Positions 1-64,000 of a DNA stretch of 64,000 bases are shown here, piece after piece. The stretch lies in the NCBI GenBank assembly GCA_965235115.1, contig OZ249447.1, positions 19,158,001 through 19,222,000 of the forward strand, written 5' to 3'. Origin of the DNA: Laetmonice hystrix (Eukaryota). Position 1 is the first letter of the stretch. The number at the start of each line of letters is the position of its first letter. The notes beneath the pieces were generated by a model that was not told the origin of the DNA, did not search any database, and was given only the letters and a program-made list of their open reading frames with translations. Both the position numbers and the translations under genes were made by a program.

Positions 1-99
1 GGGCATCTATTGGTGACTTTGACGTAAACAGCCCCTGACCACATCACCACGGGGCAAACGTCAGCAAGTTTGCCTACCGCTGACATGACTGATGAGTGG

Positions 100-917
100 G
101 GTCCGGTCACTATGGATGCCGCGCCTCGGTCGCTGGCCTACCATCTCGGGTGCATACAGACGCCCTGGCCTTTGTTCCCGGCCAGGAGGATCCCAACAAT
201 GTCGGCAGTGGCTTCCTCCCGGCCCCAGCCACCGTCTCCTCGGCAAACCTGACAGCGCGCCATTCATCAGCGCCTGCTCATCTTCCACCAAACTCTCCCA
301 CGGCCAAATGGCAACTCAACAAGCCCCATAGATCAACTGTCGGCGGCGCAACAAGGGGGCCAGGCCTGCGGCACGCGGCAGGTGGCAAGCGGCGCCGTCA
401 GGGCGGCGATGACCATATGACAGGCGGCACTTGGAAACGCTACCCGCTTGGACTTCTCCAGCTACCTGCATGGCATTGGGAAATAGTTACCTCCCGGTTT
501 GCCTGTCCCATGGATCTTCCCAGCACGCGCCCGCCTACACGGCAGACATCTTTCAGTGTTGCTCCACCCACGGAAATATGGACCCGCAGCCGGAGACCCC
601 CCCCCCCAACCCCTCTCTCCATACAGACCCATGGATCCTGACCTCCCCCACCCCACTCTGGAGGCGGTGTCATTATCCTTCGTAAAAAAACCCTTTGTGT
701 TAAAAAAACGAAATAAAATAAAAAGAGCGGTCTGTAATTCTGTGGATTTAAAGCTGTAAGGAGATTTGTGTTAGTGAGAGATCTGAATGGTTGAAAGCCG
801 ATGACGTGCGTCGTTAATCGGGCTCATAATTTGTTCAGAGGGTTGCGCGCTGCCATGCGGCCAGAGTCCGGCCCCCGCCTGACCCGAGCACTCCTCGCCG
901 TAATCATACTGGCTTCC
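100..917 (+). pseudogene. Probable decayed Mutator-like (MULE) transposase C-terminus with possible right end at 917
   Basis: Across frameshifts: ALAFVP, PLFP, HQRLLIF..TL, IDQL.A.Q, KRRR and LDFSSYLHGIG* in the order expected for animal MULE transposases; actggcttcc at 908-917 resembles the ACTGG(C/T)ATTC ends of elements at 54.5-59.1 kb. Confidence 0.45.
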
Positions 918-1356
918 GTTTAGTCCAGTCGTCCAACTACTCACCGCTGCAACCTGTCGTATCAAGTTGTCGCCAACACACCATATCTCTTGATGGCAGC
1001 GGATCATCCCGACTTTAATAGACCATCAACCCCAAACCCCAAACGTTCACAAATCCATGTAACCCAAGACGCAGTTGGCTTTTTCCTACTGTCAATTCAT
1101 TTTCCCAAAATTTTAAAAATATTTCGGAAGATTGATAAAAATGTAATTGCTTAATAGGAAACCAATCCTTATGTTCCACCCGGCCATTTTTTAACACACC
1201 ATGATTCTGTAAACTTTGATTAATGGACTCAGAAACAATTTCAACAATCTGGTTAGATCAAGGTAAAGAAATTTAAAAACTTTCTAGTTACCAACTACTG
1301 CGGGTCCCATCTCTTCATACTGAGAATATGTCTTGGATTGAGACTACCTCTATTAT

Positions 1357-1617
1357 CAGTGGCGTATCCAGGGGGGTTTCCAAGTATCCTGGACCCCCCC
1401 CCCCCTAAAAAAATTACTATGTTAAGGCCATTTTGGTAAAAAAGGATGTAAAATGCATTATTTTAACCAAAGGAAACCTTCATTTTCCACATAAGATGTC
1501 CACATCATTATTTGATGTCTTTTTGTTAAATTTCCTAGAGGAGCATGGCCTAATGGCCATCTCTAAAGTACCTAAACTTCGGATACCCCCCTTAAAAAAT
1601 TTCTGGATACGCCACTG
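1357..1617. mobile_element. MITE with CAGTGGCGTATCCAG TIRs (hAT-like)
   Basis: 15-bp perfect TIR; flanked by attat/attat. Confidence 0.8.
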
Positions 1618-3225
1618 ATTATTAGTGAGGACAGTGACTGTCAGAACTTTATGAAACCTTTTCTGTCAAAAGTTTGATATAACTATAATCCTATACCTCA
1701 ATGTTCTAAATACACAAAATACAATCAATTTACCATTGTCAGTGCCAGCTTCATTTTAAAGCAATCCAAGCACCACACTGGTCGCAAAGTTTACACATTT
1801 TTCAACTCAGACAGGCTTTGATCCAAAAAAGAAAGTTGATACTCCTATTGAGTCTGTCAACTTCTTGTGTGGAGGCGGTAGATCACACATCTGAAGCAGG
1901 AACATTAGCCTTTTAGCATTAATAACGAGAGCCCGCCCGACAAAGGCTTCTATTGTGATCAGGGGTGATTGTTCACCATTACATACTACTAATATCACCT
2001 CTAGATGTTTGAGGCAGCTGAATACAGTTTCACAAGCTACATTCAGCTTCAGGCAATGATCCATCAAGACACTAGAGAGCCTGTCGGCAAATGGTCACAA
2101 TGCTTTAAGGATAGAACTAGTAAAGTTTACATAGCCGGCAGCCAGGCACAATGCTCGCAAGAGTAAAAACTTTCATGATGTGCTGTCACGTCTAAGATTC
2201 GGTTTCGCACTTTATTTTTAAAAATGCTAGGTTTTGCCCAATGCTTGATGATTACCAAAGTATAAATCATATAAAAGTACCAACCCTTGGTTTTGATTGA
2301 ATCTGAATAAACACTGCACGGTCAACTTTCCTCTATTGATAATCACATAATCACATTATTGACCAAAAAATCCAAATAACAGAAATTTAGAATTCCATAT
2401 TATCTTAGCCAAATTCACATCTGTCATTGTTTAGAATCTCTTACTTATGGCATTGCACACTGTTTGTGTTTGTGTTTCCCGAGACCAACGTAAGTTTATC
2501 CCAAGGACCTACCACTCGACTTCCTGGTACTTCACTTGGGAAAACCCGACCGCGAAAACGAATTATTTCACCACAATTTCATAAATATTAAGGCGCCCAT
2601 GTTATGTGAAATTCAGTGGCCTTCCCTCTCTGTCTGCGCGCTTGTTATGTTCTACAGGAAACATGTAACCGTTGGCGGGCGGCAATGAAAAATGTCATGT
2701 CATGTCAAGGAGGCAGGACGATGACCTTGCCGCTAGAGGACGCCCGCCAAACATCACGTGATGTAAACATGGCGGCCGGCCAGCAGACGACAGTCTGAGT
2801 GGTACTGACGGCTCGACGGGCGGACGCGGGGCAGTGTGGCAGACGATGCGTTCGTGGAAAGCTAATGCAGGTTTTATAAACAAATAAATAGAAAGGACTA
2901 ACCTGTCAGCTCAAAAATCTGACCGTCATACGGCGCCAACTGATCCTAACACAATGATCCCTTGGGACAGATAGGTCCAATAAGCTACCGTATGAAATAC
3001 ACTGGCGGACCCAGTATTCGTTAGGGAGTAGGTCCAAAAATGCAAAACTATCTTAGTCCGGCAAGAGGGGGAGAGCGCGCCCCTTACCATCTAGATCAAA
3101 CACTGAAATGAATATAAGCTATATTCTAACTTAGTATTTATCTTATCTGTTCATTTAATAAAGTCCTATGAACATTTCCTTCATTCGTAAGGGTTCTTCC
3201 TGTGTACAGCTGGAGATTAGCAAAA

Positions 3226-3553
3226 TATGACCCTTTACAGAAACATTGATTCAGAGAATATGACCCTTTACAGAAACATTGATTCAGAAAATATGACCTT
3301 TTAGGGAAACATTGATTCGGAGAATATGACCCTTTAGGGAAACATTGATTCAGAGAATATGACCCTTTACAGAAACATTGATTCAGAGAATATGACCCTT
3401 TACAGAAACATTGATTCAGAGAATATGACCCTTTACAGAAACATTGATTCAGAGAATATGACCCTTTACGGAAACATTGATTCAAAGAATATGACCCTTT
3501 AGAGAAACATTGATTCAGAGAATATGACCCTTTACAGAAACATTGATTCAGAA
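3226..3553. repeat. 33-bp minisatellite, about 10 copies
   Basis: Unit gaaacattgattcagagaatatgaccctttaca. Confidence 0.95.
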
Positions 3554-4996
3554 AAAAACAAGATCTGATAACTTACCCATTTAAATATAAGTGTTCATTG
3601 AAAACCACTGCAACCTCCGAGTTAAAAGTGTTCTTCTCTTATAGAGAGTTACGCGACAAAATTGCAAATGCATAAAATTTACACGTCTTGAGATACAGCC
3701 TAGTACCAAGTGTCAGAACTCCTACCGGTATTTATAATGTACAGGGTGTGCCAAAACTCAGGTAACGCTTCCATATGTTCTCAAGAATAGTCCCTAGTGG
3801 CTTTACATCATTTACCCTCGAGGTTGGTTTTTAATCAGATTTACTAACAATTTTAGTACCTTATCTTTTTTTTCGTGTTTAAATAAATGAAAGCCCGGAA
3901 ATTCAACGAGAACTGAGAACTTTTCCACCTGGAATGTCGGCCTGTTATATGCGTATACAACTATCAAACCGAGCCGTCGAGTACAGGGTGTGCCAGAAAC
4001 GATGGAATTTCTGCCAGCAGAGAGGCCCCTTCCATACATGCCTCAATCTTTATCTTAAAACCACTTCATTGACAGTTGCTACGTTTTTCTTATGAAACAA
4101 AATCTAAACCATTAAGAAAGTAAGACGTTATTTTTGTGACACCTTCTTCTCCCACAGGGCACTTCTAAACGAGCTGAGGTGTCCCCTGCAGCTGTGATTT
4201 CCATGTGCACCACATAAAACGAAAATCGCTTTGCTGACTGTGGCCATATGACAAATAGGAATAATATTAATATTTTAGTTAATCCTCTCGTAATCTTCGT
4301 CTTTTCTTTCAGGATTTCGGATCAGTTCCTCCTAATCAGATAGCTGAAGAAATTAAGCCGGTGTTGTTCAACTTACGCCCATAATTTATATTTCAACGTA
4401 AACAACTATGCTTTCATTGTATTATAAACTTGATACAGGGGGATTACCACCTATTGCCGGATTGTAAGCACCCTTTAAATTAACAAGAACAGCAGTTGTT
4501 ACACAATGATGCCCCCTACCTTCCTTACGAGCAAACAGTGCAGTTGCCCATGGCCTTCCTGCCGCCAAAGGTCAAGTCTAAGAACCGAATAAACTGGGTT
4601 AAAGTTTCCTGGACCTTGTCACAAACTAACGACACCGTGAAGATAGCCTGACTTCAGAATACATCACAATATTCAGGAAAGTTACTGACAAAGAAACTTT
4701 TAGTCAGTGTCTTCTATTAGAATGACACAAAGCCTTTCCTCATATTACCAAGGACGTTGATAATATCATACCCTAGGCCTGTAACAAAGCAGAATGTCTT
4801 TCAGAAAAGTGAATGGCACTGCATGGAGATTATAGCCACAGGTGATAATGGTCTAAGGAAAAGCAGTACGCTGAGATCGTGATCAAAGCCACATGACACT
4901 CTATTGTGGGTGAAATGGATCAGGCAGGGCGGTAACGACACCCTTGTGGAGCTTACAAAACAGCGGTCAAAATGTCAACTTATAACATTCTCTTTT

Positions 4997-5656
4997 GACA
5001 GTCCAGGTACGACTGAAAGTGCCCACATTGGACAGTCCAAGTACGACTGAAAGTGCCCACATTGGACAGTCTAGGTACGACTGATAGTGCCCACATTGGA
5101 CGGTCCAGGTACGACTGAACGTGCCCACACTGGACGGTCCAGGTACGACTGAAAGTAAGTGCCCACATTAGACAGTCCATGTACGACTGAAAGTGCACAC
5201 ACTGGACAGTCCAGGTACGACTGAAAGTGCCCACATTGGACAGTCCAGGTACGACTGAAAGTGCCCACATTGGACAGTCCAGGTACGACTGAAAGTGCCC
5301 ACATTGGACGGTCCAGGTACGACTGAACGTGCCCACACTGGACAGTCCAGGTACGACTGAAAGTAAGTGCCCACATTGGACAGTCCATGTACGACTGAAA
5401 GTGCACACACTGGACGGTCCAGGTACGACTGAAAGTAAGTGCCCACATTGGACAGTCCATGTACGACTGAAAGTGCACACACTGGACAGTCCAGGTACGA
5501 CTGAAAGTGCCCACATTGGACAGTCCAGGTACGACTGAAAGTGCCCACATTGGACAGTCCATGTACGACTGAAAGTGCCCACATTGGACAGTCCAGGTAC
5601 GACTGAAAGTGCCCACATTGGACAGTCCAGGTACGACTGAAAGTGCCCACATTGGA
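4997..5656. repeat. 34-bp (38-bp variant) minisatellite, about 19 copies
   Basis: Unit ggacagtccaggtacgactgaaagtgcccacatt. Confidence 0.95.
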
Positions 5657-5787
5657 GGCGGAATTGTCTCCCAATAATTATGCAGTGAAAGTTCCGAGAC
5701 ATGATGTGAGGACCTGTGGCGGATTACGAGTGCCTTGACACGGTAATATCGACATGCTATTTACGATATCCAGCCCCAAATCTAATG

Positions 5788-6345
5788 CTAACCCCTACTC
5801 CCGGTCCCCAGACAACCCCATCAAATTGATCCTAACCCCTACCCCCGGTCCCCAGACAACTCCATCAAATTGATTCTGACCCCTACTCCCGGTCCCCAGA
5901 CAACTCCATCAAATTGATCCTGACCCCTACTCCCGGTCCCCAGACAACTCCATCAAATTGATCCTAACCCCTACCCCCGGTCCCCAGACAACCCCATCAA
6001 ATTGATCCTGACCCCTACTCCCGGTCCCCAGACAACCCCATCAAATTGATCCTGACCCCTACTCCCGGTCCCCAGACAACCCCATCAAATTGATCCTAAC
6101 CCCTACTCCCGGTCCCCAGACAACCCCATCAAATTGATCCTGACCCCTACTCCCGGTCCCCAGACAACCCCATCAAATTGATCCTAACCCCTACTCCCGG
6201 TCCCCAGACAACCCCATCAAATTGATCCTAACCCCTACTCCCGGTCCCCAGACAACCCCATCAAACTGATCTCTACCCCTACCCCTAACCCCTACTCCCG
6301 GTCCCCAGACAACCCCATCAAACTGATCTCTACCCCTACTCCTAA
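5788..6345. repeat. 44-bp minisatellite, about 12 copies
   Basis: Unit ccctactcccggtccccagacaaccccatcaaattgatcctaac. Confidence 0.95.
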
Positions 6346-9300
6346 CCCCCTACCTCTAATTTCATGTTATCGAATTCACAGATTCCGTCTAAAATATATT
6401 TTTAATGCGGGGGGGGGGGTACGGTGACCCGAAGGTTTGTTGAGCCCAGGAGGCAGCTACGACAGGCGCTGCTGGGTACGGTGTATCGATGTTAACTGAG
6501 GCGGGGTTGTGATAGGGGCCCCTAACAACCCCCCTGCTCGGCCCACTCCACATCTGGCAAACCTCCCCCCTCCCCATCCTCATCCTAACAAGGATCTCGA
6601 GTGAACAACTCACAGTGAAGTGCCCTGATCTACGCAGATCGCGGGCCTCCTGATTGGTTTAAGCCAGAGTTTCTGAGGATGCAGACACGGTTTTGCTCGT
6701 ATTTCTGCATGGTTATTAACTTAATTAGGGAAGAAATACATTAGCTCTTAGTTCAACCGAACACATCTACATTAATTGTTAAGTATTAGAGCCAAGCTTT
6801 AACATGCTAAAGCACTCCAGCCGACTCCTTCTCCGTTGCCATCTGTCCGACTCTTGGTCTCCCACGTCGACAATCAAAAAGAGGGTAAAAACAAAATTTG
6901 TGGCTAAGTGGCGCTTAATATCAACATCTAGACAGGAATATGCAAACAAAAAGACATTTTTTTATGTTGTGCTAAGATTTCGACCTGATAGCACTGTGCC
7001 CCACGACCGACTTTGACTTCTCTTTGGAAACCCCCTCCAAACATTCTATCCTGTTTTCAATATTCATTTCTCGCAAATCTCCTCCCTCCTAACAGAAGAT
7101 CAAAATCTCTCAAAAGCCTTAAACATCCTATGAAATGTTTTTTCTTCTCATTTTCCATTTATTTCAATTTGTTCATGAACTAAAACTGACGTAATTCCTA
7201 ATCCCTGCGGATAAAAGCTAAAGAAGCGGAGAGTTTTGGTCGCGCTGTGGACAAGTCCCCAATACTTTTAATGACAAGTCCGAGGGAAGCGTCTCTTCCC
7301 ATGGTTCTGCCCCGCTCAGCCCATTACTCTGCCCATCTTCCATCCACCCGCGGTCATTATTAAACAGCGCCGATCTCTTCAATCTGGACAGAGTTACTTC
7401 ATTAAATCACAACAGATCATGTCAAGAGACCACCGAAATGATTTAGTGACAAGGCCATGGGAGAAACCTTCAAGAAATCACCTCGACCTGCGCAACCTAA
7501 TCACCGTCGCCATGTATACCCCTGTCGCCGGTACTCTGGCAGCCAATTTTTTATAATCACGTGGCCTCGTCGAGTATCAGAACATTTTGTCGTATATGAG
7601 CCGGTGGTACTCCCTCCCCTGCCGGGGTTCGAGTCCCCTGCCGGGGTTCGAGTCCCCTGCGTATCTTGAGAAAGATTTTCAGTTGCGAACTTGCTGTAAG
7701 GTTTTCTTCGGGTACTGTGGTTCCCTTCACAATTCAAGCTGACTGCCTCCATATAAACAAGCTACATCACATACAAACATGCTAGTTTTCAGAACATCTG
7801 GACCTGCCTTTGTCCTGCCAGAGAAAAGAAAGAATTTTTGCATGGCGGAGTTGTGTCCTGATATATTTTCTGGCCACACGAGAAAAAAACACTCACAAAA
7901 TCTACATACACTGGAAACATATGATGAGCGAGTCCAACAAAGCATCTTACTTACAACAAAGGAAAACACCTGTGTGATACTGTCTCTCATTAACAATGCT
8001 TATTCCCAGCCCTATACATGAATAGAAGTACGCCTGTTCTGGCTTACAGGGACTGACAATACAAAATACAGTTGTCAGTCTCCAAGCCTTTACATGATTC
8101 TTCAACCCTGCAGCCTTTGTTGTCCGAAAATGGTCACCACGCAAAAGGGCAACGGCTTGCCTTACATCTCCTTCACACATGGGACACAGCGCCTGATATG
8201 GGAGTATCTGTTATTTTATGCTGGGCCGCGGGTATCTAAAGCCAAGCGGCAGAACTACGCAACCGGATTCAGAAGATCCACCTTGTCCGAAGGTATCACT
8301 TTTTGATTAGAAGGCCCAAGGAGACATATACCACAGTTTCCTTTCATCATGGTTTCCTAAAGGATGAGTTGCTGATTAATGGGCGTGTTACCAAGTCCGC
8401 CTACGACTTCCACCGGTTGAACGGTTCTCGATGAGGCTCGGCCGCTACTTACACGGAATACTTACACCTCACGGAGTCCTTGTGATTGGGATGGGGAAAC
8501 ATTCGTGCTACCTGGTGTTCTCATAATACAACAACCTGTACGATTCCCACGCCTTTAACCTATGGGGAAATCAGGGTGCGTTTCCGTATTCACTTTGAAC
8601 TAGACAGGAGAAAGAGGAGAAACGTTGTGCTCTCAGACAACAAGGCAGCTGCTGACGCCTAACAACTTCACTGGCCATTGCTGGAATGTGCTCGTGAACG
8701 GAAGTTTCTAGGGAGAGAAAAAAAACGACATTGCTCTCGTAAATGTGCCCCAACTGATGCCTTGTCTCATGCAAGGATATTAAGAGTCAGTGTTTTATGC
8801 AAACACACTAATAACGAGACAGGAGCCAAGCTGATGAATTGTCTAGAGTTTGAATTTACCAGTGGCAGGTAGAGGTTTGCAGATCTGAGAAAATCATTCC
8901 CAGTTGTAGATGGCTGACGCTTCATTCCATTCAAACTCCGCGAACAGCGTCAGATGTACTTCTTCCTCACTCCATTTTATTAACTTATTGCTTAAACTTT
9001 GAAAAAAAAATCGAAAACGCGACATTTGATTTCTAAACTCATCCTGCGAACATTCAAATCCCTGGCCCATCCCCTGTAATAAACTTTAGCTCGTCAAAAA
9101 GATTCAGATTGAGAATATATTAGTTGTTGCTTTGAATTGTAGCAGTTGTGGCATTGGCATCACCATTACATAATGTTCACGTCTTCCTCCTTCTTTCACC
9201 ATTCAAATATCAAACCAAACAGGCCAATCACTGACAGTTTTCAAGCGTGTAAGCACCAACTTTTTAATGTGGCTTTAGCAATATTCTTTGTGACTCTCAC

Positions 9301-12112
9301 ATGACATGTCCAAATGAAACTCTCATACGGAGAATCAAATACCGCCTCAGAAACTGGTTTTACCAAGGTACAGTTTCTGTTGGCGTCTAAAAATGTTATT
9401 AACCCGTTCCAGGTACGCCTATATATTAGGCCTACATAAAACCCAATGTTTCAATCTCAAATTTTATTCCAAATCCGTCTAGTCTTGGCCTCTCGGGACC
9501 GTCGGCGAAACCCATCAGTCCACTTGGCATATTAAAGCAACAAACTATTTTGCACTTTTAAAAACTCCTCCAGGTGCGTTCCGAAGAGACAGTTTTGTCG
9601 CTAGCTTTTTAACGTTGAGGCGTATGCCAAATATACTCCTCCACTTTAAGACCTATGCTCCCGCTCCGTGGTCCATTGTCACGAATTGTGGGGGTTTACA
9701 CAAACAATAACACACTTAGGCTGGCGTGCTGCCATCAGTGAATGCGCTGGTTTAATTGTCCTCCGTTCGTCATGTAAAACTTGCCGTTTTGTCGCTAGCT
9801 TTTCAACGATCCGGTCTCTAACAATCGCCAGTGCTTTTATAGCACACATTCGCCTCAGCCCCGACACGCAAGCCTTTTCACCTCCCTTTCCCTGCCCGCC
9901 TTCTTTTATAACAATCCATTAACTGCCTCTTGCCTCCGTCCTTAACTACAGCTTTCAAAAACTACATGGCGTATCCATGTTTCATAATTTGACGCATCAT
10001 TTTTTTTAAAGAAAATAAAATCTAAAAGACACAACCATACATAGCTACATGCCTATATTGGGGTCTTTTTTTGTTTGTTTAACGTCTTTTTAAGTTCACG
10101 CTAAGGGCTGTAGTAACTTGTACACCAGATAATGAAGAAAAAAAATCCGCACTTCCTAGGATGAGATACATGTGCTTTACAAAACTCATGGTAACAAGGC
10201 TGATATTACCTGCTACTGTCCACTCCTGTCAAAGCGAGTTTTCTAAAAGCCCCTCCGTCATAGCTATATGATTTCCGAGAAAGAAAACAGAAAATAGGGG
10301 AAGTGTTCCTATAAGGTTGCTGTTGATAATTTCATGACTTGAAGTCAAAATGCGGGGTTGGCTGATTACAGTTACCGATACCCCTACTGGGGGAACGGGT
10401 CTTTTGGTTGATAATGCCACTTTCATTGTGAAACTTGAAATCAACAACCGCCACAGGGAACAACTATGGAGTCAAATGAGTAACATTTGCATCAATACCT
10501 GTAATTGAATTGTCTTATCAGTGGAGAAAATGGCTGGCTCATAATTTACGTCAGATAGAGGATAGAGCCTCAGTGACATTCCTGATTCAATATCTTGTAC
10601 ATTCTCCCGCAATAACCTCAGCTAAAAAAAGCTAAAGGCACCAAGATAACATCAAGATATAGGGCGCTGCCAAACAGTTTTTACGACTAAGGCCTTCACA
10701 ATAATTGCCTTAATTAAAATTGTACCATTTCCTTATCTAGAATTTATAGGAGAAAGGAATATTACCGGTATATCACAAATGGCAATGCAGACTACGGCAT
10801 TTCTCTCAAATTCATTTGTAAGTGTAGTTCATCTAGATATCATTCATGATTGTTTTTGAAGGCACTCGGAAATAAAATGCGGCAAACCTTAATGTAAAAT
10901 ACATTCCAGGCAAATCATAACATTAAACCTGGTTTGCCAAACGCATCTTTCATCATTTTGAGAAACGTTATCGTGACGTCATTTCCAAGACCCTTATAAT
11001 TAATAAAGTAGAAATACTAATAATTAACGTGCCTGTCCTTAACCATAGTATGACAACAGTCATCAGGCCAACGCCGCCTTACTTTCTCATCACCCGCTTT
11101 CAGACATCCGTCCTTATGGTACCCGTTTGAGCCACAAGAGGTCGCCCTGTGGCGCGCACAATTCGCAGTACCCCACGCATACGTCTGGTAGCACTGAGCA
11201 CTGTTTGCAGGCAGTGACAGAAGCACGAGTTCACAAAATATGGTGGTGAGACCTAAAAATCTATCTGTCACTGCTCCTAAACCATAACTCCAATAAGTGA
11301 AAATTGTACCACTAGGGTATATAAGCTACAAAACATCAGCTTCAGGTCATTCCGTCTCTAAGCTTGGGCAACCCCAGCCACACGATGCCACACAACTGAG
11401 GGTTTGAATTTGCGATGTCTATGTTACCAGTCCAGCTAATATCTATGTATAACGCAGCGAAAGCCCCAGAACAGTCATGAACGAATGAAACTGCTTCTTT
11501 GTCGTATTCCAAACAATTCCTTATAAAACCATAAGCTCAAAAATGACAGGGCTAAAATTGTTTAATTTCTTCTGGTTGACAGGGACGGGACCTATTGTTC
11601 TAATGCCCGCGGGGATAGTGAGGTGGCAATCGTACGGAGAAGCAGGAGCAGGAGGAAATAGGACATAATGAAAGAGGTACAATGTGTGTGACACTTCGCT
11701 AGATTTCTCCAATAGAAGATATCAGGTGTGCTCCGACTGAACCCCCACCCGACCCCCACCAACCACCGGCCGGTAACAACAGGAGTATCCCACGTACCTA
11801 CTGCATTCCACAGCATACCTAATGCATACCTGCTAACATTGGAAAACCAGAAATCTAAACACTACCGGGCAGGGGACCATGGGGCCGCTTAGGCGGGGGT
11901 ACAGGGGGGGTGAGCTACTGGATTTTGGGGCATTTCTAAAGCTAAGAAAAGACTGTTTTGAACCTTAAAAATTGACATTATTTGATGTATATACATGTAT
12001 TGCGATCTTTTGCTATCTTGAAACACAAAACTCGGAACGAATCCGATTAAATCGGAACGGTTGGCAGGTATGCTACTGGCTATGGTTGGCTACTGGAAGA
12101 TTAACGTGCTGG

Positions 12113-12437
12113 GCACACACAAAAATCCCCATCTGGTCCAAGAACACACAAAAATTCCCATCTGGTCCAAGGACACACCAAAATTCCCATCTGGTCCAAA
12201 GACACACACAAATTCCCATCTGGTCCAAGGACACACCAAAATTCCCATCTGGTCCGAGGACACACAAAAATTCCCATCTGGTCCAAGGACACACAAAAAT
12301 TCCCATCTGGTCCGAGGACACACGAAAATTTCCATCTGGTCCAAGGACACACAAAAATTCCCATCTGGTCCAAGGACACACAAAAATTCCCATCTGGTCC
12401 AAGGGCACACAAAAATTTCCATCTGGTCCAAGGACAA
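12113..12437. repeat. 29-bp minisatellite, about 11 copies
   Basis: Unit acacaaaaattcccatctggtccaaggac. Confidence 0.95.
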
Positions 12438-13379
12438 TTCCCCCGCACACAAACTCTGCCCTCACTCAAATCTGCACGATTCAGTCAGACAGCTCTCCAC
12501 AAACTTCTCCCTGGGATCTTCACTTCAAAAGTGTCTGCATAAACACTGCCAGGTGGACACATCGTAAAATCTGTTTGGCGGATATTACAAGACAACGTGT
12601 CTGTTTTCATATATCCGCCGTGTCCACACGCCCCTCTTACATACACTACATCAGCTACGCATCTCATGTTTGCAGATCCCTTGATACAAATTTCACCTTT
12701 GAAAGGCGCGCATCAGATAACACGTTTCTTGTACACAATAACTAAGAGCTTTCCCGCCGGTCCATTAGGACAGGGTTATATATTCTCAAGGTGTGGCTTT
12801 TCCCTGCCTCGACTTTTTCATTCAGTCGTTCCACGTCCATCAACGGCTGCGCGTGCCGTTCGTAGGTGGGGAAAAAAAACCCGACAAATAACGGCGACGT
12901 GAGGCTTGCCCTGCACTGCCACCTTGACGACTGGGGTCCCAGTGGGTCCTGTCCCAACCAGCCCGTGTTTGACTTCTTGCCCACTGGGACCTGCCTGCCC
13001 CCCCCCCCCCCCCCCCCACTTCAAATAACACATCAAATCAAACAGATGTTAAAGTGTAAGAATTACAAAAGCGCACGCCCCCCCCCCTACACACACACAC
13101 TTTTCTGCAATTTTCTGCACCTGTGTAATTACACTGCACACGACAGGTGTGACAGTTAGTTCACCATGCTTATACTAGATGGAACAAAATAAGCATGATA
13201 GTTGATATACCTATTAATTATTTTATGGAACAGGTTTTTTACAAGGAGATGTAGGTGTGTCATGTCATTATGTCGTGTCACTCGGGGCCCCAACATATCG
13301 TATACCGTGGACAATGTACGGTACATGAAAAATTAAAGTCAATAAACTTTCATACAATTTGTGAAAGGAAAAGTAACCC

Positions 13380-13500
13380 TTCCGGATCTACTTCTTAAAG
13401 GCCGGGATCCGTTACGACCCAGTAACGTTGACCTCAGCTGACCCTGCTCCACTGGTTCAGGCCAGCAGTGGGCGGGGCTGCACTGACGGTCTTTTAACCA
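13380..13500. repeat. Dispersed repeat; inverted homolog at about 26060-26205
   Basis: Shared cagtgcagccccgc.cactgctg...accagtggagcaggg.cagc.g.ggtcaacgttac.gggt.gtaacg..cc.ggcctttaag. Confidence 0.7.
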
Positions 13501-13779
13501 TAACGGTAAGCCATAATTATTGTCATTTCTGAAAACGCCCCAAACGGCACGCCCAAGGGGGTAGGTGCGGGAGGGGGGATATGCCCCTCCTGCCCCAGAA
13601 AAAATTGAAATTAAGGGTTGTCTTGGATGCATTCTGAGCACATTTTGGTCGGGAAATGGCGATACGGTAAAGAGTTTGCGTAAAAATTGTTTTGCGTAGT
13701 ATATGAAGGACTTAAGGCACAACAACTCTCATATATACAAATTCGTATTCGTATATGAGAGAAAAGAAATTGCACTAAC

Positions 13780-13906
13780 CGTTTTCGTTGAAGGCAGAAA
13801 CACCAACAAGTGTCTTGTCTTTGTCGAGGATGTCTATGCATTGGGCCATGAAGATAAGAAAATCTGGGGCCAAAATAACTTCTTCTTCCAGAACGATCAC
13901 ATGAGT
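13780..13906 (-). CDS. GT13 exon THVIVLEEEVILAPDFLIFMAQCIDILDKDKTLVGVSAFNEN
   Basis: ctccaccag / gttagt; 127 nt; aligns with POMGNT1 VVLEEDLDIAVDFFSF...CISAWNDQG. Confidence 0.9.
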
Positions 13907-16900
13907 CTGGTGGAGAGAAGGCAAAAGAGCATATTTAGAGCTGGCTTGGTCTGCTGTAGAGCTCAAAGCAGTGATCAACTTTGCCATTTTCATTTTTGCC
14001 TTAACTTAATAATGATGCAAACTCACAGAGAAGCGATCTTTCCATCCACCAACAAATGTATCAAATGTTTTACTTTTATTTGATAAAATAACAAATGTAT
14101 CAAATGTAACAGTGTTTTAATTTTATTAGATAAAATGGTACCTACTGCTTTCGGATATTGCTCCCAGACTTTTTCCAATGCTTTCTCTACTTGTACTGGA
14201 ATCAGAAACAAAACAATCTGTTAATTATCCTGTACCACCGATATTAAGTAAAACAAGCTTGTGAAGCTTATAGCCCCCACCACGAACTATGGATTCTTGA
14301 AAAAACGATGCACGACTTCAATTGATCTTTGAAGGGCAAAGGAAATATTGTCAAATGAAACTTTGTAAACTTAGTAAAGTTCTATGCAGTTGTACAGCTT
14401 GATGGCGTTATCCGGCGTAAAGATGCATGTCTCTGCAATAACTATACAGTTATGTACAGTTTGATAGTGTTATCCGACATGAAGTGTTTTGTAGATATGC
14501 TTGACCTCGATTGACCTTTAGAGGTCAGTTATGTACAGTTTGATAGCGTTGTCTGGCGTGAACCAACTGAGTAGGGACAAATTATCTGTGGGTCCGGGGA
14601 CTATACGTACTTTTCGCACGCTTGTTGCCCCTCATGCATTCTGTCAGCAAGAACGAAATCCAGAAAATGGCAGAGTTATTGCTTCGAACTTCTTTAAATC
14701 CAAGATGGCCACCAAGCCATATATTTGGCCTGTGTCCTCCTTAGACTGTCCCTGGTTATTATGTAATGTTTCATGCAAGATTAGATGTTGTTATTTTCAA
14801 CTGGTTTGGAGGTACAGGCCATTAAAATATGCATGACCTTGATTGACCTTTCAAGGTCGCTCAAGGTCATGGAAAATGACGCCAAATGAAACTTCATATA
14901 TGACTTCCTATCTATCAATAATAATAACTGTTGCCTTATCTTGCACCGTTTTCGAGATATGAGCCAAAACAGTGTTATGGGGGGGGAGTAAAATATTAAT
15001 ATGGCCGCCATGTCGCCATATTTGCTCTGATCTGGCAATACATTGGCATATACATTGCCCCTCATATACACCTTCTTTCCACCAAATTTGAAAGAAATCG
15101 GGATCGTTTTGTCCGAGTTATTGCTCCAAATGTGTTTACATCCAAGATGGCCACCACGCGGCCATTTTGACCTGTCTCATCCGTGGACTGTCCCGGATCA
15201 TGATGTAATGTTTCATGCAAGATTATGTCGTTATCTTTAACTGTTTTGAAGATCCAGGCTTTTGCAAATATGCATGACCTTGATTGACCTTTCAAGGTCG
15301 CTCAAGGTCATCGAAAATGGCGTCAAATGAAACGTCATATATGACTTCCTATCTGTCAATAATAATAACTATTGCCTTATCTTGCACCGTTTTCGAGATA
15401 TGAGCCAAAACAGTGTTATGGGGGGGGGGTAAAATATTAATATGGCCGCCATGTCGCCATATTTGCTCTGATCTGGCAATACATTGGCATATATACATTG
15501 CCCCTCATATACACCTTCTGTCCGCCAAATTTGAAAGAAATTGGGATCGTTTTGTCCGAGTTATTGCTCCAAATGTGTTTACATCCAAGATGGCCACCAC
15601 GCGGCCATTTTGACCTGTCTCATCCGTGGACTGTCCCGGATCATGATGTAATGTTTCATGCAAGATTATGTCGTTATCTTTAACTGTTTTGAAGATCCAG
15701 GCTATTGCAAATATGCATGACCTTGATTGACCTTTCAAGGTCGCTCAAGGTCATCGAAAATGGCGTCAAATGAAACGTCATATATGACTTCCTATCTGTC
15801 AATAATAATAACTATTGCCTTATCTTGCACCGTTTTCGAGATATGAGCCAAAACAGTGTTATGGGGGGGGGGGTAAAATATTAATATGGCCGCCATGTCG
15901 CCATATTTGCTCTGATCTGGCAATACATTGGCATATACATTGCCCCTCATATACACCTTCTGTCCGCCAAATTTGAAAGAAATTGGGATCGTTTTGTGTG
16001 AGTTATTACTCCAAATGTGTTTATATCCAAGATGGCCACAACGCGGCCATTTTGACTGATGTCAAAAATATCTTTGACCTGCCTCATCCGTGGACTGTCC
16101 CGGATCATTATGTAATGTTTCTTGCAAGATTATGTCGTTATCTTTAACTGTTTTGAAGATCCAGGCTATTGAAAATATGCATGACCTTGATTGACCTTTC
16201 AAGGTCGCTCAAGGTCATCGAAAATGGCGCCAAATGAAACGTCCTATATGACTTCCTATCTATCAATAATAGTAACTATTGCGTCATCTTGCACCGTTTT
16301 CGAGATATAAGCCAAAACAGTGTCATTGTGGGGGTCAAGAAACAAATATGGCCGCCATCTCGCCATTTTGGATCTGAATTGAAATTTTATTGTGATGCAT
16401 ATTGGCCCTCATTATGCCTCATCCCTGCACCATGTTTGAAAGAAATCGTGATTGTTTTGGCTGAGTTATTGCTCAAAATGTGTTTTCATCCAAAATGGCC
16501 GCCAAGCGGCCATTTTGAATGATATCAAAAATCTGTTTGACGTGCATCATCCTCAGTTCATCCCTGATCCTTGTGTGAAGTTTCAAAGAAATCGACCCAT
16601 ACACTTCTGAGAAATCGCTGTCTACGGACATACGGACGGACGGACGGACGGACGGACGGACGGACGGCCGTACGGACGGACGGACGGAGGTCGAATTATA
16701 AGCCCCCCGTTGTGGGGGCTAAAAAAGCACACTTTATAAGTTTTCACCAAAAATACCAATCTGAAATTTCTCTTCAGTTGGATAATCACAACTGTCTCTG
16801 CACAAGTTTTTGATCTTTGATGCATCATTAAGGTACAAGCAGTGTTTTCACAGTTTACCTAACAGATTGTAAATGAATGTTTTCCTTTACATCAAACTGT

Positions 16901-19900
16901 AAGAGACATATGATACAAAATAGCACTATGGTTCATCTGTGAATGACAATGGCTCAAGCTACGACTCAGAAAATGACAAACAAGGGACCCTTGCTTTTCA
17001 TCCACACCACAACAAGAAACCTGTGACCATATGGTCATAATCTCACACTATGCATGTTTTATACGGAACAAGTTTCTCTCCTTTGTCTGTACCTATTATA
17101 AGCAGAAGTTATGAATCAATTTGCGCTTGGCTTCAACTGAACACTTCAACTTAACCGCAAACACTGTATCATTGCTGTAACCAGGTATTGGTAGCTCCAC
17201 AACTCCAGTGAACCAGTCAGATTTTCAAGTACTCGATTTTTTATCTCATTTTACCCAGAGATCTTAGAAACATATCAATAAACTTCTCAATAAACAAATT
17301 TAGCATTCCTTGTCCATTTCATTTAAACTTGCATACACTTACACCAACAGAGAGACCATTTACTACATTTTTTAAGGTACCTCTACTCAACGGTATACAT
17401 CACGTTAAACCTGCTTTTCCCGAGTTCCTTGAAGGATGTTCCCAACCACTTCTACAGATGGGTCTTGGCCAATAATTTTGCCCCATCTATCGTTGGATAC
17501 TTACATACATACTTTGTGGAGCTTGAGAGCTTTGCTGTTTTGAATGTAAAGAGTTCTGCAAGTGCTGCAGATTCGTCAAACTTCTCATCATACATCACCT
17601 AAAGATAGCAACGTTTTCAATGTGTCAACTTTCTTCATCAAATATCACTAACCAGGTCACCTCAATGAGTAAATTAACCAAAATTTGTTACTTTTAAGAG
17701 AACATTTTTCACTTTAATGAAATTTTAGCCTCCTTACACTCCTGTCTGTGATAAAGAAAAAAAGGCAGATATAATTGTCTCCGACTACTATAGACGTAGG
17801 ACATGAGAAACCATGAAGCAGGAAAAAAACAACCCTTTACCATGACCATATCAGGCTTGATTCCAGGCTGCATGAGAACGGTCTCCAACTGCATCCTTAC
17901 AGCATTGTGGTTCAAACCTACGACAATACACAAATCCACATTTATCTCAAACTCTAAATCAAAGTGCAAGTCATTTTCAAGTTTGATCAAATGTTTTTTT
18001 CTAAAATGAATTTGTGAAAAGACTTTATGGATCTATAAAATAAAAAGGGTTAGAAATATTTTCTAAAAGCACCTGTGGGCTGCCCTAACGGTGGGGAAAG
18101 TGCTAAATATTCTTTATTAAAACCGTTATACCCGGTGCAGACATACTCCCTGTCCCACCTGACAGTTAAATTGTCCCAATATTTAGAAAACAGCCTCTGG
18201 CAGAGAGACAAGGGCACCATTTAGTTACCTGGAATGACGATGATGGGAACTCGGAAGATTCTGTGAGTTTCTAAAGCCTTGTCTGTCAACGGTGCAGACA
18301 TAAGGGCATCGTCGATATGCTCGGCTGTGAAACAAAGAACAGGAACATTTCTAAAAATATCCTGACAAAGACCCAGAGAACACCTTGCCTTGTACGGACT
18401 GCTGAGTGCCGATATCGTAATAAAAGCTAAATATCACACGTTTTCAAAATTCCTTTGACAGGCCATCGAGTCATTTTTGACACTCATGAACGAATTGAGG
18501 GTGATTTTCCTGGTAATCTTTTTGTTCTTTAGCATGTCATTTTTTCCAGTAATTATCTAATTAAAATAGCCATCTTCACTGCATCTTCACCCTATTAATT
18601 AATTCAATGAGATGCACTCTGACAGGAAATCAAATTCTTTTGTCCGAGATAATAAATCTGAAGACAAAAATTCTACAAGATCTCTCCATATTTAAACACA
18701 TTTAGTATTCAATATCCAAGACTCACCTTCGCAGAAATCACCGTATCCATCGTACTTTGCGCAGAACTTTCTCCGCTTCTCATTCTTGTTGGCAAGAGGA
18801 TCTGGCTTAATTTTGCTTCCCTTCACTGCAACAAAATATGTAAACCATTTGGGACGACGTGTATTATAAATGTGTTAGTAGTGTAAAATATAGTTTCCTT
18901 CATGCCGATGTGTATCACCAACCTGTACCAGAAATGAATTAGACATTTCCATTTATACTTTGGCATGCCAAAAACTATAATTTCTCACGTTTTGACAACA
19001 TTTTGAGGATGCCAAACTGCGCCTGGCAATGCCTTACCAACACGTTTATCTCCTCAGACTGAGATTCTGGTCGACCAACTAAAATGTCCATTTCACGGAG
19101 TTTCTTGTTAAGACATAAGCCAAGTTTCGGAGTACGAATAGAGGCGAGCACTCTACACCTGGGCCCGGTTCCTAAAATCTTAAGATCTAACTTAAGTTCA
19201 GGCTGGTGCTTCTGAAGCTTCTGATTGGCTGGTAAGCAGACCAGCCAATCAGAAGCGTTAAGCCTAAACTTAAGTAAGATCTTAAGATTTTAAGAACCGG
19301 GCCCTCCTAAACTATCCGGCCCCGGTTTCAAGCACGTGGTTAAGTTAACTACCAGGTAAGTTAGTTGGTTAAGATGAATTTGAACCAGAGATTTAACCAA
19401 TAAGGAAAATGAGAATAATAACCAATCTTGGTTAAAGTTAGAGTTAACCACAATTTTAACCACAACTTAGTTAACCTGGTTCGTGCACAGGTTGCTTCAG
19501 TCGCAACAAACCGTTACTTTCAGTTATTATGTAGCGTTTCTCCCTGTGTAAGTTACCACCTCAGACTCTAACAAATCATTAGTGGACAAAAATGGCCTCC
19601 AAACACAAATTATTATAAATGGATGGACTCGCATGGAAAAGAATTTCCCGTGTTATAGATTTAAATCGCAGCCAATTCCAGTTCCTACCTTTTTAATAAT
19701 TTTTCTTAATCGCCTTGATCCGATTGAGAAGGAAGGCATTGGATACTACATCAAGGTAATTAAGCAAGACTGGCACCAACTTATGACACTGATCACGATC
19801 GGTGTACCGGCACACTTCCCAGTATTTTGTGTTCCACAAACGAAATTCATTAATTTCATGCCATCTGAGGCAAGCCAAGTACATTCAGTACTCGCAGGGA

Positions 19901-22900
19901 TTCCTTAATGACACAGAGCTTAAATTAACAGATGCAAAATCCCACATGCAAACAATTGACTTTGAAAGGTCTAACATCATAATGTGGGACTTAAGGTTCC
20001 TCCGACTTCAAAATATTTCATGTATCTCTTAGATTCACAGGTTTTTCACTAGTTAAAATATAATGAATACCCTCAAGGAAGAGATTTTAAAATACCACAC
20101 GTCTCAATGACATCTGTTAAGTAACCTTAAGGAAAATTTTCAAACTGCTACTCAACGTAAGTATTGGAAGAGCTTCGGTTCGTTCTTTAGAAAGACTTAC
20201 ACCTTAACGGACAAAACACTGGAACATTTCTTGTTAGTCAACATGAACAAACAAACCAAGTTATGAAACGCATTACAATCTTAAAAAGCAGCAGTAGTTG
20301 TTAACTAAAGAGTAAATAAAGCTAAGACATCCATTCCATGAACGAATACGCTTCCAAATGAACTGTATTGACACCAGGTCATTTGGCCTAGCTTCAATAC
20401 GTATGATTTCAATGAGAGGTCAAGTACCATGTGAAATTTCGAAATCTGGCATTTCACCTGAAAATGTTGGACAAAATACACGTTACCAGGTGCAAGGACA
20501 TCAACTGTGAATGTGTCAGACGCCTGTTAGAGTTCCTGCCAACATGATTGTTAACCTCATAGTCAAGCATTGTTTGCCCTCATTTGAAGCTCCACTATTA
20601 CTCCGAGAGCGCCAATTCATGGCCCCACCAACCATCAGACAATGCACCATTTGCCCTTGGCAAATACATGTACCTTCCTCCACTCACCAAGCAAAACAAA
20701 ACCAATTAATTTGGTGCTCATGCTTATACCGAAAAAAAAGGTAAGTAAAAATCACCATTCTGCGGATAGCATTCAAAATAAGAATACAAAATGCAGTCAT
20801 CTAAACAAAAATTACTGTCCACCACCTACATGGAAATAAGCAAGGACAAAAGTTTCCATTTGGCTTGAAGGTGCCTGGTTTCTCTTCATCTCTTCGGCCA
20901 AATGCACCTTCCCCAAGCACATGGCGGCTTGCGATGAATCGTTCATATATATCTCTGAGCAAGCATTACCCACCATGATTTTATGGATGATCTTTAAAGA
21001 TGCTCTGGCCACCACATGTGTTTGTATCAAAACATCAAAGTTTCAAGTGCTTTCTGAAATGTGTTTGGTTTCTGTTTGCTTTCTTTGAACACTACCTATA
21101 AATGGCATCAATCAGAGAGGTCGCCTCTGGGGCCCAAAACCAATAAAAATACACTAAACCCAGGTACTTGATGTCATTCGTTGATGCGGCATTTGCCTCT
21201 TACATCATTATGGTTGGTATCTGGTTCAGGATGCCAGGTAAAAATATAAATGTTTTGTTACCTGGTGCTCCACTTATCAATATTCTATGCATTCATAGAA
21301 GTATTTCACAACCCATATAAAGTGCAGTTTCACCTCTTGTTGCCGTCTTATAAAACGACTCTTTTGAACAAAATCGATGCCAATTACTATAAGTGGATAA
21401 AAAGTAATTTACTCGTTACACAATACGGCAGATCTTTAAAATTCGTCTCCCTTCACGTTTTCTTCCTCCTGCCTTGAATTTTATGGTACCTAGCAGCGAA
21501 GTCTCAGGCCAACCACATTCACAGGTGAAGTGAGTTCCAACACGCAGATTGTGTCATTAGTTTATAGTTTTATAAGCTCCTACCAGGGGGCGCATTGGTG
21601 GAAATGTGATCTCTCTGAAATCAGACTTACTTGTGGTGGCTACACACTGTCTTTTATCAATAGGCGTTGGCCATCCACGTCCCCCTAATCTTGTTTCAAT
21701 CTGTTGTTGCCGGACAAAAACAACATACTCCGTTCAATATTGCGTTGTATACGGTTGACCCATCCATGGTCCACGGGTGGTACCAGCAATAACCCCTGCC
21801 AACCGCTGCCGTACACACCTCATACACTAAGCAGGACACGTCATACTACACAGTAACACTAAAAACATCCAAATCGGACTTGCAAAGAACACATTTTCCT
21901 TTTCCTCTCTGATTTCCAACAAATTAACCAAAATGCTTTAGCAGTGCGAGGTTTTTTGTGCAGCATTTGGAGTGGGTGAACTGTCCAGTACCCATGTTTT
22001 GTGCAGCGATACTTTTGACACGAACTCATGTTTAACCCTGACAAACATGCTCCAACAGAGTCCGCTGGGAGAAGGCTCACTGCACGAAACCACACCAAAA
22101 CATCGCTGGAAAAACAAAAATGCATCACCCAAACCGTCAGCTTCCCAATCAGTCAAATTTTAAAAACCTTTATAATATCCCCAGCAAAAAAGTGTTTTCA
22201 TTCAAAAATGACTCCACATTTTGGAAACCATAAAAGTTGTATGATGAAGATAGCCTTTCTTTTGAGTATGCTGCATTTTTGTTTAACCACCAAAAAAGTA
22301 TATATTGTACTGATAGCCACTGCTATCCACTATAACTTACACAGGTATGGCACACACATTTTCTTGTCAACGGGTTTCGGGAAGGAAGACGCTGGACCTG
22401 CAAATTCAATCTGAAAACAACGGCAGTAAACGGTGTTAAGACCTGACCCAAGATCAAACTGAAGGGGGAAATTTCTCATCCTAAAAATTGTTTCAGATTT
22501 TAAAAATTCAGGCGGTCAGGTCTGATTATGGGCTATACAGGGTGTCCCAGACTGAAGGGTTCGGGTAGACTCATTTCTTCACGAATCTGCTGCCTTTCTC
22601 AACTTCAGAAGCAGGATTTGACCTTCCTGGACAAGTTACTGTACCTCCTTAACGGCATGACTGGTATTGATGAAATGAAGTCTAATTTACACAATGATAT
22701 CCTATTATATTCACTGAAAAAAGGAACTTCAAATTAAACCCTTCTTCTGGGATACCCTGTATACAGTAATCCGCATGCTGGTAAGTAGAATTAACAAAAT
22801 TAGGTGGTATCACTAATATAATACTAGATATAGAGGGAAAGACTGCAAACAACTGTAGACAGCTGCCACCTCTAATTCAACTTTTGACATTGAAAAGTGT

Positions 22901-25900
22901 CTTCTAACTGTAGTAAAGAAACTAATGTTTTGGACAAAATATAATAACAATACTTATAGGTAGGTGGCATGCTTAATCTATCATTTAGTGGCCACAGCTA
23001 CCTAACTACTTACTTATCATATATACATGTACGTAATATCACATGAGCAAGTATTCTAATGAAACCTCACATGTGCTCTGTGAAATATAAAAAAAAGTTC
23101 ACTAAGAGTCTAAAATAACCACTGCAACAAAAATACTCTATCGTTCGAATCTGAGTAGAATCTCTTATTCTGACATTCCAGAATAAATAACCACTGGGTA
23201 CATTCCTTTCATTCAACACAAAACGACAATGTTCTGAACGGAATCCATACCAGCTTACTGACGGCAGGAATGAAACACTATACTAGAGCTGCGGTTACTG
23301 TCAAACCAAAATATCAAGTCCAGAAAGTTTCATATTATAATTAAGTCAAGTCACATTCAGAATACATGAAACAATATAACAAAGCTTCCAACTTTTTACA
23401 GAAATAATAAATACCAGAACAGTGTATGTAGTGTCGTCATTTTAACATGTGTAAAAAATTCCCATTGCAAAATAGTCCGTTCAGAAACATCGTCAAACAA
23501 CAAAACAAGAAGACATGATTGCAGGACTTAGTGAAACCTCTGTGAGCCGAGCTCGCTCTTTCAAAATATAAACACGTTTTTGCTGAAACTTAAGCTTAAC
23601 TTTGGTTGATAAAACTCCGTAGCAGTATACCGGTTCGTTGCTTCATTGGCACAAACTCGTCAGTACAGAACTACAATACGAGTTATAGCCCTCGTACTTC
23701 TCCACTATTGTCAATTTATATCATTCAACAAATTCAGGTCAAAGGAAAGACTTGGCAGCTAGTGTTCCTCCCATCATATTCTACTCTAGGTTCTAAGGGC
23801 GAATTTAATGTTTGTCATGCAGATGCCTTATTTTACGAAAGTCACACTAATATCATCCGCTGAGTTTCTAATTCCGGCTGTGCGTGAAGAGGACTTAAAA
23901 ACACCAGGATTTACAAATGGGTCCAATGAGGATAACGATTACAATCTTACCTAAGAAAAGCAAACTTAAAGAAAGCCCCAACCCAGCACTTCTCCACGAT
24001 AAAACCAATGAAAAAAAGGATTAAGGACTCTCTCTGGGACAACTCTTGCATCAGGAAAAGGAGAGGCGGGACAGAATACCGAAAGCCGTAAGAAATGATG
24101 ATTCACGAATATCAACAGAAACGGCCAAACCAACTTATCCTTAACCACCGTCAGACTTGCACCAGTCCTGTTGAGGAATAATTTTGCTTTGGCAGCCATG
24201 CCCGCCCCACCAACTAAAAAACAAAGCCATGACATCATCACCTTACTCTACCCNNNNNNNNNNNNNNNNNNNNNNNNNNNNNNNNNNNNNNNNNNNNNNN
24301 NNNNNNNNNNNNNNNNNNNNNNNNNNNNNNNNNNNNNNNNNNNNNNNNNNNNNNNNNNNNNNNNNNNNNNNNNNNNNNNNNNNNNNNNNNNNNNNNNNNN
24401 NNNNNNNCCTCTAAATGTCAGCCAATCTGTTACTGCATGGGCTTGACTTGAATAGAAGGCCTCCACACAACAACACACCAGGCCCGTACCTAGCGGTCCC
24501 CCCCCCCCCCCCAGTAATCATGGAGAAAAATGCCCTTTTCAAGACTGTCAATTCATCGTTGTAATCAGGGTTCCCTTCTAAACCTAGGTCTGCCCCCCCC
24601 CCCCCCCCCCGAGCAATTTTAGGCTGCGTACGGGGTGGGTGGGTATTTGGGGTTTTACGCCTTGCAACAGCCAGGGTCATATCACGGCGGTGAAGATGAG
24701 ATGAAAGTCAGTTTTTCTTGGTGGAGGAAACCGGAGTACCCGGAGGAAACCACCGACCTTCGGGAAGGAACTGACTGACAAACCTTTCACACATGCAGCC
24801 CAGGCCGGGAATCGAACCCGGGTCGCAGCGGTGTGAGGCGATGGTCCTAGGTGTCATGATGGAGCCGACACCTTAGACCACTCGGCCACCCGAGGCCCCC
24901 CGGCTGCGTACGGCCCTACACACAAGACATGGCGACAGCACAATCTCCCAACCCACAGTTCTCACGCTCCACAAAGTGATGCACAACTAATAGAACGATG
25001 ACAACACCATGCATACAATGATCTAAACTCTCAACACTCAGATGGCTTCCGCCCACATGTGCCCTTACAGTAAAACTGCATATGTATCACATACAGAAAC
25101 GGGTGAAACAGGGGTGAAACAAGCGACTTTGAAATCCTTTCACTGGGATCAAGCACACTACAGCTAGACTAGGTGTGCACACAGTTCTTCAGCTTGCAAA
25201 GAAAGCAAATACAGTCGGGAGCAAACCTCAGTGCTTATAACGTCTTATCAATATCAAAGACCTGAATTCAGATGATTCAAATGTGCTTCAAGTAATCATG
25301 GCATAAATATTTCACAAACTACGCTCGGCGTATGTTCCTGACAATTTGGTAGAGAAGCATGAGGTAGCTTCCAACAATCAAATATGAAGCCTGAAAGTCC
25401 ATTCACGGCAACAAAAACAGCGGCCTAAATGATAAAAAAGGCGTGGCCCTGTGTTTATTATGGTGATCAAAGGTTCAGATTCGAATGCAACTTGCTTCTT
25501 CCACAAAGAGATACTGTCAAGGCAATTGCAAGACGTGTCAAGAAAAACCTTTTCAGATTGAATTCATCTAGTTTTGGCACGTAGTTCCTAAGGCAGTACC
25601 TGTAATAATATTCCTTAAGGTGTTTGCAATCTGAAGCAGTTGTCAGTACGAGTAGGAAAAGTTACATCTCTATATTAAAAGCACTGCCATGCAGAAGCCT
25701 AAGTTTCCCTAATTAAAGACCGCCCGCGACTATAAAAGCCGTTACTCCCAGCAACATGGCAGTCAGCACTCACGTTTGAACCCAACAACTCAACAACAAA
25801 CCGTCATCTCCCATTCTTGTCTCAATTTTTACTGGTTATATTCCTTCAAAAGTTTTGATATTTGTCACAAGTAATTGTGAACATGTGTAGCAGGTTATCT

Positions 25901-28900
25901 GCAATTTTCAAGAAACATAATGCATGAACTGTATTGATAAGAGTCATTTGAGTTTTGAAAGTAGGCCTATCTGTAACTGACGAGTTTGAGCACCTTGACA
26001 GGTCCACAGGGGTGTGCAGGCTTTCTTATAAATATAGCAGGGCCAGTGTGTATGTTTGCTCAGTGCAGCCCCGCTCACTGCTGCCCATCTGCCCACCTTA
26101 CACTCCCTATGGGGGCCGCATTAGACTGGACCAGTGGAGCAGGGCCAGCCGGGGTCAACGTTACCGGGTGGTAACGAATGCCGGCCTTTAAGCTATCCCG
26201 AAGATGCCTGCTCCTGATTTAACATACCTATATTATCATGTGGCTCTGGATTTAAACCCCGCAAAACCAAACAGCCGTCATCAGATCTGATTTAGTTTTG
26301 ATCTACCAGAGGATTCAAAGCAGTGTGTAATTTTGAAACAGTCCGACCTCATTCATCCGACCAGCTTGGTGCCACTTAAAATGTGTTTGGATTGTGAAAC
26401 ATACGGAATGCGGAATCATTATAAATAGAAAATGGTAGAATAGGTTACCAGAAAGTGTTTTCAGATTGTGATGTATATAGATTAAAGAAACAAGGATTAA
26501 CGAGGTATGACCATACTAACACTAAAACGCTCATAGAAGGTTTCCCTGGAAGTTGGATCGACATTTAATTCTTTGTTCGCACTACTCTTCAACTATTTCT
26601 TGCACCTAGATTAATGTGACGTTGACTTAAATCTCTTGAACTTATTATGACATTATGTATTCCGAGCATATTCCAATTTTCCCCATGAGATGACAAAATC
26701 ACAACTCGTAATCCTGGGAGGGCGGAGGGGGTCAATTACAGTCGAAATCAGATTTTGCAAACCAAACAATGCAAGAGAAAGTAGTGGTCAATTTGGGTGC
26801 TCGGCATGCCAAGAATACCAACTGCAGGAGGAAGTACGCCACTGGTATCCTATACAATGTGAAGAACACTGTTATTCATGGCAGCCTATTTCAATGTATA
26901 AATTACCTTTGTTGTTTCTCCAATGACCCAGTGAAGGCCGTATTATCCGTACACTTTGCTTTATTAATCATTTATATAATTTATATTAAGCTAGAGAACT
27001 AATATGGTGATCTTTGTCTAATCAAAATGTTATAGCTATGTGTACATTTATTCAGGAACGTAAGTCCCGTCAAAAAACATTCCTCATTATTAATACCTAG
27101 GCTTCTGAGACCCCATATGTCTTCCATGTGACTCAAAACTAGATTTAAATCCTTCAAACTATTCAGTGAAATAAGTTGTAGAAAACATGAGTCGGGAGGC
27201 AGAGCTTATGAAATAACATTTTAAAGCATGTTAGTAGAGGTAAAAACGAAAAATATCTATTCTATAGTTTATCTACACTGCATCCATCATGCTCCACGGA
27301 AACATGCTACGTGAAAATAGGGACCTAATATACAATTCTGTGATCTACATAAATTCATTCCCCATAATATAGAGGCCTAGATTCTTATCAAAAAAATATT
27401 TCTTAAAAAATCATCATTGCCTTAACAAACAAATTCTATATAATAATATCGAGTAGTACATTTCCAATAAGGGAATATTATGAATTAATGGACATCGCTA
27501 CGTCAAGCGGAAGACGAACTTCACCATGCAACGCGACAAGCCCAAGACAACGTTCAATTCACCTGCTCAATCTCTCCAAACCCGGATATGCCCTTCTGTC
27601 CAACAAACACCCACGTGTCACGGAACTTGACATTTTGGATCATGCCACTGCCCAAGTCATTAAACAACTGCTTGGCGTGGTCTGACAGCCTGCGGAAACA
27701 AAATCACACTCTGTCGTAGTAATGAGTTCAACGATAGATTCAACCCGTTTGGCGGCTGCAATGATGAGAAGGGCCTTTCGCCAACAACCTCGCGGTCGCT
27801 GAGAGTTGGTTCAATAACAGCTCTGTAGGTGGCGCCCGTTTGTTCCCCCTTTCCTTCCTTGATCATAGAGGGCAGCACTGAATGAGTGAAATGGTCACGC
27901 CGCCAATGCAAAGCATGGCTCACATTTAAGACGTTACAAACACAAACCTAAACATGTTACATGTAATCTGAAAAAACTGAAAGGAACTTGGCCGTTTTCC
28001 CTTTCACCATACTGATTGAGGAAGCAGTGATTTCCCCCCTCTAAATAAGTCTTATCTGCCCGATTCTTCTCAGTGTAGATTTCATTCCGCGTTCGCGAGT
28101 TGATTATCTGCTACCCTGGCCTGACTGAAGTATGTACTAGGAGGAAAAATGACAAGTTTGAGATGTTGTTGAAGCTGATTCTGAAAGCGTGGAGAAAAGT
28201 GATTAGTTCAATCCACGAGACGCGGATATAAGCTCAAAGCTTCACCTGATGCAGGGTGAGAACACGGCAAAATGTTGCATAAAGGGAAGTTCCCAGGCCT
28301 GTAGCCGCTGGAGGAGGGGGGGGGGGGGACCTTTTCATGCAAACAAGTATGCCAACTTGGCATTTTTTATTGCAGGGCAAAATATCCTTCAACAGAAGAC
28401 CTGGTTAAGGTCCACTTTTTCTAAGATACCGAGAAATAGCCGAATTCTTTAAAACGGTCTCCTTTTCCTCAAGACAGCTTGCCCCATTGAAAATCATGGC
28501 TACAGGCCTGGTTCATGACAGTAGCCGAGGTAGTTGGAGCTGTACCTCTATCCCCACACATAGCTCTATCCACACATACAACAAAACAGTGACCTTAGAT
28601 TAGGGGGAAAACGATACAAAATGAATGACCCATCCGAATGACCAGAACGTTCAATCTAAAACATCGCAATGACCTTCCAGAGGTCAGTGGTGTACATTTC
28701 ACAACCTGTCGTCTGCTTGTCGCATTGTGAACGCCAATGTATTTTCAATGGAGATTTAACGCACAACAGGTTAACAGGTTGTGAAACGCACCTCTGAAGT
28801 GCCATCTTACGTTATTCTGTATGTCAGAGACCACACAACCTCTGTGAATTTATCAGTTCCAGGGCCCGGTTTTTAAAACATTTGCTTAAACTTAAGCTTA

Positions 28901-31900
28901 AATATGGCTGCCCTTTGCTTACCTGAGCATTTGCTTAAGTCCGGTTTTTAAAACCTTGCTTAGGCCTTGCTTACGTAAGATCATCACGGAAACGAGAAGA
29001 GCTGTTCCATGAAGAATCAGAACCCCCCAGTAAAGGCAATGGGAAAGAGGGACAGGTGGCAGTATTTCAATTTCTGGTGGAGTAGGCCTAATGATGCTCC
29101 AAAGAACTGTTGATACTGATGAAAGTGACCATTCGGTGCTCATGATGCGCCAAATTACCGGGAGTGGTGGAGGCAGGTTTATATTATTTACCGTCAATGG
29201 GACGGGTGCAGATTTTGCCTAGAATGGCGTAAACTTGACCCAATTTTACGCTCGATTATAGTTTACGTCACAAACGACAATGATTGTGCTCAACTGTGAC
29301 TGGCATAGATTTGACCCTGACTGTGACGTTTTGACAGTGGCTTGTTTAGACGTCCCGTGGAGCTTTCTTTCACCACAAACACCCAATAATGAGACTGGCA
29401 TCACGGTAAACATGATCTTGTCTTTGCTATCCTATACATTTAAAGTGCTATTTATTTGAAATTATCACTCTACTGTGTAGTCTTTATTGGGGACTCTGTC
29501 TTGCTTAACTTTTAAGTCTGGTAGGGAGCTTGCTTAAATCTCACACTATTTAAGCTGAAGCAAGCTTGCTTAAGTGGTTTCAAAAACCGGCATAAGCAAG
29601 GTCTCTTGCTTAAACTTAAAGTTAAGCTTAAGCAAGCTGCTTAACTTGTTTTAAAAACCGGGCCCAGCTTAGTTCTTGCTTCTTTCCCTTTAGCATTATG
29701 CGAAATACCAGGAAAGGTACAACTCTTGAAACAAAAAACAAAACAATAAGAAACCAAAAAAAAATCGTTCTGGTTGACATGGGACGGGTCAATCATTAAT
29801 TTGCGGTGGTGACCTTAAGTTAAACTTAACCACAGTGACCTCCATTTTAACCTGCCCATTAAAAGTGATTGGGACGAGACAGTCTACTGTGCGGACATGC
29901 AACGCAGGCCTGCGTGAACCTGTAGGTTGACTACATAATGTTACAATTGTTTTACACAAATGAGGTCAGTCCGCCTCTGAATTAAGAGACTTCAAAACTT
30001 AAAGATTTTGGGTTTTGCCTTCAAACGTAGAACGTGGGAAGAATTAGGCTTCTTGAGCCTGACGACAGAGGTAGGTCTCGCGTTTCTCTCCTTACATTGC
30101 TCTGTCCGCATAGTCATCTGCGTTAAAAACCTACAACGATTTCTACACAAGTTTGTTTTCAGCACCTCTTCAAATGTGGAGTGGCCATCAATGCCTTTCT
30201 GTCCAGCAAACACCCACACGTCTCGGAAGGTCAACTTGTCGATCATTGTACTACCAAGCGTCTCAAACAACTTCTGAGCATGCAACTTGAGACTGACAGA
30301 GCAGAGAGAAAGAAATAAACAATATTACATTATACATTTCACCTTATTGAAGGCAGAACACGTACAACATTCAGATAAATCTGATTTTATACAATACTTT
30401 CTTAAAGAGTTCTGGACCAGAGGAATAGATTCTATTACTAAATAATTGTTGTACCTTTTCTTGTGAAGCCTACACAAATATCACAAAAGCATAGACACCA
30501 GTAACTATTTCAACAAGAGAAATACATACATGTATGTATAGGAAAATAGAATGACGCCAACTGCCGTTTTTTCATGTTTACCTTTGACAGGCGTTGAGAA
30601 TTACTGTTTTTCTTAAAATGTATCATCAATTTTCAATACCGTCACAAAAGTCATCAGAAAATGTCATATTTTTATAAAGGGATCTAAAGACCTACTTTCC
30701 CTGTAATAACGTCTGATATACGGTACTTGGCAAGTTAATCATTACATCATTTACTTGGGAAGACATGCATAGATAGCGATGACTTACTTTTTCGAAGCAT
30801 CATCATGGACAATGGCCAAGATGATTTCTTTGTCCTTCATCATCTCTAGGAAGATCTCTAAGTTGCTACTGTCTGTAAGAGAACAAACGCAATCTTTGTT
30901 CTCGATGCCTAAAGATAATACCTCATCAACTTATTAATGAATCAAATTTATTAATTGATTACGAGTAGGCCTACATACAAATGCCTGAACATTTACCAGT
31001 TCTCAACTTCTGACCTTCGATATACGCGTACTATATTAGAAAAACTTCCACTATACACATGTTGACGGGTCATGAGGGCAATTGGATACCCTTAGGAAAT
31101 ACATTGATTTTGGGGTGAACAACATGCGTGGGGAATCGACGTATGCTGTTGCCCGAATTTGATTCAAAAACATGACGCCTAGGAAGTACTGACAGTACAT
31201 GTGCCATCAGTAAAGGGCCATGTACGCATGCGCAATGACCTATAAATGACCCAGACAGGGATCACTTCTCAAAATTTTGCCTCACCAGAAAATAGCGGCG
31301 TGGAACAGCATTAAAATGAATCATAGCACACGACAATTTACCGGTGTGACCAATCACAACACAGCAAAAAGATGAGCTGTGTTATAAAATAAACTCTGGT
31401 GCATCAAGGTAACGAGTAGGAATTTAAATCTGAAGATCATTTCAGAAGAAAATATTGTTCTCTGTGTGAAGGAAAACTTAATGGTGTCTGGTTACTTCTA
31501 TCAATGCATCTGCATGCAACATAAAGATATCATAGATCACACAATACAATCCTGTCTGCACTGATGTTCGCAGTAATCTTAGGGCCGGGGTTCGATTCCT
31601 GTAGAGGACTATACAACTTTTCTCTTTAGGGACATTGTCAAAGTAATTGGGTTACCCCTGATGCCCGTGCATTTCAAAAGAAAAACACAGCAAAAAGATG
31701 AGCTGTGTTATAAAATAAACTCTGGTGCATCAAGGTAACGAGTAGGAATTTAAATCTGAAGATCATTTCAGAAGAAAATATTGTTCTCTGTGTGAAGGAA
31801 AACTTAATGGTGTCTGGTTACTTCTATCAATGCATCTGCATGCAACATAAAGATATCATAGATCACACAATACAATCCTGTCTGCACTGATGTTCTTCCA

Positions 31901-34900
31901 CTGTAGACTGACATTCATACGTTCTCAATTTTCAAATATAATATTTCTGTGAGCTGCACTCATTGAATGGAAACATACCTTCAGAATATGTATCGAAGTG
32001 ACCCACTCTGACCACCTCCTTCTTCTTGGGGTCAACAATGACGATGTTGAATCCTCGACCTCCGTCGTTCAGACCATTGGCGATGACACTAACCAGACAA
32101 AGCGCATTGTTAGAGATGTTTATTTCAATTCTATAAGTCACGTTTTAAACAGCTCGTGACATCTACGGAATATAGACCCATAAGGGGCAGACCATTTGAT
32201 AACGGGGGGGGGCTATGGTTTCTTCATTAGCAAACTTTTTTTTTGCCCCCAGGCCGAAGCTATCTTTTTTTTAAGCATTTTTGACCATTAAGCATTTTAT
32301 GTAGCAAAATTTCCCAAAATCTTTCTATCACTCCCTGCATTTTTGAAAATGTGTGTACAAATGCTTGCAGTGCGCAGTGAGGCAGTTGGAGCAACTTGAC
32401 TATTAACCAAAAATATTACAAAGCTTGTGTTTTACAAATGACTGACTACTGAGTAGGACCTTAAACGACGTGCCCAACTTCGCCGTTATTATGAGTCAAT
32501 CAACATAGGGTAAACCGTTGTGAGAATACTATGTACATTTCTGTGCAGTTAGCATGAGACAGAAGCAGTTTTGGAATGGAATATGACATATCCCTCCAAG
32601 ACTTTTTCCTCAGATATTTAGACTTTCGGACCGGATTGTGCACGCGAAGTCAATGCGGTGGGTATCAGGTATGCCCTCTGCCTATACCAATATGTTTCTA
32701 TGGTACTCTGCCAGCTGAATTGACTCACTATTTGCCATTGACGCAGATCTTGGGGCCATCGCTGTTCCCCTTGCCAGTGTATAGGTGGACGGGGAAGGAA
32801 TCGATGCTGCATCCCTTAGGGATACCACAGTTTGCAAACATTTCTCCCATCTTCATCTCAGTCTGTTCCTCCACTTGTGGTTTCTTCACCTCCACCTTGC
32901 TCAGGCGACCCACTGATAATCACAAACGATACTAAACAACAAACTCGACAACAAAGTCAGGATATGACCAAATAAACGGAAGTATTCTGATAAAATTTCT
33001 CTCAGTACAAGTTTCATGCCATAATACAATGACCCATTACTGGGGTACAAGGAGAGCAAAAATAAATATCACTTTTATGATACATGTATACATTGTATAT
33101 GATAACAGATCTATTAAGATAAATAATTTTAAACAGTAAAATTAGTTGTTATGATAATCAATGTCACTTTCCTGTAGAACTTACTTTTTGTCTCCACAAG
33201 TTAAACATGTTGAAATGGGACGGGGTAGGGGTGGGGGGTTCTTGCTGTTAATTCTTTTTATCATGAATAGCACCAGGAATCAAGGAAAAGTATTTTAAAC
33301 GTCCATATTTTGGTAACTCAGAACACCAAGCAAACCTTCTTAGCTTATAATGTCAGGAAAAAGGTTTGGGATCTCAATTAGAGTTTTAATATGACTACCT
33401 GTACTCAAACACGCCTTAGTAATAAGTACTGTAAAGTGAAACAGGAAAAGGGATACAAAATCACCAAAGCTGGAAAATGTTACGAAACTAACACCTCTAC
33501 ATTTTATACAATCATTTTAACCGATGAGCCTTATTCCTAAGCCAGTCCATTCACTCGGGACTTTAGACAGTATCCACTGACATCGTAAAACCCCTTCGCA
33601 CGTTAGCAGACCACATGCAAACGTCAGCAAATGACCAAAGGCTAAAACCGTACTGTAATACTGAGTGAAATTGCCATCCTGCAATCTTTTCCCCCATAAA
33701 TTCTTCTCCTGTGTGCGCCTTACGGGAAAAATCCATTCACAAACTGCAGTGATCATTGCTCTCTAGCTACGACATATTCCTCTGTAACATCAGCTTTTGT
33801 CACTTGTTTGAAGCAATGCAAAATGCGTTCAGAGTTGGTCTTATGCCCTACTTTATTGACTTGATAGAACATTTTGATGCACCTTACAAGACCTGTCTAA
33901 CAATAGGCGTACTGCAGAACATACTGAAAATAGATCTTCACCTTCTAAGTGATAAACGAGAGCATGCTTAATATTCCTAGGAAAGTAAGTAAGAAAAAAA
34001 AATACAGAAAATTTGATGAATAATAAAATTGGGAATTTATAAAAAGGAGGCCCAGAAAATGTCAATAGGATCAGACGCAGATCCCTATTCCAATATTTGA
34101 AAAAGCTTCCTTGAAGGTTTCTAAATTTGCTTCTATCTTCTTCTGTATATATTTTGTACTAGTCGCCAATATGAATTATTCAGTCAACAGCATAGTATTT
34201 CTGCAGCTGTTTTCCACTTTAAATACTTACACGGGAAACTAAGGCAGCCGCTCAGCTCTACGGGAGTAGCGAAATCCCGGTTGGCACTGTGCTGCATCTG
34301 CAATCATCTAGCCATCAGCAGTGCTTCCCTCCGCCGCCAGGTGCGCGACAAGCGCGGAGTCGCGCTAACTATAACACCAGGGGGCAGACGAAACTCTAGC
34401 CTACAACCCACAGTAGGCCTCCTGCTGCCCCATGCTGTCTCAAAGGGTTCAGATAGATATCACCGAATCCAATGCACCGATAGTTAGAATGGTCAGAGTC
34501 AGACATGTTTCACAAAATGTTCGCGTCAGTAATGCAAACACAATTTTTATCAGTATGGTCAGTTCAAGAGACCAGTTTCAATTCAGGTGGCGCCACCTGC
34601 ATGATTCCGTCGAAACTTCAATGATGTGCCAAGCCAGCCAGAGGTGTTGCTGGGTGCGCAAATCCTGAGCAGTAATGAAATTTTGAGCTTCCTCCTCTTA
34701 TATTTGTAACCACCATGAAAACGCTACTTGCAGTTGTGTGGTAAATTTTCGAACAAGAGCTGATTCTACTGAAGGGGAGCCTTTCAAGTAGATGTATAGC
34801 CGAGAGGTCTGGCTTGGCAACAACTGATTTTGAGCACCCCCCCCCCCCCGCCCCCCCCCCAAGTTTAGGTTATTCAACAAACGTGTCTGACTCTTCTCCG

Positions 34901-37900
34901 TGAAAAATGTGCAGACATACACCATCCTCATATAAAGTGAAAGATTGAAAATCTGCCACGTGACTTTTCCATTCTGAGTTATTTCTAAGATTGATTTTCT
35001 ATGCTCGTCCTTCTTTGTGAACCTACTCACAAACACCTTCCAAATGCAATCTAGGCCGCACATGTTGATTGTTAATCTTTCACTTTCTTAATCAGTAAAA
35101 ACATACAAAGGGAAATGTTAATAATCATGCCCCTCGGAATGTTGGAGAAGCAAGGTCCCATGCTTTGGAGTCAAGACCAGTGGAAGGATGGGAAATACTT
35201 CACCGCTAGGGGAAAGCACCAGCCTGCTGCCAGGTGGCGCTGCCCTGAAGGCGCCACTTACTGGGAAAGGCTAAACATCCAGATACCTCCGCCGAAGGAG
35301 CAAAGTCATTATTATCTCGTGGTACGAGCTGTAGGTGCAGAATTTGACCAAGTTGGGTTAATTTCAAAACAAAATAGTCTGGTATAGAAACAAGCTTGTG
35401 AACAATCATTTGTTCATGCATTCCGTTTCTTCTTATACAAATGTTTCTCAAACCCTGGCATAAAATCACATGTACTTGACCTTTTTTGGCGATATAAGGT
35501 GGCAAATTACATTATTTTTTTTCAATAAAAAGTGGGTGTATGTTTATAACACCATCAGGGTGCCCAGCAAACACAAAATATTTTAGGATATTTAGGTTAC
35601 AATCTTCCATCACCATCACTTTTTAAAATATCCAGTACATAATGTTTATAAACAAATATCAGATACAAACAGCCAAAATGCATTTAAAGTTAACATTACC
35701 TTAAATGTACAATCATCCCTGAGTAATAATATATTTATTAAGTACTTTTATCAGGAATTGACTCTATGGGTCCATGTAATGTCTCATATCAGCACATACA
35801 GACTTAGAAAAATGTTCAAATATAGGAATTCATAGGAATTTTCTCGAAATATAGGAATTTATACGATGGCAATAAAAATATAGGAATTATAGGAAATGTA
35901 TAGAAGTGCTGGGCACCCTGCACCGTATAATACCATATAGGATTGACGTTTTGGCATTGTGATAATAAACAATCAATGAATTTAGGATAAAGTATTATAC
36001 ATCAAGGTTTGACAAAGATTAGCTTGAAGAAAAGAACAGGAGTGGGCCAATCATTGACCGAGTGCTCTCCCTGATGACAGCCTCCTGATAAGGTTTCATT
36101 ATCCCTCCTGCAATTTATTGTCCTTAACTTCAACAATTTGCCCATAATCAAAATGGTTTTTTTTTAAACAAAGTAAAAGGGAATATTTGTGTAAAGGTGA
36201 GAAATAACACCCCCCCCCCCCCCCCCATTCCTCCTTCTAAAGGTGTAGTAAAAATCAGCTTTTTTCCTAGACACAAACTACATACGTAATTTATATACAA
36301 TGTACCTTCAGTCGGCTACTGATATCAATCTAGGGCAAGTACTTCTGATTCTAATAAACAGGATAATAAATTATTTCCAGCTATATTGATCCCAATAAGC
36401 ATGTGTTTTCTTTAATAATACATTGTTGTACTGAGATACCACTGTGTAAATGATCAAACAGGGCTTTTGTTCCAGATAGCGTAACGCTAGCCTAAAGAAA
36501 TTAGTAAACAAAAACCCTTAAGTTCAAGCAATTGTTTTGTTTAAAATCTTACCATTTCACAAAAATCACTCTTAAGTTACTACAGATATGTCAATCAAAT
36601 TACATTGTAATCTATTCTGCTAATATGCTTTTTCATTTTTGGAGGCATACGACTCACCTTTTCGATGGCAGAACCGTGTGTGAGTCCTCGTTGACCGACC
36701 ATCACAAACGCATCACGAAATTTAAGTTTCTTGATAACACTGCTCCCATACTGACTCATCCACTCTTTTCCATCATCTTTCAAGCTGAAAATGAAACCAC
36801 AGTTCTGGGACTTGCAGGTGGGAACTATCAATATTTTATTGACTATACCTGTGGTTCAAAAATCTCGAAAGATGGGATTTTGCCTTATCCAGGTCAAATT
36901 ACCTTATACAGAAGGCTGCAGAATATCCATCAAATAAATCCCCCGAGGCGATAGAATCAACTCATTGGAAAGTAAAGCTTATGTGTACAATGTTCATTAC
37001 CAAACGCATTAATCCTTTAAAACCCTTTTACTTTCGATTTTTGTTATCCAGACCGGTTATATGATAAAGCATTATGAGGCAGTAAGTCCCCACAGAGTTG
37101 ACGTCTCAGACGTATCTACTTACTTATAGCTGGCCTCGTCCATACTGGTGGCCATGATGACAAAATTGTCTTCGACGCCCAGTTTCAAATATCTTACTAA
37201 TGCACTATCTGTAACAGGTAAAACAAACAGGGCTCTGAGAATCTTGACATGATGTGAAAATATTTAACATTGTTATCTACTTTTTACTATGGCATACTTG
37301 AATCATCATTATCTGATATCCAACTATGGTACATTTCACATAACACTTTTTTAGTACCAGTACACCTACTTTAGTATCAAGCGACTCATTTCATGAAGTA
37401 CCGGGGGTATGTATTTAGCTACTTTAGTATCAAACGACTCACTTTCATGATATTTACAACAATGATTCTCACCTTCTACATATGTATCAAAGTAGCGAAA
37501 CTCTACTACTTGATGAGTTTTATCTGAAAAAGCAAAACGTATTATGTGGCATCAGGATAGTCTTTTTTAACAACACAAGAGAACATAATGACAGGATTGT
37601 CCCCTACCAGTATCAATCAGCCTTACTCATTATGTAACCTGGAGTTCAATCAATCACCAATATAGGGCTGGACAGTCTCATGTCCTACATATACAAATGA
37701 CGTAAAATAGCCTCAAACCACTTCGCTTTGGGGACAACAAAATGTAAATTTCCCATAGGTTTGACATAGGCTCAGTGGATACACTATATAAAATCAGGCT
37801 GTATTGTAAGAATCTTTTTACATGTAAATGTACCTCTTCATTCGATAAACTTGTTAGTTTTGTACGGCTCAAAACTCAAAGTGCCCTTCTTGGGGAGTAA

Positions 37901-40900
37901 CAATATTTTGAAGTTGCAATTGGCCACGATGGTACATCGCTGGCGATAACTTAAACCCTACGAAATGTCGGTCGAAAGTAAAGACCCCTAGCCCTGGCCT
38001 TATCCCTAACCCCTCACCCTGATTCCCTACACCTCCCAAAAACATATCCCTATCCTGTCCCTATCCATAGGACTGATTTTAACCTGAACCCCTGACCAAA
38101 GATGTTGGTGGGGAAGTTATCATGGGGGAATAACTCCCATGATGACTCCAAACATGCGTGTGGATTCCCTGGAAGTCGTACTATGAATTATGGGCAATCA
38201 CTGATGTACGAAACAATAATCTCCTTTCCTGGTTTGTTTCCGTTTCAGGGTCATTAGCCACAGGAAAACGATTGTATTTTATCTAATTTAGGCTCATTCA
38301 ACGAATATCTTATCTTTGACATGCTAGCCACAACCAGATGGTCATATAAGAGGTAGAAGTATTTTTTAATACCTTTGCAAATCATTGTTTAACCATCCCT
38401 TTAATTGTATGAACCAACACTGATCCATGAGTCAGCCATTCTTTGTATGAACCAACACTGAGAAGTCCACAGTATGAGTGAGCCATTCTTTGTATGAACC
38501 ACACTGAGAAGTCCACAGTATGAGTCAGCCATTCTTTGTATGAACCACACTGAGAAATCCACAGTATGAGTCAGCCATTCTTTGTATGAACCAACATTGA
38601 GAAGTCCACAGTATGAGTCAGCCATTCTTTGTATGAACCAACATTGAGAAGTCCACAGTATGAGTCAACCATTCTTTGTATGAACCAACATTGAGAAGTC
38701 CACAGTATGAGTGAGCCATTCTTTGTATGAACCACACTGAGAAGTCCACAGTATGAGTCAACCATTCTTTGTATGAACCAACATTGAGAAGTCCACAGTA
38801 TGAGTCAGCCATTCTTTGTATGAACCAACATTGAGAAGTCCACAGTATGAGCCAGCCATTCCTTGTATGAACCACACTGAGAAGTCCACAGTATGAGCCA
38901 GCCATTCTTTGTATGAACCACACTGAGAAGTCCACAGTATGAGCCAGCCATTCTTTGTATGAACCAACATTGAGAAGTCCACAGTATGAGTCAGCAATTC
39001 TTTGTATGAACCAACATTGAGAAGTCCACAGTATGAGTCAGCAATTCTTTGTATGAACCAACATTGAGAAGTCCACAGTATGAGCCAGCCATTCTTTGTA
39101 TGAACCAACATTGAGAAGTCCACAGTATGAGTCAGCCATTCCTTGTATGAACCAACACTGAGAAATCCGCAGTATGAGTCAGCCATTCCTTGTATGAACC
39201 AACACTGAGAAGTCCACAGTATGAGCCAGCCATTCTTTGTATTACCACACTGAGAAGTCCACAGTATGAGCCAGCCATTCTTTGTATGAACCAACACTGA
39301 GAAGTCCACAGTATGAGCCAGCCATTCTTTGTATGAACCAACACTGAGAAGTCCACAGTATGAGCCAGCCATTCTTTGTATTACCACATTGAGAAGTCCA
39401 CAGTATGAGTCAGCCATTCTTTGTATGAACCAACATTGAGAAGTCCACAGTATGAGTCAGCCATTCTTTGTATGAACCAACATTGAGAAATCCGCAGTAT
39501 GAGTCAGCCATTCCTTGTATGAACCAACATTGAGAAGTCCACAGTATGAGCCAGCCATTCTTTGTATTACCACACTGAGAAGTCCACAGTATGAGCCAGC
39601 CATTCTTTGTATGAACCACACTGAGAAGTCCACAGTATGAGTCAGCCATTCCTTGTAATGATTCTGGAGTCTGACAGGAAAACTCAACTACAATATGCAG
39701 TTGATTCTTCCCATGTTAAGTGATCGCATGGGAACTTGGACTATTATTTAACAATTGAGGAGGAAGCTGTTGCTAGCTCCATGCCATACATACCATTAAT
39801 GACGACCATATTAATGCCTCGATGACCGTTGGCCTTGTCAGGACTAACAATACTGAAAAGTTGAAAACCAAGCACAATGTCAGCGTGTGCAATCAGTGTC
39901 AGATATAGACTTTGATACTCACTCACAAAAAAGTTCTTACATCGCATGCACTATGATCCTTATGTTCTATTTCTTTGAATGAATAATGAATAAACATAAT
40001 AGAAACCAAAAAAATACATACCTTAGCTACTACTGTGTACATGGAGGTGTTTTCTTTTGACATATATTGAATATAATATACTGGGTATACTCATAAAAGT
40101 TTTAATGAAGTTTTAAGACGAAGAATACTCACTAATTTCCATCAAAGCATATATGAGGTGAGACATCCTTTCCAACCCCTGATTTAATATAATACGCATA
40201 CTTCCCCGAAGGGCATATTTCAGTTAACCCACACTTTGGTTTGCCTGAAACAGAGAAATAACAAAATAAACTCAGGTTAGGAAATCTGAAACCAGTATCA
40301 GGTAGTAGTTTTCCAACAATAATTTGTTCAAGTGGATTAGCCTCTGAAAGGTTGGCATTGCTGGTTGCAATTAGCACACACCGAACATTCTGCACTGACC
40401 AATCAGACGTGTTAAGCTTTTAAAAGCTTATGAAAGAATGAACAGACCTAGAAAAATCTGGAACCTGGACACCGGGGACAACCAGAATTTCTGTCAGGCT
40501 ACCAAACCTGTCCAAAATGTGATCGCGGAGATGCCCGAATAGGCTACAGACCCTCTGTCTGTTCGCACTTTAGTTTGGAGATACACTGAAGTTGCCTTCG
40601 GCGAGCTTAGAGCCTATTAAATTCTATCACAGTGCAGCAAAAATATTGGGCTAAAGCATCGGGCTACCACCCGGAGTCAAAGTGGTAGCCCACGATTTGG
40701 CAAGATTTTTCAAGGCCTGAACCGGGTCTTAGATCCAACATTTGATATCAAAGCACGTATATAAACCTGTACTCACCTGGGTTTTTCTCAACTGGTGGTT
40801 TTTCAACCTTATCCGGAGGTTTCTTATTGACTCCTTTCTGTGTTTCTTGGCCCTTTTTATCTTCGACCACCCTTTCTGGCACTTTAGGCAGTGAGACTTT

Positions 40901-43900
40901 CAAGGATGTCGACAATACTATATTTCCTTTGTTGAGTTCTGTCTGTTTAGGACCTGAGTGAATAAAACAAAGAACATTTTACATCACATTATCTGAGAAA
41001 CCATGATATGGTCACAGTTAAACTTCTCTTCTATGTAAATCTGGATTTGTAGGGATTTAATCCAGAAATATCACCAAGGTAGAGATTAAGGAAACAACGT
41101 GGATGCACAATTTTTCAGTTTCAGTTCTTGTCGCAGGGCAAGGGGGCTGTAAAAATCCACTTGCCCTCCTCTTAGATCCACTTTCTGCATATACTTTCAT
41201 GGCTTAGTTATTAAAACTATGTGAAGTGAATGCACTTTTCACAGGTCTACTGTATTCTGCTTATTAGTTATGTACCCGACCATCCAATCCAGTCGCGTCA
41301 AAAGTCTTTAATCAAACATGTTTGGACTAAAACTAGCACCATATCAAATATTACAAGCAGCAAGTTGAGCAACCCTGCTGACTGTCTTGAAACTAAATCA
41401 CATATCTGTATCTTTCTTAACACTACATAAGACAAAGTCTGTCACAAGTCGACAGGACTACCTTTTTTGCTACAAGAACCACAGCCAACTGACCAGGGAG
41501 CTAGAAGTAAGCAGTGGCGTGGTTTACCAGACAAGGCCAAAACCACATCGCCAAAACCACTGTTCCCATCCTACCTGACAGACAGAGAGAAAGAGACACG
41601 TACTCCAGGCCATACGTGCACTTACCTGGCCTCAGTCCTGGCAGAAACATCTGCTACTGACTATATACAGAAATCTGTCTCACAGATCACACAGACAGGA
41701 GGAGTTACTAACTACAGTACCCTACACATCCACCTACTTTAGCTGCTCTAACATCAGCAAGGTCCAGACAGTTTCCCATGGCCATTCATAGTCAAGTCAC
41801 CAACTGAAAATTTGATCCCAACTAGTCTTTGGGACTATGAACCAGTGCCGCAACTTAAGTATGCATTTATAAGGGTTGATTGTTAGAAATTCAGGGACTT
41901 CAGTTTGCAATGTTGCCAACTGCGTCCACTGGCTGTTCCACAGTCACGGATGAGGCATTGAGATTTGTCCCAGAAATTCTATGTACCATAGTAATACATT
42001 ATTCTACCTAACCCCTACATGCCACCCTTTCAAGTTCAATATGGTTGTTCAATAATTATAAAACTGCACTTTTATTAAAGTACCATAGATCTTTTTTTAA
42101 TACCTCGAGTTATTATAATCTAATTCCTTTTTCCAGGAACCATTCTTTAATAGAATTGGTGATTTTCTTTGTTCCATTTCAGCACTGATACAATAATATG
42201 GGCGAGTAGTTAACATTACATCAGGATCATGCAGGCTCCAAGCCAACCAATCGTGGGGGCCGGCAGACTGCAACCGTGTGTTACGTCACCTAATTAACTA
42301 TACACAACATTCAGTGCTCATCATTCTGCATCAAAGAGTGTACACACTACTGCTCATTTATCACACAGATATAGTGAACTTTAGTGCACCATCGCCATGG
42401 AAACTGGAAATGGAAGCTTTTATTGCTTGCTCTGAACTATGAACGTAAAGATAGCATGTTTAGATAGTCCTTATCACCGGTAAAAATAAACAGCTTCAAC
42501 CTACCACCTGTAACCTTTCCCATAGTGGTCGATTCTGACCCTTAAAACCATACAAGGTCTCAATTGAAGCAAGTAGTGCTTAAAGATCAGTGCCAGGGCT
42601 AAAATTAACAGCCAATATTTTAGATTTATAAGTCAGATAACTGAAACGTTGCTTTGGGATTCGGGTATTTTTTTCCAGTGAAAAAGAGCCTAAGGAGTTC
42701 TTTTTTTCATGTGCATCACTCAAACAGTGGCTATGCGGTAACGGTTACATACCGTCATCTGTTCCAAGGCAGAAAATAAATAATTTCAAACATATCTCTT
42801 CAAAAAAGCTTTGAGATTCATAAAAAAAAATCTGAGGTGTTTTTGTTGCTTTTGAAAGCTGAGAGAATTTTAAGCAAGTTATTTCTTTGGTGAGACTCAT
42901 GAAACTAGCAGAATGATTATGTGTCCGAAGTGACGCCGTCTTGGAGTTAGCTGTGTTAGATGAAAATGAACCACACATACCTTTGTCTGTTCCACAGCCG
43001 GTTGCAAATACAGTCAAACAGTTTTGTTTTAGGAAACAAAATTCCATGCATCTACAAATCTGACAGGTTTATTTAAAACATGGCTGTGATTTCGGTGCGC
43101 CACTGTTTTCTGATGTCCTATGATTGTTCTACAACTAAAAGACACTGTATTGCAGGCCTTGCCTTAAGAAAAAGTCAGGGGTGCCAAAAATGTATTAGTA
43201 ATGACCCCAAGCGCAGATTTAAGGCACGTGATGGCACTCAAGCGCCATTGCGCGCCTTAAACAGCAAGGCCCGGTATTAATTACCAACATTCTTCAGACT
43301 AGTTCCCACCATCAATTGGCTGACCCAACATGTCATATTCTGGTACCAATTAAAATCCACCAGGCAGGTTACTCTTGTTAATCCTGAAGCTCACATGAAT
43401 TGAAGAAAGTTTGACGCCCAAGTCCATACTCCACTACAGCAATGGAAACCCAACACCAGTCCACATCTAAACCCCGCCAACTGCTAACTCAGTAACTGGT
43501 CGTCGATACAATAATAATACATGACCAGGACACCAACACCAGTCCACATCTAAACCCCGCCAACTGCTAACTCAGTAACTGGTCGTCGATACAATAATAA
43601 TACATGACCAGGACACCAACTCAAGTCCACATCTAAACCCCGCCAACTGCTAACTCAGTAACTGGTCGTCGATAAAATAATAATACATGACCAGGACACC
43701 AACTCAAGTCCACATCTAAACCCCGCCAACTGCTAACTCAGTAACTGGTCGTCGATACAATAATAATACATGACCAAGACACCAACACCAGTCCACATCT
43801 AAACCCTGCCAACTGCTAACTCAGTAACTGGAGGTAGATACAATAATAATACACGACCAGGACACCAACACCAGTCCACACCTACACCCCGCCACCTGCT

Positions 43901-46900
43901 AACTCAGTAACCAGGGATGCCAGTTGGCTATGGTAAAATTTCCTGAAATATTTTGGGGGGGCCCTAAAAGTCACAAACCATACATTTTAACACTAGAACA
44001 TTATACATAGGTTGATTTTGGCATGTTTATGCTGGAAGCACATGTTTAAACAACTTAAACCTAAAACTATTTTTTTTACCTATGTGGAATATTTCAGAGG
44101 GAGCTGAAGAATGACGGTTTTTCCTTATTCATGTCCTTCAGTGACTATGATAATCACGTGGAACACACGTCGGAGGATACCCTAAATATCCCAGTTATTA
44201 CCGGATAACCACCCACTCAAGCAAGATTGGCTTCAGTCAGACCTAATCTGCGTAACCGTACATTGCACGGCGATTACGGAATTAGTACCTAATATTTACA
44301 AAATTAAAAAATGTTTCCCACCAATATATAGCCTCTAATGAATAATCTAGTAAGATATGAGATGTGTTCAAACATATTCACAGTGAAATATTTTCATGAT
44401 ATTTATTGAAAATATTTGAAATATTTTTTCAAAATTATCGTTTTCAAATTGCCATACTGGTCCATCCCGATTATTAGTTTTATTGGTAGCAACATCCCGG
44501 CCCGCAGTAAACTTTTTAAAATATTTATTCTGCGAATATCCACCAATCAGAGAAGAGAATTTGCTTGGCATTTTGCCCTTACAGCAAAAGTGTGGTTCCT
44601 GAAAAAATACCACAAACACCGCAGATTTCCTACACGCTGCCGAGCAGCGCTGACCGGACGCGACCAGAGATACGCGGCCTTACGGTGCCTGCTCACGGGC
44701 GCACGGCCCGGCTGCCGAGCAGCGCTGACCGGACGCGGCCAGAGATACAAGGCCTTACGGTGCCTGCTCACGGGCGCACGGCCCGGCTCGCGGTCGTATG
44801 CATGCAGGGCCCTTGCCGGCAGCCCTGACGGGAGGCAGGCGGGTAGACACGGTCAACACACAATACATGTTTAACATGAAAAAAAGATTAAGAATCTACT
44901 TTATGGCAGGAAACATTATACCTGTACTGTAGGGCCAGGGGGAATGAATATGAAAATGCCTAAAATTAGGAAAAATTGATTTAAAAAACGGAAAATAGAC
45001 TAGACTCTACACTCTACAGGAAAAAATATTTAAAAAATCAAAAACTGAAAATTCCTGAAATCAGGAAATTTACTACAAACTGGCATCCCTGAGTAACTGG
45101 TCGTCGATACAATAATAATACATGACCAGGACACCAACTCAAGTCCACATCTAAACCCCGCCAACTGCTAACTCAGTAACTGGTCGTCGATACAATAATA
45201 ATACATGACCAGGACACCAACACAAGTCCACACCTACACCCCGCCACCTGCTAACTCAGTAACTGGTCGTCGATACAATAATAATACATGACCAGGACAC
45301 CAACTCAAGTCCACATCTAAACCCCGCCAACTGCTAACTCAGTAACTGGTCGTCGATACAATAATAATACATGACCAGGACACCAACACAAGTCCACACC
45401 TACACCCCGCCACCTGCTAACTCAGTAACTGGTCGTCGATACAATAATAATACATGACCAGGACACCAACACAAGTCCACACCTACACCCTGCCACCTGC
45501 TAACTCAGTAACTGGTCGTCGATACAATAATAATACATGACCAGGACACCAACACCAGTCCACATCTAAACCCTGCCACCCGCTAACTCAGTAACTGGTC
45601 GTCGATACAATAATAATACATGACCAGGACACCAACACCAGTCCACATCTAAACCCCGCCAACTGCTAACTCAGTAACTGGTCGTCGATACAATAATAAT
45701 ACATGACCAGGACACCAACACCAGTCCACATCTAAACCCCGCCAACTGCTAACTCAGTAACTGGTCGTCGATACAATAATAATACACGACCACGACACCA
45801 ACACCAGTCCACACCTACACCCGCCACCTGCTAACTCAGTAACTGGTCGTCGATACAATAATAATACATGACCAGGACACCAACACCAGTCCACATCTAA
45901 ACCCCGCCAACTGCTAACTCAGTAACTGGTCGTCGATACAATAATAATACATGACCAGGACACCAACACCAGTCCACACCTACACCCGCCACCTGCTAAC
46001 TCAGTAACTGGTCGTCGATACAATAATAATACATGACCAGGACACCAACACCAGTCCACACCTACACCCGCCACCTGCTAACTCAGTAACTGGTCGTCGA
46101 TACAATAATAATACATGACCAGGACACCAACACCAGTCCACACCTACACCCGCCACCTGCTAACTCAGTAACTGGTCGTCGATACAATAATAATACATGA
46201 CCAGGACACCAACACAAGTCCACACCTACACCCTGCCACCTGCTAACTCAGTAACTAGTAGTATACAATAATAATACATGACCAGGACACCAACACCAGT
46301 CCACACCTACACCCCGCCACCTGCTAACTCAGTAACTGGTCGTCGATACAATAATAATACATGACCAGGACACCAACACCAGTCCACATCTAAACCCCGC
46401 CAACTGCTAACTCAGTAACTGGTCGTCGATACAATAATAATACATGACCAGGACACCAACACCAGTCCACACCTACACCCGCCACCTGCTAACTCAGTAA
46501 CTGGTCGTCGATACAATAATAATACATGACCAGGACACCAACACCAGTCCACATCTAAACCCCGCCAACTGCTAACTCAGTAACTGGTCGTCGATACAAT
46601 AATAATACATGACCAGGACACCAACACCAGTCCACACCTACACCCGCCACCTGCTAACTCAGTAACTGGTCGTCGATACAATAATAATACATGACCAGGA
46701 CACCAACACCAGTCCACACCTACACCCGCCACCTGCTAACTCAGTAACTGGTCGTCGATACAATAATAATACATGACCAGGACACCAACACCAGTCCACA
46801 CCTACACCCGCCACCTGCTAACTCAGTAACTGGTCGTCGATACAATAATAATACATGACCAGGACACCAACACAAGTCCACACCTACACCCTGCCACCTG

Positions 46901-49900
46901 CTAACTCAGTAACTAGTAGTATACAATAATAATACATGACCAGGACACCAACACAAGTCCACACCTACACCCTGCCACCTGCTAACTCAGTAACTAGTAG
47001 TATACAATAATAATACATGACCAGGACACCAACACCAGTCCACACCTACACCCCGCCACCTGCTAACTCAGTAACTGGTCGTCGATACAATAATAATACA
47101 TGACCAGGACACCAACTCAAGTCCACATCTAAACCCTGCCACCTGCTAACTCAGTAACTGGTCGTCGATACAATAATAATACATGACCAGGACACCAACA
47201 CCAGTCCACACCTACACCCTGCCACCTGCTAACTCAGTAACTGGTCGTCGATACAATAATAATACACGACCAGGACACCAACACAAGTCCACACCTACAC
47301 CCTGCCACCTGCTAACTCAGTAACTGGTCGTCGATACAATAATAATACATGACCAGGACACCAACACCAGTCCACACCTACACCCCGCCACCTGCTAACT
47401 CAGTAACTGGTCGTCGATACAATAATAATACATGACCAGGACACCAACTCAAGTCCACATCTAAACCCTGCCACCTGCTAACTCAGTAACTGGTCGTCGA
47501 TACAATAATAATACATGACCAGGACACCAACACCAGTCCACACCTACACCCCACCACCTGCTAACTCAGTAACTGGTAGTAGATACAATAATAATACACG
47601 ACCAGGACCCGTGGGAGAACCATGCACATTCTGAGATGGAGTACTAGGATTACACAGACGTGTGCCTCTCTCAGTCCTCTAAATGTTTTGTTGATATAAC
47701 TGTGATGACATGCCCTCATTTCCATCTTTACACACCCACCCCATGAGTACCATACTGCTGTAGCAGTGCCCTTACTAAGTTAGCCAACTAAATACTGCCA
47801 TCCATGATTGAGATAATTATCAATAATACAATAATACCACTGTAACTAAAAGAATGCAGTTTTTTGGGGGAAAAAATTCTAAAAAACGGCATTCTTAAAA
47901 CACATGATATTTGGATTCCTTTTAAAATTAGATTTCTGACAAAAGTATCATTTTAGGTATAGATTTTCTTGTGATTGTGAAATCAGATATTTTCCATAGA
48001 ATTCTTTAAAAACAAGTTGTCTTCCTAGAGTACGGCATACTTCAAGCCCCTATAGAAGTACAACAGATAGCAGGGGATCAAGGGTTACCATAATCTTCCA
48101 TGTACAAACCGCACTTTTTTCCTCCTCAAACTTCTCATAAATTGGGGGTGCGGCTTATATGACGATGGCCAAGAACTGAAGAAGTTAGTTCAGGATATTA
48201 TCCCTAGGTTCCGAGTGGGAACGGGCCTGCTATATATCAAAAGCTATGGTGTTCCCTTTAACACCCATTGTTTTACGTGTATTCATCATAAATGTGGATT
48301 AAGGTGTGTCCTATTGTTTTCAATGCCCAGGGAAAGCAACATCCTGATTACCAATGGGAGGTGATGGTGTCACTGGCGTCTGGACACTGACCTTTCACAC
48401 AATGGCCAGGCTTGTGAAGCATCTAGCTGATACACGTCTCAGCATGTTTCTCATGCCTGGTACACACTAAGGCGATTTCCCTTCCAAGATCTCTGGCTTT
48501 AAGTGCTTACTATTTAACAATTAACCTATGCATCACTGCATGATAATGCCATCACATAAAAAGGTCATTAACCATTCATGTTATTAATAAATTTGGCACC
48601 GATCAAACATATCCAGCAATGAAATGTCTGGCTTCAATCAATTATGATCAATTAAAAACTGTGAACTATCAACTTATATAATCCTATCTGATAACCAAAT
48701 TATCATATATGCCCATACATGCCATATGGTCAGAATAAGAATATAACTTGGGTGTTTTGGCAACTTCTGCTCACATTCATCTGAGCACTATACACACGCC
48801 TGCATGTAGATGAAACATCCTGAATTCCCAGGGGATGTCCTTTCTTATTTCATCTTTCTATCCTGAATTCCGGATGTCCTTTCTTATTTCATCTTTCTAT
48901 CCTGAATTCCGGATGTCCTTTCTTATTTCATCTTTCTATCCTGAATTCCGGATGTCCTTTCTTATTTCATCTTTCTATCCTGAATTCCGGATGTCCTTTC
49001 TTATTTCATCTTTCTATCCTGAATTCCGGATGTCCTTTCTTATTTCATCTTTCTATCCTGAATTCCGGATGTCCTTTATTATTTCATCTTTCTATCCTGA
49101 ATTCCGGATGTCCTTTCTCATTTCATCTTTCCAAGGACTGAAGTACTTGTGCACCACCTCCCTAAAGTTCATCACGCAGGCAGAGGGTAAATATTGACAT
49201 ATTGACACGGCTGTGTGTATGCCCTGAAGTTCAGCTCTGGGGTCTGTCACCATACCGAACACACCCACCTAATACGGGCTCCATAGGCCGCCCAGCAATA
49301 TTTATAACCTACTTCCTATCAATATCATATGGTTAGAGGATCATTCAAGGAAAGACAATCTCGTGGGGGAGGGGGGGTCCTGGCTGAAGTTGCCATCCAG
49401 GATTCACCAAATTTTCGTGAAAATGACACTGTGATACTTAAAACGGTTCACAGCACTGTGGACTTAATTATTTACATTTGTCACGAAATGGAAGGAGAGT
49501 GTTTTTTTAACCTTGTTTTTATATAAAGACGTTGGTTACCATTTTTTTAAAACAGTCCATTTTGAATCGTTTTAAGATTTACATGGCAAAGGTTTATCTG
49601 CAAAAACACGAATTCAGATCCCTGACAACCTGGCCAGTGAGGAATTATGAAACAATAGTCAATAGTGATATAAAGCAATTGATATTTCCAGGTCTGGGTG
49701 ATTATTTTATGTAACATTATGTAATATTATAAATTTATAATGCAATATATACGTGTAGTACTAATATTCAGCCTGACCACACTCATCCCTAGCCCTGTGT
49801 AAACATTCATGTCAAGGGGACAACTATATTGTGTAAATTGTGGGTGAAAAGAAGCCGGGGCCTGGCTGTTCAAATAACCTCACTCATCCATGACAAATGG

Positions 49901-52900
49901 CTGAGCAAACTGAAAAAGTTCTGACTGCTGAATTCTGTTCAGTAAGAACAAGAATGTGCTAACAATTTTTAACTGGCTGTTAGGAATATTTCTTTTTGTC
50001 AAAAAGGAGGTAAATTTCTTTTACCTCCGAATTCTATGCATACATATCAACATGTAATTAGGCATGTCTATTTTAAGCAGAGTACGATACTTCAAGAACA
50101 GGTCGATAAATGTTGACAAACCAGGAGGCATTTGCTCTTCCTAATTCATCAAAATTTGATAATCCGTTGATAAATTATTGCACCATTTTTGTGACCATGC
50201 AAGAGTGGCTGAGCAGACATCACAATCATCACGATTTTAGCCATGGCTTCTCATGTGGCAAATTTTCCCCAACTTTTTGTCTTCCTCCCTGCACGTTCCC
50301 AAATGTGTGCACAGACACTTGCAATGTCCAACAGATACAATATATATTATGCATGTGCTAGGAGTCAATCAATAAACTTGGGTAAAACGTTGTGAGAATA
50401 TACATTTTTGTACGTATGTACTTTCTGTGCAGTTAGGATCAGACAAAATCAGTTTGGGACTGGAATGTGAGATATTTCCCGCCAATACTTGAATCAAAAT
50501 TTAAAGCAGTCAGGATGGTCTTAAAAAAAGAAAAGAAGAAATTTCCTTCGGGACACAAGTCATCATTAAGTTGGAGACTGATCTTCTCCCTAACCCCGGT
50601 CCCTACACCTCCCAAAAACATATCCCTATCTTATCCTTATCCCTGACCTTAACGCGAACCCCTGTCCATAGGGGATTGTCCCGGAATAACCCTTATCTAC
50701 GACACTCTCTTTAGCTTTAGCCTACCCAAAAACGAGTATTCAGGAATACCTGCAAACCTTTTCATTTCCAAAGCTAAGCTCTACTATTTACATAAATTGT
50801 TATCATGATTTCCGACTGACGTCCAAGTGAAACATATCAATCATTGACAGCAACATAATCACAATTCCATACATGATCATCAAATGAGGCCTAGCAACCT
50901 CGATTCTACCAATTATCTTCACTTGATTATAATAATATCAACCAATGTAAGCAGTACTTTTTCATACCATGTCACAAGGACAAACAGCTCTTAAAATGAG
51001 CCGCTTGACTTGATTTTCACCATAATGAGCATTGCTAAATTATTCATAAGTAACTGAAGGCCTCATTACTTTGTTAGTCCCTACCTCGTTAAACCATATA
51101 TATTTCATGAAACACAGGTTGGCTTTGATCTAGAGATAAAACCCCCTACCCACGATATTGCTGGTCATCATCTTTTTTATATGCAATAAAAGAAGTTGCA
51201 GCGTTTTCATTTACGGGACATTGCTAATACAGCCACCGTTGGCGAAAACGAATCTGAAAGGTGTCGTAATTTCTCAAACAAAAAATACCTTTTCCCAAAT
51301 TTTTGTTCCATTCAAATTTACTGGAGCACTGCTGCTCTAGCTCACCAGTGTTTGAGACAAGCTTGTGCTTGAGGTGATTTGGCAACCAAAAATTGCTGCA
51401 GGCAGTGCACATTTTGTTTTGGGAATTTTGATTAGCGACAATCAGATCAATTGTAGCTACAGAGTTTAGGGCTGAACATTTCTGATCAGCAATAAGCGCT
51501 AATCAATTTGGAAATTGTGTGGCAAACACCGTAATCTTCCGTGTACAAGCTGCACATTTTTCCTCCTCAAATTACTTATAAATTGGGGGTGTGGCTTATA
51601 GATGGCCACAGGATGGCCTGCAAGTTAGTTCTGGATATTATCCTTAGGTCCATAGGTTCCCAGTGGGAACTGGCCTGCTATATACCAAAAGCTGTGGTGT
51701 TCCCTTTAACACCCATTGTGTGAATATATGATGGATTCCCAAAACAAAGGTGTGTCCTATTGTTTTCAATGCCCAGGGAAAGCCACAACCCAATTAACAA
51801 TGGGAGGTGATAGTGACACTGCCATCTGGACCCGGTTTGTGAGACTAAGACATCTTGCTTAAGCTTAAGCTTAACGCAATTGATTGGTTAGTTGTCACCA
51901 GTTTAAGCAAGGCAGCTTAAATGTGTGACAATCAGCCAATCAGAAATGTTAAGTTTAAGCTTAAGCAAGATGTCTTAGTATTACAAACTGGGCCCTGGAC
52001 AGCGACCTTTCACACTATGGCTAGGCTGGTGAATCATGTAGCTCATCAATACACGTCTCAGCATATTTCATAGGGTTGACGGTTGAGGCCCAACTTCACT
52101 GTGACTGACATCAGAAACTTTTTTTCTATGACTTTTGCTCCAAAAACGGACTGCGGCTTATAGCCGCAGCTTGTACACGGACGATTACGGCAACTAAGGA
52201 CAGTGATCCATCACTCTCTCCAGGGTATTTTTAAAACCAAAACCATGCGATAGGCGATTGTTTAAAATTTTGTAATATGCCGATGCCTTGGCCATAAACA
52301 CCATGACATTTTATCCTGAACAGAAATACAGAACGGTGCAGTACAGTATACCTTGTATCTCATTATTGGTGTAACCTCTGAGATATTAAAATCTGAAAAA
52401 TCTCATTCATTTCAACACAAGATATTCCCTCATGAAACACAAACACCAGCCTATCCCTGATGTAACAGAAGAAATGCACTTTTAAACGAGAGCCGACTTA
52501 ATGACATTGATGAAAACTCACCTAATACTAGGGCTTCTAACCTGTCCCTCGTCAAGATGTATGTATCAATAAAATATATTGTGATGACAACTGCAGCTGT
52601 CCATATGAGGAAGTTTCTCATCCCTGCAGGAAAAAAACATCATATAAGAAAAAGTCAATTCAAAGTTACTTTATCAGTGTTCCAGGTACATTGTTTGCAG
52701 TATCTGCCAAATTTTGCTGTTTAGTTCAGATTTACAACCAAAACCAATTATACATTCAAGATTGCTTTACAGTGACCAGTCTGATCACTCAGGGACATTT
52801 GACCGCACCAAGGTAGCTCACAACTCACTTATAACAAGTTATCTGAATAAGCTGAATATATGTAGTCATCGGAATCCACACTCACCCCCAAAGTATTTAA

Positions 52901-52928
52901 AAATCAGTCGTCGCAGGTATCGCATCAT
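13780..52928 (-). CDS. Multi-exon gene (3'-incomplete in window): TM anchor + two ILEI/PANDER lectin-like domains + POMGNT1/MGAT1-like GT13 domain (POMGNT1-like paralog, not clearly the ortholog)
   Basis: About 21 exons with AG/GT boundaries join in one reading frame with matching intron phases. Motifs CGL..CP, GHRGIN/GGRGFN, FDTY.E, DEAS/DDAS, FRD.F/W, RRKFC.KYDGYG.FC and VIVLEEEVILAPDF...SAFNENG match the FAM3/POMGNT1 stem and GT13 catalytic regions as recalled. Confidence 0.9.
14146..14195 (-). CDS. GT13 exon QVEKALEKVWEQYPKA
   Basis: ttccag / gtaggt; 50 nt phase 1-0. Confidence 0.85.
14252..16724. mobile_element. Non-autonomous Helentron-type element (HINE/DINE-1-like) with about four 443-bp internal tandem repeats
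   Basis: Subterminal inverted repeat tagcccccac (14271) / gtgggggcta (16712), (GACG)n microsatellite 16632-16688, 3' stem-loop agcccccc-gttgt-gggggct, A-tract flanks, no TSD. Confidence 0.75.
17505..17598 (-). CDS. GT13 exon VMYDEKFDESAALAELFTFKTAKLSSSTKYV
   Basis: ctttag / gtaagt; 94 nt phase 0-1. Confidence 0.85.
17841..17917 (-). CDS. GT13 exon LNHNAVRMQLETVLMQPGIKPDMVM
   Basis: gtcgtag / gtaaag; 77 nt phase 1-0. Confidence 0.85.
18229..18324 (-). CDS. Exon EHIDDALMSAPLTDKALETHRIFRVPIIVIP (start of GT-A domain)
   Basis: ttcacag / gtaact; 96 nt phase 1-1. Confidence 0.85.
18727..18825 (-). CDS. Exon KGSKIKPDPLANKNEKRRKFCAKYDGYGDFCE
   Basis: Matches POMGNT1-type RRRFC..VEGYG.VC; ttgcag / gtgagt; 99 nt. 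Confidence 0.9.
19162..19303. mobile_element. PIF/Harbinger-like MITE
   Basis: TIR ggcccggtt...aaccgggcc extended by cttaagatct palindromes; flanks ctg/ctc. Confidence 0.75.
21579..21594 (+). promoter_or_regulatory. CTCF-like motif (similar motifs at 34374-34387 and 35228-35242)
   Basis: cctaccagggggcgca matches CCASYAGRKGGCRS; motif match only. Confidence 0.35.
22341..22410 (-). CDS. ILEI domain 2 C-terminal exon (IEFAGPASSFPKPVDKKMCVPYL)
   Basis: gttttcag / gtaagt; 70 nt phase 0-1. Confidence 0.85.
22538..22759. mobile_element. Tc1/mariner-type MITE
   Basis: TA|CAGGGTGTCCCAGA...TCTGGGATACCCTG|TA. Confidence 0.8.
24254..24407. other. Assembly gap (154 N)
   Basis: Run of n. Confidence 1.
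24479..24918. mobile_element. hAT-like MITE (caggcccgtac...gtacggccct) whose right TIR is interrupted by a SINE
   Basis: Terminal inverted match; poly-C tracts typical of this MITE type. Confidence 0.6.
24634..24901 (-). mobile_element. tRNA-derived SINE with conserved central domain
   Basis: A box gtggccgagtggt, B box ggttcgattcc, core ggtttcctccgggtactccggtttcctccac (V/Meta/Deu-SINE-like), (ACCC)n tail; 12-bp TSD ggctgcgtacgg at 24622-24633 and 24902-24913. Confidence 0.9.
27563..27689 (-). CDS. Alternative exon B of ILEI domain 2 (LSDHAKQLFNDLGSGMIQNVKFRDTWVFVGQKGISGFGEIEQ)
   Basis: ttttgtttccgcag / gtgaat; 127 nt phase 2-0; open frame; 23/42 aa identical to exon A. Absent from the supplied ORF track. 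Confidence 0.85.
28863..29664. mobile_element. PIF/Harbinger-like non-autonomous element
   Basis: TIR ggcccggtttttaaaaca / tgttttaaaaaccgggcc; 3-bp TSD CAG; multiple cttaag repeats. Confidence 0.85.
30166..30292 (-). CDS. Alternative exon A of ILEI domain 2 (LKLHAQKLFETLGSTMIDKLTFRDVWVFAGQKGIDGHSTFEE)
   Basis: ctctgtcag / gtgctg; 127 nt phase 2-0; paralog of 27563-27689. Confidence 0.85.
30788..30872 (-). CDS. ILEI domain 2 exon (SSNLEIFLEMMKDKEIILAIVHDDASK)
   Basis: cttacag / gtaagt; 85 nt phase 1-2. Confidence 0.9.
31358..31895. repeat. 212-bp perfect direct duplication (31358-31569, 31684-31895) flanking a 114-bp B-box-containing insert
   Basis: The two copies read identical; insert contains ggggttcgattcc and ends in an A-rich tail. 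Confidence 0.9.
31979..32088 (-). CDS. ILEI domain 2 exon (VIANGLNDGGRGFNIVIVDPKKKEVVRVGHFDTYSE)
   Basis: ggttag / gtatgt; 110 nt phase 2-1. Confidence 0.9.
32729..32912 (-). CDS. Linker + ILEI domain 2 start (GRLSKVEV...NCGIPKGC...TGKGNSDGPKICVNGK)
   Basis: ttatcag / gtgagt; 184 nt phase 1-2. Confidence 0.9.
35262..35328 (-). CDS. ILEI domain 1 C-terminal exon (LVPRDNNDFAPSAEVSGCLAFP)
   Basis: ctacag / gtaagt; 67 nt phase 0-1; closes frame to the next exon. Confidence 0.8.
35556..35920. mobile_element. MITE with CAGGGTGCCCAGCA TIRs
   Basis: 14-bp TIR; flanks caccat / caccgt. Confidence 0.8.
36658..36784 (-). CDS. ILEI domain 1 exon (LKDDGKEWMSQYGSSVIKKLKFRDAFVMVGQRGLTHGSAIEK)
   Basis: ttttcag / gtgagt; 127 nt phase 2-0; FRD.F..VG motif. 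Confidence 0.9.
37124..37208 (-). CDS. ILEI domain 1 exon (SALVRYLKLGVEDNFVIMATSMDEASY)
   Basis: gttacag / gtaagt; 85 nt phase 1-2; DEAS motif. Confidence 0.88.
37473..37523 (-). CDS. ILEI domain 1 exon (KTHQVVEFRYFDTYVE)
   Basis: tttttcag / gtgaga; 51 nt phase 1-1; FDTY motif. Confidence 0.85.
38405..39657. repeat. 47-bp (46-bp variant) minisatellite, about 27 copies
   Basis: Unit gagaagtccacagtatgagtcagccattctttgtatgaaccaacatt. Confidence 0.95.
39794..39852 (-). CDS. ILEI domain 1 exon (IVSPDKANGHRGINMVVIN)
   Basis: ttttcag / gtatgt; 59 nt phase 2-1; RGIN motif. Confidence 0.85.
40133..40244 (-). CDS. ILEI domain 1 exon (KPKCGLTEICPSGKYAYYIKSGVGKDVSPHICFDGN)
   Basis: FAM3-like CG...CP...KSG...P.IC motif; tttcag / gtgagt; 112 nt phase 1-2. 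Confidence 0.9.
40777..40953 (-). CDS. Lys/Pro-rich linker exon (PKQTELNKG...KPPVEKNP)
   Basis: cactcag acceptor, G|gtgagt donor, 177 nt, open phase 1-1. Confidence 0.8.
41626..41637 (-). CDS. Candidate 12-nt microexon GACTGAGGCCAG
   Basis: gtttctgccag|GACTGAGGCCAG|gtaagt; frame-preserving. Confidence 0.5.
42753..42758 (-). CDS. Candidate 6-nt microexon ATGACG
   Basis: ttttctgccttggaacag|ATGACG|gtatgt; frame-preserving. Confidence 0.45.
42981..42986 (-). CDS. Candidate 6-nt microexon ACAAAG
   Basis: tgc...ggaacag|ACAAAG|gtatgt; frame-preserving between phase-1 exons. Confidence 0.4.
43447..47609. repeat. 82/83-bp satellite (about 36 copies), split by a transposon insertion
   Basis: Unit ccagtccacatctaaaccccgccaactgctaactcagtaactggtcgtcgatacaataataatacatgaccaggacaccaaca; blocks 43447-43911 and 45092-47609. 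Confidence 0.95.
43912..45091. mobile_element. 1180-bp non-autonomous DNA transposon with CAGGGATGCCAGTT TIRs
   Basis: TIR extends imperfectly to about 31 bp; 6-bp TSD agtaac defined unambiguously against the satellite unit; internal 75-bp GC-rich tandem duplication at about 44637-44786. Confidence 0.9.
48088..48460. mobile_element. Partial copy of the Tc2/pogo-like element at 51529
   Basis: Clear homology to 51529-52080; lacks the Harbinger MITE (empty site ctg at 48380-48382). Confidence 0.75.
48817..49131. repeat. 39-bp minisatellite, about 8 copies
   Basis: Unit cctgaattccggatgtcctttcttatttcatctttctat. Confidence 0.95.
51529..52190. mobile_element. TcMar-Tc2/pogo-like MITE
   Basis: TIR ccgtaatcttccgtgtacaagctgc / gcagcttgtacacggacgattacgg; flanked by CA on both sides. 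Confidence 0.75.
51829..51994. mobile_element. Harbinger-like MITE nested in the Tc2-like element
   Basis: Long TIR with aagcttaagc repeats; TSD CTG supported by the empty paralogous site at 48380. Confidence 0.9.
52522..52623 (-). CDS. Signal-anchor/TM exon GMRNFLIWTAAVVITIYFIDTYILTRDRLEALVL
   Basis: ttttcctgcag acceptor, G|gtgagt donor, 102 nt phase 1-1, hydrophobic stretch. Confidence 0.8.
52886..52928 (-). CDS. First coding exon MMRYLRRLIFKYFG (exon probably 52886-52958)
   Basis: Acceptor ttttcag at 52959, ATG at 52928, donor G|gtgagt, phase 1; short basic cytoplasmic tail typical of type II Golgi proteins. Confidence 0.7.
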
Positions 52929-53479
52929 GGAGCTTCTAAAGAGGCTAAAAGCCTCGACCTGAAAACAATTAAAGCAATCAAAGTAAAGCAATTAACAAAA
53001 AGCATAACTTTCATAAGTCTAACAACCTACTTGGCCAAGTTGGTGTTGACATGTGATGTATTCCGGTGAGTTTAGAGCATGGTCATTTGTCAAATGGCAG
53101 TTCCACTGTTTCTTTGAGAGTATTAGATTATTATTCGAGTGTTCGATAAATCTTAATTTTAAACACTTTCATCACCAAACACCACTTTCTTCTACAGTGC
53201 TGGTTGTCCATACATTTGTGTATATCAAACTTCAAAGTGGTTGTCTGTATTTCAAAATACAGACAACAGCAAAATCATTTTGTTACCCATGCATATTTAT
53301 TCCTTACAATAGAAAAAGACTTTTATTTTTATTCCAGCTGAGCATAACTGTTATGAACTTATGAGTTGAGTAACTCGGGGTGAGTAGTGTTTAAACAGTT
53401 AAATTGTTACAGTCCCATATAAGAGGAGGCAATTTTTTTAAGATTCAGGTGGTGGGTGATACATGTATATGTTTAGCAA

Positions 53480-53885
53480 GCAGGACCTAGGAATGCTAAG
53501 CAGTCTACACCGGAATTTTCATGGTACTGGTACTGCTACGATTGACAATCTACATCATGGCCACCCACCAGGAGGGGTAGCAATAGTGTGGCGTTTCTGC
53601 TATCACACGTTTGTAACCTCACTAAAATTGATTTGGTCCCTATGCTGAGGGACAAAGCTAACGTCAAATATGGCCTGAGGTACATCAAGCAGCATGAGAA
53701 CATGTTGCGTAGTGAGTCTCTCGCTAGAAAGATGATGGGCCAAAAGCCTGAGGCTTTTTGGCAGGAAATTGAGTTGATGAACAATGCCAAGACATCTCTG
53801 CCTAGCAGCAATGATGGTGTAGCTGGTGGGGAAAATATCAGTGGGATGTGGAAGGAACATTACAAGGACTTCTTCAATTGTATTT
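53480..53885 (+). mobile_element. Internally deleted LINE ORF2 relic (APE endonuclease motif + pre-RT region)
   Basis: QDLGMLSSLH...GHPPGGVAIVW joined to ANVKYGLRYIKQHE..LRSE.LA.K.....FWQEI...N....LP...DG..G.ENI..MWKEHY. Confidence 0.75.
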
Positions 53886-53902
53886 GAGATAATGTGATTG
53901 AC

Positions 53903-54386
53903 GTAGTACAGCCAGTCAATTTCCGCGATCACGGAATCGCAGGCGGAATCACGGAATTTACTATCTGAAATGGAATTTCCAGTGTAAAATGGGGGGAAAA
54001 AAATGGAAAACGTCTTTTTCACTACTGGTAATTCCCCAGCCGACCGTATGTACAGCGTAGCTGGGACCTGGGTTGGCCTGACAAGGGGGGAAGGGAGGGA
54101 GGCCCGGCCGATTAGAGCTCGACTTCAGCCTCATTAAAAGCTGTGACCTGCCCACTCCTCCTGTGGGCAGCCGTTACTCTTGAACTCTTCTTATAGCGAA
54201 CAGACTGGACAAATGTGACAGGTGTGCAGATATGGTTGTGCATTTTTGGGGGACAACCTGTATACTGAGAAAATATTGAAATGGAAAAAGAAACGGAATT
54301 TTTAAAATTCAAGCGAAAAAAAATAGGGAATTTTTCATTTTCAAAATGGAATTTCCTGACAAGGATCACAGAATTTGACTGGGTCT
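53903..54386. mobile_element. MITE with ccagtcaatttccgcgatc / gatcacagaatttgactgg inverted ends
   Basis: Imperfect TIRs and repeated ggaattt motifs; exact ends uncertain. Confidence 0.55.
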
Positions 54387-54510
54387 ACAGTAGATGGATC
54401 ATTCCACTTTTGGCCCTTTGTAATTACGGGTCTTTTTGTGCATGGCTACCTCCCAGACTCCGTTATCTGTTGTCTTGGTCTTGGACGAAACAATGTGTTT
54501 GGGTTAGGGT

Positions 54511-54892
54511 GGTAACACAACATGTCCGCCCAGTCATGTCCGCCCCCCGGGATGTAGGCCCCTACCCCCGGTCATGTCCCCCTTCATGTCCGGCCCTCGC
54601 CGCTCCGCTCAAGAAGCGCCCGGCAAGGGACACGTTACCTACGACGAGGTGGCTCTCATTTGTTGGGCACTTAGCGATTACAATAATTGATCTAGGGTAC
54701 GTTGTTGATACCGGTACACTCCTCTAACTCAGTACAGTAGACTGTCCTAGTCACGTTGACGGCTTTTCCCGGGACCACGGGGCACGGGCGGCAGGGTGGG
54801 CGGTTGACTGAGTCGAGTGTCTATCACAGAGGCAAGGCGGGCGGGAGGTACCGAGGGGCGGACATGGCGACAGGCGGACATGTCGTGTATTC
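54511..54892. mobile_element. Mutator-like non-autonomous element
   Basis: Ends GGTAACAC...GTGTATTC, catgtccgcc subterminal repeats, 8-bp TSD gttagggt. Confidence 0.8.
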
Positions 54893-55096
54893 GTTAGGGT
54901 AAAGGTTAGATCTAGGGTTAGTGTTAGTTTAGTCCAAAAATTGTTGTTAATAAGGCACTAATTAGATAATCCGCTATTCTGCCGTTGGACATCATCTAAT
55001 AAGAATCCAGTATTGCAGTCACATGACCCATTCAAACGCCGGCAGAATAACCACTGCCTATTATTTACGTCAAAAAAGCCCACCGACCAAACTTAC

Positions 55097-55745
55097 AATT
55101 TACAAATTTATAACAAGTGCTCACACAATCCTAACAACAAGTAAACAACAACAACACACAATACACATGCCCATGGTATGCTTATGTAAAATATACTGCC
55201 ATTTATCTGCAATTCTGGAGTTTTGGAGATGCAACGCATGTGTCAGTGAACGTCGTAAGTAACTTCCCCGTTAGTGTGGGAAACCTCAGACTTCTTAGTG
55301 TGGCACTAATGAAGGCAAGGCCAAGCCCAAGGCCAAGGGTCGATGAACATGCCAGGCCAGAGGGCCCAGCCCCACCACCCTAGCCAGGGGCCAGGCAAGG
55401 GTTTACGGAATGACAACTTCCTAAGCTCCAACTACCGGTATAGAATCCCTCGACTGAGGTGCTGCCTTCACTCCTACATGTACAATTTACACTTGAATCT
55501 GGTCATTAAGTCTTACCTTTTCTGATCAGTCGCCAAAACAGGCTTTCGTTGCAAATGTTGTCAAGTGTCTATCACAAATGCACTCCCTCGCCTACACGGC
55601 TGCCATACTAGAATTTTATCCAATCAGAACAGTCCACACATAAGTAGAGTCACGGCCGAATTCCTTTAAAACGATCTGCTTTGATTGGTCAGTATTTTCT
55701 CATTGTGAGGCTGATAGGTCAGCTGTACGGAAGTTCATCTTCAAC
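55097..55745. promoter_or_regulatory. Probable bidirectional promoter between the two divergent genes
   Basis: CCAAT-type boxes (ccaatc 55620, gattgg 55683), ETS-like cggaagt at about 55728 and acttcc at about 55262; minus-strand donor gtaagt at 55096 could end a non-coding first exon of the POMGNT1-like gene (unverified). Confidence 0.55.
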
Positions 55746-55869
55746 ATGGCTTCCAGTCTGCCAGCGGAATTTTCTAAATTCTGCAAACAAGCTAAACAAC
55801 TTAGACAGATCCTTAAGGACACAAAGAGATGCTTTCAGGATATTAACGCTGCTGGAAACTTTGACCCTG
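55746..55869 (+). CDS. DSTYK: DSTYK coding exon 1 (MASSLPAEFSKFCKQAKQLRQILKDTKRCFQDINAAGNFDP)
   Basis: caacATGG start, G|gtaagt donor; resembles the DSTYK N-terminus (F.RY..L...L.ET..FF.DI) and joins in frame to exon 2. Confidence 0.85.
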
Positions 55870-56169
55870 GTAAGTTTACGACTTGGTTTATTGCCTTGTT
55901 ACTCTTGACATGACCTTGTTTTGGAGTGTGTTTCGCTTTGTGTTTGTGTTGTGACACTTCGCTTGACTTTCACAGTTGTGAACAACTTGTGATTGTACCG
56001 TCAGTACAGGTCTGGTGATCGCAGACGTAGTAGCTGTACTGACGACTGCAGTACTGCTGTCAGCTGTGGGTACTGTCTGACTGTCAGTGTCACTGTCACG
56101 GTGACTACTGTTAGTCTCGGCATTAGACGTGGACACCCTTAACGGTATCCAGTCACTGTGAGCGTCAGC

Positions 56170-57424
56170 GGTAACCAGTCGATATGGCCCAGGACCGTTA
56201 TGGCCCAGATGATATGGCCCAGGGTGCCAGACGATATGGCCCGGGGTACCAGTCGATATGGCCCACGGTTCTGGTCGATATGGCCCGGCCAGTCGGACTA
56301 TATGGCCCACTCTCACTCAGTGGTGAGGAGTCTGGGACAGGGAGTTAGGGGGCCTGGGACAGGGAGTCGGGGGGGGGGGGGCTGCATGGGGCGGGGAGTC
56401 GGGGCCTGGGACGAAGAGTCAGGTGGCCTGCATATGGGGCAGGGAGACATGGGGCCTGGGACGGAGGGTCAGGTGGCCTGCATGGGGCAGGGGGCCAGGG
56501 ACGGGGAGTCAGGGGGGATGTCAGGGTGTCAGGTGAAAACGTCCCCAACCAAAGACGTCCCTAGGTGAAAACGTCCCCAAGGTGAAACGTCCCCATTGGC
56601 ATTAGGCCAATGTATTGTTCCTATATAGACTCTATTTGTGAATTGTTTGTTACATGTTGGTGTGATACCATGTTACAGGCCTTATAAAGTTATATTAGAT
56701 TGAGAGAATGCCCAACATGTCAACCCCTCGCAAAATCCGCCCGATCGTGTCCGCCCCACCCTGCCGCCCGTGTTCCCGGCATATCCAAGCCCTCCTCTCC
56801 CTTCCCTACCTCCTCGCGGAACACATTTCATGACATCGGCCTTCGAAATTACAAAGTACGGCCCAAAGTAATCATTCTTTTCATGGAATACATTTTCCAA
56901 CCAGTGGATCAGCGGGAGCATGCCGAGGGGCGGACATATGACCGGTGGTGGTTGGGGACGTTTTCACTTGGGGACGTCCTTGCATGGGGACGTTTTCACT
57001 GGCATTCGATGTCAGACCCTGAGGGGGCATGGGATGGGGAGTCAGGGGCCCCCGTATGCCTTCAAGACCACGGGTCAACATTTTGGTCGGCCGGGCGCAC
57101 CGACAGTTGACACCTATATGCATGCGACTGGCCACTGATAGAGTATACGAGTGTACAGCCAGAGGTCTGACTGATATATGGCTAGAGTAGGCGTAGGCCT
57201 ACATGTCAGAACATTATATTTCCAAAACATATGAACAGTTGAGTCTCTTACCCTTATAGGCATGATATTGGTCAAAATGTCATGTTATATCAAAGATGGG
57301 CCATATAGACCCACTGGATGGGCCATATCGACCGTGGACCATATAGACCAGAGGCCATATCGACTGGGAGTGGGCCATATCGACCATGGGCCATATCGAC
57401 CATGGGCCATATCGACTGGCATTC
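56170..57424. mobile_element. Mutator-like element, middle member of the nest
   Basis: Ends GGTAACCAGT...ACTGGCATTC, cgatatggccc repeats, 8-bp TSD gcgtcagc. Confidence 0.85.
56525..57007. mobile_element. Mutator-like element, inner member of the nest
   Basis: Ends GGTGTCAGGTGAAAACG...CGTTTTCACTGGCATTC, aaacgtcccc repeats, 8-bp TSD gatgtcag. Confidence 0.85.
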
Positions 57425-58658
57425 GCGTCAGCCACTGTGAGCGGCAGTTACTGTGAGCGGCTTGATTTGGATGGTTTCATGGAAATCAGTACATATTTAG
57501 AGCTTTTAATCAGTGGTAGATCTAATTGTGGAAATGCAGACATAGGCCTAACGTTAACGTTATATATACGTAACAGTGTAGTCAAAGTAAAAATATAAAA
57601 TTAACACTGCCCCTCACTCCACTCAAATACCCTTGGCCTTGCCGGGCGCCTCTGTAGGACCTACCAGCGAAGCGGCGAGGAGCGGACATGTGATGAGCCA
57701 CCCCGTAACGCAGCGTGTCCCTTGCCGGGCGCCTCGAGCCTTGACCGCCGCTCACAACAACTGCCGCTCACACTGACTGCCGCTCACAGTTGCTGCCGCT
57801 CACAGTAACTGGTATTCCCCTTAACAGCTTCGCGTTAAGGATGTGGGACAAGCCATAGAGAATTTACCAAATGCGTGGGTTGGCTAGGTTTCAACGCCGA
57901 TTTCAAATCCCTGTTGCGATGTCTACTTACAATAAAATGCCCATGTTAATGCGTATAGTGTTCGCTAGGATCTTGGTCAAGGAATTATCTATTCCGAAGG
58001 TGATTTCGACTTGTCAGGCCTTTTGTTGTAAGTTCAGTCCGACTTATTAAAACTCTCCGTCGCGATTCGGCTCCGTGGTAACATGAATCAGCTGGTTCCG
58101 GTTCCATTTGCACATGCGCAGTACCGACAGACAACAATGGCGGACAGGAACGAATCTTCGATTTGCTTCGATTCAGGGTATAAAAACGGCCGTAATATAT
58201 TACAGAAGGAACGCATTACTTCCTAAACTGTGCGCTGCACGTCGTCAGATGTAAATGGAAGTAATCATGTATTCGTAGAGATATGAATCGGTGCCGTTTC
58301 TTTATTTGAAGGGATTTTGCAAATTCTCTATGACGTTTCTAACGACCCTAACACGCTAGTGTATAGGGGAGAGTCAACGGCTAGTCTCGGCATTAGACTT
58401 AGTCTTATAACTCTTAGTCTTAGACTTAGAATTAAATTAATTATTTATCATTTATTTTAGGCCACTTAAAAAAAGTTGCCGATCTCCTTTTCTACAGGCT
58501 ACACAACAAAAATCAGGGAAGGGAGAGGGTTTTTTAAATATTTTTTTATTTTAATAAAACCAAAATATGTTCCTGCAAGTGGAAGATATTGCCACGAGCT
58601 ATTTTGCAAGACAACAGCGGCGCATGCCGAATCTGGTTCCGATGATGGTCGATAGGGG

Positions 58659-59141
58659 GGTGTCCAGAGCGCCAGAGGAGTCTGCTATGCGAGAAGTACG
58701 CTACGGTATTTTCAGAGGAGTGTGCTACGCCACCTGTGCCGGGTCGGGGAAGGGTTTGGGGCGGCGTGGGAGTGGGCGGCCGCAGACCCGGAGCCGGGGC
58801 CGACGGGCACAACGTGAAACCGACGGGTCGGGAGGGGAGGGTGGTGCCGGAGTGGACGACCACCATCGCCACCTCGCCCCGCGGGAGGGAAGGCTGCTGC
58901 AGGCACACACTCATTTTGAACTCGCGATTCATAAACTGTGCTACGCATCGTTATCAGACTTAGATTAGAGTCTACAACATAGCAATGTTCATAAGCTAGT
59001 GTAAAGTCCGAGTAAATAGCACCCCTCCTTATACGCATGTTAATGGGCACAGGGTCCGGGGAGGGGCCGCGGCGGCCTGGCTGAGTCGCGTAGCACAGAA
59101 CGAGTAGCACACTCCTCGCGTAGCACACTCCTCTGGCAACC
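58659..59141. mobile_element. Mutator-like non-autonomous element
   Basis: Ends GGTGTCCAGAG...CTCTGGCAACC, gtgtgctacgc/gcgtagcacac repeats, 8-bp TSD gatagggg. Confidence 0.8.
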
Positions 59142-59731
59142 GATAGGGGCGCCTCCGCATGAAACAAACTTATAACATAGTCCTGGCATTTTTCTAAAAT
59201 ATCTTGCATCTCATTTCAATTAAAATTTTAATAAAATATATATTATGTCTGCTAATGTTCTGATGTGCAGTCAGTGCTGCAAACAAGTTAAATTACCAAC
59301 TTGGTGGTCAGACCAGACCAGTAAGTCCAGATACTTAGTGGTCCATCTCAAATTTTGGTGGTCCAACCTGACAACGAAGGAGACCAATTGACCTCAAGCC
59401 TCCCTAAGACCTCCTCCCATGCCTCCCTCTCCTCTTCCCCTCTTCCAAGGACTCCCCTTCTCAAACTGAAACCCATCTGTTGCCATCTTTGAAAGTGGGT
59501 CGGCACCTCCTGACGTGTTTTAAACCTGTGACCCCTCCCTTCCGGCCCGGGTCCTTGGTCGCCAAAGTGGGAGAGTGTCACAGACATTTTTGTCGACCAC
59601 CCCAAGACTTGGTCGCCTCGGGCGAGTGGGCGAAAGTCATGCCTTTTATGTATTTTTGTAATGATTTACACTTGCCATAGGTGTCAGAATAGTTGCAAAT
59701 TTAGTGACATGTACCTGTTTTCTGTTCACAG

Positions 59732-60252
59732 GACAATCAGTCATTGCTTGTCTCTCTGCAGAAGAGGAGGAACAAATCAATGCTATCGTCAGGAAGCCCC
59801 CGTGTTTGGTTATATTTGGACAGACCCTTTATGCCAAGGCTTTCCTGGTGAATGAAATTTTCAGCAAGACAATTATTCCACAGCCTGAATGCGACGAGGA
59901 GGGTGTGAGATGGCGGATGATCCGTTTCAAGTATGGGGACAATCCAAATATCAGTCTCTCGCTGCCAGGCAGCTTTGAACTGGTGGATCACCTGGAAACT
60001 AGCACAGGGCCCTGGAATACGGTTCCTTTGGAAGATCTAGAAATAGCAAGCTCTGATATAGAGGCCAGTGATTCTGCCAAGAGAACTGCAGTTTTAGAGG
60101 TGCGATTACCACATTCTCTACTGAAGGAAAGGGGCCAAGTTGTGGTGTCCCAGTGGAACGTAGGGACTGTAGAGCAAGTCTACAATAGGAGCATCGATGA
60201 TGTTGTACCAGTCATTCTCTATGTGATCTCAAAAGATAAGTTATCTGATAAG
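59732..60252 (+). CDS. DSTYK: DSTYK coding exon 2
   Basis: ttcacag / gtgagt; PCLVIFGQ, RMIRFKYG, SLSLPGSFELV, WNTVPLEDLE and PVILY match DSTYK/RIPK5. Confidence 0.93.
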
Positions 60253-61084
60253 GTGAGTGATCATCACTTCATATATCTATATTAAAATTAGACAGTAACT
60301 TTTTTAACTCACTTCAATGCAACATGATGATATTCTGCAATCCCACTCAGGACTTCAAAATTATGTACAATCAAAAAAAAGAGCTTATAATTAATATGGC
60401 ATGCTCATACAAGGCTTATTCATTGACTTAGCATTGAACATGGAATCATAATGCATTACTTCATATCTGTTTCTAGTGTACCCGGTATGACTAATATTTG
60501 AGATAATTCTCTGGTCCACATATATTCACAATGTCTATTCGGGTCACAGATGTAAAAAACAATGTATATTCAGGTGACGACATTATTCTCGAGCTGACTC
60601 TGTATACAATTTTAAAATAGCGTGCTGCAATGGGATAAGCATGCACATGAAAATTACAGTCATGACTCCAGTTTTTTGTAAATCCTTCATTTTGATGTAT
60701 TAATTAATTATTAGGTTTTGCTGAATTTTTGGCACCCAGTAGTACTGACCAGTGCACCCACTTGGGTTCTTGCCCGGCACAGTACCAACTCATATAAATT
60801 GTGAGTGGGCAAGCGTCCATTCTGTCCCCTGTGTAATGGAGAGCCTTATGGAGCCATTTGTTATTTGATGACAACTTTTTTTAGACACATATATATTGTG
60901 CTTTGGTGACCTTGTTTTGTGCGTGTGTTTGGCTCAAAGCCAGTGTATATAGACCCAAATATTTTCCTTTCATACACTTTGTCGACTTTGAAGATTCTTG
61001 TAGGATGTAATGTAATTTGCTCAAATCGATGTGATGATATATTGTAAACTATCTGATTGATGTGTCATTTGGTTTGGATTGCAG

Positions 61085-61739
61085 GAGGTTGAAGAACTGC
61101 GAGACCTCCAAAATGTGGCACCTGGACTGCCGATCTTCTTCATCAAAGTCCCGCCACCAGTCAAATATGAACTTCATCACAACCTGTTTAATAATGCTCA
61201 GAGTTCACCCATACGGACTATACAAAATACTCTGGAGCGCCATAATGTGCCAAGTGACGTTGATCTTCTGGGGAGTGAGAGTAACAATGACAGAACAATG
61301 CCAACATCAATGACATTATTTCAACAACTGCTGAATTTAGGATATTTGAGTATGCTGCCGTCGACTTCTTTGCCACAGAATGATGCAGACTGCTATCGAG
61401 TCGAGAGTGAACTGATAGAAAAATACTCAAACTTTAAAAATATTGTACTCTTTGTACGGCAAGTACTACGGAGCTACCTGGTCCGAGCAACAAATCTATT
61501 AAATGTCGTACACACTCGGTGCTTGCAAAACTTTATCCTGACAGCTTTTGATATGCAGCGGGACATGATTATCACCCCGCGGAAGTTAGAGTTTGCCCGG
61601 ACAAAAGAGACAGAGTTGTTTGCGTTATTGATGGAGATGGCGCTGAAGAAACAGGATGAGATCAGAAGGATTATTGCCGAGACGATAGCAGATATGAGGG
61701 ATGATCTCCTACAGAGAGCTGCTGACTTTGAGTTTCATG
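61085..61739 (+). CDS. DSTYK: DSTYK coding exon 3 (gene continues beyond window)
   Basis: ttgcag / gtgagt; PIFFIKVP, FQQLLNLGYL and AFDMQRDMIITPRKLEFAR..E.ELF..LM..A..KQDE are diagnostic of DSTYK. Confidence 0.95.
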
Positions 61740-64000
61740 GTGAGTCGTTATCTCTAGAATATCTCTGGAGTTTCTGAAGATCCAAAAAGTTTTTTTCATG
61801 GAGCAAGGGTCATTTCCACACAAGTCTGTGTGACTGAGATGATCCAAAAAATCTGACAGACTCCTGACTACAAGTTCAGCTTTTTCCAGATCTATATGTA
61901 CCAACAGACCTCCTGGGCCTTAGTAGAAAGTTGTAGAATTGTAGAATTGTCATGATTATCATAATTAAAATAAAACATTTTTATTATCTTGAGGATTAGA
62001 AATAAACAAGGCTAGATAAACTCTCCTACATCTTCTAAATTGGACTTCCTGCCGACTCCTAAGTAAAGAAATCAGGTTCATAATAAAAAAGTCAGTTGAA
62101 CAGCTAATTGCAATTTGTGATGATCGTTGATTTATGATGAACAAGATCATCATCATGAAGATGTACATGAAGTCCAGCTTTAAGTCTGAAGATTTTCTGG
62201 GGAATCCTCCTGCGTCAGACATAGTGATCATCTGGATTAAAAATTAGCTGCAAGACTTAGGAAATTACTCTGATTTTTTTGTGAAATGGGCATGTTGTCC
62301 CTAACAACAATGTGTGCTGTGACTTTGTGTGGTAATACTGCTAGGTGACAGAAATGAAAGCTCTAAAATACAATAGTGAATGATGCAAGTCTATTCCTAA
62401 GATACCAAGCACATAGACCTCTTTCAAGTGGGCGGTCAGCCCTTGTAAACATCCCTTAACTCCAAGAGTGTGAAGAGTCAATATTTGGCTACACTTTAGT
62501 CAGAAGTAGAAGATACTAAAGGCTAAAACAGTCTTTATCACAGCAGTGACAGGCATAAATACGATGAAGTGTTTTTCTACCTCAGAGAGCAGACAATGTG
62601 AGGTGGTATAGAGTGAGGTTGACCTCGATAAGGTAGTGTTCTGTGCCAGTGACCTCTATATGAGAACTGTAACCAGCCAAGAGAAACCACACCCTCATAC
62701 TTCCCCCGTTGCACTTGCATATATGGCTATGTGTTACACATTTCAAGATACAGCCCGCCAAAGTTCGGTCACAAAAATAATCTAACAAATTATTGGTAAA
62801 TTTATGAAAAAAATTATGCAAAGTGATCAATCTTTAATAGCAACACATACATGTATATGACCAAATGCACGATTCCTATCTGACTGAAGCAGTTTTAGCA
62901 AAAAGTCTAAAAAGTAACAAATTATAAAGTCATGTGACTCTAATAATATAGGTCAGATAATTTGAAAACATTCCTATATTATTAGAGCTGTCACTGGTCA
63001 CAGTATAGAGGTATTCACTTTAATTATAAGAAAATTTCTCAAATATGATACAATGTTAAAACATAGGTAAAGGTGTTCCTCAAGTTAATGATTAATTTTA
63101 AATTAGGTGTTCACTAATCCAGGTTTTACTGTATAGAGGCAGTTAGAGTTACTGTTAGAGGCACTAACCCAGTATTGGCCAAAAAAATGAGTGGTGTCTG
63201 ATTTTTACTGGTCAGTGATATAGAATTCTAGGTTAAGCCACAAAGCCCACCACCCACACTGGTCAGTTGGAGGATGATGGGGGTAATTGTGCCAATGGTG
63301 ACAGGTGTATATCTATCACCAGCTGTGGGTGGCGGAATGTTGGTGACCCTTCCCCCCCTCACCCATGGATCTCTGTCCCGTGTGCAGTCAGCCTTCAAGC
63401 CCCCATGCTGTTAACTTGGCAACATACAGAACATCTATACATGTACACAATGTACCTCGGTACACCACTGGTTCCAGTCGACGTCTCACGTTTAATTCAT
63501 TACAGGACCTAGTCCCAGCTTTTTTAAAAATTCTCACCTTGAATAAAACTTACTTTAAAAAAAAAAGCAGACCAGCCAATCAGAAGCCTGTTAGTTTACT
63601 TAAGTAAGCTTTACTCAGAGAATTTTTGAAAAACTGTGCCCTGATAGTAACATGGCCTAGGTTACCATTACAAAGCATGATGCCTTTTTCATGCCTGGGA
63701 ACTACCATGAACCCCCCCCCCCCCCCAACCGTGCGTGTGTAAAGGCTCTCTCTGCGTGACACCACATATCCTCATGAGGTTACTTCACTTGGTGTCAGCA
63801 GACAGCTAGTTTATATCTAGGACACTTGACCCAGTTTCTGCCTCCTGGTTCAAACTTATCTGACTTTTATGAAGGTCAGTCATGGTTGTTTGCTTATGTA
63901 ACCGTTCAGTAAGCTTACTGTAGCTTCTGGCTCATGACAGCCATATATACATGAAACACCGTCAGGGATATTGGGCTTACATTGCATAATCAAAAGTAAA

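What the first reader, a model, noticed from the sequence alone, without database searches (positions are those of the whole stretch)
27563..30292. Mutually exclusive paralogous exons swap part of the sugar-binding ILEI domain
Two 127-nt exons with identical phase (2-0) lie 2.5 kb apart, are both open, share 23/42 aa and differ at many synonymous sites (e.g. TTC CGA/CGT GAC, CAG AAA/AAG GGC ATT/ATA). That pattern suggests an old duplication kept under selection. Including both gives a stop after 9 codons of exon B (AVRPRQAVV*); skipping both gives a frameshift ending in TGA at the start of exon 18825. Only one-or-the-other yields protein. Both keep the FRD motif, whose Arg contributes to GlcNAc binding in the human POMGNT1 stem (established knowledge), while neighbouring residues differ. 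The inference is two isoforms with different glycan recognition. I know of no mutually exclusive splicing described for FAM3/POMGNT1-type domains.
Basis: partly seen in the sequence, partly recalled or inferred. Interest (0 to 1): 0.8.

Follow-up and report, generated by a model that had tools for sequence, protein, structure and literature searches.

The report
Alternative exon pair in FAMP-1/POMGNT1-like lectin domain
A worm (annelid-like) gene for a POMGNT1/FAMP-1-type glycosyltransferase has two old, intact, interchangeable copies of the exon that builds one third of its sugar-binding pocket. The same pair is kept in distant annelids and a brachiopod, so the gene very probably makes two versions of its lectin domain, but no RNA data were available to show this.

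Summary
Exon A (30292-30166) and exon B (27689-27563), on the minus strand, are both 127 nt. Both have AG/GT borders, the same phase, 23/42 identical residues and an ILEI Pfam match. A+B together, or neither, gives early stop codons.

The gene has a membrane anchor, two FAM3/ILEI domains and a GNT-I domain, like C. elegans FAMP-1. The pair encodes the C-terminal part of the second, sugar-binding ILEI domain, including the Arg that aligns with human POMGnT1 Arg207.

The same A-then-B pair occurs in a metagenome scaffold from a relative, in Ridgeia, Dimorphilus and Owenia, and in the brachiopod Lingula. Between the window and the scaffold only the two exons still align. Synonymous sites are saturated but amino acids are kept (pN 0.11 for A, 0.05 for B). 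mRNA contigs or gene models of other species use an A-type or a B-type exon, never both.

No RNA run of this species could be found, so alternate use is inferred, not seen. A difference in glycan recognition is untested.

I also found two more same-size, same-phase exon pairs in this gene, of 67 nt and 70 nt.

The scan has noted mutually exclusive exon pairs in other genes of this genome, but not this one. Verdict: a real, old exon pair of the mutually exclusive kind, and a new member of a known kind.

The parts
30166..30292 (-). Exon A: the upstream copy, 127 nt. First base is T (junction codon AAT = Asn). Encodes LKLHAQKLFETLGSTMIDKLTFRDVWVFAGQKGIDGHSTFEE.
   Evidence: open frame with AG/GT borders. 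Pfam ILEI, E 2.8e-7. A-type orthologues in L006 (81% aa), Ridgeia and Helobdella.
27563..27689 (-). Exon B: the downstream copy, 127 nt. First base is G (junction codon AAG = Lys). Encodes LSDHAKQLFNDLGSGMIQNVKFRDTWVFVGQKGISGFGEIEQ. This is the form most like orthologues in other phyla.
   Evidence: ILEI, E 9.5e-9; 84-98% identical to relatives P0001 and P0003. B-type exons in L006, Ridgeia, Owenia, Lingula, Lineus and Patella.
30788..30872 (-). Single-copy exon E10 upstream of the pair, 85 nt, ending in AA|GTAAGT. Carries the equivalent of Asp179 (..VHDDASK).
   Evidence: the Asp is invariant.
31979..32088 (-). Exon E9 of the second ILEI domain. Carries the GRG arginine, equivalent to Arg129.
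32729..32912 (-). Exon E8, the start of the second ILEI domain (Cys-rich N-terminal part).
22341..22410 (-). Exon D1, 70 nt, phase 0 to 1 (IEFAGPASSFPKPVDKKMCVPYL). Encodes the last strand and a conserved Cys of the second ILEI domain. Closely resembles the single exon of Ridgeia.
21631..21700 (-). Exon D2: a candidate alternative copy of D1, also 70 nt with the same phase and AG/GTAAGT borders (IETRLGGRGWPTPIDKRQCVATT). It is more divergent and was seen only in this window.
   Evidence: (HMM E 0.05).
18727..18825 (-). Next single-copy exon (E13), 99 nt.
35262..35328 (-). Exon E7a, 67 nt: linker between the two ILEI domains (LVPRDNNDFAPSAEVSGCLAFP). Candidate alternative partner of E7b.
34231..34297 (-). 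Exon E7b, 67 nt, same phase as E7a (MQHSANRDFATPVELSGCLSFP). 11/22 residues identical to E7a.
36658..36784 (-). Exon C: the paralogous 127-nt exon of the first ILEI domain. Single copy here.
13778..52624 (-). The part of the gene inside the window: membrane anchor exon (~52624-52532), ILEI domain 1 (40245-36658), ILEI domain 2 (32912-21631), and the start of the GNT-I catalytic domain (18825-13778). The rest of the catalytic domain lies beyond the window's low end.
   Evidence: GNT-I match; remaining exons at C13:19113741-19144457.

Best explanation
A and B are a tandemly duplicated exon pair that is spliced in an either/or way. The gene has the domain order of C. elegans FAMP-1 and human POMGNT1: a membrane anchor, two FAM3/ILEI domains and a GNT-I catalytic domain.

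Each exon encodes the same 42-residue piece of the second ILEI domain. In the predicted fold that piece is a helix, the turn before the FRD motif, the FRD arginine (equivalent to human Arg207, one of three GlcNAc-binding residues), the following strand and one more short strand.

One mRNA can carry only one of the two. With both, exon B is read out of frame and stops after 9 codons. With neither, the frame shifts. Such transcripts would be expected to be removed by nonsense-mediated decay. How the spliceosome is steered to one exon is unknown.

The result is two enzyme versions. They share the binding residues (Arg, Asp, Arg) but differ at type-specific positions, chiefly the residues just before FRD (I-[D/S/E]-K-L-[S/T] in A, I-Q-N-[V/L]-K in B) and position 37 (H/K in A, F/Y in B). 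I infer that this retunes what the lectin domain binds, either a glycan or a partner protein.

Shown: the anatomy, the frames, the conservation, the selection on both copies, and the place in the fold.
Inferred: alternate use in this species, and any functional difference.
For: - Anatomy and frames.
- Both exons match ILEI. A model of the domain from relative P0001 has pLDDT 86 and TM 0.82-0.90 to FAM3C and 0.68/0.83 to the POMGnT1 stem. The exon maps to model residues 125-166.
- R70, D119 and R147 are invariant in 14 orthologues of both types. Their spacing (49 and 28) matches human R129, D179 and R207 (50 and 28) (PMC9802357).
- The same pair, in the same order, is open in: scaffold L006 (A 81%, B 90% aa), Ridgeia, Dimorphilus (a very compact locus, copies only about 430 nt apart; its A copy has a GC donor), Owenia (A copy 124 nt) and Lingula (A copy 130 nt).
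- A-type exons begin with T or C (Asn junction) and B-type exons with G or A (Lys junction) across species.
- Between the window and L006 only the two exons align (79% and 78% nt); the introns do not.
- Window vs L006, pN/pS is 0.11/0.66 for A and 0.05/0.92 for B. The binomial test gives P = 1e-6 and 2e-12.
- In the tree, A-type exons of the window, L006, Ridgeia and Helobdella group together (13 rows, SH-aLRT 80). B-type exons of annelids, Lingula, Lineus and molluscs group together (52 rows, SH-aLRT 84).
- mRNA-length contigs or gene models use A-type (P0175, P0152, P0153, Ridgeia P0155, Helobdella P0008, and Lingula P0123, which uses its A-position exon) or B-type (P0001, P0195, P0151, Owenia, Lineus, Dimorphilus). 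None has both.
- No polymorphism lies in either exon, against 25 in the flanking introns.
Against: - There is no RNA evidence from this species. Two run searches returned only DNA runs.
- No single species in the data shows transcripts of both types. Isoforms would be merged in the 90% protein clusters, and the clusters I opened held none.
- Helobdella keeps only the A type, and Lineus and Patella only the B type, so one version can suffice.
- The binding residues are identical in A and B, so the biochemical difference may be small or may not concern sugars.
- Support values on a 42-column tree are modest, and the Owenia and Lingula A-position exons are not resolved into the A clade.
- No intronic pairing element that could enforce the choice was found.
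Confidence: 0.8

Rival explanations
1. Both exons are used alternately, but the swap has no effect on ligand recognition. The two copies are kept by subfunctionalisation of expression (tissue- or stage-specific splicing), or they tune folding, stability, dimerisation or contact with the catalytic domain rather than sugar binding.
For: - The Arg-Asp-Arg binding residues are invariant in both types.
- Lineages with only A (Helobdella) or only B (Lineus, Patella) exist.
- FAM3C forms domain-swapped dimers in crystals (PDB 5lc4 among the hits).
Against: - Type-specific residues are strongly fixed. Q18-N19 is found in 28/28 B-type exons, K19 in 11/12 A-type exons, and an aromatic residue at position 37 in 28/28 B-type exons.
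- The most diagnostic of these sit directly before the sugar-binding arginine. That pattern is more what is expected of functional specialisation than of drift.
Confidence: 0.25
2. One of the two exons is an unused relic of the duplication (a pseudo-exon), and the gene makes a single protein.
For: - No RNA data are available for this species.
- The closest full-length relatives P0001, P0195 and P0151 show only the B type.
- Donor GTGCTG of exon A is weaker than the consensus.
Against: - Synonymous sites between the window and L006 are saturated and the introns cannot be aligned. Even so, both exons keep their length, frame, splice sites and 81-90% of their residues.
- Both copies also persist in Ridgeia, Dimorphilus, Owenia and Lingula.
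- A-type exons are used in mRNA contigs and gene models of other species.
Confidence: 0.06
3. The two exons belong to different transcription units, for example a nested or alternative-promoter transcript that uses one of them with other exons, rather than to an either/or choice within one mRNA.
For: Nothing specific. The large introns (2.5-10 kb) leave room for other transcripts.
Against: - Both exons have the phase and borders needed to fit between the same two neighbouring exons, in every species examined.
- The whole genome holds only these copies.
- Orthologous mRNAs place either type in the same position.
Confidence: 0.03

Closest known systems
C. elegans FAMP-1/M70.4 (PMC9802357)
   Same: - Same domain order: two N-terminal FAM3-like (ILEI) domains followed by a GNT-I-like C-terminal domain.
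- In the worm the second domain (Fam3L2) binds GlcNAc and mannose and keeps the equivalents of Arg129, Asp179 and Arg207. The exon pair found here lies in that second domain.
   Different: - No alternative exon pair is described in that paper.
- Here the first domain's matching exon also keeps an FRD motif.
- The nematode catalytic domain is reported as barely similar to POMGnT1, whereas this gene's exons match Pfam GNT-I.
Human POMGNT1 stem domain (PDB 5GGF-5GGP) and FAM3A/B/C
   Same: - Same fold (Foldseek TM 0.82-0.90 to FAM3C, 0.68/0.83 to the POMGnT1 stem).
- Same three sugar-binding residues by alignment.
- In FAM3C the aligned sequence reads ...DDGATK followed by LNDEAR..., the point where the A/B exon begins here. 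Whether FAM3C has an exon border at that point was not checked.
   Different: - Vertebrate POMGNT1 has one ILEI domain, not two. I did not examine any vertebrate genomic locus, so the copy number of this exon there is unchecked.
- My paper searches found no mutually exclusive splicing described for this domain.
Classical mutually exclusive exon pairs from tandem exon duplication, for example coq-2 exons 6a/6e in helminths, annelids and molluscs (PMC7434440, title and abstract) and muscle myosin heavy chain clusters (PMC3912159)
   Same: - Adjacent homologous exons of equal length and phase.
- Conserved over long evolutionary distances.
- They swap a small piece of an active or binding site within one gene.
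   Different: - A different gene family.
- Splicing is not yet observed here.
- Exclusivity here can be explained by the reading frame alone (127 nt is not a multiple of 3). The intron between the copies is long (0.43-2.5 kb) and both introns are ordinary GT-AG, so steric or U2/U12 incompatibility mechanisms do not apply.

Membership tests
Mutually exclusive exon pair (tandem exon duplication) | Two neighbouring exons of the same length and phase, with no other exon between them | tested here: met
   Both are 127 nt (1 nt + 42 codons) and 2476 nt apart. The HMM scan finds no other gene exon between them.
Mutually exclusive exon pair (tandem exon duplication) | The two exons are homologous to each other | tested here: met
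   23/42 aa and 75/127 nt identical. Both match the same part of Pfam ILEI, profile positions 57-89.
Mutually exclusive exon pair (tandem exon duplication) | Usable splice sites on both copies | tested here: met
   Both have a polypyrimidine tract and AG, and a GT donor. The same holds in L006, Ridgeia, Owenia and Lingula. The Dimorphilus A copy has a GC donor.
Mutually exclusive exon pair (tandem exon duplication) | Including both or neither destroys the reading frame | tested here: met
   A+B stops after 9 codons of B. Skipping both gives stops with either D1 or D2.
Mutually exclusive exon pair (tandem exon duplication) | Both copies are kept by purifying selection in several species | tested here: met
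   The pair is present in five annelid lineages (counting the window's own species) and in Lingula. Only the exons stay conserved. pN is far below pS for both copies.
Mutually exclusive exon pair (tandem exon duplication) | Transcripts of one organism contain one or the other exon, never both | tested here: inconclusive
   No RNA run was found for this species. Across species, mRNA contigs and gene models carry A-type or B-type and never both. No single species was seen with both isoforms.
ILEI / FAM3 domain (PF15711) | Sequence match to the family profile | tested here: met
   Exons A and B are above the gathering score (31.4 and 36.1 bits against 27). The neighbouring exons match adjacent profile parts.
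ILEI / FAM3 domain (PF15711) | FAM3-type beta-beta-alpha fold | tested here: met
   Tested on the domain of relative P0001, not on the window's own spliced protein. pLDDT 86; best matches are FAM3C, FAM3A, FAM3B and the POMGnT1 stem.
ILEI / FAM3 domain (PF15711) | Carbohydrate-binding residues equivalent to human POMGnT1 Arg129, Asp179 and Arg207 | tested here: met
   They are invariant in an alignment of 14 orthologues of both exon types. Their spacing matches the human numbering (residues named in PMC9802357). Binding itself was not tested.
POMGNT1 / FAMP-1-type glycosyltransferase | N-terminal membrane anchor, ILEI stem domain(s) and a C-terminal GNT-I (PF03071) domain in one gene | tested here: met
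   The exon order on one strand matches full-length relatives of 810-880 aa. There is a GNT-I match at 13903-13778. The remaining catalytic exons lie downstream outside the window.
POMGNT1 / FAMP-1-type glycosyltransferase | Beta-1,2-GlcNAc transfer to O-mannose | not testable with these tools
   Enzyme activity needs an assay. The FAMP-1 paper states that even FAMP-1's activity is unknown.

The most novel reading that the evidence does not exclude
This glycosyltransferase carries three separate either/or exon clusters: E7a/E7b in the linker, A/B next to the sugar-binding arginine, and D1/D2 in the last strand of the lectin domain. Together they would allow up to eight isoforms.

The A/B switch has been kept since before annelids and brachiopods diverged. 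In this reading it gives two lectin domains with different glycan or partner specificity, so that one enzyme is aimed at different substrates in different tissues. That would be the first splicing-controlled retargeting described for the POMGNT1/FAM3 family.
Probability: 0.3. Interest if true: 0.75.

Novelty: new member of a known kind. Interest (0 to 1): 0.55.

Why it matters
In human POMGnT1 the stem (ILEI) domain binds GlcNAc-bearing O-mannose glycans and is thought to guide where the enzyme and its partner fukutin act on dystroglycan. In C. elegans the matching domain of FAMP-1 is needed for a neuronal behaviour.

A natural, conserved pair of versions of this domain would be useful for two reasons. 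The versions differ only in one 42-residue piece beside the binding arginine. They therefore point to which residues set ligand choice in FAM3-type lectin domains. The pair would also show that spiralian animals can diversify a glycosylation enzyme by splicing rather than by gene duplication.

It also adds a dated example (older than the last common ancestor of the annelids sampled, perhaps older than the annelid-brachiopod split) to the growing list of old either/or exon pairs in this genome.

Tried and rejected
- **RNA evidence.** The first used the intron-rich 27300-30900; the second used the exon-dense 31980-32913. Laying those runs confirmed the DNA but says nothing on splicing.
- **Isoforms in protein databases.** I opened ten protein clusters. 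None held an A/B isoform pair.
- **Short-query search.** A search with the 42-aa exon A found no candidates, because of the length window and word filter. A blank here means little.
- **More genomic contigs with A-type exons.** L011, L013 and L014 were too short to tell whether a B exon follows. The DNA of the 107-kb contig holding the 98%-identical B exon (P0003) could not be fetched.
- **Docking/selector RNA pairing.** A scan for inverted repeats from the E10 donor to D1 found only chance-level matches, a transposon's terminal repeats, and a poly-C/poly-G pair. With no close relative's introns to compare, nothing can be concluded.
- **Steric or U12-type incompatibility.** Rejected. The introns between the copies are 0.43-2.5 kb, and every donor and acceptor at the pair is GT-AG, except a GC donor on the Dimorphilus A copy.
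- **Assembly artefact.** Rejected. The copies differ at 41% of bases, and independent contigs cover both.
- **Literature.** The Kuwabara 2016 structure paper is not held. The three binding residues are therefore cited through PMC9802357.
- **Misreading corrected.** I first took the many 'LNDEARRLFEELGS...' hits for vertebrate POMGNT1. Their pattern matches the solved FAM3A/FAM3C chains, so they are probably FAM3-type.


Full report
**1. The observation**

On the minus strand, exon A (30292-30166) and exon B (27689-27563) are each exactly 127 nt. Each is one base that completes a codon, followed by 42 codons. Both are open in that frame. Both are preceded by a pyrimidine tract and AG and followed by GT.

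They share 23 of 42 residues and 75 of 127 bases. Ten of the 23 shared residues are written with different codons.

The upstream exon 30872-30788 ends in AA|GTAAGT. Exon A therefore gives an Asn junction codon and exon B a Lys junction codon.

If A and B are joined, B is read out of frame and stops after AVRPRQAVV. If both are skipped, a stop follows soon after.

Both exons match Pfam ILEI above the gathering score. The whole 627-Mb assembly holds only these two copies and a third 127-nt paralogue, exon C at 36784-36658, which does the same job in the first ILEI domain.

DNA contigs from three runs of one sample cover both exons. They show 25 single-base variants in the flanking introns and none in either exon. 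About 2.4 would be expected in the exons by chance, so this is only suggestive.

**2. The gene**

A profile built from exons A and B was searched against 1.8 billion protein representatives. It found 439 proteins, many of them 790-880 aa long with two matching stretches.

The best full-length relative is P0001 (862 aa, from an mRNA-length contig). Together with a profile of 24 orthologues, it lays out the gene on the minus strand as follows:
- a membrane-anchor exon near 52600;
- a first ILEI domain (40245-36658);
- a linker;
- a second ILEI domain (32912 down to about 21631);
- the beginning of a GNT-I catalytic domain (18825-13778).

The rest of the catalytic domain lies 14-44 kb beyond the window's low end on the same strand.

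The architecture with two FAM3-like domains is that of C. elegans FAMP-1. In that protein the second domain binds GlcNAc and mannose and keeps the equivalents of human POMGnT1 Arg129, Asp179 and Arg207 (PMC9802357). Earlier notes of this scan call the animal annelid-like. The relatives found here fit that, but I did not identify the species.

**3. Where the exon sits in the protein**

I modelled the second ILEI domain of relative P0001 with AlphaFold, using an alignment of 14 orthologues. The model has mean pLDDT 86. It superposes on FAM3C (TM 0.82-0.90) and on the human POMGnT1 stem (TM 0.68/0.83).

The A/B exon corresponds to model residues 125-166. That stretch holds a helix (127-135), a short turn (141-143), FRD (146-148), a strand (149-155) and a short strand (165-168).

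Three invariant residues of the alignment are R70, D119 and R147. They are spaced 49 and 28 residues apart. Human R129, D179 and R207 are spaced 50 and 28 apart. The numbering of the PDB chains also places the FRD arginine at 207.

The swap therefore replaces the piece of the pocket that carries the third binding residue, while the first two sit in single-copy exons. The next exon (D) adds the last strand and a conserved cysteine.

**4. Conservation of the pair**

I fetched genomic loci of orthologues and found the following.

| Species / locus | A-type or A-position exon | B-type exon | Note |
|---|---|---|---|
| Metagenome scaffold L006 (2.2 kb) | 81% aa to window A | 90% aa to window B | B lies 1.1 kb downstream of A |
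| Ridgeia piscesae | present | present | 1.5 kb apart |
| Dimorphilus gyrociliatus | present, GC donor | present | about 430 nt apart; very compact locus (gene range about 4 kb) |
| Owenia fusiformis | 124 nt, FRS instead of FRD | present | about 0.74 kb apart |
| Lingula anatina (brachiopod) | 130 nt; used in the annotated mRNA | 74% aa to window B | about 1.6 kb apart |
| Helobdella | single A-type exon | none found | |
| Lineus, Patella | none found | single B-type exon | |

In every species with a pair, the order is A then B, both frames are open and the phases fit.

A-type exons start with T or C, which makes an Asn junction. B-type exons start with G or A, which makes a Lys junction.

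Between the window and L006 only the two exons can be aligned, at 79% and 78% nt identity. The introns cannot.

Nei-Gojobori counts for window vs L006 are:
- exon A: pS 0.66, pN 0.11;
- exon B: pS 0.92, pN 0.05.

The shortage of amino-acid changes has binomial P = 1e-6 for A and 2e-12 for B. It also holds against Ridgeia.

A maximum-likelihood tree of 165 exon peptides puts the A exons of the window, L006, Ridgeia and Helobdella in one group of 13 rows, all with first base T (SH-aLRT 80). The B exons of annelids, Lingula, Lineus and molluscs fall in another group of 52 rows, all with first base G or A (SH-aLRT 84). The Owenia and Lingula A-position exons sit unresolved on long branches.

The duplication is therefore older than the split of the annelid lineages that carry typical A and B exons. 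It may be older than the annelid-brachiopod split, but independent duplications are not excluded there.

**5. Use in mRNA**

Splicing in this animal was therefore not seen.

Indirect evidence comes from mRNA-length contigs and gene models of other species:
- A-type: P0175, P0152, P0153, P0010, P0022, P0192, Ridgeia P0155 and Helobdella P0008. Lingula P0123 carries its A-position exon.
- B-type: P0001, P0195, P0151, Owenia, Lineus, Dimorphilus, rotifers and molluscs.
- None carries both.

In Ridgeia and Lingula the annotated mRNA uses the A-position exon, while the well-conserved B exon sits unused in the next intron. In Owenia and Dimorphilus the reverse is true.

I did not find one species with both isoforms. 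The protein collection merges sequences above 90% identity, and the clusters I opened held no such pair.

**6. Differences between the two types**

I compared 12 A-type and 28 B-type exons.

| Position in exon | A-type | B-type |
|---|---|---|
| 2 | N | S |
| 6 | Q | K |
| 10 | E or Q | N (25/28) |
| 18-19 | variable, then K (11/12) | Q-N (28/28) |
| 21 | mostly S or T | K or R |
| 37 | mostly H or K | F or Y (28/28) |
| 42 | E | Q |

FRD, W26, the G-Q-K-G stretch and E41 are shared.

Positions 17-21 form the turn just before the binding arginine. Fixed, type-specific residues next to a ligand-binding residue suggest specialisation. Whether the ligand, a partner protein or only stability is affected is not known.

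**7. Mechanism of exclusivity**

- The introns between the copies are 0.43-2.5 kb long, so steric blocking does not apply.
- All sites are GT-AG, apart from one GC donor in Dimorphilus, so a U2/U12 incompatibility is unlikely.
- No convincing competing RNA pairing was found.
- The frame rule (127 is not a multiple of 3), with decay of mis-spliced mRNAs, is enough to make the protein output either/or.
- Regulated choice probably also exists, but it is unexamined.

**8. More pairs in the same gene**

- E7a (35328-35262) and E7b (34297-34231) are both 67 nt with phase 0 to 1 and AG/GTAAGT borders. They share 11 of 22 residues (DFA.P.E.SGCL.FP).
- D1 (22410-22341) and D2 (21700-21631) are both 70 nt with phase 0 to 1 and AG/GTAAGT borders. 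They share 8 of 23 residues. D2 keeps the WP.PIDK..C motif of orthologues but lacks the conserved Pro after Cys-Val.

All eight combinations of the three pairs are open. Including both members of a pair breaks the frame (for D1+D2).

In Ridgeia, Owenia, Helobdella, Lineus, Lingula and Patella these two exons are single. These pairs are therefore younger or lineage-specific, and D2 could be decaying.

E7a, A and D1 resemble the Ridgeia protein. E7b, B and D2 resemble P0001. This hints at linked choices but is only a resemblance.

**9. Comparison with what is known, and novelty**

Mutually exclusive exons from tandem duplication are a well-known kind. An example conserved in annelids and molluscs is coq-2 (PMC7434440).

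My searches of the held papers found none for POMGNT1, FAM3 or ILEI domains. The FAMP-1 paper describes none.

Other agents of this scan have reported such pairs in other genes of this genome, including Pbx, NRF1, PRMT1 and AP-2, so the phenomenon is common here.

I file this as a new member of a known kind. It is of moderate interest because it touches the ligand pocket of a disease-relevant enzyme family and is very old.

**10. Verdict**

- The exon pair is real and both copies are functional coding exons (about 0.9).
- They are used alternately (about 0.8).
- The swap changes what the lectin domain recognises (about 0.3-0.4, untested).

Noticed in passing
window 35262-35328 and 34231-34297 (minus strand): A second same-size, same-phase exon pair (E7a/E7b) in the linker between the two ILEI domains. 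Each is 67 nt with AG/GTAAGT borders, and 11/22 residues are identical. The exon is single in six other species examined.
   Followed up: partly
window 22341-22410 and 21631-21700 (minus strand): A third pair (D1/D2) directly after A/B. Each is 70 nt with phase 0 to 1. D1 resembles the Ridgeia exon. D2 keeps WPxPIDKRxC but lacks the conserved Pro, so it may be a young alternative exon or a decaying copy.
   Followed up: partly
window 28859-29664: An 806-bp element in the A-B intron with perfect 19-nt terminal inverted repeats (28862-28880 and 29647-29665). It is absent from the contigs of runs X1-X3, which join 28858 directly to 29665. Word depth inside it is in the thousands. It looks like a polymorphic insertion of a high-copy MITE-like transposon.
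   Followed up: partly
L005 (Owenia fusiformis) 9120-9251 and 10456-10581: Owenia has two open copies of the matching exon of the FIRST ILEI domain (C-type). The same exon has therefore been duplicated again in another domain and lineage.
   Followed up: no
L015 (Dimorphilus) 2073-2199: The A-position exon of Dimorphilus is open and has an AG acceptor, but it is followed by GC instead of GT. This is either a GC-AG intron with a weak donor, as often seen at alternative exons, or the first step of decay.
   Followed up: no
L007 Helobdella; L008 Lineus; L010 Patella: Reciprocal single states. The leech keeps only an A-type exon; the ribbon worm and the limpet keep only a B-type exon. In Lineus the B exon is also fused with the next exon (no intron).
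   Followed up: partly
window 24586-24614 and 28307-28332: A long C-run and a long G-run on either side of exon B. On the pre-mRNA they could pair and loop out exon B. However, such runs belong to a repeat that is common in this window, so this may mean nothing.
   Followed up: no
window 38400-39715, 45000-47000, 12100-12480, 5000-5760: Several long tandem-repeat arrays in the introns and flanks. Their repeat units stay open in all three frames of the minus strand.
   Followed up: no
window 24254-24407: A run of 154 N in the intron between exon B and D1. It was left as it is.
   Followed up: no
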